Assembly (NCBI RefSeq): GCF_000020025.1
Contig: NC_010628.1
Span: forward strand, 8,190,001 to 8,222,000
DNA: 32,000 bases
DNA from: Nostoc punctiforme PCC 73102
GTDB taxonomy: Bacteria > Cyanobacteriota > Cyanobacteriia > Cyanobacteriales > Nostocaceae
Reading direction: 5' to 3'
Shown: positions 1 through 32,000 of the stretch, one piece after another
How the letters are laid out: each line of letters opens with the position of its first letter
How positions within the stretch are numbered: position 1 is the stretch's first letter
Made by a program: the position numbers and the translations under genes
The notes under the pieces: model-generated
Databases searched by the model: none
The model's input: the letters and a program-made list of their open reading frames with translations, nothing else
What the model was told of the DNA's origin: nothing

Positions 1-239
1 GGCAATTCAATTTTATGGGACTCAAATTGAATAGTTTTTCCCATTTTGCGACTGGCGTAGTCGCCCCGGACATTTATACCACTGCTTTTGACTCGCCGAA
101 TTGGTTCAGAGGCACGGATTTGGGAAATTAATTGCCTAGCCTCTTGTGGTAAATTTACGCCGCGACACCAATCATTAAACTCTTGGTCGCTCAACATATT
201 GGCCCCCAAGCTTTTAAAGCCGCAACAAGCTCTTACCAC
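1..239 (-). CDS. tnsB: TnsB-like DDE transposase, first ~79 codons only (gene continues left of the window)
   Basis: Same sequence as the 5' end of the 883-aa ORF 701..3352. GTG at 239, in-frame ATG at 197 (equivalent to 743 in copy 2). Confidence 0.8.
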   Translation of the reverse strand, partial: MVRACCGFKSLGANMLSDQEFNDWCRGVNLPQEARQLISQIRASEPIRRVKSSGINVRGDYASRKMGKTIQFESHKIEL

Positions 240-307
240 AAATCTAGGCTTTCGCCAGTTAAACAGTCTTTTATTGATATAAATATTTATACTTACCAGT
301 TCAGATG

Positions 308-358
308 ACTGCGGCCACTTTATGGTTTAAAAACGGCCACAATATCCTTTAAGTGACA
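308..358. repeat. 51-bp terminal inverted repeat, tnsB-proximal end of copy 1
   Basis: Reverse complement of 582..632. Terminus reads 5'-TGTCACTTAAAGGATATTGTGGCCGTTTTTAAACCATAAAGTGGCCGCAGT from outside in. Confidence 0.8.
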
Positions 359-581
359 CAAATGGACTTACGACAGCTTGAATTTTTGGGGTTTTTAAGA
401 GACAAACTTGCTACTTCAGGTATTTGAGGGTGCATAATCCCTTAACTTTCGGCACGTTTATGCTTGATTTTTAGACTTTCGGCAACTTTTTGGTTTCAAA
501 GCCAAATTTTAAGGCTGCGATCGCCTACGGCGGGCGCTTGCGCCATCGCGGAACGTTAAATCAAGCCTTGGCGCTTATCCT
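359..581. other. 223-bp spacer between head-to-head copies 1 and 2, carrying transposon-end-like repeats and a HIP1 site
   Basis: Unique sequence between the two termini. Two direct repeats, CTTTCGGCACGTTTATGC (446..463) and CTTTCGGCAACTTTTTGG (476..493), resemble the CATAA-NN-TKGCCG boxes next to the tniQ ends of copies 2 and 3. GCGATCGC lies at ~516. Confidence 0.5.
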
Positions 582-632
582 TGTCACTTAAAGGATATTG
601 TGGCCGTTTTTAAACCATAAAGTGGCCGCAGT
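582..632. repeat. 51-bp terminal inverted repeat, tnsB-proximal end of copy 2
   Basis: TGTCACTTAAAGGATATTGTGGCCGTTTTTAAACCATAAAGTGGCCGCAGT. Two GTGGCCG boxes 21 bp apart are candidate TnsB binding sites. Confidence 0.8.
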
Positions 633-648
633 CATCTGAACTGGTAAG

Positions 649-662
649 TATAAATATTTATA
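649..662. promoter_or_regulatory. Perfect 14-bp AT palindrome TATAAATATTTATA between the end repeat and the tnsB start (candidate -10/operator)
   Basis: Palindrome read directly. Also present in copy 1 (278..291) and copy 3 (31623..31636). Function is only inferred from its position upstream of tnsB. Confidence 0.3.
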
Positions 663-700
663 TCAATAAAAGACTGTTTAACTGGCGAAAGCCTAGATTT

Positions 701-3352
701 GTGGTAAGAGCTTGTTGCGGCTTTAAAAGCTTGGGGGCCAATATGTTGAGCGACCAAGAGTTTAATGATTGGTGTCGCGGCGTAAATTTACCACAAGAGG
801 CTAGGCAATTAATTTCCCAAATCCGTGCCTCTGAACCAATTCGGCGAGTCAAAAGCAGTGGTATAAATGTCCGGGGCGACTACGCCAGTCGCAAAATGGG
901 AAAAACTATTCAATTTGAGTCCCATAAAATTGAATTGCCAGGTGTAGAGGAGTACGAAGAAGACGCAGATGTACTCGAATACTACGACCAAGCATATCAA
1001 ATTACTCTAGAATTCCCCTCAAGCAGTGGGGAAATAATCAAAGCTTCGCATATACCAGACTTTTTCGTAATTCGGAAGCGGAGTGCAGGTTTTGAAGAGT
1101 GGAAACCAGAATCAAGATTAGAAAAATTAGCAGCTAAACAATCACAACGTTATATGCGTTCAGAAGATGGGCAGTGGTTAAACCTGCCAGCAGTTGCTTA
1201 TGCAGAAAAATTAGGACTGTATTACCGAATTCGGTTAGATACAGAAATTGATTGGATTAAATACAGAAATCGACTATTTCTCAAAGCCTATACTACTGAA
1301 GATTACCAAATTGACCCAGAAATAGCTGAAAATTTGGTGAAGTTAATTAGCTTAAATCCGGGCATAAGTTATTGGGAAATGATTCATACTCAACAGAGCA
1401 ATCCTGATGACATAAATGCTTTAATAGCTACAAAAAAAATTTACATTAATTTGAGTGCCGCACCCTTAGCAGAGCCAGAAAAAGTACAGCTTTTCCGTGA
1501 CCAAGAAATCGCGGTAGCTTATGTACAAATGATAAAATCGCAACCGAATAATGGAACGATTCTGAATATTTTAGATGTTAAACCCAATCAACTGGAACCT
1601 AAAACTCATAATCAAGTAAAAATGTCTCCAAAAGCAATGGAGCGTTTTTTGAGAGCTAGTCCTGAAGACTTGGCAGAAGCTAACCGAAGATATGAAGTAA
1701 TTGAACCTTATCTTAATGACAGTTATAGAGATAAAGAAACTGTTCCACAACGTACTATTCGCAGATGGAAGGCTAAGTTTATAGCAGCACAAAAGGCGTA
1801 CAAATGTGGTTATATTGGGCTGCTAAATAACTCTAATGCTAGAGGCAATCGCTTACCCAGAATTTCTCAATCGTCTCAAGATTTCATTGACAAAATAATT
1901 GAAGAATATTATGAAACTTTTCAACAAAGAAGCAAACTAGCTGTTTATGGAATTCTAGCAAGAGAATGGGAGAAAGCAGGTCTAACAGATAAGCTGCCTA
2001 GCTACGCTACATTTTGTTCTAGAATTCAACATCGTTCTGGTTATAGGCAAACAAAAAAACGTAAGGGAAACAGAGCAGCTTATCAACAATCTTTATTGTA
2101 TTGGGAGTTGAAATTAACCACACCATGTCATGGCGACCGTCCATTTGAGATAGCACACATTGACCATACGCAACTGGATATTGAGTTAGTATGCTCCCGA
2201 ACAGGTTATCTTCTTGGTAGACCTTGGGCAACTCTGTTAATCGATGCTTACAGCCGACGTATTCTCGCAGTTTACCTAACTTTTGACGAGCCAAGCTACC
2301 GTAGTTGCATGATGGTATTAAGAATCTGCGTACAGCGATTTGAGAAATTACCAGAGACAATAGTTGTTGACGGTGGGACAGAATTTAGTAGTACATACTT
2401 TGAGACCTTGTTAGCGGCTTTTGAATGTACCAAAAAGCAGCGACCAGCTGCGAAAGCCAGATTTGGTTCAATTATTGAACGTATTTTTGGAACTACAAAT
2501 ACAGAGTTTTTTTATAATCTTAGAGGCAACACTCAAATTACTAAGAATGTCCGCCAAGTCACGAAATCAAATAATCCCAAAAATCAAGCTGTTTGGACAC
2601 TAGATCAACTCTACGAAAACTTTTGTTCATATTGTTACGAATTCTATGATTGCAGAGAACATCCAACATTAGGACAAAGCCCACGTCAAACTTTTATGTC
2701 AGGGCTAAATTCAAGTGGTTATCGCCCTCAGAAACAGATTATTTATGATGATAATTTTAAGATTTTTACCTTACCTTCTACACCTAAAGGAACTGCAAAA
2801 GTTCAACCAAGTAGAGGCGTGAAAATTAATTATCTCTACTATTGGTCAATTGATGATTCGTTCATAAGACCAGAAATTGAAGGAACTAATGTACCTATTC
2901 GTTACGACCCTTTTGATATGGGGACTGCTTATGCTTACGTTAAGGGACGTTGGATACGCTGTATTTCTGAACATTACAAATCCTTCCAAAATCGTTCCGA
3001 AAAAGAAGTGAACATAGCCAGCACACAATTACGTCGAAAAAGGCAGAAACACGCTCAAAGAATTACTCTATCTGCCCAAGAAAAAGCTACATATTTAGAA
3101 GGAACTGAAGCCCAAGAAACTTTGTTATTACAACGCTTACATGATTTAGCACAACAAGATATTTGGGTTTTAATTGAAAAAAGCTCAGTTATTGAAAGTA
3201 AATTAAGTAAACACAATTATTCAGCTAATGTTCAAGATGTAGATAAAAATATTTTGGCAGGTTCAGAAAGCATTAAAAAGCCAAAATCATCAGCAAAAAA
3301 ATTAATAGATTTAACCAAAATAGAAGCTTACAATACAGAGGAGCTATGGTAA
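701..3352 (+). CDS. tnsB: TnsB-like DDE (rve/Mu-type) transposase, 883 aa
   Basis: Candidate DDE triad in HIDHTQLD, VVDGGTEF and IERIFGTTNTEFF. Size and position match TnsB/TniA. The track start is GTG at 701, and ATG at 743 (MLSDQEF...) preceded by GGGGG is a plausible true start. The stop overlaps the tnsC start (ATGGTAA). Confidence 0.9.
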   Translation: MVRACCGFKSLGANMLSDQEFNDWCRGVNLPQEARQLISQIRASEPIRRVKSSGINVRGDYASRKMGKTIQFESHKIELPGVEEYEEDADVLEYYDQAYQITLEFPSSSGEIIKASHIPDFFVIRKRSAGFEEWKPESRLEKLAAKQSQRYMRSEDGQWLNLPAVAYAEKLGLYYRIRLDTEIDWIKYRNRLFLKAYTTEDYQIDPEIAENLVKLISLNPGISYWEMIHTQQSNPDDINALIATKKIYINLSAAPLAEPEKVQLFRDQEIAVAYVQMIKSQPNNGTILNILDVKPNQLEPKTHNQVKMSPKAMERFLRASPEDLAEANRRYEVIEPYLNDSYRDKETVPQRTIRRWKAKFIAAQKAYKCGYIGLLNNSNARGNRLPRISQSSQDFIDKIIEEYYETFQQRSKLAVYGILAREWEKAGLTDKLPSYATFCSRIQHRSGYRQTKKRKGNRAAYQQSLLYWELKLTTPCHGDRPFEIAHIDHTQLDIELVCSRTGYLLGRPWATLLIDAYSRRILAVYLTFDEPSYRSCMMVLRICVQRFEKLPETIVVDGGTEFSSTYFETLLAAFECTKKQRPAAKARFGSIIERIFGTTNTEFFYNLRGNTQITKNVRQVTKSNNPKNQAVWTLDQLYENFCSYCYEFYDCREHPTLGQSPRQTFMSGLNSSGYRPQKQIIYDDNFKIFTLPSTPKGTAKVQPSRGVKINYLYYWSIDDSFIRPEIEGTNVPIRYDPFDMGTAYAYVKGRWIRCISEHYKSFQNRSEKEVNIASTQLRRKRQKHAQRITLSAQEKATYLEGTEAQETLLLQRLHDLAQQDIWVLIEKSSVIESKLSKHNYSANVQDVDKNILAGSESIKKPKSSAKKLIDLTKIEAYNTEELW

Positions 3353-4485
3353 AAATTCAGTCGCACTCTTTTCCAGAAGAACTTCTCTTACAGCCGAACG
3401 AAATTAAAACTGATTATTTCAAAAGTATCACTATTCCACATCAAAGGCTCAAACAAGCCTTAGATACTTTATTAATTAATATTCTGGAGCCAGCTGACAC
3501 TTTAGTATTTTTAGTTTTTGGTGTGACTGGTGTAGGAAAAACAACCTTACGCTTGCGTCTGGAAAATCTGCTAAATTACGAATTTCTCCCCTCATTACGC
3601 CAAAATCCTGGTCAAATTGCTGTTGCTGGTATTGAAGCTATTCCAACAGAACAAGGAAAGTTTAGCTATAAAGATTATTACACTCGCGCCCTAGAATCCC
3701 TTCAGGAAGTTTTGATTGAATACAAAATTGATTATGAAATTCCTCACGGTGAGGTAAAGGATTTGGGGTTGCTAAATCGGGCTTACCGCCAAGATTCGCC
3801 CGCATTACGCCGAGCAATGGAAAAAGCATTTCGTTATCGTCAGGTAAAAGCTTTTACTGTAGACGAGGCACAGCATTTATTTATGATGGCAGGCGGACAC
3901 CAGATGTTACAGCAAATGAACTGGATTAAGTCTATTGCTAATCTTACTGGTACAGTACATATTTTATTTGGAACTTATGAACTGCTTAACTGTCCTACCT
4001 TGAATGGGCAAATAGGGCGGCGTAGCGAAGATATTCACCTGTTACCTTACCAAGCTGATAACCCAGAAGATATTGCTGAATTTATTAGAGTAATTAGAAC
4101 TTTTCAACGCCACATTCCGCTTGTACAAGAACCAAAATTAGAACAACACTATGAGTATCTTTTTTCTGGCTCAGTTGGTTGTGTGGGGCTATTGAAGAAT
4201 TGGTTAACTCGTTCTTTGAGAGTTGCCTATTCTGAAGAAGCTCGGACTCTTAATAGCAAACATCTTAAATTAGGTGCTTTTTCTGCATCTCGTATCAACA
4301 AAATTAAGGAAGAAGCACAACAGGGATTTAAACGCTTTCAAGAAGAATCCAGTTTTTTTGAGCGGCAATATTCAACAGAACATGGAATAAAAATGCCAGC
4401 CAAAAATTCCCTACTCAAAAAAGGTCGTGTTGGACAAAGAAAACCTAAAAGAGATGATGTAGGGGTAAATTCAGATGATGACTAA
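3346..4485 (+). CDS. tnsC: TnsC/TniB-like AAA+ ATPase, 379 aa
   Basis: Walker A GVTGVGKTT and Walker B FTVDEAQH. Second gene of the tnsB-tnsC-tniQ order, overlapping both neighbours. Confidence 0.85.
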   Translation: MVKIQSHSFPEELLLQPNEIKTDYFKSITIPHQRLKQALDTLLINILEPADTLVFLVFGVTGVGKTTLRLRLENLLNYEFLPSLRQNPGQIAVAGIEAIPTEQGKFSYKDYYTRALESLQEVLIEYKIDYEIPHGEVKDLGLLNRAYRQDSPALRRAMEKAFRYRQVKAFTVDEAQHLFMMAGGHQMLQQMNWIKSIANLTGTVHILFGTYELLNCPTLNGQIGRRSEDIHLLPYQADNPEDIAEFIRVIRTFQRHIPLVQEPKLEQHYEYLFSGSVGCVGLLKNWLTRSLRVAYSEEARTLNSKHLKLGAFSASRINKIKEEAQQGFKRFQEESSFFERQYSTEHGIKMPAKNSLLKKGRVGQRKPKRDDVGVNSDDD

Positions 4486-6061
4486 CATGGCGGTTAACGA
4501 TGAATTGTGGCTCAAAGACCCAGAATTTACTCCCAGTCCTAGCCGGTTGTTTCATCTGGAACCGATTGGACTTGGTACTTGTTATGTTGAAAGTCTGACT
4601 AGCTATGTTGCTCGTCTAGCCGCAGCTCATAGCGTATTGCCTGGAACTTTATTGGCTAGAGAGATAAAACCAATAGTTGGGCATAACCATACTACCAATC
4701 CCTTGAATTCTAAAAGTATCGTAAGTTTGTATGGACAAGCTTCTGTAAAAGCTTTAAACGGAACACAAATTGGAGCTAAACAACTGGTTTTTGCTCTAGA
4801 AATATTGACAAAACGTACTGACTTACAGTTTTTGACAATGCTACCTTGGGCAAAAGTCTTCCCAGTTTTGGGATTGCTCAAGCATTCTCATGCTTGGTGT
4901 CCTTATTGCTATCAAGACTGGTTAAATAATCAACAAGTCATTTATTCACCTCTGCTGTGGGCTTTGAAACCAGCTAACATTTGTCCCATCCATTATCGAT
5001 TTTTAGAATCAAAATGTCCTCACTGTGACCTTGAATTTTTACACCTGTGGCATAACTCACGACCTGGATTTTGTCTGAAATGTGGTGGTTGGTTGGGGAT
5101 GAACTATGAAGTATCTTTGCCAGATAAGAGATTGTTCGAGGAGATACCCAATTTACAGCAAGAGATTTGGATAGTTAAGACTTTAGGAGATTTAATTGCT
5201 CAAGCTCCTGAATTTCCTTGTCCACCTCCAAGAGAGACTATTAAAACAATCCTAGAAGCTTACGTCTATCAATATACTCAAGGTAATGTTTCCGCTTTTG
5301 GTCGTTGGCTTGGGTTATCGAGATATGAAATTCTACATTGGTATTCAGGTGTAGCCATCCCAAATTTAGATAAACTTTTGAAAATCTGCTACGCCTTATC
5401 AACTAATCTTGTCGATTTTCTTCAACTTAAAATACTACCTCTTACTCTTAAGCAGCTAGTTTCTCTACCTGCTCCTAAACAGAAAAAATTATCATCACAG
5501 TCTGCTTTAGTTACTTCAAATAGTAGTCCTAAGTGCGAACGAGTTATTCAGGCGATGCAACTAGCTCAAGAAGAAGAACCACCTCCTTCTTTAACTCAAT
5601 TAGCTGTTCGTTTAGGATTCAAAACTCCTAGTAGTTTAACTGCTTGCTCAAAATCTTTATCAGCATCTTTGGCTACTAGATATAGTGAATATCAACAGCA
5701 GCTAAGATTTTTACACATCAGAGACATACTTGAATTAGCTTTGTTTAGCGACGAGTATCCACCACCTTCTCTAAGAAAAATAGCTAAGAGAACTGGTATT
5801 GGTTTGGCTACTTTCTACCACTATTGCCCTATTGTGTGCCATGCTATTTCTTTACGCTATAAAGATTACCGCAAATTCGTCCATAAACTAGCTATTGAGC
5901 AAGGCTGTCGAGAAGTACGCCAACTCGCTTCAGTACTTCATGCACAAGGCATTACCCCTACTGCTAAAAATCTCAGAAAATTTATGCCTCATCCCTCTTT
6001 GCTGTGGCAGGCTGAGGTAATTGATGTTTTAAGGCAGATAAGACTGGATCTTTCACAGTAA
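4475..6061 (+). CDS. tniQ: Long TniQ/TnsD-like target-selection protein, 528 aa
   Basis: N-terminal TniQ-like segment (ESLTSYVARLAAAHSV). Cys/His clusters CPYC...CPIH...CPHC and CLKC suggest a zinc ribbon. The C-terminus holds duplicated HTH-like modules (PPPSLTQLAVRLG / PPPSLRKIAKRTG). Confidence 0.8.
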   Translation: MMTNMAVNDELWLKDPEFTPSPSRLFHLEPIGLGTCYVESLTSYVARLAAAHSVLPGTLLAREIKPIVGHNHTTNPLNSKSIVSLYGQASVKALNGTQIGAKQLVFALEILTKRTDLQFLTMLPWAKVFPVLGLLKHSHAWCPYCYQDWLNNQQVIYSPLLWALKPANICPIHYRFLESKCPHCDLEFLHLWHNSRPGFCLKCGGWLGMNYEVSLPDKRLFEEIPNLQQEIWIVKTLGDLIAQAPEFPCPPPRETIKTILEAYVYQYTQGNVSAFGRWLGLSRYEILHWYSGVAIPNLDKLLKICYALSTNLVDFLQLKILPLTLKQLVSLPAPKQKKLSSQSALVTSNSSPKCERVIQAMQLAQEEEPPPSLTQLAVRLGFKTPSSLTACSKSLSASLATRYSEYQQQLRFLHIRDILELALFSDEYPPPSLRKIAKRTGIGLATFYHYCPIVCHAISLRYKDYRKFVHKLAIEQGCREVRQLASVLHAQGITPTAKNLRKFMPHPSLLWQAEVIDVLRQIRLDLSQ

Positions 6062-6095
6062 ATCTTATTTATTCGCCTTTCTCTAAGGTTTTACT

Positions 6096-6146
6096 ACTGC
6101 GGCCACTTTATGCTTTAAAAACGGCCACAATATCCTTTAAGTGACA
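6096..6146. repeat. 51-bp terminal inverted repeat, tniQ-proximal end of copy 2
   Basis: Reverse complement matches 582..632 except one C/G difference at position 34. Ends ...AAGTGACA at 6146. Confidence 0.8.
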
Positions 6147-6196
6147 ATTTGAAACCATAAACGTGCCACCCCGGCAAACTTATGCTTACAGTCACA
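6147..6196. repeat. Relic transposon-end-like segment ending ...CAGTCACA
   Basis: Contains CCATAAACGTGCC (6155..6167) and GGCAAACTTATGC (6173..6185). The outer 25 nt match the equivalent segment beside copy 3 (26083..26107) at 21/25. Not part of the identical copies. Confidence 0.45.
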
Positions 6197-6201
6197 TTTA
6201 G

Positions 6202-6222
6202 AGACGTTGCATTGCAACGTCT
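6202..6222. repeat. Hairpin dispersed repeat AGACGTTGCA-T-TGCAACGTCT (possible terminator)
   Basis: 10-bp arms read directly. Same AGAGACG...CGTCT family as 6251..6271 and 11726..11749. Confidence 0.4.
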
Positions 6223-6250
6223 GTTCATTTTCACCAGATGTATATTGTAA

Positions 6251-6271
6251 AGACGGCGATTTATCGCGTCT
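6251..6271 (-). terminator. Hairpin 11 nt downstream of the DUF1611 gene stop (possible terminator or dispersed repeat)
   Basis: Minus strand reads AGACGCGATAAATCGCCGTCT followed by TTTAC. The stem is imperfect and the U-run is weak. Confidence 0.35.
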
Positions 6272-6281
6272 CTCTAACCAT

Positions 6282-7328
6282 CTAATTCTTCATCACTGCA
6301 TCCAAAAGCACATTGGCATCAAAGCGGACTACATCGGTGCAAGGTAGCCCGGTTTCTGCTGTTATTTGAGCGATGCTTTCCTCAGCTGCAGATTCATCTA
6401 AATGTGCTGTGTTAAGCGCTATACCCACTACAGGCACACTTGCAAAAGCGCCACCTGCACTAGCAACGGTTTCATAAAGACGAATTACCTCTGGTAAAGG
6501 TGGAATTATTACATGGGGATGATTGCGGACATGAACTTGTCCCGCCCGATGGACTAACACCAGTTGAGTTGGTTGGGAACCACGAATCAGGGGTAGAGTT
6601 GCCGTTGAACCAGGGTGTAGCAGTGAACCTTGTCCTTCAATGTGCAAGATGTCATAGTTTTTGCCGTAGCGCATGACTACTTGTTCCACAGCACCAGCAG
6701 CAAAGTCTACCCGCACGGCATCTAAAGCCACACCATCACCTTCTAACATCACCCCAGTTTGACCTGTGGCGAGAAATTTAGAACGCCAGCCCCGCAGTTT
6801 TGATGCCCAATGTAACTGTAGGCTAGTTGACATTTTACCGATCGCCATATCGGTTCCCACTGTCAATACCCGCCGACACGGAAGCGTGCGGGCTATTCCA
6901 CTAGCAACACTTATATTAGGCGGCTCTTTGCGAACATCCCAAATTAGTTGCCCTGGTTTGAGCAGTGCATTTAAGTCCGGTATATTTGCCATTGGTGTAT
7001 GCAAACCATTCACCAAAGACATCCCAGCTTCTAGAGCGTCTTTGATTTCTAGCCAGTAATCATCTGGGATGGCACCACCACTTGGAGCAATGCCTATTAC
7101 CAAAACTTCTGGCTTGTACTGTAGGGCTGCGGCTACCGATGCCACAATTGGAACATCACGCTTGATACCTGTTAATTCTGTCAGAGATTTGCCAGCACAT
7201 TCGCGATCGATGACGGCTACAATTGGTGCTTCGCTGTAACGTAAAATTGCGAGTCCTGTTTTGCCGTGAGCCCCAGTAGTTCCCTCATGAAGTAAGATAG
7301 CTACTCGTTGATTAAGTGGTAGACGCAC
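6282..7328 (-). CDS. DUF1611-family protein (DgcN-like, putative N-acetyltransferase)
   Basis: 348-aa ORF with VGTDMAIGKMST, the GTDxxxGK signature I associate with DUF1611. Overlaps the upstream epimerase gene by 17 nt. Family call is from memory, not searched. Confidence 0.65.
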   Translation of the reverse strand: MRLPLNQRVAILLHEGTTGAHGKTGLAILRYSEAPIVAVIDRECAGKSLTELTGIKRDVPIVASVAAALQYKPEVLVIGIAPSGGAIPDDYWLEIKDALEAGMSLVNGLHTPMANIPDLNALLKPGQLIWDVRKEPPNISVASGIARTLPCRRVLTVGTDMAIGKMSTSLQLHWASKLRGWRSKFLATGQTGVMLEGDGVALDAVRVDFAAGAVEQVVMRYGKNYDILHIEGQGSLLHPGSTATLPLIRGSQPTQLVLVHRAGQVHVRNHPHVIIPPLPEVIRLYETVASAGGAFASVPVVGIALNTAHLDESAAEESIAQITAETGLPCTDVVRFDANVLLDAVMKN

Positions 7329-8364
7329 TGTGTTTTACCCCCAAACCTGGTAAATCGTTTAGCAAAACTCTACCTTCTTTTAGCAATGCACCCGTAAAGG
7401 GATCATCGATTAAGTTGAGGTGACTGTCTAAATCTAAATAATCAGCTAGTGGCGCTAGCTGTAATGCTGCTGTATTAGCTAGGGAACTATCAGAATAGCA
7501 ACCGAACATTACTTGCAACCGATATGCTCGCGCTGTATGTACCATTCGCATCGCTTCTGTTAGTCCCCCTGATTTCATCAGTTTGATATTAATACCATCC
7601 ACGTGATTTGCCAAATCGGGAATATCAGAGCTTGTGAAGCAACTTTCATCAATAAAGATGGGTAGGGGAGAGTGTTCTTTGAGTTTTGCTAAACTTTTTT
7701 CCTCGCCCCGTGGCAATGGCTGTTCTACATACTTTATACCCAATTCAGCTAGCCAATTGCACATTGCGATCGCATCTTCTAAACTCCAACCCCCGTTAGC
7801 ATCAACGAAAAACTCTGGTTCTGGTGCTTCTTCTCGCACCGCTAAGAGCATTTTTTTATCTGCATCTATGCCATCTGGACTACCTAACTTCACCTTGAAA
7901 AGGCGGACATCGGTAAATTGTAACCAGTCTCGCGCTCTGGCTCTAGCACCTTCAGGCGAATTGATCCCAATTGTGACTGAAGTTGGGACTATTTGATTGC
8001 GATCGAGTCCCCAAAGTTGCCATAAAGGTAATCCTACGCGCTTACCTAACCAGTCGTGCATTGCCATATCCAAGGCTGCTCTAGCAGCAGAAGGAACCTG
8101 GTTTTGTGTTAAAACTTGCTCAATTTGCTGTCGTTGTAAAGGGCTGAATGTTTGTAACAGTGGCACAACTTGCTCTAAAGCATTTTTGATTGTATCAGTT
8201 GATTGCCGATGATTACCCACACCAAACGGCGACGCTTCTCCCCAACCTTCGATCCCATCATGTGAAATCTTCACCCATACATTCGTTGTCTGTGCCGTTG
8301 TACCTCTACTAATGGTCAATGGAAATCTTTTATTTACCGTAAATAAATTTACATTTATTTGCAT
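7312..8364 (-). CDS. Enolase-superfamily dipeptide epimerase / N-acyl-amino-acid racemase-like enzyme
   Basis: KxK (FKVKLG), metal ligands in FVDANGGW, VEQPL and FIDES, and a second catalytic Lys in IKLMKSGG. Confidence 0.8.
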   Translation of the reverse strand: MQINVNLFTVNKRFPLTISRGTTAQTTNVWVKISHDGIEGWGEASPFGVGNHRQSTDTIKNALEQVVPLLQTFSPLQRQQIEQVLTQNQVPSAARAALDMAMHDWLGKRVGLPLWQLWGLDRNQIVPTSVTIGINSPEGARARARDWLQFTDVRLFKVKLGSPDGIDADKKMLLAVREEAPEPEFFVDANGGWSLEDAIAMCNWLAELGIKYVEQPLPRGEEKSLAKLKEHSPLPIFIDESCFTSSDIPDLANHVDGINIKLMKSGGLTEAMRMVHTARAYRLQVMFGCYSDSSLANTAALQLAPLADYLDLDSHLNLIDDPFTGALLKEGRVLLNDLPGLGVKHSASTT

Positions 8365-8502
8365 ACTAATTCTGCATATTATGTTATTGCAAAAGCAAGT
8401 GTAAGTTCAAAGTTTAGATTATCGGATGTATCTGTTATACTTTTTTACATTCATAGCTTAGTTACTAAAGTTTTTATACATAATTTTATTTTTACTTGAT
8501 TT

Positions 8503-9054
8503 ATGAGCAACTTAAAAAAATGGAAAACTTTAAAATCAAAAATGGTTTTAGATAACCCCTGGTGTCAGGTCAGATAAGATGAAATAGAATTGCCCAATGG
8601 GAAAATTATAGATGATTATTTTGTCAGTATTAAGCCTGATGTTGCGATGGTTTTACCTATCACTACTAATAGACAAATTATTTTTGTCCGCCAATATAGA
8701 CACGCAGTGGGTGAATTTTTCTTAGAACTACCAGCAGGAAATTTCGATCCTACAACAGAGAGTGCAGAAGTGGCAGCAATTAGAGAATTTACAGAAGAAA
8801 CTGGTTATATATCCCAAGAATTTAGAAAAATCGGAACTTTATACGATAAGCCGAGTAAAGATACTAATCAAATACATTTATTTCTAGCAGAGAATGTTAG
8901 CAAAATTGGAGAGCAACAACTGGATATTACCGAAGAGATTGAAGTTGTATTTATCCCTGTAGAATCAGTTTTAGATAAAATTGCCCAAGGTGAAATTTCT
9001 GTTGCAGGAACCGTTGCGGCTCTTTTTTTAGGTTTGAAACTTCTCACTTATTAA
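8503..9054 (+). pseudogene. NUDIX hydrolase (ADP-ribose pyrophosphatase-like) interrupted by an in-frame TAA at 8575..8577
   Basis: Nudix box AGNFDPTTESAEVAAIREFTEETGY. The track ORF starts at TTG 8590. The same frame upstream reads MSNLKKWKTLKSKMVLDNPWCQVR*DEIELPNGK, a typical ADPRase N-terminus starting at ATG 8503. Confidence 0.65.
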
Positions 9055-9071
9055 TAATCCAAGGGTTAATT

Positions 9072-10310
9072 ATGTTTGTTTTTATAGTAACTTATGATAA
9101 TTTCCTCAAACTTCGTCCAAGTAAGTTAGCGGAACTAGCTGAAGATGAAAAAATTCTGATTCCAGTCAAAAGGGTCTTACAGATTATTTCTTATACTGAA
9201 GAGAAAGAATATTACAGAATTATCTTGAAAAACTCTATCAATGGCAAAGATACATGGTTTGTCCGTAAGGAGCATATTGAGATATCTGATTATCTAACTT
9301 ATTATTATGAGAATGCTTATATCGGCTCTACTGTTGCAGTTAATAATATCGAGTCTTATGCTAATTTTCGTTCTTCGGATTTTGGCGGTATCGAGGTTGA
9401 AGAAGAAGTTATTAAACAGTTAAAAGTGCAGCTACAAGAAACTCCAACTATTCAAGAACGATCTTTACAACCTGCCGATATAACTAAAGATTTGGTCGAT
9501 TGTAGTGTGTTCAGTCCTGCTTCTGTAACTCCAAACGATATGTTTCTCGTCCAAGTCTTTGTTCATCTTCCTGAACAAGTTGAATCTGCCAAACAGAATG
9601 CTCAACAATTTGATCCTGAAGCTAAACAGTTAGGTGTGAGAAGTTTAGGAGTACCTATTAAACGGGGAAGTGAACTCACTTTTAACTTGTCAATTCCAAA
9701 ACTAGAAGTGGACGATCCGATTCAAAATTTGAGTTGGAATGGTAGAGCAGATTCTATTCAATTTGGAGTAACGGTTCCTGCTGATATAACTCAGAAAACA
9801 GTCATTGGAATTGTTACTGCCAGCCAAAACACAATTCCTCTCGGTCATCTAAAATTCAAATTATCGATTATTCCGTCTGCGTCTTCTACATCAAAAGAGC
9901 CTCAATTAGTAGGAGAAGTTGCTCGACATTATACAAAAGCATTCGTCTCTTATTCTTCTAAAGATCGGACAGAAGTTCTTAAAAGGGTACAGGGACTTGC
10001 TGTAAGTGGCATTACAGTTTTTCAAGATATCCTTAATTTAGAACCTGGCGATCGCTGGGAGCAAGAACTTTATCGCAACATTGATGAGTGCGATCTCTTC
10101 TTACTATTTTGGTCTACTGCTGCGAAAGAATCGCCGTGGGTGCTTAAAGAAGTCTTGTATGCTCTTGAGCGACAAGGATCTGATGGATTACGTTCCCCCG
10201 AAATTATTCCTGTAATCATAGAAGGCCCACCACTTGTTCCTCCACCTCCTGAATTGCAGGATCTCCATTTTAATGACAAACTTCTTTACTTAATGGCGAC
10301 ATCTAAATAG
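9072..10310 (+). CDS. Protein with unknown N-terminal/middle domains and a C-terminal TIR domain (412 aa)
   Basis: TIR signature from ~aa 289 (9936..10310): KAFVSYSSKD...CDLFLLFWSTAAKESPWVLKEVLYA, with a conserved Glu codon at 10149..10151. Starts 17 nt after the NUDIX stop. Confidence 0.8.
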   Translation: MFVFIVTYDNFLKLRPSKLAELAEDEKILIPVKRVLQIISYTEEKEYYRIILKNSINGKDTWFVRKEHIEISDYLTYYYENAYIGSTVAVNNIESYANFRSSDFGGIEVEEEVIKQLKVQLQETPTIQERSLQPADITKDLVDCSVFSPASVTPNDMFLVQVFVHLPEQVESAKQNAQQFDPEAKQLGVRSLGVPIKRGSELTFNLSIPKLEVDDPIQNLSWNGRADSIQFGVTVPADITQKTVIGIVTASQNTIPLGHLKFKLSIIPSASSTSKEPQLVGEVARHYTKAFVSYSSKDRTEVLKRVQGLAVSGITVFQDILNLEPGDRWEQELYRNIDECDLFLLFWSTAAKESPWVLKEVLYALERQGSDGLRSPEIIPVIIEGPPLVPPPPELQDLHFNDKLLYLMATSK

Positions 10311-10355
10311 CAGATGGCGAGCCAATTTGACTATCACGCCAGCCACCTAATTTTT

Positions 10356-11279
10356 TTATCTTGCCCATTGCTGCAAGATATAAGTATAAAAAGCGTCTTT
10401 ATCTACTTTATCCATCGCATAAATTTTCCGACCGCCAGAAACTACTTTAGTCCGCCCCTGGCTGACTCCAGTAGTGATAATTTCTGTTTCCCATTCGCGC
10501 AATTGATAAAATTCTGGGTGTCCCAAATAAGCTGTGGCCAGCACATCCCAAAAATAATAATCTTGGGGAATAACTAGCGCATAACATTGTCCGGCTAAAT
10601 CAGAGATGGGATAGTGGCGTTGTCGCCCCATTTTTTGCACTAATTCTGATGTGACTGGAACATTATTAGTTAAATCCAAAGGACACATAATAATTTCAAT
10701 TTTGGTTTCCCATACCCGCGCTGCTGAAACCGCGTCCCAATAAACATTCCATTCGGCAGAACCATCTTGTCCAGGTTCTAAACTTTTTTCTACATTGCCA
10801 CCGACATTCAAAGCACCTCCCATCCACACAATTTTGTGAATTTTGGCTTCAATATCCGGTGCTTTGTCTAAAGCTACTGCAACGGTGGTCAACGGCCCAG
10901 TTACCATCAACGTTACGGGGTCTGATGCCTCACGCAACACCTTAATCATGAAATCTTGACCTGTTTCGGCAACTAGAGGCGTAGTAATGGTTTCCCTTTG
11001 ATTGAGAATGGGGAGATGGTCAACGATAAAGGAATCACGGCGATAGAGAGTAGGAAATGGATTGATGCCGCGCACAGTGCTTTCTGCAACCGAGATATGA
11101 GAAAATCCCATCAAATCGAGAATTTTACGTGTGGCGCTAACAGCCGGTTGGATGTAGCAATCTGCTGGAGTGATGACAACACCAAGGAGTTCGATACGAT
11201 CCATCGTCAACAGCAGCATAGTTGCCAGATAGTCATCTACACCGCCATCGTGATCCATTAATACAAGTTGTTTTGACAT
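10356..11279 (-). CDS. Inosine/uridine-preferring nucleoside hydrolase family protein
   Basis: N-terminal aspartate cluster LMDHDGGVDDYLA (DxDxxxDD motif of IUNH enzymes). 307 aa. Confidence 0.85.
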   Translation of the reverse strand: MSKQLVLMDHDGGVDDYLATMLLLTMDRIELLGVVITPADCYIQPAVSATRKILDLMGFSHISVAESTVRGINPFPTLYRRDSFIVDHLPILNQRETITTPLVAETGQDFMIKVLREASDPVTLMVTGPLTTVAVALDKAPDIEAKIHKIVWMGGALNVGGNVEKSLEPGQDGSAEWNVYWDAVSAARVWETKIEIIMCPLDLTNNVPVTSELVQKMGRQRHYPISDLAGQCYALVIPQDYYFWDVLATAYLGHPEFYQLREWETEIITTGVSQGRTKVVSGGRKIYAMDKVDKDAFYTYILQQWAR

Positions 11280-11295
11280 AAAAGGAGATATTAAT

Positions 11296-11727
11296 ATGGA
11301 TGAGTTTATGGAAGCTGCGATTCAAGAAGCAAAACAAGGCAGAGAAGAAGGTGGAATTCCCATTGGTTCGGTTCTCGTCAAGGATGGCAAAATTCTCGGC
11401 AGAGGACACAATAAACGTGTACAAGATGGCGATCCTGTCACGCACGCGGAAATCGATTGTCTCCGCAATGCTGGAAGAGTTGGCAGCTACAGAGGCACTA
11501 CACTCTATTCAACTTTAATGCCGTGTTACCTGTGCGCTGGGGCTGTGGTGCAATTTGGTATTAAAAAAGTCATCGTCGGAGAATCCCAAACTTTTCCTGG
11601 TGCTAAAGAATTTATGGTATCTCACGGTGTGGAAGTAATCGATCTTAATCTTGACGATTGCGAACAAATGATGAGTGAGTTTATTGAAACGAATCCCGAA
11701 CTTTGGAATGAAGATATCGGTAATTAG
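11296..11727 (+). CDS. Cytosine deaminase of the CMP/dCMP zinc-deaminase fold (yeast Fcy1-like)
   Basis: HAE (THAEIDCL) and PCxxC (MPCYLCAGA) zinc motifs. The C-terminus ETNPELWNEDIGN resembles Fcy1 (recalled from memory). Confidence 0.8.
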   Translation: MDEFMEAAIQEAKQGREEGGIPIGSVLVKDGKILGRGHNKRVQDGDPVTHAEIDCLRNAGRVGSYRGTTLYSTLMPCYLCAGAVVQFGIKKVIVGESQTFPGAKEFMVSHGVEVIDLNLDDCEQMMSEFIETNPELWNEDIGN

Positions 11728-11749
11728 AGACGCGATTAATCTCGTCTGT
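11726..11749 (+). terminator. Hairpin dispersed repeat AGAGACGCGATTAATCTCGTCTGT at the cytosine deaminase stop (possible terminator)
   Basis: Imperfect inverted repeat read directly. Same family as 6251..6271. Confidence 0.35.
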
Positions 11750-11932
11750 ACAAGAGTTTGGAGTAGCCCGCGTCTCGGTTACTTTTGATAGGAGAATTAT
11801 GGCAGAAGCGATGGCTTAACCGCCCCCCGGAGGCGATCGCTATCTAAAAGAAATACAACAGAATAAGCTACTCGACTGCCAAGCATTCAGCCCAGACAAA
11901 AAAAGTTACCTTCACACGGATACTCATCACTC

Positions 11933-13057
11933 CTAACGCAGCAAAAGTGTGCTGTTATTATCAATCAGTGTAAGAGTTCCACCAGTGGACATACCTGGGT
12001 TGGACTGTGCTGATGCATTATAAGTCTCAATATAGCGACGCACTTCTAATGGAAAGTGGGGATAGTCTAATACTGCATCTCCATCAGCGATAGTTGCCCA
12101 GAAGTCTCGCAAACTAGGAGCTAATCTTTTCGCCTGTGATAGTGGTAAGTTTAATGGAGAGTGAGTTAGTAACTTGACTAAAAAGGGAAAAGAGCGATCG
12201 CCCATCCACTGCCGCGATGACTCTTGCAAGTCTGGAAAATCAGGCACTGACTCTACCCGATGGGATAAAATTTGCAAAGATTCTTTACCTTGGTTATCCC
12301 GATGAAACTCTAGCACCCGATAAGGGTGAGGATAGCTCACTAAAGAACCAGTGGTAATATCATATACTCCATCTGAGTAAGCAATATCCTGAACATGCAA
12401 ATGCCCTGTGAATACTAGCTTGACTCCGTAGCGCCTCAGCAATTGCAACAGTTCTGCTGAATTGGACAACATGTAGCGATTTGCCAGTGGATGGTTCGAT
12501 TGATTGGGTAAATGTTCCACCACATTATGATGCACCATCACCAAAACTAATTCATCAACAGATGCCGCCAGCACCTCTTCTAACCACCGTAGCTGTTTGG
12601 CATCCAAACACCCTACCTGCTCCCCCTCGTCATTAAAGTAGTTAGAATTCAATCCAATCAGCTTGACTCCAGGTAGCAATTGACGAATGTAGTAAATCTG
12701 CTGCGGATCTTCATAGCCAAACTTCGTGTAATAGTGGGGAAAATCCGCGAAAGCAATTGATTGCTGATCTGCCAACAGCACAGGAACGTCATGATTACCA
12801 GGAACAACATAGACGGGAAAAGGTAGCTGGGCTAAACATTGTTGTAACCAGGCATGGTTTTCTGGTTCGCCGTGCTGGGTTAAATCTCCTGGCAACAATA
12901 AGAAATCTAAATCTAGTTGTGTTAGATGTTCTAGTACACTTTGAAACGCCGAGATACTGACTTCTACCAGATGAAAACGGCTAGGATGATCCCAGATTGT
13001 GTGGGGAAGCGCCACGTGTAAGTCGCTAACTACCGCAAAGCGAAAATTGAGAGTCAT
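11933..13057 (-). CDS. Calcineurin-like metallophosphoesterase
   Basis: Motifs VSDLHV, GDLTQHG, GNHD, VHHN and GHLH in canonical order. Confidence 0.85.
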   Translation of the reverse strand: MTLNFRFAVVSDLHVALPHTIWDHPSRFHLVEVSISAFQSVLEHLTQLDLDFLLLPGDLTQHGEPENHAWLQQCLAQLPFPVYVVPGNHDVPVLLADQQSIAFADFPHYYTKFGYEDPQQIYYIRQLLPGVKLIGLNSNYFNDEGEQVGCLDAKQLRWLEEVLAASVDELVLVMVHHNVVEHLPNQSNHPLANRYMLSNSAELLQLLRRYGVKLVFTGHLHVQDIAYSDGVYDITTGSLVSYPHPYRVLEFHRDNQGKESLQILSHRVESVPDFPDLQESSRQWMGDRSFPFLVKLLTHSPLNLPLSQAKRLAPSLRDFWATIADGDAVLDYPHFPLEVRRYIETYNASAQSNPGMSTGGTLTLIDNNSTLLLR

Positions 13058-13334
13058 TGATTTATGAAAATGTTAAAAGCAGAGGTTAAAACAAGTCTTT
13101 TTCCAAAAGTATAACGCTTGGTTTGTTTCGCTGCTCAGGAGTGCATTTACTTAATATTTGTATACATTAAGCATCGATTACACGCTATGGTGACAATTAA
13201 TTTCGAGGCTGAATATAACCATTAATCTGCAAAAACATTGGAGATTTGATCTAAAGATTTAATAATCAACAGATTTAATAATCAACGTTCAAGTAACCGG
13301 GCGATCGCTTCTATCTGCACGCAAACAATTCAAT

Positions 13335-13440
13335 AGTCTCTAAGCGTAGCCCTTCTCTACGAGAAGCTGCGCCCTAAACGTAGCTATGCCGCAGGCTTTA
13401 CGGCTGCGCTCAGGAACCACTCGTCGTAGACATCGCTTTC
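13335..13440. repeat. Nostoc-type dispersed repeat (CTCTACGAGAAGCTGCGC... / ...GTCGTAGACATCGCT)
   Basis: Shares the CTCTACGAGA(A/C)GCTGCGC core with 21705..21730. GTCGTAGACATCGCT recurs at 14441..14455. Confidence 0.45.
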
Positions 13441-13513
13441 TTTGTTGGTTTCTCTGCTACTCCCCTTTTCGGTAAAATAACTTAGCAGATCGCTAAGGAA
13501 CAGGTTCAGGATC

Positions 13514-14386
13514 ATGGCTCAAGCTAGTATTGGGATTATTGGTGGCAGTGGTCTGTATAAAATGGACGCGCTCAAAGATGTAGAAGAGGTGCATATCCAA
13601 ACCCCCTTTGGTTCACCATCTGATGCTTTGATTCTGGGAACATTGGATGGTACACGGGTAGCTTTTTTGGCGCGTCATGGCCGCAATCACACGCTGTTAC
13701 CCTCTGAGTTACCGTTTCGCGCTAATATCTATGCGATGAAGCAATTGGGTGTGAAGTATTTAATTTCAGCTAGTGCTGTGGGTTCCTTGAAGGAAGAGGC
13801 GAAACCATTGGATATGGTGGTGCCAGATCAGTTTATTGACAGAACCAAAAATCGGATTTCCACGTTTTTCGGTGAGGGAATTGTGGCTCATATTGCCTTT
13901 GGCGATCCGATTTGTAAGAACTTGGCTGCTGTGTTGGCAGATGCGATCGCATCTCTCAATTTACCAGATGTTACTCTGCATCGCAGCGGTACTTATGTGT
14001 GCATGGAAGGGCCAGCTTTTTCCACTAAGGCAGAATCGAATCTTTACCGCAGTTGGGGCGCAACTATCATTGGGATGACGAATTTACCAGAGGCGAAGTT
14101 GGCAAGGGAAGCGGAAATTGCATACTCAACCTTAGCGCTGGTGACAGATTATGATTGTTGGCATCCAGACCATGACAGTGTGACGGTGGAATTGGTGATT
14201 GGCAATTTGCTGCGGAATGCTGTGAATGCTCAAAAGGTGATTCAAGAAACTGTGCGGCGCTTGAGTGAAAATCCGCCAACCAGTGAGGCGCATTCGGCGT
14301 TGCAGTATGCGATTTTGACTCAATTGGATAAAGCACCAGCCGCAACGAAGGAAAAGTTAGGGTTATTGTTGCAGAAGTATTTGTAA
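13514..14386 (+). CDS. mtnP: S-methyl-5'-thioadenosine phosphorylase
   Basis: 290 aa. N-terminal [10 protein letters not shown] and PNP/MTAP family layout ([30 protein letters not shown]). Confidence 0.9.
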
Positions 14387-14509
14387 TATTGGTGGTGAAT
14401 TAGCGATCGCTTTATCCTAAGTTCAGGTGTAGGCTAGCCCGTCGTAGACATCGCTCATTACTAAAATCTCTTTGTGACAGACAATACCTCGCTGATATAA
14501 TACCTGTCT

Positions 14510-15313
14510 ATGTTTGATAATGTCTGTCGCTTTTTAGCAGAGTCATTTTCAGCCGATTTCGCTACTTGGTTACTTGGCGAATCTATTTCACTCACCCAAC
14601 TCAGTCCATCAGAATTATCCCTCGAACCAATTCGAGCAGATGCGTTAATTCTGTTACAGTCAGATGAAATTGTCCTGCATATCGAATTCCAGACCGAAGC
14701 AAAAGCCGAAATTCCCTTTCGGATGACTGATTATCGGTTAAGAGTGTATCGAAAATTTCTCCGAAAGCGGATGTATCAAGTTGTCATTTACCTGCAACCC
14801 ACCGCATCCGAATTAGTCCAGCAAACAGCTTTTGTTTTAGAAAATACCCGTCATGAATTTGGAGTTATTCGTCTTTGGGAACAACCCAGCGAGATATTTT
14901 TAAATACTCCTGGTTTGTTACCGTTTGCAACCCTCAGTCAAACTAAGGATAAAACGCGAACATTACAACAGGTTGCAGAAGCTATTGAGCAAATAAACGA
15001 TACTCGAACACAAAGTAATATTGCTGCTTCAACGGCAATATTAGCTGGGTTAGTATTAAACAAGGAACTGATTAAAAATTTATTACGGAGTGATGCTATG
15101 CGCGAGTCTGTAATTTATCAGGATATCCAGCAGGAAAAAGCTTTATCGATTATTATACGACAACTTTGTCGAAAGGTTGGAACTGTACCACCTGCACAGC
15201 TATTGAAAATACAAGCTTTGGACTCAACACAGTTGGATGATTTAGCTGAGGCTTTACTTGATTTTTCGGATTTAACCGATTTAGAAGCTTGGTTAGCGCA
15301 AAATCAAGGTTAG
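14510..15313 (+). CDS. Rpn-family / PD-(D/E)xK putative recombination-promoting nuclease with DUF4351-like C-terminus
   Basis: MFDNVCRFLAE... N-terminus and ADALILLQSDEIVLHIEFQTE (D...ExQ) core typical of the multi-copy cyanobacterial family. Assignment is from memory. Confidence 0.6.
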   Translation: MFDNVCRFLAESFSADFATWLLGESISLTQLSPSELSLEPIRADALILLQSDEIVLHIEFQTEAKAEIPFRMTDYRLRVYRKFLRKRMYQVVIYLQPTASELVQQTAFVLENTRHEFGVIRLWEQPSEIFLNTPGLLPFATLSQTKDKTRTLQQVAEAIEQINDTRTQSNIAASTAILAGLVLNKELIKNLLRSDAMRESVIYQDIQQEKALSIIIRQLCRKVGTVPPAQLLKIQALDSTQLDDLAEALLDFSDLTDLEAWLAQNQG

Positions 15314-15322
15314 TGATGCAAG

Positions 15323-15542
15323 AGCGATCGCACTTCCTCAGATTACAGTAACAGCGATCGCACTTTCTCAAATTACAGCAAAAGCGATCGCATTTTCTGA
15401 GATTACAGTAATAGCGATCGCACTTTCTCAAATTACAGTAATAGCGATCGCATTTTCTGAGATTACAGTAATAGCGATCGCACTTCCTCAGATTACAATA
15501 ACAGCGATCGCACTTTCTCAAATTACAGCAAAAGCGATCGCT
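15323..15542. repeat. Tandem array of 30-bp units, each starting with HIP1 (AGCGATCGCAYTTYCTSARATTACARYAAH), about 7.3 copies
   Basis: Unit starts at 15323, 15353, 15383, 15413, 15443, 15473, 15503 and 15533 (partial). The units are contiguous with no spacers. Confidence 0.9.
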
Positions 15543-15630
15543 ACAACGGGCTACGTCTACGCACCATCAGATTTTTCAGTGGCGTACCATTATTATAAAA
15601 TCATATAAGTGATAACACGTAAACATATAA

Positions 15631-15798
15631 GCGTTTCATCAACAAACTCATGCGTTTCATCAACAAAGGCATGCGTTTCATCAACAAACTCATGCGTTTC
15701 ATCAACAAACTCATGCGTTTCATCAACAAAGGCATGCGTTTCATCAACAAAAGCATGAGTTTCATCAACAAAAGCATGAGTTTCATCAACAAAGGCAT
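15631..15798. repeat. Tandem array of 21-bp units (GCGTTTCATCAACAAACTCAT), 8 copies plus a degenerate ninth
   Basis: Unit starts at 15631 and every 21 nt to 15778. Variation is confined to a few positions (ACT/AGG/AAG, GCG/GAG). Confidence 0.9.
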
Positions 15799-15985
15799 AA
15801 ATTTCGTTATGAAGCTTTGCTTGTTCGTGGTGTCTGGCAGATTTATTCTAAGTTGGGGCTGCTCATTATAGAAATCTCTCCGCGTACCCTAATCAAAAGA
15901 CCTCTCCCTGCTTTTACTACACAAAATTATCCCTCTCCGACTCGCAGAGAAACTTGAACTTTAGTTCAAGGTAGGGAGAGGTCTA

Positions 15986-18900
15986 TCACCTGCGTGTGCC
16001 AATATCATCACATAAATGCTTATCGTCCTTGCTCACATTGGGGTTATTTTGCAAATAATCGCGCACCCAAGTACAACCCTTAACCATTAAATCATCCAAA
16101 TTGAGATTCCACAGTTTCACCGTCTTGTCAGAACTTGCAGAGGCAATGGTTTGACCGTCGGGGCTAAATGCCACGCCCCAAACCGAACTGCTATGACCAG
16201 TGAGAGTTTGTAAGAGTTGCCCGTTGCGATTCCACAGCTTCACCGTCTTGTCATCACTTGCAGAGGCAATGGTTTGACCGTCGGGGCTAAATGCCACGCC
16301 CCTAACCGAACTGCTATGACCAGTGAGAGTTTGTAAGAGTTGCCCGTTGCGATTCCACAGCTTCACCGTCTTGTCATCACTTGCAGAGGCAATGGTTTGA
16401 CCGTCGGGGCTAAATGCCACGCCCCTAACCGAACTGCTATGACCAGTGAGAGTTTGTAAGAGTTGCCCGTTGCGATTCCACAGCTTCACCGTCTTGTCAT
16501 CACTTGCAGAGGCAATGGTTTGATCGTCGGGGCTAAATGCCACGCCCCAAACCGAACTGCTATGACCAGTGAGAGTTTGTAAGAGTTGCCCGTTGCGATT
16601 CCACAGCTTCACCGTCTTGTCATCACTTGCAGAGGCAATGGTTTGACCGTCGGGGCTAAATGCCACGCCCCTAACCGAACTGCTATGACCAGTGAGAGTT
16701 TGTAAGAGTTGCCCGTTGCGATTCCACAGCTTCACCGTCTTGTCATCACTTGCAGAGGCAATGGTTTGACCGTCGGGGCTAAATGCCACGCCCCAAACCG
16801 AACTGCTATGACCAGTGAGAGTTTGTAAGAGTTGCCCGTTGCGATTCCACAGCTTCACCGTCTTGTCATCACTTGCAGAGGCAATGGTTTGACCGTCGGG
16901 GCTAAATGCCACGCCCCAAACCGAACTGCTATGACCAGTGAGAGTTTGTAAGAGTTGCCCGTTGCGATTCCACAGCTTCACCGTCTTGTCATCACTTGCA
17001 GAGGCAATGGTTTGACCGTCGGGCCTAAATGCCACGCCATTAACCGAACTGCTATGACCAGTGAGAGTTTGTAAGAGTTGCCCGTTGCGATTCCACAGCT
17101 TCACCGTCTTGTCATCACTTGCAGAGGCAATGGTTTGACCGTCGGGGCTAAATGCCACGCCCCTAACCGAACTGCTATGACCAGTGAGAGTTTGTAAGAG
17201 TTGCCCGTTGCGATTCCACAGCTTCACCGTCTTGTCATCACTTGCAGAGGCAATGGTTTGACCGTCGGGGCTAAATGCCACGCCCCAAACCGAACTGCTA
17301 TGACCAGTGAGAGTTTGTAAGAGTTGCCCGTTGCGATTCCACAGCTTCACCGTCTTGTCATCACTTGCAGAGGCAATGGTTTGACCGTCGGGGCTAAATG
17401 CCACGCCCCAAACCGAACTGCTATGACCAGTGAGAGTTTGTAAGAGTTGCCCGTTGCGATTCCACAGCTTCACCGTCTTGTCATCACTTGCAGAGGCAAT
17501 GGTTTGACCGTCGGGGCTAAATGCCACGCCCCTAACCGAACTGCTATGACCAGTGAGAGTTTGTAAGAGTTGCCCGTTGCGATTCCACAGCTTCACCGTC
17601 TTGTCATCACTTGCAGAGGCAATGGTTTGACCGTCGGGGCTAAATGCCACGCCCCAAACCGAACTGCTATGACCAGTGAGAGTTTGTAAGAGTTGCCCGT
17701 TGCGATTCCACAGCTTCACCGTCTTGTCATCACTTGCAGAGGCAATGGTTTGACCGTCGGGGCTAAATGCCACGCCCCTAACCGAACTGCTATGAGCTTC
17801 TAATCGGTTACGTTCTTTGACTCCATAAATTACTTGCTGGAGTGTGGCTACTGCCAAAACGCGGGTATTTGGTTCTACCTTTTTATTTGGTGTTTTGAGT
17901 CGTTTTCCTACCTTCAAACCTTCTATTAAAGCATCAAGTTCAAAATTTGATGCCATCAGGTTTTGTGATTTCAGGCTATTGGCAAGAATTTCGGCATTTA
18001 TCCGGCGTTTATCTGCATCGGCTTTGGCGGCAATTGCTTGCTGTTCTTGTTTCTGGGCAATGTTTCGCTGTTTTTCAGCGTCTGCCTGTCTATCCTTTGC
18101 TAATTGTTCAGCCGCTTTTGTTTGCTTAAGGGCTTTTTCTAAGTCTATTCCTCGTTTTTCTGCTAATTCCTGTGCCGACTTGGCTTGTGCCTCACCTGTT
18201 TCAGCCCTTTGACGCTGCTTGTCTGCCTCCCGGTGTTGTTCCTCTGCTTTTTGCTGCTGGTTCTGAGCATTTTTTGTTTGACGGTCTGCTTCTTGCCGCT
18301 GTGTTTGTTCTCTTTTTAGGGCATCTTGAGCAATTAAACGTTGCTCTTTTTCACTGTCACGGGCTTTTTGGGCAATCAGATTTTGCTTGTAAATATACCA
18401 AGCGACTCCCGTCGATAATGTCGAAAATACAATCATTACAATCACATAAGGCAGTGCAGGTTTAAGCTGTTCCCATCTATCCCGCAAGTTAAACGGCAAA
18501 TGTTTATTAATCCACTTATAATCAAAGACTTGCCGATAAACTTCATTCCGCACCCGCAAAACATTATTCTCCCGCCGCACCACCCCTGAAAGCTTTAAGT
18601 GAGATTTAGCTAAAGACTGTTCTTCATCCACAACCGCCCGCTTACCCCAGCGAATCTCGCGGTAAATAGTCAAAACCTCCGGGTCTGGTGAGCGTTTGGT
18701 GAGCATATCGCGGACAAACTGCAAGTTATTGTCTTGTTCGCTCATTGCGCCAAAAAATGTGCTGCTAACTATGCTGTCTATATCGGCAGAGGATAAGACT
18801 CGATCCCCCCTAACCCCCCTTAAGAAGGGGGGAACAATAGAACTGTTGCTAACGGGGGCTGTGGGAATCTCCAAATCTGGAAGTTCATTGCCCCCCTTTT

Positions 18901-19675
18901 TAAGGGGGGTTGGGGGGATCAAAACCAAGGCATCACAGAGACGCTGCGTTAAATAAGGATGTCCCCCCGTCCACTTCAACACCTGGCGTAATACCTGCTT
19001 AGACTCATCGCTGGGTAATCCCAATCCCTCAGCGAAGGGTAAGGCTTCCTCAAAGGTAAAATCAGTTAAATCCACACGCTGTCCAATATTAAACGGTGTG
19101 CGCTTGGCATCGCTGATTAAATCGCCGGGAGTCGCTACCCCCATTAAAACAAAAGAAAGCCGCCCAAACTCAGGATTAGTCGCACGGGCAACATAGAGAT
19201 AACGAATTGCGATAAAAAAATCATCGGTAAAATCCAGGCTGAGGGTAGAGTCAATTTCATCCACAAAAATCACCACTTGCCCTTCAACCTCAGCCAGCAA
19301 AACCTTCTCAAAAAACTGTGTCAGCCGTTGCGATACTCCCAGATGCTCGTGTTCTTGCCACCAACTCACCACATCTGTATCAAACATAAGTTGGTCATCC
19401 AGTTTGACCAAAAAGCCAAAATACCACTGTTCGGCTGTGACACTTGCCCCCAATTCCTGAAGGTCAACAATTACTGAGCTAATCCCCTCTTCCCTTAATG
19501 TGTCTGCCGTGCGTACCATCAGGCTAGACTTACCCATTTGGCGCGGCGTTAGCACATAGGCGAATATTGCTGACCGACATAAACCAAGCAATTCCTCATC
19601 AGCTTGACGGGGAATGTAAATCCCACTGCCAGCCTGTACAGTCCCCCCCACGGTGTAAATGCTTGGATTACCCAC
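15986..19675 (-). CDS. STAND-like (AAA_35-type) ATPase - TM helix - coiled coil - 14x WD40 protein, 1229 aa
   Basis: Walker A TPRQMGKSS, Walker B VVIFVDEID, GGHPYL motif. Hydrophobic segment at aa 406-429, Q/E/K/A-rich segment at aa 430-566, and 14 WD40 units of 41 aa from aa 628. The GTG start overlaps the upstream gene's stop. Confidence 0.9.
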   Translation of the reverse strand: MGNPSIYTVGGTVQAGSGIYIPRQADEELLGLCRSAIFAYVLTPRQMGKSSLMVRTADTLREEGISSVIVDLQELGASVTAEQWYFGFLVKLDDQLMFDTDVVSWWQEHEHLGVSQRLTQFFEKVLLAEVEGQVVIFVDEIDSTLSLDFTDDFFIAIRYLYVARATNPEFGRLSFVLMGVATPGDLISDAKRTPFNIGQRVDLTDFTFEEALPFAEGLGLPSDESKQVLRQVLKWTGGHPYLTQRLCDALVLIPPTPLKKGGNELPDLEIPTAPVSNSSIVPPFLRGVRGDRVLSSADIDSIVSSTFFGAMSEQDNNLQFVRDMLTKRSPDPEVLTIYREIRWGKRAVVDEEQSLAKSHLKLSGVVRRENNVLRVRNEVYRQVFDYKWINKHLPFNLRDRWEQLKPALPYVIVMIVFSTLSTGVAWYIYKQNLIAQKARDSEKEQRLIAQDALKREQTQRQEADRQTKNAQNQQQKAEEQHREADKQRQRAETGEAQAKSAQELAEKRGIDLEKALKQTKAAEQLAKDRQADAEKQRNIAQKQEQQAIAAKADADKRRINAEILANSLKSQNLMASNFELDALIEGLKVGKRLKTPNKKVEPNTRVLAVATLQQVIYGVKERNRLEAHSSSVRGVAFSPDGQTIASASDDKTVKLWNRNGQLLQTLTGHSSSVWGVAFSPDGQTIASASDDKTVKLWNRNGQLLQTLTGHSSSVRGVAFSPDGQTIASASDDKTVKLWNRNGQLLQTLTGHSSSVWGVAFSPDGQTIASASDDKTVKLWNRNGQLLQTLTGHSSSVWGVAFSPDGQTIASASDDKTVKLWNRNGQLLQTLTGHSSSVRGVAFSPDGQTIASASDDKTVKLWNRNGQLLQTLTGHSSSVNGVAFRPDGQTIASASDDKTVKLWNRNGQLLQTLTGHSSSVWGVAFSPDGQTIASASDDKTVKLWNRNGQLLQTLTGHSSSVWGVAFSPDGQTIASASDDKTVKLWNRNGQLLQTLTGHSSSVRGVAFSPDGQTIASASDDKTVKLWNRNGQLLQTLTGHSSSVWGVAFSPDDQTIASASDDKTVKLWNRNGQLLQTLTGHSSSVRGVAFSPDGQTIASASDDKTVKLWNRNGQLLQTLTGHSSSVRGVAFSPDGQTIASASDDKTVKLWNRNGQLLQTLTGHSSSVWGVAFSPDGQTIASASSDKTVKLWNLNLDDLMVKGCTWVRDYLQNNPNVSKDDKHLCDDIGTRR
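16106..17794 (-). repeat. 14 tandem near-identical 123-bp repeats encoding WD40 blades
   Basis: Unit HSSSV[W/R/N]GVAF[S/R]PD[G/D]QTIASAS[D/S]DKTVKLWNRNGQLLQTLTG. The nucleotide units differ at only a handful of positions. Confidence 0.95.
18802..18920. mobile_element. 119-bp palindromic G/C-tract mini-element (SDR/MITE-like) inside the STAND-WD40 CDS
   Basis: Arms are GATCCCCCCTAACCCCCCTTAAGAAGGGGGG and, on the other side, CCCCCCTTTTTAAGGGGGGTTGGGGGGATC, around a 57-bp centre. Translated in frame as ~aa 252-292 (LIPPTPLKKGG...PPFLRGVRGDR). Confidence 0.6.
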
Positions 19676-21203
19676 GTAGATGCTCCCGGAAATAATCGGT
19701 ATAAAGTTGACAACGAGGAAACACTACACGCCCTTCCCGGCGCACCAAACCCGCACCCCGCAACCGGAAAAAGATGCGCTCATCTTCACAGGTGTTCTGG
19801 TGAATTACTTGGAACATACCTTGAACCAACTCCTGTTTGTTATGCAGCCGGAAGAGGTGGTTACGCAAATGATTGCCAAAGGGGCCATCCTCTGCGATCG
19901 CATTGGCAAATAATTCGGTAGGATAGAGGCGATCGCTAGCAACTGAGTAAAGTGCAAGGCGTACTAAGTAAGGATGTCCACCTAGCAACGCTATTAATTG
20001 CTTTTCTTCGCTGGCATTGAAGGGTGAACCATGACGGCGGTTTAAATCAGCAACCTGTGCTGCTGTAAAATCTTCTAAATCAATTACTAGCCCAACATTA
20101 AAGGGGGATTGGTTGAGATTATCAATTAGCTGGTAGGGTTCGGTGGAAGTAACCAGCGCTAAATCCAGTTGCTTCCAGATGGGATTAGTGGCGCGGCTAT
20201 TGTGCCAGCTTCGCAGCATTCCAAAGAAATCAGAGCGAAAATCAGTATCAAAGACCCTTTCAACTTCATCCATCGCTAAGACAATGGGGTTGCCAAACTC
20301 TTTGAGCAAATAGCGGCCGACGTAGCGAGTGCAACGCTGACTATTGCCCAAAGGCATATTCCAATACTCATCAACTTTATCTGTCATTTCCAGTTCATCA
20401 GTTAACCAAGTACAGAACTGGCGAAAGAAAAGGTCAGCATTAGTTAAGGCAGCTTTGTCAAACAATTGAAAATCCAGCAAAGCAACCCGCTTACCTGCAT
20501 TCACAGCAGTATTAATTGTGCGGATTAACAGGGAACTTTTGCCCATTTGCCGGGGGCCTTTAATTGTAATTGTCACACCCTGCCGCTCAATAGTCTCTAA
20601 AGTAAGGGCATCAGATGAGCGTTCCACGTAAAAAGCGGATTGCGATTCCATTGTTCCTTCGGGCATTTCCAGGGAGACAGGCTGTGCTGAAGGAAAGGGA
20701 CGGGGTAGGAGTGACGGCTGACTCTTCTGGATTAAGTCTGCTTTTGATTTTTCTTCACTGATAGCTAATGCACCGCCATAGACAGCCTGCAACAACTCTG
20801 CAATTAGTCGCGGCGTATCTTCTGCATCTTTCCAGAATGCCCAGTTAATCCCATTTAAGTAAGCACTCAAGGGATACAGGAACGGTTCTTGATACGCCAG
20901 ACGCACCGGGAGAATTATCGGTCGTCCTGACTGTGATTTTGCCAAGTGGTGTGCTGTCTCTATCTCTGCCACCACCATCTCGCTGCTAGTTGACAAAGCA
21001 GAAAGGAAAGTAATCAAAAAATCAGCTTGGCGGATTTCTGCTTCAATACATTCAGCCCAGCGTGTGCCAACAGACATGGTTTGGTCGATGAAGACTTTGT
21101 GCTGCTGCGATAGTGCTTGGAAGACTTGGAGTGCTACTGGTTCATCGGGGCTAGCATTACGCTTGTAACTGATGAAGATGCGTTTAGCCTGTGAGTTTAA
21201 CAT
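19668..21203 (-). CDS. TIR domain - STAND-like (AAA_35-type) ATPase, 511 aa
   Basis: N-terminal TIR (RIFISYKRN...ADFLITFLSALSTSSEMVVAEIE). Walker A GPRQMGKSS, Walker B IVLAMDEVE and GGHPYL. The ATPase module is paralogous to that of the downstream WD40 protein. Confidence 0.85.
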   Translation of the reverse strand: MLNSQAKRIFISYKRNASPDEPVALQVFQALSQQHKVFIDQTMSVGTRWAECIEAEIRQADFLITFLSALSTSSEMVVAEIETAHHLAKSQSGRPIILPVRLAYQEPFLYPLSAYLNGINWAFWKDAEDTPRLIAELLQAVYGGALAISEEKSKADLIQKSQPSLLPRPFPSAQPVSLEMPEGTMESQSAFYVERSSDALTLETIERQGVTITIKGPRQMGKSSLLIRTINTAVNAGKRVALLDFQLFDKAALTNADLFFRQFCTWLTDELEMTDKVDEYWNMPLGNSQRCTRYVGRYLLKEFGNPIVLAMDEVERVFDTDFRSDFFGMLRSWHNSRATNPIWKQLDLALVTSTEPYQLIDNLNQSPFNVGLVIDLEDFTAAQVADLNRRHGSPFNASEEKQLIALLGGHPYLVRLALYSVASDRLYPTELFANAIAEDGPFGNHLRNHLFRLHNKQELVQGMFQVIHQNTCEDERIFFRLRGAGLVRREGRVVFPRCQLYTDYFREHLRG

Positions 21204-21430
21204 TACTATTAACCTTGTCTTCCTTCAGCTTTTTAAGTAGAAAAGCTTATCTAATTGCGTGTCAATTTTGTACAGAAGTTGGGTAATTCTGTGCTTTGTC
21301 ATCCAAGGGCATTTTTTCCCTATTTCGAGAATTAGCTGAACAAATTAGGATTTTATTCACAGCGCTATCAATTAGTTACACTCTACTACAGCGCAGTTGC
21401 AGGCAATTACCGACAGCACAAAAAAATTGC

Positions 21431-21556
21431 TTACGGAGTTCAAAGGCTCATTAACGGAGTTCAAAGACTCGTTAACAGAGCTAAAAGACTCGTTAATGGA
21501 GCTAAAAGACTCGTTAACGGAGTTCAAAGACTCGTTAACGGAGTTCAAAAACTCGT
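21431..21556. repeat. Tandem array of 21-bp units (TAACGGAGTTCAAAGACTCGT), 6 copies
   Basis: Units at 21431, 21452, 21473, 21494, 21515 and 21536. Lies ~230 bp upstream of the TIR-ATPase start codon. Confidence 0.9.
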
Positions 21557-21657
21557 TAGAGATATGAAAAATAATGTAGAAATGTAGCAGTGCTACGTCT
21601 CTACAAGGATTCTAGATGATGCATATTTAATTTATAGAGATATCTATTATTGAAGAA

Positions 21658-21825
21658 GAATTCAGAAGCCAGAATTCAGAAGTCAGAATCAAGATGCGAC
21701 GCTCGTTCCTCTCTACGAGACGCTGCGCGTAGCTCGCTTCTCCGTAGGAGTACGCTAACGCTACGCTATCCACCAGTCATACAGAATACCCAAGTGAATT
21801 CTGACTCCTGACTCCTGAATTCTGG
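21658..21825. repeat. Stem-loop dispersed repeat with heptamer-built arms (CAGAAGY/CAGAATY)
   Basis: GAATTCAGAAGCCAGAATTCAGAAGTCAGAATC pairs imperfectly with GAATTCTGACTCCTGACTCCTGAATTCTGG. The core shares CTCTACGAGACGCTGCGC with 13335..13440. Confidence 0.6.
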
Positions 21826-21863
21826 TCAATAAAGTTTTAGGGAATTAAACCCCATTTCAAACC

Positions 21864-21895
21864 AAAACAAAGCCTGCATAAACAGGCTTTGTTTT
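21864..21895 (-). terminator. Strong hairpin (13-bp stem AAAACAAAGCCTG / CAGGCTTTGTTTT, 6-nt loop), bidirectional terminator-like, downstream of the 197-aa lipoprotein gene
   Basis: Perfect stem read directly, with A-run and T-run flanks built into the stem. Lies 64 nt past the stop of 21959..22552. Confidence 0.6.
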
Positions 21896-21958
21896 AGTAG
21901 CACCAGACTATAAGTCTGTGCGCGCTTTCAAATTTTTACAAGAATTAAATGACTAATT

Positions 21959-22552
21959 TCAATCAACCGCCCTCTTCACTGCATTGCCTGCATCGTCAGC
22001 TGTACGCCGAACATTTCTACCAGCATCCTCAGCCCCACGCTGAACATTTTTTGTCGCGTCTTCGGCAGCATTTTGGGTATTACCTTTGAGATTTTCAATT
22101 CCTCGCTGAGTCCCCTTAACTACGCCTTCTCCCAATTCATTAGCTGAACTGCCGATATCTTCACCCAGGTTCTTCACTCTTTCACCAAAGGGTGTACCTT
22201 GCTTGTAATTTCGGCCATACTGCTCTGGGCTGTCAATTCCCTTCTGCTCGATATTTCTTTGAGCATTTTTCGCCAGTGCATCAGCTCTGTCAGTCGCTGC
22301 TTTCTCGTCTAATCTGCCTCTGGGTTCTACATCACTAAAGTTATTCATTCCACCAGCAGGAGAAGAGAGAGGATAATCTTTTGTGGGATCGTATCGTTTG
22401 GAATAAGGTGATTGAGCATCAGGCTGTGGTGGCTGTGTTGCTATTCCTGGGGCACCACAAGCTTGTGTCAAGAATAAGAATATCCCTGCCAAAAAAACTG
22501 TTAAAACTTTCAAGGGACGAATGCTTTTGAGCCAATTCATTGCTTTTTTCAT
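21959..22552 (-). CDS. Putative lipoprotein with a low-complexity charged C-terminal region
   Basis: Signal peptide plus lipobox-like LTQAC. The C-terminus has repeated A/E/D/K/N-rich ~11-mers (NAAEDATKNVQRGAEDAGRNVRRTADDAGNAVKR). Confidence 0.55.
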   Translation of the reverse strand: MKKAMNWLKSIRPLKVLTVFLAGIFLFLTQACGAPGIATQPPQPDAQSPYSKRYDPTKDYPLSSPAGGMNNFSDVEPRGRLDEKAATDRADALAKNAQRNIEQKGIDSPEQYGRNYKQGTPFGERVKNLGEDIGSSANELGEGVVKGTQRGIENLKGNTQNAAEDATKNVQRGAEDAGRNVRRTADDAGNAVKRAVD

Positions 22553-22652
22553 AGTGCTAAACTCCTTGCATTTTTGTGACTAAGTTAAACTTTAACCAAG
22601 ATGGCATTTGGAATTAATTTTGCATTCCAAGTATTCAGACAAAATAAGGATT

Positions 22653-23222
22653 CTATCTGCCTACTGCTGGATTTCTTTGTAATTCAGGTCTGCGACTTGC
22701 TTCATCTGCCTTATTTTTCAAAAAGCCGGAAGCTTCTTCAACAGTCTCTTTTACAGTCTCAAGCCGATCTTGAACCCGATCTCCAACATTTGGTTCATTC
22801 TGAATCAAACCACCGGGTTCAGGCTGGCGGAAATCTTTATCTGTGATGAGTGGCAACTCTGCTTCTTTATTGATTCGACCTGCTGGTGTCTCAGCACCAG
22901 GATAAAGTATCTTAGATTCTCTATCTGCTGTAGCAATCAACAATTCCAAACTTGGTTGTAAGCTAGCTTGGTCGCGTCCCTGACTGGCTTTTGGATTTGC
23001 TATTTTCGGATCGGTAGACATTCTGTAGTTGCCATACTTGTCTCCACCATTCTTATAAGGATTGTTTGCTCCACCAGCTTGCACAGCAGGGTTTTGTGGA
23101 TTTGCACCTTGAGCATTTGCCCCACTACAAGCAGTGCTGACTATCAACAATAGTCCAGCTAAAAAGATAGTTAATATCTGGCGCAATCTTATTTGTTTCA
23201 AGAATAGTCTCACAGCGTTCAC
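22653..23222 (-). CDS. Putative lipoprotein, N-terminally similar to the neighbouring one
   Basis: Signal peptide plus VSTAC. The leader (LKQIRLRQILTIFLAGLLL) is similar to LKSIRPLKVLTVFLAGIFL of 21959..22552. Confidence 0.55.
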   Translation of the reverse strand: MNAVRLFLKQIRLRQILTIFLAGLLLIVSTACSGANAQGANPQNPAVQAGGANNPYKNGGDKYGNYRMSTDPKIANPKASQGRDQASLQPSLELLIATADRESKILYPGAETPAGRINKEAELPLITDKDFRQPEPGGLIQNEPNVGDRVQDRLETVKETVEEASGFLKNKADEASRRPELQRNPAVGR

Positions 23223-23564
23223 GTAGTCCTCCTTACCAAAATATTAATAAGTTAAGTGTTTGCTGAATCATTGAATTGGTCTGCAAGTTATTGTGCTTGT
23301 TTTGGTTCGCTCAGTTTCGATAACCTCTATCAAGGATATGAATAATAAAAGGCTCTTTACCTCTAGCGCAGGCTACATTTTAATTAGTACATGAATAATA
23401 TTTTTATCTAACTCTAGAGAGATATAAAATAAAGTAATATAGTTCTCGTAAAAAGAACTACATCAAGCTGTTTTATACTTCAAAAGCTTTGAATAGGTAG
23501 CTGATGTACTGCAATCATAGAGGCATTGGCCCCTTGTTGCTCTAACCGTTAAATTACTAAATTC

Positions 23565-24482
23565 ATGAAGCAATTTTTACGCTGGATAATTTTGGGCGGA
23601 ACGCTGTTTTTTTTAGCGAAAGCCTTGAAAGATAATTGGATTGGAGTGACTGCTATCCGCATTGATGGGGTAGGATGGACAATTATAGCGATCGCTACAG
23701 GCGTAACTTTACTAGCGCATACTTGGGCAGGCTGGATTTGGACTTGGATTCTACAAGAGTTAAATCAATCTGTATCATCTCCCCAATTTATCCAAGTTTA
23801 CCTAAAAACGAACATCGCTAAATATTTACCAGGTAATATCTGGCATCACTATGGGCGAATTGTCGCCGCCAAAAAAGCTAATGTCTCTGCTGGTGCAGCC
23901 ACCTTAAGCGTTTTGCTAGAACCCCTACTCATGCTAGCGGCTGCTTTAATCATCATTGTCTTATGCAGTAGCCAATTTGCGGCAGCTAATACTACCCTTG
24001 CTATTCAAGTACTACAATTATTGAGTTTAGCTCTAGTTCTTTGTGCAATTCATCCCCGGTTTTTAAACCCAGTTATTCGCTTTTTGTACAGATTAAAAGC
24101 AAAAAAGTCTGCTACAACTCAACCAACTGTTCCCTTCAGTCTGAAAAGCTACCCTTTACGCCCTTTATTAGGAGAATTGGGCTTTATGGCACTACGCGCC
24201 ACTGGGTTTATATTAACTATGTCCGCCCTAGGTTCGTTGAACGTAAATCAAATTCCTTTGTTGCTAGGGGCTTTTAGTTGCTCTTGGCTGTTAGGTTTTG
24301 TGATTCCGGGTGCGCCTGGTGGGTTAGGTGTGTTTGAGGCGACTGCCTATCAACTTTTGCAACATCACTTTCCAGCGGCCCTAGTATTCAGTGCGATCGC
24401 TCTATATCGCCTCATTAGTATTTTAGCTGAAACTGCGGGCGCTACCCTCGCTTACTTAGACGAACGCCTTGCTAAATCATAA
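23565..24482 (+). CDS. UPF0104 / lysylphosphatidylglycerol-synthase-TM-region-like integral membrane protein
   Basis: Multiple hydrophobic helices. Motifs KYLPGNIWHHYGR and PGAPGGLGVFEA are typical of the family (from memory). Confidence 0.65.
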   Translation: MKQFLRWIILGGTLFFLAKALKDNWIGVTAIRIDGVGWTIIAIATGVTLLAHTWAGWIWTWILQELNQSVSSPQFIQVYLKTNIAKYLPGNIWHHYGRIVAAKKANVSAGAATLSVLLEPLLMLAAALIIIVLCSSQFAAANTTLAIQVLQLLSLALVLCAIHPRFLNPVIRFLYRLKAKKSATTQPTVPFSLKSYPLRPLLGELGFMALRATGFILTMSALGSLNVNQIPLLLGAFSCSWLLGFVIPGAPGGLGVFEATAYQLLQHHFPAALVFSAIALYRLISILAETAGATLAYLDERLAKS

Positions 24483-24494
24483 ATTAGACAAAAC

Positions 24495-25811
24495 TCATTT
24501 GGGTTTATCTACTTTCATCTGTGAAAACACACGATAACCATCTAGATTCAACTGCGGATTACTGCTTTGTTCTTCTTCCATCTTAATCAAGTTATATTCT
24601 ACGTTTTCTGCATAAATTGCAAACGTGATATTAAAAATCTCCATAAAATTGATTACACCTTTACATTCATCTTCAGGATAGTTTTCGTAAAAACGAATCA
24701 GATGAGCAATCCGAGTTTCTAAATGACGACGGGAATTATTACAAATTAGAATGATTTTTAAAAGTATAATGACCAATGTTAGAGCATGACCTTGACTAAT
24801 TAACAACATAAATAATGGTGAAGGTTCCTTGTTATTTTCTATTGTCAAGCAATCAATTACTCGATTACAGGTTCTTAGAAACAATTCTTTAGTGATAACT
24901 TCCTGATTATAATCCTTCTTCCATGATGATAAAATCTCCATAAACTGCTGTTTCCATATCTCAACTGATTCTTTTCCTACAGAAAGGAATAGATATTTTT
25001 CCAGATTAATTTTAAATTCTTCTAGAGTCTGATTTTGAGTTTGCTTGATAAATATATGAGCAATATTCTCATGACTAAAAACCCCTCTTTTTAAAACAAT
25101 TGCTTTGATTAAACGTAGAGCCTGGTCTCCCAAAACACTAGGATTTTTATAGCGTGCTGTGCTTGAAACGGTAGATTGAGAACGAGCAATATACATTGCC
25201 AGTTCAAACTTAAATTTTTCTTTTATCTGTTTAGAAAGCTTTCTAGCAGCCTCTTGTTGCTCTATGGGATTATTTTTATTAACAGATTGATCGATTAATA
25301 AATAAGAACTATAGCGATTAGCCCAATGACCTTTAGATGATTCATCATATTTAGCAGCAAATAGTTTCAACTCTTGGTAGTCTTTGCTGTTGACAAAATT
25401 CTCTAACCAAGTTTTACAAATCTTTACTACTGGGTCATTATTGTCCTTGATCTGGAGATTTTCATTAACAAATAAATTAACTAATTCTTGGATATATTTA
25501 TCTTTTCGATTAGTCTTCCAATTATTAACTATAATGTAGCAACACCGCTTGAGTGTATTATATAATTCTTGCTCATTATCATCTAAAAAAATACTATATA
25601 TCCCAGGAATATAATCTGACTCTTCTGAATCAAGACCGTCTATAAATAAACCTTTGAATTCTCGCAAAACATCATCTGGTGACAGTTTTTTGACAATTTC
25701 CATGAAGAAGCTATAAACCTCTTCTTGTGCAATTTGCACATTTATCTGTCTGGAGCTAGACGTAACACTATGGGGATTTTCCTGACTAATTGATAAACTA
25801 TTAGCGTTCAT
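24495..25811 (-). CDS. Hypothetical protein, 438 aa, AT-rich, no motif recognised
   Basis: Long uninterrupted ORF with no overlapping competitor. It is K/N/I/E-rich with one hydrophobic stretch (LFMLLISQGHALTLVIILLKIILI). Confidence 0.5.
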   Translation of the reverse strand: MNANSLSISQENPHSVTSSSRQINVQIAQEEVYSFFMEIVKKLSPDDVLREFKGLFIDGLDSEESDYIPGIYSIFLDDNEQELYNTLKRCCYIIVNNWKTNRKDKYIQELVNLFVNENLQIKDNNDPVVKICKTWLENFVNSKDYQELKLFAAKYDESSKGHWANRYSSYLLIDQSVNKNNPIEQQEAARKLSKQIKEKFKFELAMYIARSQSTVSSTARYKNPSVLGDQALRLIKAIVLKRGVFSHENIAHIFIKQTQNQTLEEFKINLEKYLFLSVGKESVEIWKQQFMEILSSWKKDYNQEVITKELFLRTCNRVIDCLTIENNKEPSPLFMLLISQGHALTLVIILLKIILICNNSRRHLETRIAHLIRFYENYPEDECKGVINFMEIFNITFAIYAENVEYNLIKMEEEQSSNPQLNLDGYRVFSQMKVDKPK

Positions 25812-26031
25812 TCTAGTTATCAGGACAAAAAGGCTTCCTGTTCATATTATTACCAGCTTAACCTTGGTGAACACTAGCATCAATCTATTCTTCTGAAATT
25901 CAGTAATTTTTTTACATAAATTTGATAAAATCTGACCATAAATAAAGTATTAAATTTAAATCGTTTAATACTTCATCAAAAAAGCCAGTGAAATTACTTA
26001 GCTTCAGCAATGAAGTACGACATAAAACTAA

Positions 26032-26070
26032 ATGGGCGAGTTGATTTACCATTAAATACAACTCGCCCAT
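26032..26070 (-). terminator. Hairpin (12-bp stem ATGGGCGAGTTG / CAACTCGCCCAT, 15-nt loop) just outside the relic end beside copy 3
   Basis: Perfect stem. On the minus strand it is followed by TTAGTTTTAT, so it could stop read-through leaving tniQ of copy 3. Confidence 0.45.
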
Positions 26071-26082
26071 ACTTTATATAAA

Positions 26083-26137
26083 TGTGACTTTACCCATAAC
26101 TTTGCCGCTACTGGAACCATAACTTTGCCGTCAACAA
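26083..26137. repeat. Relic transposon-end-like segment starting TGTGACT with two CCATAACTTTGCCG boxes
   Basis: Boxes at 26094..26107 and 26117..26130 (23-bp spacing). The outer 25 nt match the reverse complement of 6172..6196 at 21/25. Confidence 0.45.
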
Positions 26138-26188
26138 TGTCACTTAAAGGATATTGTGGCCGTTTTTAAAGCATAAAGTGGCCGCAGT
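26138..26188. repeat. 51-bp terminal inverted repeat, tniQ-proximal end of copy 3
   Basis: TGTCACTTAAAGGATATTGTGGCCGTTTTTAAAGCATAAAGTGGCCGCAGT, identical to the reverse complement of 6096..6146. Confidence 0.8.
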
Positions 26189-26222
26189 AGTAAAACCTTA
26201 GAGAAAGGCGAATAAATAAGAT

Positions 26223-27809
26223 TTACTGTGAAAGATCCAGTCTTATCTGCCTTAAAACATCAATTACCTCAGCCTGCCACAGCAAAGAGGGATGAGGCAT
26301 AAATTTTCTGAGATTTTTAGCAGTAGGGGTAATGCCTTGTGCATGAAGTACTGAAGCGAGTTGGCGTACTTCTCGACAGCCTTGCTCAATAGCTAGTTTA
26401 TGGACGAATTTGCGGTAATCTTTATAGCGTAAAGAAATAGCATGGCACACAATAGGGCAATAGTGGTAGAAAGTAGCCAAACCAATACCAGTTCTCTTAG
26501 CTATTTTTCTTAGAGAAGGTGGTGGATACTCGTCGCTAAACAAAGCTAATTCAAGTATGTCTCTGATGTGTAAAAATCTTAGCTGCTGTTGATATTCACT
26601 ATATCTAGTAGCCAAAGATGCTGATAAAGATTTTGAGCAAGCAGTTAAACTACTAGGAGTTTTGAATCCTAAACGAACAGCTAATTGAGTTAAAGAAGGA
26701 GGTGGTTCTTCTTCTTGAGCTAGTTGCATCGCCTGAATAACTCGTTCGCACTTAGGACTACTATTTGAAGTAACTAAAGCAGACTGTGATGATAATTTTT
26801 TCTGTTTAGGAGCAGGTAGAGAAACTAGCTGCTTAAGAGTAAGAGGTAGTATTTTAAGTTGAAGAAAATCGACAAGATTAGTTGATAAGGCGTAGCAGAT
26901 TTTCAAAAGTTTATCTAAATTTGGGATGGCTACACCTGAATACCAATGTAGAATTTCATATCTCGATAACCCAAGCCAACGACCAAAAGCGGAAACATTA
27001 CCTTGAGTATATTGATAGACGTAAGCTTCTAGGATTGTTTTAATAGTCTCTCTTGGAGGTGGACAAGGAAATTCAGGAGCTTGAGCAATTAAATCTCCTA
27101 AAGTCTTAACTATCCAAATCTCTTGCTGTAAATTGGGTATCTCCTCGAACAATCTCTTATCTGGCAAAGATACTTCATAGTTCATCCCCAACCAACCACC
27201 ACATTTCAGACAAAATCCAGGTCGTGAGTTATGCCACAGGTGTAAAAATTCAAGGTCACAGTGAGGACATTTTGATTCTAAAAATCGATAATGGATGGGA
27301 CAAATGTTAGCTGGTTTCAAAGCCCACAGCAGAGGTGAATAAATGACTTGTTGATTATTTAACCAGTCTTGATAGCAATAAGGACACCAAGCATGAGAAT
27401 GCTTGAGCAATCCCAAAACTGGGAAGACTTTTGCCCAAGGTAGCATTGTCAAAAACTGTAAGTCAGTACGTTTTGTCAATATTTCTAGAGCAAAAACCAG
27501 TTGTTTAGCTCCAATTTGTGTTCCGTTTAAAGCTTTTACAGAAGCTTGTCCATACAAACTTACGATACTTTTAGAATTCAAGGGATTGGTAGTATGGTTA
27601 TGCCCAACTATTGGTTTTATCTCTCTAGCCAATAAAGTTCCAGGCAATACGCTATGAGCTGCGGCTAGACGAGCAACATAGCTAGTCAGACTTTCAACAT
27701 AACAAGTACCAAGTCCAATCGGTTCCAGATGAAACAACCGGCTAGGACTGGGAGTAAATTCTGGGTCTTTGAGCCACAATTCATCGTTAACCGCCATGTT
27801 AGTCATCAT
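26223..27809 (-). CDS. tniQ: Long TniQ/TnsD-like target-selection protein, 528 aa (identical to copy 2)
   Basis: Translation identical to ORF 4475..6061. Confidence 0.8.
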   Translation of the reverse strand: MMTNMAVNDELWLKDPEFTPSPSRLFHLEPIGLGTCYVESLTSYVARLAAAHSVLPGTLLAREIKPIVGHNHTTNPLNSKSIVSLYGQASVKALNGTQIGAKQLVFALEILTKRTDLQFLTMLPWAKVFPVLGLLKHSHAWCPYCYQDWLNNQQVIYSPLLWALKPANICPIHYRFLESKCPHCDLEFLHLWHNSRPGFCLKCGGWLGMNYEVSLPDKRLFEEIPNLQQEIWIVKTLGDLIAQAPEFPCPPPRETIKTILEAYVYQYTQGNVSAFGRWLGLSRYEILHWYSGVAIPNLDKLLKICYALSTNLVDFLQLKILPLTLKQLVSLPAPKQKKLSSQSALVTSNSSPKCERVIQAMQLAQEEEPPPSLTQLAVRLGFKTPSSLTACSKSLSASLATRYSEYQQQLRFLHIRDILELALFSDEYPPPSLRKIAKRTGIGLATFYHYCPIVCHAISLRYKDYRKFVHKLAIEQGCREVRQLASVLHAQGITPTAKNLRKFMPHPSLLWQAEVIDVLRQIRLDLSQ

Positions 27810-28938
27810 CTGAATTTACCCCTACATCATCTCTTTTAGGTTTTCTTTGTCCAACACGACCTTTTTTGAGTAGGGAATTTTTGGCTGGCATTTTTATTCC
27901 ATGTTCTGTTGAATATTGCCGCTCAAAAAAACTGGATTCTTCTTGAAAGCGTTTAAATCCCTGTTGTGCTTCTTCCTTAATTTTGTTGATACGAGATGCA
28001 GAAAAAGCACCTAATTTAAGATGTTTGCTATTAAGAGTCCGAGCTTCTTCAGAATAGGCAACTCTCAAAGAACGAGTTAACCAATTCTTCAATAGCCCCA
28101 CACAACCAACTGAGCCAGAAAAAAGATACTCATAGTGTTGTTCTAATTTTGGTTCTTGTACAAGCGGAATGTGGCGTTGAAAAGTTCTAATTACTCTAAT
28201 AAATTCAGCAATATCTTCTGGGTTATCAGCTTGGTAAGGTAACAGGTGAATATCTTCGCTACGCCGCCCTATTTGCCCATTCAAGGTAGGACAGTTAAGC
28301 AGTTCATAAGTTCCAAATAAAATATGTACTGTACCAGTAAGATTAGCAATAGACTTAATCCAGTTCATTTGCTGTAACATCTGGTGTCCGCCTGCCATCA
28401 TAAATAAATGCTGTGCCTCGTCTACAGTAAAAGCTTTTACCTGACGATAACGAAATGCTTTTTCCATTGCTCGGCGTAATGCGGGCGAATCTTGGCGGTA
28501 AGCCCGATTTAGCAACCCCAAATCCTTTACCTCACCGTGAGGAATTTCATAATCAATTTTGTATTCAATCAAAACTTCCTGAAGGGATTCTAGGGCGCGA
28601 GTGTAATAATCTTTATAGCTAAACTTTCCTTGTTCTGTTGGAATAGCTTCAATACCAGCAACAGCAATTTGACCAGGATTTTGGCGTAATGAGGGGAGAA
28701 ATTCGTAATTTAGCAGATTTTCCAGACGCAAGCGTAAGGTTGTTTTTCCTACACCAGTCACACCAAAAACTAAAAATACTAAAGTGTCAGCTGGCTCCAG
28801 AATATTAATTAATAAAGTATCTAAGGCTTGTTTGAGCCTTTGATGTGGAATAGTGATACTTTTGAAATAATCAGTTTTAATTTCGTTCGGCTGTAAGAGA
28901 AGTTCTTCTGGAAAAGAGTGCGACTGAATTTTTACCAT
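27799..28938 (-). CDS. tnsC: TnsC/TniB-like AAA+ ATPase, 379 aa (identical to copy 2)
   Basis: Translation identical to ORF 3346..4485. Confidence 0.85.
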   Translation of the reverse strand: MVKIQSHSFPEELLLQPNEIKTDYFKSITIPHQRLKQALDTLLINILEPADTLVFLVFGVTGVGKTTLRLRLENLLNYEFLPSLRQNPGQIAVAGIEAIPTEQGKFSYKDYYTRALESLQEVLIEYKIDYEIPHGEVKDLGLLNRAYRQDSPALRRAMEKAFRYRQVKAFTVDEAQHLFMMAGGHQMLQQMNWIKSIANLTGTVHILFGTYELLNCPTLNGQIGRRSEDIHLLPYQADNPEDIAEFIRVIRTFQRHIPLVQEPKLEQHYEYLFSGSVGCVGLLKNWLTRSLRVAYSEEARTLNSKHLKLGAFSASRINKIKEEAQQGFKRFQEESSFFERQYSTEHGIKMPAKNSLLKKGRVGQRKPKRDDVGVNSDDD

Positions 28939-29106
28939 AGCTCCTCTGTATTGTAAGCTTCTATTTTGGTTAAATCTATTAATTTTTTTGCTGATGATTT
29001 TGGCTTTTTAATGCTTTCTGAACCTGCCAAAATATTTTTATCTACATCTTGAACATTAGCTGAATAATTGTGTTTACTTAATTTACTTTCAATAACTGAG
29101 CTTTTT

Positions 29107-31584
29107 TCAATTAAAAGCCCAAATATCTTGTTGTGCTAAATCATGTAAGCGTTGTAATAACAAAGTTTCTTGGGCTTCAGTTCCTTCTAAATATGTAGCT
29201 TTTTCTTGGGCAGATAGAGTAATTCTTTGAGCGTGTTTCTGCCTTTTTCGACGTAATTGTGTGCTGGCTATGTTCACTTCTTTTTCGGAACGATTTTGGA
29301 AGGATTTGTAATGTTCAGAAATACAGCGTATCCAACGTCCCTTAACGTAAGCATAAGCAGTCCCCATATCAAAAGGGTCGTAACGAATAGGTACATTAGT
29401 TCCTTCAATTTCTGGTCTTATGAACGAATCATCAATTGACCAATAGTAGAGATAATTAATTTTCACGCCTCTACTTGGTTGAACTTTTGCAGTTCCTTTA
29501 GGTGTAGAAGGTAAGGTAAAAATCTTAAAATTATCATCATAAATAATCTGTTTCTGAGGGCGATAACCACTTGAATTTAGCCCTGACATAAAAGTTTGAC
29601 GTGGGCTTTGTCCTAATGTTGGATGTTCTCTGCAATCATAGAATTCGTAACAATATGAACAAAAGTTTTCGTAGAGTTGATCTAGTGTCCAAACAGCTTG
29701 ATTTTTGGGATTATTTGATTTCGTGACTTGGCGGACATTCTTAGTAATTTGAGTGTTGCCTCTAAGATTATAAAAAAACTCTGTATTTGTAGTTCCAAAA
29801 ATACGTTCAATAATTGAACCAAATCTGGCTTTCGCAGCTGGTCGCTGCTTTTTGGTACATTCAAAAGCCGCTAACAAGGTCTCAAAGTATGTACTACTAA
29901 ATTCTGTCCCACCGTCAACAACTATTGTCTCTGGTAATTTCTCAAATCGCTGTACGCAGATTCTTAATACCATCATGCAACTACGGTAGCTTGGCTCGTC
30001 AAAAGTTAGGTAAACTGCGAGAATACGTCGGCTGTAAGCATCGATTAACAGAGTTGCCCAAGGTCTACCAAGAAGATAACCTGTTCGGGAGCATACTAAC
30101 TCAATATCCAGTTGCGTATGGTCAATGTGTGCTATCTCAAATGGACGGTCGCCATGACATGGTGTGGTTAATTTCAACTCCCAATACAATAAAGATTGTT
30201 GATAAGCTGCTCTGTTTCCCTTACGTTTTTTTGTTTGCCTATAACCAGAACGATGTTGAATTCTAGAACAAAATGTAGCGTAGCTAGGCAGCTTATCTGT
30301 TAGACCTGCTTTCTCCCATTCTCTTGCTAGAATTCCATAAACAGCTAGTTTGCTTCTTTGTTGAAAAGTTTCATAATATTCTTCAATTATTTTGTCAATG
30401 AAATCTTGAGACGATTGAGAAATTCTGGGTAAGCGATTGCCTCTAGCATTAGAGTTATTTAGCAGCCCAATATAACCACATTTGTACGCCTTTTGTGCTG
30501 CTATAAACTTAGCCTTCCATCTGCGAATAGTACGTTGTGGAACAGTTTCTTTATCTCTATAACTGTCATTAAGATAAGGTTCAATTACTTCATATCTTCG
30601 GTTAGCTTCTGCCAAGTCTTCAGGACTAGCTCTCAAAAAACGCTCCATTGCTTTTGGAGACATTTTTACTTGATTATGAGTTTTAGGTTCCAGTTGATTG
30701 GGTTTAACATCTAAAATATTCAGAATCGTTCCATTATTCGGTTGCGATTTTATCATTTGTACATAAGCTACCGCGATTTCTTGGTCACGGAAAAGCTGTA
30801 CTTTTTCTGGCTCTGCTAAGGGTGCGGCACTCAAATTAATGTAAATTTTTTTTGTAGCTATTAAAGCATTTATGTCATCAGGATTGCTCTGTTGAGTATG
30901 AATCATTTCCCAATAACTTATGCCCGGATTTAAGCTAATTAACTTCACCAAATTTTCAGCTATTTCTGGGTCAATTTGGTAATCTTCAGTAGTATAGGCT
31001 TTGAGAAATAGTCGATTTCTGTATTTAATCCAATCAATTTCTGTATCTAACCGAATTCGGTAATACAGTCCTAATTTTTCTGCATAAGCAACTGCTGGCA
31101 GGTTTAACCACTGCCCATCTTCTGAACGCATATAACGTTGTGATTGTTTAGCTGCTAATTTTTCTAATCTTGATTCTGGTTTCCACTCTTCAAAACCTGC
31201 ACTCCGCTTCCGAATTACGAAAAAGTCTGGTATATGCGAAGCTTTGATTATTTCCCCACTGCTTGAGGGGAATTCTAGAGTAATTTGATATGCTTGGTCG
31301 TAGTATTCGAGTACATCTGCGTCTTCTTCGTACTCCTCTACACCTGGCAATTCAATTTTATGGGACTCAAATTGAATAGTTTTTCCCATTTTGCGACTGG
31401 CGTAGTCGCCCCGGACATTTATACCACTGCTTTTGACTCGCCGAATTGGTTCAGAGGCACGGATTTGGGAAATTAATTGCCTAGCCTCTTGTGGTAAATT
31501 TACGCCGCGACACCAATCATTAAACTCTTGGTCGCTCAACATATTGGCCCCCAAGCTTTTAAAGCCGCAACAAGCTCTTACCAC
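29107..31584 (-). CDS. tnsB: TnsB-like transposase truncated by a +1 frameshift (825 aa; the full-length equivalent would span 28932..31584)
   Basis: The first 822 aa are identical to copy 2. Copy 2 reads GATATTTGGGTTTTAATTG, and copy 3 reads GATATTTGGGCTTTTAATTG (extra base at 29117), giving ...DIWAFN* in place of the last 61 aa. Confidence 0.85.
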   Translation of the reverse strand: MVRACCGFKSLGANMLSDQEFNDWCRGVNLPQEARQLISQIRASEPIRRVKSSGINVRGDYASRKMGKTIQFESHKIELPGVEEYEEDADVLEYYDQAYQITLEFPSSSGEIIKASHIPDFFVIRKRSAGFEEWKPESRLEKLAAKQSQRYMRSEDGQWLNLPAVAYAEKLGLYYRIRLDTEIDWIKYRNRLFLKAYTTEDYQIDPEIAENLVKLISLNPGISYWEMIHTQQSNPDDINALIATKKIYINLSAAPLAEPEKVQLFRDQEIAVAYVQMIKSQPNNGTILNILDVKPNQLEPKTHNQVKMSPKAMERFLRASPEDLAEANRRYEVIEPYLNDSYRDKETVPQRTIRRWKAKFIAAQKAYKCGYIGLLNNSNARGNRLPRISQSSQDFIDKIIEEYYETFQQRSKLAVYGILAREWEKAGLTDKLPSYATFCSRIQHRSGYRQTKKRKGNRAAYQQSLLYWELKLTTPCHGDRPFEIAHIDHTQLDIELVCSRTGYLLGRPWATLLIDAYSRRILAVYLTFDEPSYRSCMMVLRICVQRFEKLPETIVVDGGTEFSSTYFETLLAAFECTKKQRPAAKARFGSIIERIFGTTNTEFFYNLRGNTQITKNVRQVTKSNNPKNQAVWTLDQLYENFCSYCYEFYDCREHPTLGQSPRQTFMSGLNSSGYRPQKQIIYDDNFKIFTLPSTPKGTAKVQPSRGVKINYLYYWSIDDSFIRPEIEGTNVPIRYDPFDMGTAYAYVKGRWIRCISEHYKSFQNRSEKEVNIASTQLRRKRQKHAQRITLSAQEKATYLEGTEAQETLLLQRLHDLAQQDIWAFN

Positions 31585-31652
31585 AAATCTAGGCTTTCGC
31601 CAGTTAAACAGTCTTTTATTGATATAAATATTTATACTTACCAGTTCAGATG

Positions 31653-31703
31653 ACTGCGGCCACTTTATGGTTTAAAAACGGCCACAATATCCTTTAAGTG
31701 ACA
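31653..31703. repeat. 51-bp terminal inverted repeat, tnsB-proximal end of copy 3
   Basis: Identical to 308..358. Terminus ...AAGTGACA at 31703. Confidence 0.8.
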
Positions 31704-31734
31704 CAAAAAGCTTTTTGGCATTTTCAATTTTTAG

Positions 31735-32000
31735 TGGGGGTGGAGGGACTTGAACCCACACGACCTATTACGGTCAACGGATTTTCATCCTCCCGCAGTT
31801 TTCACTGCTACCTGATGGCAATAGCCAAATCAGATTTTGAGAATTGGACTCTCCCTTTACCCTCGACTTTACGTTAGGGTAGCTCCCGTCGGGTCTCTGC
31901 ACCTTCCCTCAATTTTGGGTTTTGGATTTTAGATTGAAAACTAATCCCAAATCTAAAATCGCAAATCTAAAATTTTCGGGCTTGGCTCAGGATTGCCATG
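31735..32000 (-). tRNA. trnL: tRNA-Leu(UAA) interrupted by a group I intron. The 3' exon is 31735..31785; the rest of the intron and the 5' exon lie beyond the window
   Basis: Minus strand reads ...GGGAGGATG|AAAATCCGTTGACCGTAATAGGTCGTGTGGGTTCAAGTCCCTCCACCCCCA. This gives the AA of the UAA anticodon, a long variable arm (GACC/GGTC), a T-loop TTCAAGT and an acceptor 3' strand, with no encoded CCA. Confidence 0.85.
31786..32000 (-). ncRNA. Group I intron of tRNA-Leu(UAA), 3' ~215 nt (partial)
   Basis: Ends in omega-G before the 3' exon. Contains GGCAATCCTGAGCCAAGCC, GGGAGCTACCCTAACGT, GAGGGTAAAG.GAGAGTCCAATTCTCAAA and GCTGCGGGAG.ATG blocks that I recall from the Anabaena/Nostoc intron. Confidence 0.85.

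Follow-up and report, generated by a model that had tools for sequence, protein, structure and literature searches.

Two inverted copies of a cargo-less Tn7-like element lie at the left edge of the window, the whole 32,000-nucleotide stretch of Nostoc punctiforme PCC 73102 DNA analysed here. Both insertion sites fall in one MITE, site A (MITE positions 46-50) with a true 5-bp duplication and site B (positions 238-242) probably with one as well. Alignment identifies the 223-bp spacer between the copies (359-581) and the segment 6147-6196 as pieces of this single ~291-bp Tn7-family MITE, and the shared ATTTG/CAAAT as a genuine 5-bp target-site duplication that an inversion has split between copies 1 and 2. 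We favour, with confidence somewhat short of even, an account in which the element inserted at two sites of the one MITE and a RecA-type event then flipped the interior. The locus is ordinary on its own, a split duplication that exposes an inversion between two transposon copies being textbook. The flanks of related elements suggest that insertion just inward of the ends of related transposons is habitual in this family, a form of end-directed targeting.

Table 1. Coordinates of the features discussed, with the evidence for each.
Feature	Position	Strand	Evidence
Copy 1, tnsAB-end portion of the 5.57-kb element, cut at window edge	1..358	-	100% identical to first 358 bp of copies 2 and 3
CAAAT, one copy of target-site duplication A (MITE positions 46-50)	359..363	.	
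Host MITE interior (MITE positions 51-237 plus 25 additional bases here)	364..576	+	94.6% identity to intact L015-L017 MITEs
ATCCT, 5 bases of site B (MITE positions 238-242)	577..581	.	Alignment to intact MITEs
Copy 2, complete, 5565 bp, three genes without cargo	582..6146	+	Self-comparison, ORFs and domain search
51-bp terminal inverted repeats of copy 2	582-632 and 6096-6146		
tnsAB, TnsA-like nuclease and DDE transposase fusion, 869 aa from first ATG	743..3352	+	PF08722, rve, Mu-transpos_C
tnsC, AAA+ ATPase	3346..4485	+	AAA_22, TniB; TnsC of 8fcu/9bw1, E=3e-90
tniQ, predicted TnsD-type target selector, 528 aa	4475..6061	+	PF06527; TnsD of 8v32/9bw1, E=1e-79
ATTTG, second copy of target-site duplication A	6147..6151	.	
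Left-end module of host MITE, 45 bp, terminus TGTGAC at 6196	6152..6196	-	98% identity to MITE positions 1-49
Right-end-type terminal module of another related element, 50 bp, abutting the tniQ end of copy 3	26083..26132	+	
Copy 3, 5566 bp	26138..31703	-	Comparison with copy 2
tRNA-Leu(UAA), 3' exon and group I intron, cut by window edge	31735..32000	-	
tRNA-Leu(UAA) 3' exon	31735-31822	-	Reading of the sequence
Group I intron	31823-32000	-	Rfam RF00028, E=4.5e-8, cut at 5' side

Two insertion sites in one MITE

The palindrome consists of arms at 1-358 and 582-939 that are 100% complementary over 358 nt and separated by 223 nt, and the coordinates and bases first reported for its flanks all hold (359-363, CAAAT; 577-581, ATCCT; 6147-6151, ATTTG). 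With the intact 291-bp MITE of a Nostoc plasmid (L016, 2956-3246) as the blastn query, positions 1-49 aligned to window 6196-6148 with 98% identity and positions 46-194 to window 359-507 with 94.6% identity; MITE positions 46-50 match both segments and are therefore present twice in the window. In a MAFFT alignment, the reverse complement of 6152-6215, joined to 359-581, matched three intact MITE copies collinearly through the junction. These copies were found in three Nostoc plasmids (L015, L016 and L017) and read ...GGCACGTTTATGGTTT-CAAAT-GGACTTACGAC..., which is the empty site that the original prediction had proposed to seek in related Nostoc genomes; it occurs with one mismatch in L015 and with the variants CAAAC and CAAGC in L016 and L017, respectively. 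The split 5-bp duplication proposed at the outset is real, since its flanks are contiguous in the intact MITEs and the five positions are duplicated here.

The left flank of copy 2 (ATCCT) also comes from this MITE and lies 49 bp short of the opposite end. The MITE is truncated at this point, its final 49 bp being absent after 577..581; other copies have GTCCT or GCCCT at these bases, and the right end of intact copies reads GCGGCAAGG...GTGACA. A length of 291 bp, the absence of an ORF, the termini TGTGAC...GTGACA and copies in at least three plasmids place the sequence in the MITE class, and it has 5-bp duplications of its own (TCAGC in L016, CTTTT around the copy at locus L051). Its left-end module contains two predicted transposase-binding-type sites in opposite orientations, and left-end sites in both orientations match the description given for the TnsAB-fusion clade (PMC9881144). 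The 223-bp size originally given for the spacer was correct, and that the spacer is a transposon in its own right had been overlooked; the target is not an arbitrary nearby site. Short-read contigs of four separate runs repeat the junction DUF1611 gene - MITE left end - CAAAT - element end. Five related Nostoc loci have the order DUF1611, variable DNA, a 66-aa gene and mnmE.

The element and its proteins

From its gene content and ends, we classify the element as a cargo-less Tn7-like transposon of the TnsA-TnsB-fusion clade, with an AAA+ TnsC and a TniQ/TnsD predicted downstream. Its termini are TGT...ACA, its 51-bp terminal repeats contain two CGGCCAC-type sites, and its duplications are 5 bp long, as in Tn7-like elements. 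The original prediction had assumed that the element is TnsA-less, a premise that is not borne out: a TnsA-like domain with a PD...ExK motif is present at the N-terminus of the tnsAB ORF (PF08722, 29.9 bits against a cutoff of 26.5, aa 88-177). The alignment of the protein with the 898-aa chain 9bw1_M (E=2e-270) is collinear through both domains and matches the FESH, PD and E-x-K residues; by this alignment the nuclease motif is intact. The TnsA domain, and the lack of a resolvase ORF in the element, set it apart from the TnsA-less replicative class (type V-K, Tn5053). No Cas genes or CRISPR array are carried by the element, whose 5565 bp are filled by three ORFs and gave no Rfam match at the gathering threshold.

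The listed tnsAB ORF begins at a GTG at 701, and the gene call at L002 is 869 aa long. The ends of the element family are typed by TGTCACTTAAAGGAT; a search of metagenomes for the exact element-end pattern gave 0 matches. An exact-protein look-up of TniQ returned only collapsed ~5.5-kb repeat contigs.

Insertion inside the ends of other transposons

Site A lies 45 bp from the left terminus of the MITE and site B 49 bp from the right terminus, as mirror images; each is directly internal to a predicted two-site transposase-binding module, and the tniQ end of the element faces the nearer terminus. From this geometry alone it follows that the copies stand head-to-head with the MITE interior between them, and they are 223 bp apart because the MITE holds two mirror-image preferred sites. 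Among elements sharing these ends, the family terminus motif ends 50-55 bp away in 8 of the first 20 distinct flanks scanned, compared to 0.0012 expected per flank. With L026 and L051-L054 included, inspection by eye gives a total of about 13-15 of 28 flanks that lie next to a 45-50-bp terminal module facing outward and belonging to a different Tn7-like element. Insertions at L027 and L051 fall within 1 bp of site B, and one at L027 within 2 bp of site A. L054 has a clean simple insertion with a perfect GCAAT duplication 50 bp inside an element end.

Target immunity is typical of Tn7-like elements, and Tn7 ends normally repel insertion. Our literature search for end-directed targeting or intramolecular inversion by Tn7-like elements returned no relevant match. 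We also considered that the 45-50-bp outer modules might be part of the element itself, and rejected this, as copies 2 and 3 are identical inside, the modules differ, and intact MITEs occur without the element.

Origin of the inverted pair

According to the preferred account, the cargo-less element would have inserted into both ends of one ~0.3-kb MITE, and RecA-type recombination between the 5.5-kb perfect inverted copies would have flipped the interior relative to the outside, so that copy 2, and no longer copy 1, would be followed by the MITE left-end fragment and its ATTTG. Flip-flop of this kind should run continuously, the assembled orientation being one of two isomers, and for this reason that orientation would be silent on how the pair arose. 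To the left of window position 1 the model expects the plus-strand sequence ...TGTCACTGTAACCATAAGTTTGCCGCTTTTGAAAGCATAACCTTGCCGC-AGGAT-(copy 1). The account is supported because the flanks are contiguous in intact MITEs and the left flank of copy 2 cuts the same MITE, because the TnsA domain and its PD/ExK residues are kept and a related TnsAB (McCAST) is cut-and-paste, because the end preference is independent of this locus, and because 100% identical inverted copies are ideal recombination substrates. Several points weigh against it: with one end already resident, target immunity should work against a second insertion 223 bp away; no reciprocal junction (tniQ end-ATCCT-MITE right end) was observed; of 10 complete elements that share these ends, just 1-2 have matching 5-bp flanks, fewer than simple insertion plus occasional recombination would give; and the closest characterised transposase, that of PmcCAST, makes cointegrates. 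As to how the pair itself originated, we consider the chance of two separate end-directed insertions to be about even, and a single insertion, with the second copy made by a copy-in hop into the site next to it, to be a substantial possibility below that.

The strongest competitor to insertion followed by recombination, plausible although clearly under even odds, is copy-in intramolecular transposition. A first copy at one MITE hot spot would attack the other, 223 bp off, without 5' cleavage by the TnsA domain, and replication would give two inverted copies and an inverted interval in one step, each copy with one old and one new flank. This predicted product is exactly what is observed; the left flank of one inverted copy equals the right flank of the other, as would follow from intramolecular replicative inversion. 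One event fewer per case would be needed than with recombination, and most complete elements with these ends have non-matching flanks. Several of these elements resemble the sister outcome, an adjacent deletion: the mini element at L027 abuts MITE sites A' and B', with the interior lost; at L051 the CTTTT duplication of the outer MITE is intact, but positions 6 to ~237 are replaced; and copy 3 has the tRNA-Leu site on one side and the end module of another element on the other. Every such product, however, is also obtainable by recombination between two copies.

The TnsAB of PmcCAST, the closest one solved and characterised, is reported to form cointegrates about as often as type V-K systems do, although it has a TnsA domain (PMC9881144), a frequency given elsewhere as ~15.7% (bioRxiv 10.64898/2026.05.29.728539), and this favours copy-in. 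On the other hand, PmcCAST makes mostly simple insertions, the nuclease motif of our element is intact, and the related fusion of McCAST is strictly cut-and-paste, with 0/150 cointegrates (PMC9881144). The original prediction named replicative inversion and recombination between inverted copies as alternatives, and precisely these two fit; both yield the structure and are indistinguishable here, and flip-flop would erase the difference.

More tentatively than for either account, we hypothesize a dedicated end-directed pathway, in which the incoming transpososome would dock at the inner edge of a two-site terminal module, bound by transposase, of a resident Tn7-family element, the opposite of target immunity, together with frequent copy-in in native hosts despite the TnsA domain. 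On this view, hopping from one module to its neighbour would produce inversions, as in this window, and adjacent deletions, as at copy 3, L027, L030 and L051.

It is improbable that the linkage reflects an assembly choice, with the unflipped isomer (two simple insertions with their own duplications) true or dominant and the identical 5.5-kb repeats joined otherwise, or with a mixed culture. The four short junctions are the same in both isomers, so that reads must exceed 5.6 kb to tell them apart, contigs from short reads stop exactly where the element does, and the one-base difference of copy 3 may be a consensus error; nevertheless, long reads are implied by a 32-kb stretch that spans two complete 5.6-kb copies and one in part, and the flanks of copy 3 are non-matching too. 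A fold-back or palindromic assembly artefact is ruled out, the spacer being non-palindromic, unique sequence between exact termini. Coincidence between unrelated flanks, expected at ~1/1024 per comparison, has a negligible probability and is refuted by the placement of 45 bp and 149+ bp on adjacent positions of one MITE family (98% and 94.6%) by blastn and by the collinear MAFFT alignment.

Comparison with known systems

Closest to the element are PmcCAST (Tn7744) and the cyanobacterial tRNA-targeting TnsAB-fusion clade described by Hsieh & Peters (PMC9881144), for which a TnsABCD structure is available (PMC12585508). The TnsA-TnsB fusion, TnsC, a large TnsD-type TniQ and 5-bp duplications are shared, and copy 3 lies near an intron-containing tRNA-Leu, a known attachment site of the clade. 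In contrast to PmcCAST, the element is without CRISPR-Cas, second TniQ or cargo, its TnsD match (1e-79) is much weaker than its transposase match, and most insertions seen are inside the ends of other elements and not at the tRNA site. Tn5469 of Fremyella diplosiphon is likewise cargo-less, with TnsAB, TnsC and one TniQ, and has been described without attachment-site targeting (PMC9881144, PMC11406308); the literature covered does not report an end-directed preference for it. The most similar TniQ in the plasmid collection (35.6% identical) is encoded on Microchaete/Tolypothrix plasmids, and these genes are, judging by the host, probably Tn5469.

IS4321 and IS5075 target the terminal repeats of Tn21-family transposons. 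The Tn5053-family “res hunters” are likewise mobile elements that pick a site on another mobile element, the TniQ of Tn5053 targeting resolvase-bound res sites according to work cited in PMC11406308. Tn5053 has a different protein machinery and IS4321/IS5075 a different transposase family, and insertion here is at the inner edge of an end module of the Tn7 type; in Tn7, such a module normally gives immunity and does not attract insertion. Classical inversions and adjacent deletions (Tn3, Mu, IS elements; type V-K CAST cointegrates) show the same inverted copies and swapped flanks, with deletion counterparts here in relatives, but our element has a TnsA domain and both of its junctions are on specific preferred sites.

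A Tn7-like lineage close to an engineered CAST transposase (PmcCAST) appears to favour a precise position inside other Tn7-family ends. A defined stretch of DNA able to attract TnsAB-TnsC with neither guide RNA nor TnsD would, if true, be a new mode of target selection, one open to direct study with mini-elements. Natural flank patterns may also serve as field evidence on cointegrate-type products of TnsA-TnsB fusions in native hosts, about which published data disagree (PmcCAST vs. McCAST), a question that bears on use in genome editing.

The third copy at tRNA-Leu

ARAGORN, and Rfam at the gathering threshold, reported no tRNA or intron beside copy 3, and a permissive scan then recovered the intron, truncated by the window edge. 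The tnsAB end of copy 3 is 31 bp downstream of the 3' end of tRNA-Leu(UAA), so that the insertion is tRNA-proximal and transposase-end-first, and it was probably directed there by TnsD. We examined MITE site A as a mimic of the tRNA-Leu attachment site (23/45 identities when anchored, shuffle p~0.0008), and did not adopt this reading; site B has 9/45, and anchored comparison of site A with site B showed no similarity.

At the other end of copy 3, the five bases AACAA (26133-26137) separate the element from the 50-bp module, and this junction recurs in at least 8 read sets. Copy 3 has one extra base at ~29117, which frameshifts tnsAB and leaves an 825-aa ORF.

Two insertions into a single MITE

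The arms of the inverted repeat (positions 1-358 vs. 582-939) are 100% complementary with 223 nt in between, and both these arms and the flank bases of the original prediction, listed below, were all as stated. In a megablast comparison of window positions 1-9000 with plasmids, only 359-524 matched, at 92-94% to several Nostoc plasmids, and the match starts precisely at 359. The plasmid loci reveal a non-autonomous element (the MITE) of ~291 bp that ends in TGTGAC...GTGACA, has repeated binding sites of Tn7 type and is flanked by a 5-bp duplication of its own, e.g. TCAGC in L016, a Nostoc plasmid carrying an intact copy. According to blastn, MITE positions 1-49 correspond to window 6196-6148 (98%) and positions 46-194 to window 359-507 (94.6%). 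The other flank of copy 2, ATCCT, equals MITE positions 238-242; the window lacks the final 49 bp of the MITE.

Coordinates of element copies, their flanks and non-autonomous derivatives
Feature	Location	Strand	Length	Remark
Copy 1 (partial)	1-358	minus		
Copy 2	582-6146	plus	5565 bp	
Copy 3	26138-31703	minus	5566 bp	
Flank CAAAT	359-363			outside copy 1 tnsAB end
Flank ATCCT	577-581			outside copy 2 tnsAB end
Flank ATTTG	6147-6151			outside copy 2 tniQ end
Non-autonomous derivative	L027 1367-1558			
Non-autonomous derivative	L030 1864-2077			
Non-autonomous derivative	L051 401-612			
Non-autonomous derivative	L053 401-602			
Non-autonomous derivative	L054 401-620			
Non-autonomous derivative	L025 4437-7003			

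A MAFFT alignment showed that the reverse complement of 6152-6215 joined to 359-581 is collinear with three intact MITE copies through ...GGTTT-CAAAT-GGACTTACG..., which shows that the predicted empty site is real, with a single mismatch in the plasmid locus L015. Because MITE positions 46-50 are present twice, ATTTG is a genuine target duplication, split between the transposase end of copy 1 and the tniQ end of copy 2, and what might have been a coincidental 5-bp match is confirmed as a split duplication. A single MITE was therefore hit at two places, 45 bp from the left terminus (site A) and 49 bp from the right terminus (site B). On the minus strand the locus reads MITE-left(45)-CAAAT-[tniQ...tnsAB]-AGGAT-inverted interior-ATTTG-[tnsAB...tniQ]-?. 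In related Nostoc loci a 66-aa gene and mnmE lie beyond the DUF1611 gene, which is therefore where the missing right end of the MITE should lead.

The junction of the DUF1611 gene, MITE left end, CAAAT and element end was found in short-read contigs from four runs, and the copy 3 junction in at least eight; since they recur across runs, these junctions are not one-off assembly errors, with the limit that short reads are unable to distinguish the two possible spacer orientations. Compared with the three plasmid copies, the MITE in the window carries 25 extra bases at 520-545 (CCTACGGCGGGCGCTTGCGCCATCG), beside a GCGATCGC site. Plasmid pC052_A of Nostoc sp. C052 (L017) carries, ~100 bp upstream of an intact MITE, a solitary 45-bp left-end-type module at 2800-2850 (…AAACCATAAAGCGAGCAACTTGCTCATCTTATGCTTTCAGTGACA), possibly the remnant of an earlier deletion event.

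Proteins encoded by the element

Three ORFs make up the element, which has no cargo. At the N-terminus of the first is a TnsA-like nuclease domain (PF08722, over the curated cutoff), rve and Mu-transposase C domains follow, and the protein aligns over both parts to PDB chain 9bw1_M (E=2e-270), including at the FESH, PD and E-x-K residues; the earlier premise of a TnsA-less element is thus contradicted. TnsC matches TnsC of 8fcu/9bw1 (3e-90), and the 528-aa TniQ matches TnsD of 8v32/9bw1 (1e-79). From the chain names and the abstract of PMC12585508, we infer that these entries are the Peltigera membranacea cyanobiont TnsABCD (PmcCAST core) of that study. With its transposase end, copy 3 sits 31 bp downstream of the tRNA-Leu(UAA) 3' exon; the group I intron of this gene (Rfam RF00028, E=4.5e-8) is truncated by the window edge, and intron-containing tRNA-Leu is a known attachment site of the TnsAB-fusion clade (PMC9881144). 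Domains, PDB matches and the tRNA-Leu site therefore identify the element as a cargo-less member of this clade; Tn5469 is organised alike.

Copies 2 and 3 differ solely by one extra base in copy 3 (window 29117, vs. copy 2 position 3167), which shifts the tnsAB frame and yields an ORF of 825 aa instead of 883, with ~58 C-terminal residues gone. The C-terminal tail of Tn7-like transposases contacts TnsC. The extra base could reflect a real defective copy or a consensus error.

Exchange of the flanks

How were the flanks of copies 1 and 2 swapped? Two routes give the identical product. Recombination between two inverted copies that had inserted independently is favored by the intact nuclease motif and by simple insertion with duplication at the hot spot (locus L054); moreover, inverted repeats that are perfect over 5.5 kb and separated by 223 bp must recombine anyway. 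Alternatively, one insertion may have been followed by a copy-in attack on the neighbouring site. The replicative consequence of the original prediction is not automatically lost with the TnsA domain, because PmcCAST TnsAB, although it has a nuclease domain, reportedly forms cointegrates (PMC9881144), at ~15.7% (bioRxiv 10.64898/2026.05.29.728539). The related McCAST fusion, in contrast, works strictly by cut-and-paste (0/150 cointegrates, vs. 149/150 for its D106A mutant; PMC9881144). Copy-in is also favored by a comparison of flanks, in which no more than 1-2 of 10 complete elements bearing these ends have matching 5-bp flanks, and by several cases resembling adjacent deletions: L027 lacks the MITE interior between sites A' and B', L051 retains the CTTTT duplication of the outer MITE but has positions 6 to ~237 of that MITE replaced, and copy 3 lies between the tRNA-Leu site and the end module of another element. 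If copy 3 is a deletion product, its flanks need no further copy, and the AGGAT predicted to the left of copy 1 is the most economical expectation.

Such inverted repeats are bound to recombine, so the orientation now seen is probably one of two isomers that interconvert, however the pair arose. The original interpretation stands in its split duplication, through the MITE alignments, and falls in its TnsA-less premise, through PF08722. As a rearrangement the locus is of a known kind; the part worth pursuing is the recurrent nesting just within the termini of other Tn7-family elements.

Nesting just inside the ends of other elements

The tniQ end of copy 2 is followed by 5 bp and an outward-pointing 45-bp MITE end module, and relatives are arranged alike, with modules of 48 bp (L001) and 47 bp (L010). 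The tniQ end of copy 3 leads through 5 bp into a 50-bp end module (26083-26132) unlike that of copy 2. A degenerate end pattern in metagenomes and an end search of plasmids yielded non-autonomous elements sharing these termini (L025-L030 and L051-L054); those tabulated above measure 192-243 bp, plus one of 2.6 kb, and most of them have outward-facing end modules of other elements on either side. None of the three element proteins had a tblastn match in the six metagenome loci. Sources of derivatives with such TGTCACTTAAAGGAT-type termini were metagenomes as well as finished plasmids from Nostoc, Aulosira and Gloeothece.

In a scripted scan, a family terminus motif ended 50-55 bp from the element end in 8 of the first 20 distinct flanks, vs. 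0.0012 expected per flank; with L026 and the plasmid cases added by eye, the count is ~13-15 of 28. The L027 and L051 loci use site B of the same MITE family again, to within 1 bp, and L027 also uses site A again, to within 2 bp. At L054, a clean simple insertion flanked by a perfect GCAAT duplication lies inside a Tn7-like element, 50 bp from its end. Selection for harmless sites was rejected, being unable to account for so precise a position, and this precision suggests that targeting is end-directed. A MITE with two end modules in mirror orientation predicts exactly the observed head-to-head pair. Our literature search found no description of recurrent nesting just inside Tn7-family ends for Tn7-like elements.

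A Nostoc MAG (L011) contains a 94% relative of the element. On both sides of it (1-108, 5674-5818) lie inverted, ~80% similar copies of the tnsA-side end from a further Tn7-like element (shared ATACTTATAACTTCGT). Attachment sites occupied in tandem or a different rearrangement may explain this arrangement, and the contig is perhaps chimeric. The same ATACTTATAACTTCGT sequence follows a partial copy on Nostoc sp. C057 plasmid p057_G (L018, 6300-6450), just upstream of a separate tnsA gene.

The 45 bp beside the transposase end at site A (359-403) and at the tRNA-Leu site (31704-31748) share 23/45 anchored identities (shuffle p~0.0008), and both have AAAAATT(C/G)AA at equal offset, with nothing similar at site B; the resemblance may be a partial attachment-site mimic or chance.

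Other features of the window

At 8590-10310, a NUDIX gene precedes a gene for a 412-aa TIR_2-domain protein. The TIR gene is missing at the equivalent position in three related Nostoc loci (L044, L046, L048), and a fourth (L047) has a different 500-aa TIR protein there; the region is a variable, defence-like islet. The ORF at 15986-19675 (minus strand, 1229 aa) contains ~15 near-identical 123-bp tandem repeats of 41 codons (15978-17876). Short tandem arrays lie at 15290-15559 (period 30 bp, GCGATCGC in each unit) and at 15589-15840 and 21420-21566 (period 21 bp each).

Follow-up and report, generated by a model that had tools for sequence, protein, structure and literature searches.

The two adjacent minus-strand genes described here encode paralogous ATPases, one joined to a TIR domain and the other to a WD40 repeat array, and lie in a 32,000-nucleotide stretch of Nostoc punctiforme PCC 73102 (NC_010628.1, positions 8,190,001 to 8,222,000; hereafter the window, within which all coordinates are given). 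On balance, we favor reading them as a self-contained two-gene signaling module in which gene B would be a transmembrane receptor and gene A its soluble TIR output, with ATPase modules that appear to derive from an ancient duplication of a STAND/ORC-like ATPase with a winged helix. A new observation is a conserved hydrophobic helix that follows the ATPase module of B and whose presence is tied to the type of domain fused behind it. Descriptions of bacterial NLR-like immunity have so far concerned single proteins that sense invaders within the cell. This module differs in that sensing and execution are split over two paralogous ATPases, with the sensor apparently across the membrane.

A near-obligate pair of overlapping genes

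Gene A (19668..21203, minus strand; open reading frame list and Pfam) encodes 511 amino acids (aa) with a TIR domain and an AAA_35 ATPase, and gene B (15986..19675, minus strand) encodes 1,229 aa with an AAA_35 ATPase, a predicted transmembrane helix, a helical stalk, and 14 WD40 units. At their junction the minus strand reads ...CTACGTGGGTAATCC; the GTG start of B occupies positions 19675-19673 and the TAA stop of A positions 19670-19668, and the genes therefore overlap by 8 nucleotides (nt) (GTGGGTAA, 19668..19675, minus strand). The start codon of B thus falls within the end of A, a probable site of translational coupling, and GGGAG stands 7 nt 5' of the GTG. Both reading frames and their overlap had been reported in an initial annotation made without database searches, and both are confirmed.

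That annotation had proposed that the two genes act together as sensor and effector, and elsewhere they are found together almost without exception. Among the best 80 related loci, drawn from several phyla, a B-type gene adjoins the A-type gene in 77, lying directly downstream on the same strand in 74 and divergently upstream in 3. Of the remaining three loci, two stop at a contig boundary and one, in a complete genome, is a true orphan A (L048), the only evaluable locus of the 80 without B. Conversely, A is directly upstream of all four B homologues that were picked independently of A, and the pair is thus near-obligate in both directions. The 8-nt overlap, with GTG or ATG, recurs in 53 of the 74 same-strand pairs and spans Cyanobacteria, Acidobacteriota, Chloroflexota, and KSB1. 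The same layout is seen in a plasmid pair from Tolypothrix, in which A shares just 34% identity with its counterpart in the window, and in one from Abditibacteriota. At least 577 pair loci are present among species-representative genomes. Some copies of the pair are located on plasmids or between recombinase genes, and at one locus (L083) A is IS-disrupted. Across 62 distant loci we found no conserved third gene or flanking family; the neighbors of the pair in the window are unrelated genes, and the chromosomal surroundings of the Nostoc pair show conserved synteny without forming an obvious defense island.

Since A and B are paralogues, they could in principle be two independent ATPases, adjacent through tandem duplication only and each forming its own homo-oligomer. 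We regard this as very improbable: across phyla the genes stay adjacent, in the same order, and with the 8-nt overlap, down to the pair with the 34%-identical A, and the co-occurrence holds in both directions. Domain content also speaks against it, as A has no sensor of its own and B is usually without an effector domain, which supports the division of labor that had been proposed. The tight translational coupling, with the fixed stoichiometry typical of toxin-antidote pairs, would also fit a role of B as a guard or inhibitor, its ATPase holding A inactive in a heteromer in the manner of an antitoxin until perturbation or loss of B frees the TIR domain. A without a sensor could be intrinsically active, and the orphan and IS-disrupted copies of A show that the pair can decay. 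Still, a guard seems quite unlikely to us, considering that the toxin-like gene comes first and the regulator second, that B is large and sensor-rich, and that the nucleotide-binding motifs are intact in both proteins, which fits an active switch. Moreover, the complete genome with the orphan A should not be viable if A were constitutively toxic and this copy active.

Paralogous ATPase modules and a TIR domain with a conserved glutamate

Taking scores above the gathering score of 27 bits as membership, both ATPase modules belong to a single Pfam family, AAA_35 (PF14516), and the TIR_2 and WD40 domains expected by the initial annotation are matched as well. The module of A (19683..20666, minus strand; residues 180-507, E = 2e-121) scores 405 bits over profile positions 1-331, and that of B (18500..19645, minus strand; residues 11-392) scores 125 bits over profile positions 4-238, the match covering residues 11-245 (E = 2.9e-36). 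In A, Walker A (GPRQMGKSS, 20532-20558), Walker B (LAMDEVE, 20259-20282), and the GGHPYL motif (19965-19982), all on the minus strand, are kept over 80 loci; in B, the corresponding motifs (TPRQMGKSS, 19523-19549; IFVDEID, 19250-19273; GGHPYL, 18950-18967; minus strand) are kept over 71 loci. The two proteins share 33% identity over 237 aa (BLASTP, E = 2e-35), with a further 25 aa matching separately in the C-terminal hairpin, and are thus alignable paralogues as previously noted, over a shorter length than the approximately 320 aa then given. A-type modules score at least 458 bits and B-type modules at least 350 bits against their own type, versus at most 124 against the other, and so constitute two cleanly separated orthologous groups.

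The alignment between A and B is broken by a palindromic, MITE-like in-frame insertion of 120 nt in B (18800..18919, minus strand), with inverted-repeat arms at 18802-18834 and 18888-18920. The 40 aa that it encodes (residues 253-292) form a disordered loop separating the GGHPYL helix from the winged helix; the insertion is missing from most orthologues and occupies a site where other insertions are found. In the AlphaFold2 model, pLDDT falls below 50 for residues 256-289 and is about 90 for the ATPase (residues 20-250).

Both proteins display the P-loop NTPase with intact Walker A and Walker B (hhhhDE) that characterizes STAND ATPases, followed by a helical domain and a winged helix, and a C-terminal helix/beta-hairpin module is predicted in each. 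GGHPYL is invariant in both, as had been seen in the sequence, and we take it to be the GxP/GLPL-type motif of the helical domain. The STAND arrangement of effector, NTPase, and sensor in one polypeptide is replaced by separate proteins, here and in 77 of 80 relatives. Foldseek searches with the two models, which are of moderate confidence (mean pLDDT, 72.6 for A and 73.6 for B), placed the plant TIR-NLR RPP1 (E = 5e-13) first for A, together with 2qen, 2fna, Avs4/3, ORC1, WRR4A, and Roq1. For B, the matches were 2qen, ORC2, 2fna, Cdc6/Orc1, and Avs4/3, with canonical STANDs (Avs and plant NB-ARC) ranking lower. The modeled fold appears nearest to archaeal PF01637-type ATPases and ORC/Cdc6, and the earlier designation as STAND-like holds for motifs and winged helix. 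ORC/Cdc6 proteins act as hetero-oligomers of paralogues (e.g., entry 2qby), and A and B may likewise hetero-oligomerize.

The TIR domain of A (20820..21179, minus strand; residues 9-128; TIR_2, E = 1.4e-18) matches the TIR domains of Cat1, AbTIR, and SARM1 in profile comparison. Glu80 (codon 20964-20966, minus strand) is invariant across 18 and across 11 sequences, aligns with the Glu of Cat1 “WCWDEL”, and provides the conserved alpha-C helix glutamate that is typical of catalytic TIR domains; we take it to be the catalytic residue. Judging from sequence, A is thus a candidate NADase. A has 4,995 homologues, the best 120 of which are 67 to 99% identical to it, and within the 80 loci examined identity across phyla is 62 to 98%. 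Relatives often carry an extra, variable N-terminal domain (CHAT, kinase, adenylate cyclase, trypsin, or HTH). The TIR domain, which the initial annotation had named as the effector, is indeed present, though it represents the constant part of the family and not necessarily its final effector.

Predicted membrane helix, stalk, and WD40 array of gene B

Following the ATPase module, B contains a predicted transmembrane helix (18389..18457, minus strand; residues 407-429), a hydrophobic 23-mer ALPYVIVMIVFSTLSTGVAWYIY, and then a charged helical stalk (17804..18385, minus strand; residues 431-624). AlphaFold2 predicts a continuous helix for residues 397-575 and further helices at 579-594 and 602-627, which supports the transmembrane and coiled-coil description given earlier, though the stalk is modeled with low confidence at residues 440-500 (pLDDT, 44 to 52). 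A Pfam match of the stalk to Borrelia_P83 was dismissed as compositional.

We scored a segment as transmembrane-like when a 19-mer at the homologous site reached a Kyte-Doolittle value of at least 1.6. By this measure, 51 of 56 WD40-type B proteins have such a segment and the other 5 are borderline; it also occurs in 95 of 113 database homologues of B versus 3 of 120 A-family proteins. Among B variants it accompanies WD40 repeats in 40 of 42 cases and also precedes TPR, pentapeptide, and PF13620 domains, and it is found in none of the variants with a kinase (0/3), DUF4062 (0/1), or PAS-GAF (0/1). In some B variants the stalk and WD40 array are replaced by CHASE2, flanked by transmembrane segments; CHASE2 is described as an extracellular sensory domain (Zhulin et al. 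2003, as cited in PMC8195603 and PMC3501461). Comparing the two flanks of the helix, the one next to the ATPase is richer in K+R in 47 of 68 proteins and poorer in 7, and in the B of the window the two flanks are about equal (3 K/R before, 4 after). B thus has a predicted membrane-spanning helix between its cytoplasmic module and its sensor. Because this helix is conserved and its presence follows the type of fused domain, B is most likely a transmembrane receptor that senses outside the cytoplasm and not an intracellular NLR, a topology suggested by hydropathy, by the logic of domain swaps (CHASE2 and transmembrane parity), and by the modest charge bias.

The C-terminal part of B comprises 14 WD40 units of 41 aa (16082..17803, minus strand; 14 Pfam matches), predicted to form two seven-bladed propellers, and a tail (15989..16081, minus strand) with two Cys residues (KGCTW...HLCDD). 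The DNA units are nearly identical (period 123 bp, 13.8 copies, 98% identity; TRF), with a recurrent difference only at codon 9 (AGG/TGG, R/W). In orthologue arrays, variation is concentrated at unit positions 4-8, 23, and 25, the rest being 85 to 98% identical to the consensus. These variable positions lie on the top face of the blades and suggest diversification of the sensor, while the near-uniform array of the window, with its single recurrently variable codon, argues against a fine discrimination between ligands by this copy.

The initial annotation had envisaged a split NLR. Taken as an intracellular system, its cytoplasmic WD40 domain would bind a phage or other invader protein, as in Avs and Apaf-1, and the helix would be only a tether on the inner face of the membrane. 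Architecture and fold do resemble those of TIR-NLRs and Avs, hypervariable top-face positions fit protein recognition, and cytoplasmic STANDs with WD40 sensors are known from bacteria (PMC13581612). However, a single spanning helix puts ATPase and WD40 domains on opposite sides of the membrane, a tether hardly explains why the helix goes with WD40, TPR, CHASE2, and PF13620 and not with kinase, PAS-GAF, or DUF4062, and PADLOC gives no Avs or NLR match. We therefore find an intracellular sensor unlikely; with the sensor most probably across the membrane, the analogy with NLRs and Avs is incomplete.

Proposed signaling and relation to known systems

Under the receptor reading that we favor, the ATPase of B would be cytoplasmic and connected through one transmembrane helix and a helical stalk of roughly 170 residues to two propellers, with stalk and propellers most likely periplasmic. 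A would be the soluble output; its TIR domain has the presumed catalytic glutamate, and many relatives add an N-terminal protease, kinase, or cyclase. A ligand would bind the WD40 blades on their variable top face, and stalk and helix would carry the signal across the membrane, where the ATPase module of B could switch state and oligomerize. Contacts between the paralogous ATPase modules might then recruit A and bring its TIR domains together to cleave NAD+, leading to depletion or a signal nucleotide and ultimately to growth arrest or death of the cell.

As to the trigger and role of the pair, a general, nonimmune transmembrane signaling pair would share much of this mechanism and differ in biology: swappable inputs of B and swappable enzymes of A would relay cues from the environment or between cells of filamentous bacteria, for instance in differentiation or programmed cell death. 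The inputs of B include the classical sensors CHASE2, PAS, and GAF and the outputs of A kinase, adenylate cyclase, and HTH domains; furthermore, the cores are highly conserved, the Nostoc copy is in chromosomal synteny, and no defense model of PADLOC is matched. On the other hand, TIR, CHAT, and trypsin-type domains are characteristically found in systems of cell suicide and conflict (PMC7159879, PMC8195603), some of the pairs are plasmid-borne or lie between recombinase genes, and a WD40 array in concerted evolution with a variable top face resembles immune and allorecognition receptors. We see this nonimmune role as possible, if rather doubtful.

PADLOC-DB v2 yielded no significant match to the pair, the best being PDC-S01 (E = 1.9e-4, 18 bits) and TIR fragments, and no phage carrying the pair was found; an anti-phage role is therefore unsupported. 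The HEAT-ARM_XIII match of B in PADLOC lies in the WD40 repeats only and was set aside. We also observe that the cores of A and B are unusually conserved for an arms-race system. In agreement with the initial annotation, which had recognized no named defense system, the pair has no name or description in PADLOC or the searchable literature, and the STAND-system literature searched mentions neither AAA_35, ORC-like ATPases, nor the pair. Overall, the earlier interpretation is supported in part, with co-occurrence and family membership as it expected and amendments concerning membrane, fold, and TIR domain.

More tentatively, the pair may represent an undescribed class of transmembrane receptor, a “NOD relay”, widespread in filamentous Cyanobacteria, Chloroflexota, and Acidobacteriota. 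In such a relay an extracytoplasmic sensor (WD40, TPR, CHASE2, or others) would act through a cytoplasmic ORC/STAND-like ATPase on a paralogous ATPase with TIR or other outputs, combining Toll-like outside sensing with NLR-like oligomerization. If this is true, prokaryotes would possess, in a module with modular inputs and outputs, a counterpart of the sensor/helper NLR pairs of plants as well as of Toll-like outside sensing. The many “AAA-like domain-containing protein” genes that lack an annotation in cyanobacterial genomes would then gain a function, and with only two genes, reconstitution of the module is realistic.

Among known systems, plant TIR-NLRs (RPP1, Roq1, and WRR4A) resemble A in having a TIR domain followed by a nucleotide-binding oligomerization module and a winged helix. 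In plant NLR pairs (RRS1/RPS4 and the NRC network), adjacent paralogous genes serve one for sensing and one for execution, as proposed here. In contrast to these, A and B are fully split, with A devoid of repeats and B of an effector; their genes overlap and run in one direction, the ATPases are AAA_35 and not NB-ARC, and B is membrane-anchored. Fungal NACHT-WD40 proteins (HNWD: HET-E/D/R) likewise have near-identical tandem WD40 units varying at few surface positions, a signature of concerted evolution with diversification, whereas theirs is another NTPase family in a single, cytoplasmic polypeptide. The best single-domain matches, archaeal PF01637-type ATPases (PaBy2304, 2qen; SSO1545, 2fna) and ORC/Cdc6, share ATPase, lid, and winged helix and, for ORC/Cdc6, hetero-oligomers of paralogous subunits as proposed for A and B, but have no TIR domain, membrane anchor, or repeat sensor; nothing here suggests a role in DNA replication.

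Thoeris is similar in that the TIR_2-type domain of A weakly resembles the ThsB and ThcB4 models; however, A scores far below the ThsB cutoff (NF058526, 28.8 versus 220 bits) and the pair has no ThsA-type effector gene. Avs1-7, bNACHT, and STAND conflict systems (Kaur et al. 2020/2021; Dore et al. 2024) share the logic of effector, NTPase, and repeat sensor, the swappable TIR, CHAT, trypsin, and kinase effectors, and the enrichment in filamentous bacteria, and Avs3 and Avs4 are structural matches of both A and B. Unlike our pair, they are single polypeptides or need vWA-MoxR partners, and no vWA or MoxR gene of the vWA-MoxR/iSTAND type (Kaur et al. 2020) is linked to the pair in 62 distant loci. 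A further similarity is with DGR loci, for which STAND targets in pairs and sensors in the periplasm have been suggested (PMC10907252). Finally, if the predicted topology is right, Toll-like and CHASE2 transmembrane receptors would offer a parallel in their extracytoplasmic sensor, one membrane helix, and cytoplasmic TIR output. Here, in contrast to Toll-like receptors, sensor and TIR domain belong to different polypeptides, with paralogous ATPases as the bridge, and the likeness would be one of analogy and not homology, the TIR fold apart.

Conservation and coupling of the gene pair

Gene A (19668..21203, minus strand; 511 aa), the putative output component, and gene B (15986..19675, minus strand; 1229 aa), the putative sensor, share an AAA_35 (PF14516) ATPase module. 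In A, Pfam places TIR_2 at residues 9-128 (E 1.4e-18) and a full-length AAA_35 at residues 180-507 (E 2e-121); in B, an AAA_35 match at residues 11-245 (E 2.9e-36) is accompanied by 14 WD40 repeats. The junction reads CTACGTGGGTAATCC on the minus strand, so that B, starting at GTG, overlaps the last 8 nt of A, and a GGGAG lies 7 nt upstream of that GTG. Both reading frames, the domain layout and the overlap of start and stop are as the initial annotation described them. Its further claim, that the two ATPase modules are paralogues aligning over ~320 aa, stands as to paralogy (33% identity over 237 aa, E 2e-35) but not as to length: the contiguous alignment covers only ~240 aa because a 40-aa insertion interrupts B, and the C-terminal hairpin gives a further short match beyond it.

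The database search returned 4995 homologues of A; for the best 120 listed, identity over the TIR-AAA_35 core is 67-99%. In addition, a scan of species-representative genomes confirmed at least 577 loci, and the best 80 of these, from Cyanobacteria, Acidobacteriota, Chloroflexota and KSB1, were examined (core identity, 62-98%). In 74 of these 80 loci, A is followed on its own strand by a B-type AAA_35 gene, and in three that gene lies divergently upstream of A; at two loci the contig ends at the expected position of B, and one real orphan A was observed, a second copy in Scytonema HK-05. Conversely, an A-type gene lies immediately upstream of every one of four B homologues picked from the B search because their C-termini differ (TPR, kinase, and two short forms), and three of these four pairs have the same overlap. 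The two-gene arrangement that the initial annotation proposed as a system thus recurs elsewhere in both directions (77/80 loci from A, 4/4 from B), and that A and B are two independent neighbouring genes is effectively excluded. The exact 8-nt overlap between the start of B (GTG or ATG) and the stop of A is kept in 53 of the 74 same-strand loci, which strongly argues that coupled translation is under selection. A-type and B-type modules score at least 350 bits to their own type and at most 124 to the other, a clean separation indicating that the duplication is older than the spread of the system.

More distant members, carried on plasmids, share this arrangement: in Tolypothrix, an HTH-TIR-AAA_35 protein only 34% identical to the window's A is followed by AAA_35-TM-WD40, and in Abditibacteriota, A is followed by AAA_35-PAS-GAF, the two lying between two XerC recombinase genes. 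No match to the pair was found among 50,697 phage records. A third conserved component was considered and rejected, as the genes flanking the pair in the window are kept only among close Nostoc relatives; gene clusters recurring across distant loci proved to be antisense or out-of-frame ORFs inside A and B. On one metagenomic contig (L083, 1-5008), two DDE_Tnp_1_4 insertion sequence copies split the A-type gene between TIR and AAA_35, while B is intact and its 8-nt overlap with the A remnant is kept; this is a decaying copy of the pair.

Genomic setting

The pair lies within a ~20-kb segment bracketed by two inverted, 100% identical Tn7-like transposition modules of 5.6 kb (582-6146 and 26138-31703), each carrying TnsA/B-like rve plus Mu-transpos_C, TniB/TnsC-like and TniQ genes. 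Despite these modules, the segment is syntenic with other Nostoc chromosomes. The duplication could reflect recent transposition, a substrate for segment inversion, or an assembly artefact. A third Tn7-like copy may abut the left end, as hinted by window bases 1-358, which repeat 582-939 in inverted orientation. The large Tn7-like ORF is longer in the left copy (883 aa) than in the right (825 aa), and a TnsA-like_N match was scored in the right copy only.

Downstream of B, a run of nucleoside/nucleotide-metabolism genes (10356-14386: IU nucleoside hydrolase, cytidine deaminase, calcineurin-like phosphoesterase, and PNP_UDP_1 phosphorylase) is syntenic with the pair in six Nostoc genomes. Within 8590-10310, a NUDIX gene (8590-9054, plus strand) is followed after 18 nt by a gene for a 412-aa protein with a C-terminal TIR_2 (E 5e-21) and an N-terminal 290 aa lacking a domain assignment; together they may form a second, unrelated TIR module. 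Upstream of A, two same-strand ORFs (21959-23222) of 197 and 189 aa, the second a DUF6658 protein, have N-termini resembling lipoprotein signal peptides (LTQAC, VSTAC) and are kept beside the pair among close Nostoc relatives only. Three tandem repeats occupy intergenic DNA on both sides of the operon, downstream of B at 15323-15541 (30 bp x 7.3) and 15631-15798 (21 bp x 8) and upstream of A at 21433-21558 (21 bp x 6); a 122-aa ORF with a repeated CNLRKCDR peptide (15153-15521, minus strand) is probably the 30-bp repeat read in frame. A promoter and terminator scan of 15300-22000 gave counts at or below shuffled expectation, and two hairpins just 3' of the stop of B were not above chance.

ATPase modules, TIR domain and sensor architecture

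AAA_35 is found in both A and B, in agreement with the single family that the initial annotation suggested for their ATPase modules. In the PDB, the A profile matched P-loop (RecA) and TIR entries alone, and a solved AAA_35 relative was not among them. For A, the AlphaFold2 model (mean pLDDT, 72.6) has as its best structural match the plant TIR-NLR RPP1 (E 5e-13), over the TIR and nucleotide-binding domains, followed by the archaeal ATPases 2qen and 2fna, Avs4, Avs3, ORC1, WRR4A, and Roq1. That of B residues 1-660 (mean pLDDT, 73.6; ~90 in the ATPase core) matches 2qen, archaeal ORC2, 2fna, and Cdc6/Orc1, then Avs4 and Avs3. On these models, AAA_35 is a predicted module of ATPase, lid and winged helix at the ORC/Cdc6-STAND border. 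GGHPYL, which we take to be a GxP/GLPL-type motif, is present in A and in B and, like Walker A and Walker B, is kept in both paralogues across 80 A-type and 71 B-type sequences; there is no sign in either protein of a degenerate, inactive subunit. In the stretch of B that links the GGHPYL helix to the winged helix, a palindromic G/C-run element of 120 nt (18800-18919), with CCCCCTAACCCCCCTTAAGAAGGGGGG as one arm and the complement as the other, is inserted in frame and codes for a 40-aa disordered loop. B orthologues have nothing at this site, a shortened version, or different insertions (e.g., FVETRFIAS, Gly/Arg-rich runs), and the loop is therefore an insertion hot spot.

A single-sequence query of the PDB with the TIR domain gave nothing useful, and a TIR-region profile was used in its place; this matches Cat1 (E 4e-7) and the AbTIR-type and SARM1 TIR domains. 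Catalytic competence is plausible, since Glu80 of A is invariant in all aligned homologues and aligns with the Glu of Cat1 WCWDEL, where NADase TIRs have their catalytic Glu. Outside the closest Nostoc group, A is extended at its N-terminus by ~200 residues in most relatives, with precomputed Pfam content of CHAT, kinase, adenylate cyclase, trypsin-like or PF19960, and one plasmid copy carries an HTH; the window's A has the TIR only. Thus, TIR is the constant part of A and the extra N-terminal domain the variable output.

The window's WD40 array comprises 14 units of 41 aa, encoded by a 123-bp tandem repeat (13.8 copies, 98% identity) in which codon 9 (AGG or TGG) is the only one that varies recurrently among internal units. 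At 98% identity to consensus it is unusually uniform; orthologous units are 85-98% identical to the consensus of their own array. Within orthologous arrays, variation clusters at unit positions 4-8, 23, and 25 (numbered from the GH dipeptide), which correspond to the ligand-contacting top face of WD40 blades. This combination of concerted evolution and surface diversification resembles that of fungal NACHT-WD40 receptors. The contigs of many draft Nostoc assemblies (among them loci L001, L002, L005, L007, L010, L012, L013, and L015-L018) break off within the array, so that most database B proteins are annotated as partial. Repeat numbers in short-read assemblies, possibly including that of the window, need caution.

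B carries a hydrophobic segment of 23 residues (407-429) within an uninterrupted AlphaFold2 helix over residues 397-575, and nearly all B proteins across phyla have a hydrophobic 19-mer directly after the ATPase module. Of 56 WD40-type B proteins, 51 score at least 1.6 for it and the remaining five 1.39-1.59; the helix is found in 95 of 113 database B homologues versus 3 of 120 A-family proteins. The initial annotation proposed a split NLR-like system, and a cytoplasmic NLR-like WD40 sensor whose helix acts only as a tether is a rival reading. Bearing on this choice, the helix precedes WD40 in 40 of 42 B proteins, and also TPR, pentapeptide repeats, PF28006, and a CarboxypepD_reg-like domain; it is absent before domains that require the cytoplasm (kinase, 0/3; DUF4062, 0/1; PAS-GAF, 0/1). 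In five related loci (L011, L024, L027, L050, and L072), CHASE2 (E 1e-52 to 1e-74) replaces stalk and WD40, with a further hydrophobic segment after it (~residues 690-730) in four and, in L011, a Ser/Thr kinase after that segment. CHASE2 is well established as an extracellular sensor with membrane helices on either side (Zhulin et al. 2003, cited in PMC8195603, PMC3501461). Of 68 proteins, 47 have more Lys plus Arg on the ATPase-side flank than on the opposite one and 7 have less, counts from related sequences that are indicative only; the flanking charges in the window's own B are balanced. The simplest reading, for which our confidence is moderate, would put the ATPase inside and, on the outside, the stalk with the WD40 propellers. 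It is here, in making B a probable transmembrane receptor, that our reading departs most from the initial annotation. One database homologue of B (P0232) fuses the B-type ATPase to DUF4062/PF13271 and has no membrane helix; a 2026 preprint describes DUF4062 as a TIR-like NADase.

A proposed two-gene relay and its relation to known systems

Among the explanations weighed, a relay from B to A is best supported. In this relay, a membrane-anchored input domain of B, probably on the outside, would alter the state of B's ATPase module; B would recruit or activate A through contacts between the paralogous modules, as ORC/Cdc6 paralogues or NLR pairs associate; and the TIR domains, clustered in this way, would cleave NAD+. 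Of this picture, the data show the pairing, the coupling, the intactness of the motifs and the logic of the domains, whereas the topology, contact between A and B, the enzymology and the trigger are inferred. A rival holds that B is instead a guard restraining A. According to another, the same two-gene machinery serves general signalling and not immunity, for which the classical inputs on B (CHASE2, PAS, and GAF), the high core conservation and the chromosomal synteny speak; a conflict role is favoured by the TIR, CHAT, and trypsin-type outputs, by copies on plasmids or flanked by recombinase genes, and by the diversification of the WD40 array.

The initial annotation did not recognise the split pair as a named defence system, and this is borne out: the matches in PADLOC-DB v2 and NCBIfam are all sub-threshold and confined to TIR, P-loop or WD40, neither database yields a significant system-level match, and assignment to a named system was rejected. 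No description of the A-B pair was found in the searchable full-text literature, whose coverage leaves out most subscription journals, and AAA_35 as a term there mostly matched unrelated strings. Conflict-system papers (eLife 2020 and 2021), a 2026 STAND phylogeny, a 2024 DGR paper, and a prokaryotic caspase survey do not mention AAA_35, ORC-like ATPases or the A-B pair; they do report related themes, namely swappable TIR, caspase, and kinase effectors, paired paralogous NTPases, and periplasmic sensors in some STAND loci. We classify the pair as a putative NLR/STAND-type TIR system, which would differ from other such systems in its split into two paralogues and in its membrane anchoring.

What the first reader, a model, noticed from the sequence alone, without database searches (positions are those of the whole stretch)
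16106..17794. Fourteen nearly identical 123-bp WD40 units with variation confined to a few codons
Seen: the 14 consecutive 41-aa units are identical except at one main site (SSV-[W/R/N]-GVAF) and four single substitutions. From N to C the main site reads R,W,R,W,W,R,N,W,W,R,W,R,R,W. The single substitutions are S->R in unit 7, G->D in unit 11, and D->S plus R->L in unit 14. The nucleotide units are correspondingly almost identical (TGG/AGG/AAT at the variable codon). Established: high internal repeat identity with hypervariable positions on the propeller's top face is the hallmark of concerted evolution plus diversifying selection in fungal NLR WD40/ANK/TPR domains (Podospora HNWD/NWD genes). 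Similar highly conserved repeats are reported in cyanobacterial and actinobacterial STAND proteins. Inference: the array is a recombination-driven, rapidly reshuffling recognition surface of two 7-bladed propellers. Repeat number and W/R pattern are likely to differ between close strains. It is also a region where short-read assemblies can miscount units.
Basis: partly seen in the sequence, partly recalled or inferred. Interest (0 to 1): 0.65.

Follow-up and report, generated by a model that had tools for sequence, protein, structure and literature searches.

The report
Known Nostoc WRAP WD40 propeller array
The fourteen near-identical 123-bp repeats are real, but they are the already published and crystallised "WRAP" double propeller of Nostoc punctiforme protein Npun_R6612, the probable sensor half of a two-gene TIR/STAND immune-like module, so this is a rediscovery and not a new feature.

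Summary
There are fourteen 41-aa WD40 units on the minus strand (16073-17794). The main variable site reads R,W,R,W,W,R,N,W,W,R,W,R,R,W, and units 1-13 carry no synonymous differences.

The array matches PDB 2YMU at 572 of 573 aligned residues. 2YMU is the WRAP domain of Npun_R6612 from Nostoc punctiforme PCC 73102. It was described in 2008-2022 papers as the most symmetric natural beta-propeller: two 7-bladed propellers in an operon with a TIR-STAND gene. It is therefore already known.

- The W/R/N site is the "R1" top-face hotspot at the start of strand a.
- In 18 related arrays, variability peaks at the same four top-face positions as in Podospora NWD genes. Non-synonymous change there exceeds synonymous change elsewhere in all 18.
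- Blades show no positional orthology between species and many four-gamete violations.
- Seventeen of 37 related contigs break inside the array.

Diversifying selection cannot be shown for this array alone, because only five nucleotide positions vary. Fourteen units is the mode (9 of 12 longer complete arrays), with 15 and 11 as exceptions.

Two points go beyond the papers I could read. All seven arginine-type codons start with A, which argues for spread by descent and not for six independent mutations. A conserved transmembrane-like helix with a positive-inside bias suggests the propellers may lie outside the cytoplasm.

The parts
15986..19675 (-). Gene for the 1229-aa STAND-WD40 protein (= Npun_R6612). 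It starts at GTG and overlaps the stop codon of the upstream gene by 8 nt.
   Evidence: ORF list and translation. Identity to PDB 2YMU. Literature identification.
16073..17794 (-). Fourteen 123-bp / 41-aa WD40 units: the WRAP domain, forming two 7-bladed propellers.
   Evidence: Pfam WD40 gives 14 stretches, E=3.4e-206. 2YMU. AlphaFold2 model of the first seven blades, pLDDT 92.6.
16133..17794 (-). Homogeneous (amplified or homogenised) tract: 13 units plus 63 nt. It has only five variable nucleotide positions and no synonymous differences.
17777..17779 (-). R1 hotspot codon of unit 1 (AGG). The same codon recurs every 123 nt down to 16178-16180 and reads AGG, TGG or AAT. This is the main variable site.
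   Evidence: R1 rule from PMC3419727. Position at the start of strand a.
15986..16105 (-). Non-repeated C-terminal cap with two conserved cysteines (LNLDDLMVKGCTWVRDYLQNNPNVSKDDKHLCDDIGTRR), including the stop codon.
   Evidence: The motif is found at the extreme C-terminus of proteins in 788 representative clusters.
18392..18463 (-). Predicted single transmembrane helix (about aa 405-428, ALPYVIVMIVFSTLSTGVAWYIY).
   Evidence: Kyte-Doolittle 19-residue mean of 1.86. The segment is conserved at the same place in 63 of 78 family members. It is helical in the AlphaFold2 model.
17954..18391 (-). Long charged helical stalk (about aa 429-574), rich in A, Q, K, E and R.
   Evidence: AlphaFold2 helices 3-114 and 118-180 of the fragment aa 395-640, pLDDT mostly 70-90. 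Composition. Low-complexity Pfam hit to Borrelia_P83.
18941..19645 (-). N-terminal STAND-type NTPase domain (Pfam AAA_35, aa 11-245). Walker A is RQMGKSS and Walker B is VIFVDEID.
   Evidence: Pfam AAA_35 E=2.9e-36. Motifs read from the translation.
19668..21203 (-). Upstream partner gene: a 511-aa TIR-STAND protein (TIR_2 at aa 9-128, AAA_35 at aa 180-507).
   Evidence: Pfam TIR_2 E=1.4e-18 and AAA_35 E=2.1e-121. It is adjacent and conserved at 94-98% identity in other Nostoc loci. The literature describes the operon.

Best explanation
The array encodes the WRAP domain (WD40-family Recently Amplified Propeller) of Npun_R6612 from Nostoc punctiforme PCC 73102. Its fourteen blades fold into two 7-bladed WD40 propellers.

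The protein reads, from N to C: a STAND-type P-loop NTPase (Pfam AAA_35), one transmembrane-like helix, a helical stalk of about 170 residues, the two propellers, and a short cap with two cysteines. Its gene overlaps by 8 nt the stop of a highly conserved TIR-STAND gene.

Shown:
- The identity of the protein, the fold and the operon.
- The near identity of the 123-bp units, with only five variable nucleotide positions and no synonymous difference in units 1-13.
- The main variable codon is the R1 top-face hotspot.

Inferred (evolution): the tract was expanded or homogenised very recently by unequal recombination or slippage between blades, the same turnover that has scrambled blade order in every related species. 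The W/R dimorphism arose once (TGG<->AGG) and was distributed among blades by duplication or conversion, not by six or seven independent mutations.

Inferred (function): the propellers are the ligand-recognition surface of an NLR-like, two-component immune or cell-death switch. Ligand binding on the top faces would drive NTPase oligomerisation with the paralogous NTPase domain of the partner. That would bring TIR domains together as the effector.
For: Identity:
- phmmer against the PDB gives 2YMU_A at E=0, with 572/573 aligned residues identical.
- PMC6805158 describes Npun_R6612 WRAP with '6 Trp->Arg at blades 1, 3, 6, 10, 12, 13', no synonymous mutations and two 7-bladed propellers. These are the same blades as.
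- PMC9218822 describes the STAND/TIR-STAND operon.

Architecture: Pfam results, the transmembrane-like segment, the helical stalk and the 8-nt overlap.

Top-face site: the R1 rule and the model's secondary structure.

Turnover in the family:
- Entropy peaks at unit positions 4, 5, 7, 8, 23 and 25.
- At the a-priori hotspots (5, 7, 23), pN exceeds the pS of the remaining codons in 18/18 arrays, while the remaining codons have dN/dS of 0.12-0.59 (the window array, with almost no change, excluded).
- Same-position blades are no more alike than other blades between species.
- 16-56% of informative site pairs are four-gamete incompatible in relatives.

Single origin of W/R:
- All six R codons are AGG and none is CGG. 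N is AAT, which shares the A.
- The probability that at least 6 of 13 random substitutions hit the same site with the same base is about 2.5e-10.

Sensor/effector asymmetry: the TIR-STAND partner is 94-98% identical among Nostoc, whereas the WRAP protein's non-repeat part is 65-85% identical.
Against: - No experiment links this operon to phage defence or cell death.
- PADLOC and NCBIfam give only generic domain-level hits.
- TIR catalytic residues were not verified, because the PDB sequence search found nothing.
- With one informative site, recombination inside this array cannot be tested. Convergent selection for Arg could in principle mimic spread by descent.
- The published reading is a single amplification from one blade followed by point mutations.
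- If the hydrophobic segment really spans the membrane, the propellers cannot contact the NTPase as in classical NLR autoinhibition.
Confidence: 0.8

Rival explanations
1. Published model taken literally: one blade was amplified to 14 copies in a single recent event. All differences, including six Trp->Arg changes, are independent later point mutations.
For: - There are no synonymous differences in units 1-13, and the 5' boundary of the tract is sharp.
- This is the view stated in PMC6805158 and PMC9218822.
- Close homologues carry array-specific nucleotides, and in the clearest cases within-array identity exceeds between-array identity: L014 at 0.975 against about 0.79, and the window at 0.979 against at most 0.956.
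Against: - Six or seven identical T->A transversions at one site among about 13 changes has a probability of about 2.5e-10 if the changes are neutral and independent.
- Even if Arg were selected, TGG can reach Arg through AGG or CGG, yet all are AGG. That gives 0.5^6, about 0.016, at equal rates, and less with a transition bias (arithmetic).
- Relatives carry many different residues at this site (N, L, F, Y, E, K, M). Selection for diversity would not keep choosing Arg.
Confidence: 0.25
2. Assembly artefact: the number of units or their near identity results from a mis-assembled repeat.
For: Related short-read assemblies do break or apparently collapse at this array.
Against: - The 14-blade domain was cloned, sequenced and crystallised independently (2YMU, 577 residues, 572/573 identical).
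- The same window carries three 100% identical copies of a 5.6-kb element that were resolved, so it is not a short-read draft.
- Fourteen units is also the count in nine complete arrays of other genomes.
Confidence: 0.01
3. The module is not an immune sensor. It would instead be a membrane-anchored signalling or scaffold protein of ordinary physiology, for example envelope or filament signalling. The repeat identity would then be a neutral by-product of recombination-prone DNA.
For: - The locus is syntenic across many Nostoc genomes, flanked by DUF6658, an LPG-synthase-like gene, DUF4351, PNP and a metallophosphoesterase. It is not carried on an obvious mobile island.
- There is no hit to curated defence systems.
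- Paralogues carry CHASE2, a classical environmental sensor domain.
Against: - TIR plus paired STAND NTPases plus hypervariable repeat surfaces is the signature of conflict systems (PMC7159879, PMC9218822).
- pN exceeds pS specifically at the ligand-binding hotspots in 18/18 arrays.
- Relatives fuse caspase, trypsin or TIR effectors to the same kind of WD40 array (domains assigned by eye).
Confidence: 0.2

Closest known systems
WRAP domain of Npun_R6612, Nostoc punctiforme PCC 73102 (ACC84870.1; PDB 2YMU; fragments 6R5X/6R5Y/6R5Z/6R60)
   Same: It is the same sequence: 572/573 residues match, Arg is in the same blades, there are 14 blades, and the operon partner is the same.
   Different: Nothing of substance. 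The deposited chain has one Leu->His difference in blade 8. The papers I could read do not mention the transmembrane-like helix, and they count the six Arg as independent mutations.
Podospora anserina HET-E/HET-D/NWD (HNWD) WD40 repeats
   Same: - Internal repeat identity is high.
- Variability is confined to two pairs of codons that flank a conserved residue: x-V-x in the d-a loop / start of strand a, and x-D-x in the b-c turn, both on the top face (PMC1805685, compared).
- Repeats are reshuffled and there is no positional orthology.
   Different: - The NTPase is AAA_35, not NACHT.
- The effector (TIR) sits on a separate protein.
- There is a transmembrane-like helix and a stalk between the NTPase and the repeats.
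- Unit number is modal at 14 rather than freely variable.
- There is no RIP.
- In this particular array only one of the four positions varies.
Apaf-1 / bacterial Apaf-1-like STANDs with WD40 sensors
   Same: A STAND NTPase is followed by two consecutive WD40 propellers used as the sensor. Apaf-1 is the best non-WRAP hit in the PDB, at E=2.5e-71. Cyanobacterial homologues are noted in PMC13581612.
   Different: - Apaf-1 propellers are differentiated (low internal identity) and cytosolic.
- Its NOD is NB-ARC.
- Its effector recruitment domain is on the same chain.
PkwA (Thermomonospora curvata) and other highly repetitive prokaryotic WD40 proteins
   Same: These are prokaryotic 7-bladed WD40 domains with high internal identity and DHSW tetrads, with hotspot positions as the variable ones (PMC5587647, PMC6113231).
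   Different: PkwA has a Ser/Thr kinase N-terminus, one propeller, and lower internal identity.
Characterised anti-phage STAND systems (Avs, bNACHT) and Thoeris-type TIR systems
   Same: They share the general logic of a repeat sensor, a STAND NTPase and an effector such as TIR.
   Different: There is no family-level match. PADLOC gives only a WD40-region hit to HEAT-ARM_XIII and weak TIR/PDC hits. NCBIfam Thoeris ThcB4 scores 28.8 bits against a cut-off of 220.

Membership tests
WRAP / Npun_R6612 (specific published protein) | Sequence identity to the deposited WRAP chain (PDB 2YMU). | tested here: met
   572/573 aligned residues are identical, E=0.
WRAP / Npun_R6612 (specific published protein) | Fourteen blades, with Arg instead of Trp in blades 1, 3, 6, 10, 12 and 13, and no synonymous differences in the amplified DNA. 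| tested here: met
   against PMC6805158. The only two synonymous differences lie in the divergent 3' part of unit 14.
WRAP / Npun_R6612 (specific published protein) | Operon with a TIR-STAND gene. | tested here: met
   The upstream gene 19668-21203 has TIR_2 plus AAA_35 and overlaps by 8 nt. Described in PMC9218822.
WD40 repeat / 7-bladed beta-propeller | Repeats of about 40 residues that match the WD40 profile, with four strands per blade. | tested here: met
   PF00400 gives 14 stretches, E=3.4e-206. The AlphaFold2 model shows 4 strands per unit, pLDDT 92.6. A crystal structure exists.
WD40 repeat / 7-bladed beta-propeller | DHSW tetrad residues and the V-R1-R2-V bulge motif. | tested here: met
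   Every unit has GH, IASAS, SxDxT and LW, plus V-[R/W/N]-G-V. The rule is from PMC3419727.
STAND NTPase / NLR-like receptor | P-loop NTPase of the STAND class with Walker A and Walker B motifs. | tested here: met
   Pfam AAA_35 E=2.9e-36, covering profile positions 4-238 of 331. GKSS and VIFVDEID are present in the translation. The protein is called a STAND ATPase in PMC9218822.
STAND NTPase / NLR-like receptor | Tripartite effector-NOD-repeat architecture on one chain. | tested here: not met
   The WD40 protein has no effector domain. The TIR is on the separate upstream protein.
STAND NTPase / NLR-like receptor | Ligand-triggered, NTP-dependent oligomerisation with an immune or cell-death output. 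| not testable with these tools
   No experimental data were found in the papers read.
Fungal HNWD-type hypervariable WD40 arrays | High internal identity, with variation confined to four top-face codons under positive selection. | tested here: inconclusive
   Family-wide the feature is met. In this array only R1 varies, plus D-1 in unit 14, and there are too few changes for any test.
Fungal HNWD-type hypervariable WD40 arrays | Repeat-number and repeat-order polymorphism between strains. | tested here: inconclusive
   No sister strain was found. Among species the counts are 14 (mode), 15 and 11. Counts of 1-4 cannot be told apart from assembly collapse.
Fungal HNWD-type hypervariable WD40 arrays | NACHT nucleotide-binding domain. 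| tested here: not met
   The domain is AAA_35, and no NACHT hit was found.
Curated anti-phage defence systems (PADLOC, NCBIfam) | A match to a system-specific protein model. | tested here: not met
   Only generic WD40 or TIR-level hits were found.

The most novel reading that the evidence does not exclude
The two WRAP propellers may not be cytoplasmic. The conserved hydrophobic helix between the NTPase and the stalk would be a signal-anchor with N-in/C-out topology. The stalk of about 170 residues and the hypervariable propeller faces would then be displayed in the periplasm or envelope. That would make this a transmembrane NLR-like receptor with a Toll-like-receptor logic: a repeat sensor outside, and NTPase plus TIR inside. 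It could sense phage particles, neighbouring cells or other external ligands.

Evidence:
- A transmembrane-like segment sits at the same place in 63/78 family members, and its flanking net charge is higher on the N-side in 55/63 (p=2e-10).
- The same pattern appears in 28 unrelated-architecture proteins that share the C-terminal cap, with 5.3 against 2.4 K/R in the flanks (p=3e-5).
- Paralogues replace the WD40 array by CHASE2, an extracytoplasmic sensor domain, directly after the same helix.

Caveats:
- Only Kyte-Doolittle hydropathy was available.
- In the window protein itself the flanks are tied, at 4/4 K/R.
- The cysteine argument was not significant.
- The key 2014 J Mol Biol paper could not be read, so this may already have been noted.
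Probability: 0.4. Interest if true: 0.55.

Novelty: already known. Interest (0 to 1): 0.2.

Why it matters
As a scan result it does not matter much. The array is the textbook example of a recently amplified beta-propeller. Its structure is solved, and its operon has been discussed as a prokaryotic forerunner of innate-immunity networks.

Three by-products may be worth a specialist's attention:
- The W/R dimorphism is better explained by spread of two blade alleles than by six parallel mutations. This bears on the debate between single-blade amplification and concerted evolution.
- The cyanobacterial family shows the same four hypervariable top-face positions as the fungal NWD genes.
- A conserved transmembrane-like helix raises the testable possibility that these bacterial NLR-like sensors look outward.

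Tried and rejected
- tRNA and Rfam scans of the window found nothing.
- PADLOC and NCBIfam gave no system-level match for either gene.
- A PDB sequence search with the TIR domain, meant to check the catalytic Glu, returned only a chance hit at E=0.78. The catalytic residue is therefore unverified.
- A word-indexed protein search with the 45-aa tail found only 7 short contig-end fragments. The exhaustive representative search replaced it.
- Positional orthology of blades between species was tested. Diagonal and off-diagonal identities are about equal, so there is none.
- I considered arguing that the post-TM region has exactly two cysteines and is therefore periplasmic. TM-less proteins also carry the Cys pair, and the contrast is not significant (14/25 against 3/9 with exactly two Cys). 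I dropped it to a weak hint.
- Target-site duplications of the Tn7-like copies: none was recognisable.
- The idea that the 20-kb segment between the two Tn7-like copies is transposon cargo was rejected. The same neighbours flank the operon in many Nostoc genomes.
- The intergenic 21-bp tandem repeats were not found in any related locus.
- A literature search for 'AAA_35/PF14516' returned noise.
- Dunin-Horkawicz et al. 2014 (J Mol Biol) is not held in the library.
- The dN/dS contrast with hypervariable columns chosen from the data is partly circular. I repeated it with the three a-priori hotspot positions.
Full report
**1. Observation**

Tandem Repeats Finder reports one outstanding array at 16101-17795: period 123, 13.8 copies, 98% matches, score 3285. 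It lies in a 1229-aa ORF on the minus strand, 15986-19675.

I cut the protein at each HSSSV. This gives 14 units spaced exactly 41 aa apart, at window 16073-17794. Codon 6 reads R,W,R,W,W,R,N,W,W,R,W,R,R,W (AGG/TGG/AAT). The other differences are S->R in unit 7, G->D in unit 11, and D->S and R->L in unit 14.

At the nucleotide level, units 1-13 differ at only five positions (unit nt 16, 17, 18, 33, 41), and all five changes are non-synonymous. Unit 14 departs from nt 64 onward and runs into a non-repeated tail. The homogeneous tract is therefore 16133-17794, or 1662 nt. Its 5' edge is sharp: the preceding 123 nt are 27% identical to the unit.

**2. What it is**

A sequence search of the PDB gives 2YMU chain A ("WD-40 repeat protein") at E=0, with 572 of 573 aligned residues identical. 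Engineered "WRAP" fragments (6R5Y, 6R5Z, 6R60, 7BIx) follow.

PMC6805158 (eLife 2019) describes the source. [quoted passage not shown] It also reports no synonymous mutation and a fold of two 7-bladed propellers. The blades with Arg are the same as.

[quoted passage not shown] PMC5587647 and PMC6113231 list and characterise it as well.

The finding is therefore a correct rediscovery of a published, crystallised protein. An assembly artefact is excluded by the independent cloning and crystallisation. It is also unlikely because the window resolves three 100%-identical copies of a 5.6-kb element.

**3. Anatomy of the gene pair**

The WD40 protein has these parts, from N to C:
- An AAA_35 (STAND-type) NTPase at aa 11-245 (E=2.9e-36), with Walker A RQMGKSS and Walker B VIFVDEID.
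- A hydrophobic segment at about aa 405-428 (Kyte-Doolittle 1.86).
- A region of about 170 residues rich in A, Q, K, E and R. AlphaFold2 predicts it as long helices continuous with the hydrophobic helix (pLDDT mostly 70-90).
- The 14 blades.
- A cap, LNLDDLMVKGCTWVRDYLQNNPNVSKDDKHLCDD, with the only two cysteines of the C-terminal half.

The upstream gene (19668-21203, minus strand) encodes TIR_2 (E=1.4e-18) plus a full AAA_35 domain (E=2.1e-121). Its stop codon overlaps the GTG start of the WD40 gene by 8 nt.

**4. Relatives**

A search with the non-repeat 627 aa found 3482 homologues. Nearly all of the best Nostoc hits are annotated "partial" and stop after 1-4 WD40 units.

I examined 79 loci from species-representative genomes:
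- The TIR-STAND gene sits directly upstream in most of them. It is 94-98% identical among Nostoc, while the non-repeat part of the WD40 protein is only 65-85% identical. This asymmetry fits a conserved effector paired with a fast-evolving sensor.
- The same neighbours recur in many Nostoc genomes: DUF6658, an LPG-synthase-like gene and an unknown 438-aa gene on one side, and DUF4351, PNP_UDP and a metallophosphoesterase on the other. The operon is therefore a resident chromosomal locus, not cargo of the Tn7-like elements that flank it in this window.

For the 37 loci whose linker is at least 60% identical to the query:
- 17 run off the contig inside the array.
- 9 have exactly 14 units.
- 3 have 15 (L028, L078, and the more distant L079).
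- 1 has 11 (L024).
- 7 have 1-4 units followed by the normal tail.

Six further full-length proteins, including three from contigs longer than 5 Mb, also have 14 units. Short-read collapse and real contraction cannot be separated for the small counts.

**5. Where the variation sits**

The published sequence rule for WD40 top-face hotspots is (V/L/I)-R1-R2-(V/L/I). R1-2 lies two residues earlier, and D-1 lies just before the tetrad Asp (PMC3419727). The unit GHSSS-V-[R/W/N]-G-V-AFSPDGQTIASAS-D-D-KT fits the rule. The variable residue is R1, and the D->S change of unit 14 is D-1.

An AlphaFold2 model of blades 1-7 (pLDDT 92.6) places V-R-G-V-A-F as strand a, immediately after the d-a loop. It places D-D-K-T as the b-c turn.

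Across 18 related arrays with at least 10 clean units, within-array entropy peaks at unit positions 23 (1.87 bits), 7 (1.79), 5 (1.33), 4 (1.29), 25 (1.07) and 8 (0.87). Most other positions are below 0.6. These are two pairs that flank a conserved V and a conserved D. The same geometry is reported for the four positively selected codons (7, 9, 25, 27) of the Podospora NWD repeats, which map to the top of the propeller (PMC1805685).

**6. Selection and recombination**

Columns chosen from the data gave dN/dS above 1 in most arrays, but that choice is partly circular. I repeated the test with the three a-priori hotspot codons. There, pN (0.15-0.65) exceeds the pS of the remaining codons in 18 of 18 arrays. 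The remaining codons are under purifying selection, with dN/dS of 0.12-0.59 in every array except the window's own, which has almost no change.

Blades at the same ordinal position in two species are no more alike than blades at different positions (diagonal about equal to off-diagonal). Four-gamete-incompatible site pairs are abundant in relatives. Examples are 63/136 in L028 and 125/231 in L078, and hotspot cassettes recur in different combinations in L014.

For the window array itself there is a single informative site, so neither recombination nor selection can be tested. Five distinct non-synonymous changes and no synonymous change would arise by chance with probability of roughly 0.2. 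This figure is my own arithmetic and assumes about 75% of random changes are non-synonymous.

**7. The W/R pattern**

The literature counts six independent Trp->Arg mutations. Under uniform random mutation, at least 6 of 13 substitutions hitting the same site with the same base has a probability of about 2.5e-10.

Even if Arg were selected, TGG can become AGG or CGG. All six are AGG, and the Asn codon AAT shares the A. The probability is 0.5^6, about 0.016, at equal rates, and lower with a transition bias.

I therefore favour a single TGG<->AGG event whose two alleles were spread among blades by duplication, unequal crossing-over or conversion. This is concerted evolution in the broad sense.

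One post hoc observation: every consecutive pair of blades holds one W and one R/N (p=0.037 for 7:7 labels). This is too weak to build on.

**8. Function**

Nothing experimental is known about function.

Architecture, the conserved-effector/variable-sensor asymmetry and hotspot diversification all fit an NLR-like conflict system, as proposed in the literature. PADLOC and NCBIfam give no system-level match. I could not verify the TIR catalytic residue.

**9. A lead beyond the papers I could read**

The hydrophobic segment is conserved at the same distance from the N-terminus in 63 of 78 family members, whatever follows it (WD40, TPR or CHASE2). The flanks obey the positive-inside rule for an N-in orientation: net charge is higher on the N-side in 55 of 63 (p=2e-10).

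Paralogues with 63-70% identical NTPase parts continue after the same helix with CHASE2, an extracytoplasmic sensor domain, followed by three more hydrophobic helices.

The C-terminal Cys cap occurs in 788 representative clusters, always at the very C-terminus. Of 55 such proteins of at least 500 aa, 28 have one hydrophobic helix between N-terminal effector/STAND parts and the WD40 array. By eye those N-terminal parts are caspase-, TIR-, trypsin- and CHAT-like. The helix is preceded by a basic cluster: 5.3 against 2.4 K/R, N>C in 25/28 (p=3e-5).

This predicts that the stalk and propellers are extracytoplasmic. The caveats are these:
- Only hydropathy was available.
- The window protein's own flanks are tied (4/4 K/R).
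- The cysteine argument is not significant.
- A periplasmic location of sensors has been proposed for other STAND systems (PMC10907252).

**10. Verdict**

These parts are right: the fold, the top-face location, the family-level reshuffling and diversification, and the assembly fragility. These parts are not demonstrable: selection on this array and strain polymorphism. Unit number looks constrained at 14.

Interest as a discovery is low.

Noticed in passing
582-6146 (+), 26138-31703 (-), 1-358 (-): The window holds three copies of a compact Tn7-like element of about 5.57 kb; the third is cut by the window start. Each carries a TnsA/TnsB-like fusion, a TniB/TnsC-like ATPase and TniQ, and no cargo. 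The ends are roughly 52-bp inverted repeats beginning TGTCACTTAAAGG. The two full copies are inverted and bracket 19,991 bp that contain the WRAP operon. No target-site duplication was recognisable. A Nostoc sp. C057 plasmid carries the TniQ half at 99.3% identity.
   Followed up: partly
29117 (copy 2) versus 3167/3168 (copy 1): The two full Tn7-like copies differ only by one extra C (GGGTTTT versus GGGCTTTT). It truncates the transposase-like ORF of copy 2 from 883 to 825 aa, so copy 2 may be disabled.
   Followed up: yes
15323-15541, 15631-15798, 21433-21558: Intergenic tandem repeats flank the operon on both sides: 30 bp x 7.3 (each unit containing a GCGATCGC HIP1 site), 21 bp x 8 and 21 bp x 6. 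The 21-bp units have self-complementary ends. The downstream 21-bp unit was searched for in the 81 related loci and was not found; the others were not searched.
   Followed up: partly
8590-14386: A cluster of nucleotide-metabolism and TIR genes sits next to the operon: NUDIX, a 412-aa protein with a C-terminal TIR domain, an inosine-uridine nucleoside hydrolase, a cytidine/dCMP-type deaminase, a metallophosphoesterase and a PNP_UDP phosphorylase. The cluster resembles nucleotide-centred conflict systems. PADLOC gives only weak hits. The metallophosphoesterase and PNP genes recur beside the operon in other Nostoc genomes; the other genes of the cluster were not checked.
   Followed up: partly
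19668-21203 versus 17795-19675, and loci L002-L036: The evolutionary rates of the two partners are very unequal. The TIR-STAND partner is 94-98% identical among Nostoc species, while the non-repeat part of the WD40 protein is only 65-85% identical.
   Followed up: yes
15986-16105: The C-terminal cap motif GCxW..DYL..NPN......LCD, with two conserved cysteines, is very widespread (788 representative clusters). It always sits at the extreme C-terminus of WD40 arrays that follow varied N-terminal effector/STAND parts.
   Followed up: partly
16073-17794: Seven blades have T and seven have A at the first base of the R1 codon. Every consecutive blade pair contains one of each (post hoc p=0.037). This might hint at a two-blade seed, or it may be chance.
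   Followed up: partly
unit 8, about 16811-16933 (query residue 344): The deposited 2YMU chain differs from the genome by one Leu->His (NGQHLQTL). It is probably a cloning or PCR change in the construct.
   Followed up: no
L080 (Nostoc sp. ChiSLP02), L081 (Nostoc sp. ChiQUE01a), P0013, P0001: These close relatives are annotated as complete proteins with only two blades plus the normal tail, and in P0013 the two blades are identical. They could be assembly collapses. They could also be genuine contracted arrays, since published work shows that 2-blade WRAP fragments tetramerise into 8-bladed propellers.
   Followed up: partly
L028 (Nostoc sp. LEGE 12447), L078 (Nostoc linckia z4), L024 (Calothrix membranacea): These are complete arrays with 15, 15 and 11 units instead of 14. 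Blade number is therefore not strictly fixed in the family.
   Followed up: yes

Follow-up and report, generated by a model that had tools for sequence, protein, structure and literature searches.

A cargo-less Tn7-like transposon of Nostoc punctiforme ending 31 bp from tRNA-Leu(UAA), in a family mostly inserted inside relic Tn7-like ends

In the 32,000-nucleotide stretch of the Nostoc punctiforme PCC 73102 chromosome analysed here as a whole (hereafter the window), an insertion-sequence-like, cargo-less transposon of the Tn7 family, represented by at least three identical copies, ends 31 bp downstream of a tRNA-Leu(UAA) gene. We consider that the likeliest origin of this junction, to which we give a probability of about 0.5, is a single TnsD-type protein-guided insertion that was delivered in the minority orientation and later scrambled by recombination. 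However, tRNA homing is not the usual behaviour of the family, since most of its insertions lie about 52 bp inside a resident, unrelated Tn7-like terminus, with the left end of the element facing that terminus.

Results

Copies, termini and terminal repeats

Three copies of the element are present in the window. Copy A (1..358, minus strand) is partial, only its tnsAB-proximal 358 bp lying inside the window, and is placed head-to-head with the intact copy B (582..6146, plus strand), with 223 bp between the two. Copy C (26138..31703, minus strand) is 100% identical to copy B except for one inserted base. Because the sequence is 100% identical among copies up to TGTCAC/GTGACA and unrelated immediately outside, the ends are base-exact and the terminus of copy C is fixed at 31703, which is where the original prediction had placed it. 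The element is outlined by TGTCAC...GTGACA, has a length of 5,565 bp (5,566 bp for copy C) and encodes tnsAB, tnsC and tniQ in this order without any cargo.

The two element ends carry 51-bp inverted repeats that are one base apart. In copy C, these are located at 26138..26188 (plus strand) for the TniQ-proximal, or left, end and at 31653..31703 (minus strand) for the tnsAB-proximal, or right, end. The latter was delimited from repeat families and from the sequence, and contains two TnsAB-site-like repeats (GGATATTGTGGCCG and CCATAAAGTGGCCGC). We follow the Peters-lab convention, according to which the end located upstream of the tns genes is called right, the side facing the att site being variable among Tn7-like elements (PMC11406308).

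In public short-read assemblies, searched by exact-protein look-up, the element was recovered as isolated contigs of about 5.5 kb with the same limits, which is the signature of a multi-copy repeat. Considering both the identical copies and the many collapsed 5.5-kb contigs, the element has apparently been active recently. As copies are found 223 bp and 20 kb apart in the window, there is no sign of target immunity.

Genes and family assignment

The three genes were recognised as open reading frames with Pfam matches. In copy B they are all on the plus strand, at 701..3352 (tnsAB), 3346..4485 (tnsC) and 4475..6061 (tniQ), and in copy C all on the minus strand, at 29107..31584, 27799..28938 and 26223..27809, respectively. 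The intact TnsAB, present in copy B and in public contigs, has 883 aa (869 aa from the first ATG) and combines TnsA and TnsB in one polypeptide, with the domains PF08722 (TnsA-like_N, residues 88-177), PF00665 (rve) and PF09299 (Mu-transposase_C). TnsC is an AAA+ regulator of 379 aa (Pfam AAA_22/TniB), and the TniQ/TnsD protein of 528 aa (Pfam TniQ) is the putative target selector. In copy C, TnsAB is cut to 825 aa by a one-base insertion (an extra C at about 29117) that causes a +1 frameshift and removes a C-terminal stretch. By analogy with PmcTnsAB, whose C-terminal hook binds TnsC (PMC11915506), the missing stretch would be the part that contacts TnsC in relatives.

All three proteins have close counterparts among the components of PmcCAST. 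TnsAB matches PDB chain 9bw1_M (898 aa; E=2.3e-270), which we took as PmcTnsAB because it is an 'Integrase' chain in an entry that also contains PmcTnsC and PmcTnsD. TnsC matches PmcTnsC (8fcu_Q) with E=2.6e-90, and TniQ matches PmcTnsD (8v32_J), which selects tRNA sites in this type I-B2 CAST, with E=1.1e-79 over query residues 9-321 and 412-512. According to the sequence comparison, residues 412-512 would represent the C-terminal helix-turn-helix (HTH) region, which is matched in PmcTnsD and also, weakly, by HTH_26; the approximately 90 extra residues in between (322-411) are without counterpart in PmcTnsD. No useful NCBIfam family was found for TnsAB, TnsC or TniQ.

By these features, the element is a minimal member of the cyanobacterial TnsA-TnsB-fusion clade of Tn7-like transposons. 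Besides the fused transposase, a TnsC AAA+ regulator and a TniQ-family selector are encoded downstream of the transposase gene, and the element has TGT...ACA termini, several transposase-binding repeats and a 5-bp target duplication, the last of which is not seen in copy C.

The tRNA-Leu(UAA) junction

Outside the terminus of copy C, a 31-bp spacer (31704..31734) leads to the 3' end of a tRNA-Leu(UAA) gene on the minus strand. Its 3' exon (31735..31785) matches published Nostoc trnL primers exactly and is joined to the 3' part of a group I intron (31786..32000, minus strand, Rfam RF00028), the 5' part of the intron and the 5' exon lying beyond the window. Indeed, of the two Nostoc trnL(UAA) primers considered (PMC8220813), the 3'-exon primer trnL_UR (GGGACTTGAACCCACACGACC) coincides base for base with 31745-31765 on the plus strand, and tRNALeu-outR (GGGGRYRGRGGGACTT) fits 31736-31751. 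The exon, read from the sequence from 31785 down to 31735, is AAAATCCGTTGACCGTAATAGGTCGTGTGGGTTCAAGTCCCTCCACCCCCA, with the discriminator A at 31735. An E-value scan with Rfam placed Intron_gpI (RF00028) at 31823..32000 on the minus strand (E=5.2e-8), corresponding to the 3' two-thirds of the intron with its 5' side cut by the window end. Primers, intron and direct reading agree, so that every coordinate previously proposed for the discriminator, at 31735, and for the 31-bp spacer was right. Neither ARAGORN nor an Rfam scan at gathering threshold detected a tRNA in the window, which is explained by the gene being split by the intron with its 5' exon past the window end.

The spacer is within the distance expected from tRNA homing, as published insertions of this kind are located about 30 bp downstream of tRNA genes, in a range of about 29-33 bp from the tRNA 3' end. 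In CyCAST, TnsD homing at tRNA-Leu results in insertion 30-33 nt past the gene (PMC10293859). Most members of the TnsAB-fusion clade occupy att sites at tRNA genes that are recognised by a TnsD-like protein; the att sites listed include a tRNA-Leu* interrupted by a group I intron (PMC9881144). Tn7-like relatives that target tRNA genes have a conserved motif 40-50 bp from the transposon end (PMC11837452), and the T-arm (GGGACTTGAAC) lies close to this position, at 43-53 nt from the element end. Moreover, the C-terminal region that was reported essential for tRNA targeting in McTnsD (PMC11837452) appears to be kept in TniQ. Taking about 90 tRNA genes (our own estimate) on a chromosome of 8.23 Mb, the chance of landing in the 5-bp window downstream of any tRNA gene is of the order of 1e-4 per insertion. 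Protein-guided tRNA homing by cyanobacterial TnsAB-clade elements, including at intron-containing tRNA-Leu, is already published and structurally resolved; it is therefore not a new inference, and its proposal for the present junction adds little by itself.

Orientation of copy C at the junction

The end at 31703 is the tnsAB-proximal one, the tnsAB frame (29107..31584) being on the minus strand. The orientation given in the original prediction, with the tnsB-proximal end facing the tRNA, was thus right, although its 'TnsB' is actually a TnsA-TnsB fusion that is frameshifted in copy C. This orientation is not the one used by the clade. The left end is beside the target in more than 99% of McCAST insertions, and both the array and the tRNA alignments in PMC11837452 cover the sequence beyond the left end. 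In two array-targeting copies of A. franciscana (n=2), which are flanked by perfect 5-bp duplications (CCTTC and ATAAA), 13 nt separate the TniQ-side end from the CRISPR repeat that follows in each case, while the preceding repeat is at 33 nt from the tnsAB-side end in one copy and at 30 nt in the other. This constant TniQ-side distance indicates that the clade sets the tnsAB-distal end beside the recognised sequence, a rule for which our basis is the McCAST figure, the PMC11406308 convention and these two copies. In copy C, by contrast, the left end is not beside the putative att site and the tnsAB-proximal end faces the tRNA. The analogy with Tn7 on which the original prediction relied is true of Tn7 itself, in which the tns-proximal right end faces the target, but is not transferable to a clade that puts its left end there.

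Target duplication and recombination between copies

Copy C is flanked by AACAA (26133-26137) on one side and CAAAA (31704-31708) on the other, and so has no 5-bp target duplication; CAAAA would be one half of such a duplication, the partner of which is missing. Copy C is consequently regarded as a recombinant whose original target is not reconstructable. A simple insertion with a mutated duplication was rejected, as it needs two changes (AACAA versus CAAAA) in otherwise identical copies.

Reshuffling is also indicated at the other end of the window. Copy A is flanked by CAAAT on its tnsAB side, and copy B on its TniQ side by the reverse complement of this sequence, ATTTG. This match restores a 5-bp duplication if the 223-bp segment between the two copies (359..581) was inverted by recombination between A and B, as we infer. 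The copies have evidently been reshuffled by recombination, and a fourth copy, at least, must exist. Together with this reconstructed A/B pair (CAAAT), 5-bp duplications were seen in the relatives L032 (TACTG) and L023 (TTAAG).

The first 33 nt of the copy A and copy C flanks are similar in register (p ~0.001), and the copy A flank is without a tRNA, which may point to a preference for local sequence that does not depend on the tRNA. A decayed copy of tRNA-Leu in 359-581 was also considered and rejected, because similarity to the tRNA part is not significant (p = 0.29) and only these first 33 nt are alike.

Survey of related elements

Relatives with 36-98% TniQ identity were collected from genomes, metagenomes, read-archive assemblies and plasmids; many of the contigs are short, and the source genome is represented by the copies in the window. 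Scans yielded five short loci from genome contigs and two loci from metagenomes, and the scan of viral sequences found no relatives. The close relatives are all from Nostoc, and a minimal element whose TniQ is 35.6% identical over 97% of its length is present on Tolypothrix and Microchaete plasmids.

The enrichment next to tRNA genes for which the original prediction proposed such a survey did not appear at any related locus sampled. No tRNA was detected near any of about 25 other distinct flanks of the family or in about 30 related loci scanned, plasmid loci of relatives included. Rfam gave no family match in the 20 loci scanned, and hence no group I intron, and the trnL 3'-exon motif is absent from 58 loci (677 kb including the window) apart from the tRNA-Leu junction itself. 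Recurrent occupation of the same tRNA site by relatives was thus not seen in the surveyed sample. As for an empty site, no uninterrupted region downstream of tRNA-Leu was found among the contigs that contain the neighbouring 438-aa gene, all of which break about 20-30 nt inside the element.

Relic Tn7-like ends as a recurrent flank

The flank that does recur is a relic Tn7-like end, recognised outside the element by a pair of repeats resembling TnsAB sites (...ATAAnnTTGCC...) and, beyond them, a terminus facing outward (...GTCACA). Such a terminus lies 50-55 nt outside the element end in 14 of the 25 distinct flanks of the close family, at 50 (twice), 52 (four times), 53 (seven times) and 55 nt (once). 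In full-length copies it is restricted to one side, being present at seven of 11 TniQ-side ends versus none of six tnsAB-side ends, and it is also found beside six of eight ends of MITE derivatives of 190-210 bp. Both TniQ-side ends in the window are of this kind. The left end of copy B is 50 nt inside a relic end (6147..6196, plus strand) in which two TnsAB-like sites form a palindrome and the outward terminus ...CAGTCACA is at 6196. The left end of copy C is 55 nt inside another (26083..26137, plus strand), with two direct sites and the terminus TGTGAC at 26083. The other copies thus do not speak for the less specific mode of targeting that was suggested earlier, as these copies and most relatives sit at a fixed distance inside relic ends.

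Several observations argue for independent insertions. Copies B and C, although identical, each lie in a relic of a different type. The relic end that holds L032 with its perfect TACTG duplication contains another two sites about 110 nt further in. Two later cases, detected with a profile in N. flagelliforme and Nostoc ATCC 53789, in both on plasmids, are at 50 and 53 nt. Some of the composites of one MITE in another could, on the other hand, be one old nesting that spread as a unit. In the first profile scan (414 kb), terminus-like matches were almost all at or beside element ends, and none was found in the unique 20-kb middle of the window; the examples used to build the profile were selected by eye, and L055 and L056 are the only independent confirmations.

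In the array-targeting family, 49-50 nt separate the left end from the far edge of the CRISPR repeat that is recognised. As both the geometry and the end involved are parallel, the relic terminus is a plausible candidate for a TnsD-type target. We tentatively suggest that the family behaves as a 'transposon-end hunter', which would home into the terminal ~50 bp of resident Tn7-like ends and land at the inner edge of the terminal repeat with its left end towards the relic terminus. It would possibly retain an ancestral tRNA-Leu homing, and its selector would be either the TnsD-like TniQ or a transposase bound to the foreign end. The literature searched contained no description of insertion into foreign Tn7-like ends, and this habit may be new.

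Discussion

Origin of the tRNA junction

A single TnsD-type protein-guided insertion is the reading that we prefer for the tRNA junction. It is favoured by the 31-bp distance and its low probability by chance, by the homology to the PmcCAST TnsABCD machinery, by the listing of an intron-containing tRNA-Leu among the att sites of the clade and by the 5-bp duplications of relatives and of the A/B pair. It is weakened by the orientation, by the other junctions, which are without a tRNA, by the missing duplication of copy C and by the similarity between the A and C flanks; the homing proposed in the original prediction is retained to this extent. In the corresponding mechanism, TniQ would bind the tRNA gene in its 3' part, the ~30-bp spacer would be covered by a ring of TnsC and TnsAB would join the element with a 5-bp stagger, the delivery being in the minority orientation, with the right end instead of the left beside the target. 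Later homologous recombination with other copies would then have reshuffled copy C, and this is proposed to account for its missing target duplication. Recognition of the tRNA by TniQ is inferred, and so is that of the relic ends, whether by TniQ or by a different component.

A reading that we regard as unlikely, while keeping it ahead of those discussed below, is that the selector has been retargeted to Tn7-like transposon ends and that the tRNA junction is a by-product, resulting either from cross-recognition or from recombination that separated the far side of a relic-aimed insertion. The relic terminus 50-55 nt outward in 14 of 25 flanks, its restriction to the side that the clade uses for TnsD targets (7 of 11 versus 0 of 6), the parallel with the sister family, in which the CRISPR repeat has its far edge at 49-50 nt from the corresponding end, the two relic types beside identical copies, the L032 duplication inside a relic end and the near confinement of terminus-like matches to element ends are all consistent with such a retargeting. 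The reliance of the profile on by-eye examples, apart from L055 and L056, and the part of the MITE-in-MITE cases that could descend from one nesting weigh against it, as does the tRNA flank itself, which has no match to the relic-terminus profile and whose 31-bp spacer is too short to hold a relic. Mimicry is unsupported: the T-arm was tried as a mimic of a transposon terminus and rejected, since the profile gave no match and only about nine of 25 positions agree by eye.

That the insertion was essentially untargeted, or guided only by a local AT-rich preference, and fell in the tRNA terminator region by chance seems improbable to us. The probability of about 1e-4 per insertion of reaching the 29-33-bp homing window argues against it, and the fixed 50-55-nt geometry at relic ends makes the family clearly a targeted one. 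Conversely, Tn5469, a cargo-less member of the clade with one TniQ, has been described as apparently untargeted (PMC9881144; PMC11406308), the orientation of copy C is wrong for TnsD homing, and the in-register 33-nt similarity of the A and C flanks, with no tRNA at A, provides the only positive hint of a local sequence effect. RNA-guided homing as in type V-K CAST, with a crRNA supplied in trans, can in practice be excluded, its single point in favour being the general habit of V-K elements of sitting downstream of tRNA genes. Indeed, the TnsA domain of the transposase and the I-B2-type core also rule out a type V-K relative that would have lost Cas12k. The element consists of three open reading frames, with neither Cas12k nor a CRISPR array, and no CRISPR-like array was found in the window, so that the original prediction was correct in assuming an element free of Cas12k and crRNA.

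Significance

The element offers a natural minimal TnsABCD system, with three genes, 51-bp near-identical ends and a core homologous to the PmcCAST engineering core. The combination of a canonical homing distance with a non-canonical orientation bears on how Tn7-like elements set their left-right polarity. If true, a habit of oriented insertion into foreign Tn7-like ends, 50-55 nt from their terminus, would define a new class of att site, a 'safe haven' within transposons. Tn7 shows target immunity; hunting for transposon ends would, if true, be the reverse of this classical behaviour, and target immunity is apparently absent here.

Comparison with known systems

The closest systems are PmcCAST/Tn7744 (I-B2), McCAST/Tn7575 and CyCAST/Tn7745 (I-D), which share with the element the TGT/ACA ends, the 5-bp duplication, the same core machinery and insertion about 30 bp downstream of a tRNA gene. 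The PmcCAST TnsABCD machinery has been solved on a tRNA att site, and the three proteins of the element are close homologues of its components. Unlike these three systems, the element has no second TniQ, no Cascade and no cargo, is multi-copy, and its relatives were not found at tRNAs. It differs further from McCAST in having its tnsAB-proximal end at the tRNA, whereas the left end is there in more than 99% of McCAST events.

The array-targeting minimal Tn7-like elements are also cargo-less, with tnsAB-tnsC-tnsD in 5-6 kb, are insertion-sequence-like and often occur as several identical copies within one genome (Chacon Machado & Peters 2025, PMC11837452). Their target is found beside the TnsD-side end, from which it is separated by a fixed distance, its far edge being about 50 nt away, as in the relic flanks of the present element, and AfTnsD is 36.6% identical to the element TniQ over residues 8-411. 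However, the array-targeting TnsD proteins have lost the C-terminal HTH region (PMC11837452), which TniQ is predicted to keep, and no CRISPR repeat flanks any copy of the element, whose recurrent flank is a relic transposon end. The element is consequently not assigned to the array-targeting family.

Tn5469 (and Tn5541) of Fremyella/Tolypothrix are, like the element, minimal transposons of the TnsAB clade with one TniQ and no cargo, but Tn5469 is apparently untargeted (PMC9881144; PMC11406308), in contrast to the precise and oriented insertion geometry of the present family. The 'res hunters' Tn5053/Tn402 (PMC11406308), which are TniQ-bearing relatives of Tn7 that home into a site of mobile elements, resemble it functionally only: they have no TnsA, use a resolvase, target res sites and have no close sequence relationship to the element. 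Finally, prototypic Tn7 provides the same homing model, in which a selector of the TniQ family recognises the end of a conserved gene and the transposon inserts at a short, fixed distance downstream with a 5-bp duplication, and differs from the element in that TnsA and TnsB are separate proteins in Tn7 and are fused here.

Flanks of the tnsAB-side ends and state of copy C

Just beyond their tnsAB-side ends, copies A and C have similar flanks: window 359-391 (flank A) and 31704-31736 (flank C) match in register at 23 of 33 positions (p ~0.001, dinucleotide shuffles). Beyond these 33 nt, a tRNA is found for copy C only, not for copy A. This similarity possibly reflects a local target preference. 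Copy C, which adjoins the tRNA, is probably non-autonomous: a single additional C in its tnsAB gene, at window ~29117 (versus 3167/3168 in copy B), shifts the frame, so that its TnsAB has 825 aa versus 883 and lacks the C-terminal TnsC-contacting part.

The tRNA-Leu(UAA) 3' exon and group I intron

In the 3' exon, the T-stem of the T-arm (window 31740-31762) would, as read, hold a U-U mismatch (GTGGG/CCCTC). This seems to be normal for the genus Nostoc, because the standard Nostoc primer has the identical sequence. Within the group I intron, short degenerate repeats (aaatctaaaat...; 31907-31976) make up an AT-rich hairpin, which produces spurious microRNA matches and corresponds to the variable stem with repeats that is known in trnL introns of Nostoc.

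WD40 and TIR genes of the window

A 1,229-aa WD40 protein is encoded on the minus strand (15986-19675), directly downstream of the gene for a 511-aa TIR + AAA_35 protein (19668-21203), the two genes overlapping by a few bases. The repeats of the WD40 gene (15978-17876) form 14 tandem units of 123 nt (41 aa), most of which are 97-99% identical in DNA, the two end units being diverged. A second TIR protein is encoded at 9072-10310. This is possibly a defence-type NTPase module. Repeats of 30 nt (with GCGATCGC in them) and of 21 nt form arrays at 15290-15840, where they are mostly intergenic, and at 21420-21566, immediately upstream of the TIR gene.

Nesting and possible stacking of Tn7-like elements

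On Nostoc plasmids, the ends of different Tn7-like elements abut with only 1 and 7 nt between them (surveyed loci L052, 15940-16010, and L054, 14700-14790), and at least three Tn7-like elements are clustered on plasmid pNsp_b, which suggests stacking of such elements at shared sites. A 99% identical copy of the window element, cut off by an IS5 element, is present on plasmid p057_G of Nostoc sp. C057 (L028, 5442-7672); its left end lies ~150 nt upstream of a tnsAB gene belonging to another Tn7-like element. The copy in L011 has this same type of flank (ATACTTATAACTTCGTTAAG) at either end.

Four loci contain MITEs of 190-210 bp that derive from the family. In L027 (1314-1610) and L030 (5369-5664), the family MITE sits exactly mid-way inside a relic MITE of ~105 bp that consists of a pair of foreign terminal repeats; in L055 (6861-7110) and L056 (6837-7101), a relic terminus, i.e. 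the end of another Tn7-like element, adjoins one side only.

Copy spacing and target immunity

Within the window, copies A (1-358) and B (582-6146) are identical and stand head-to-head, separated by 223 bp, and copy C lies 20 kb from this pair. Tn7 displays classical target immunity, which would forbid such an arrangement.
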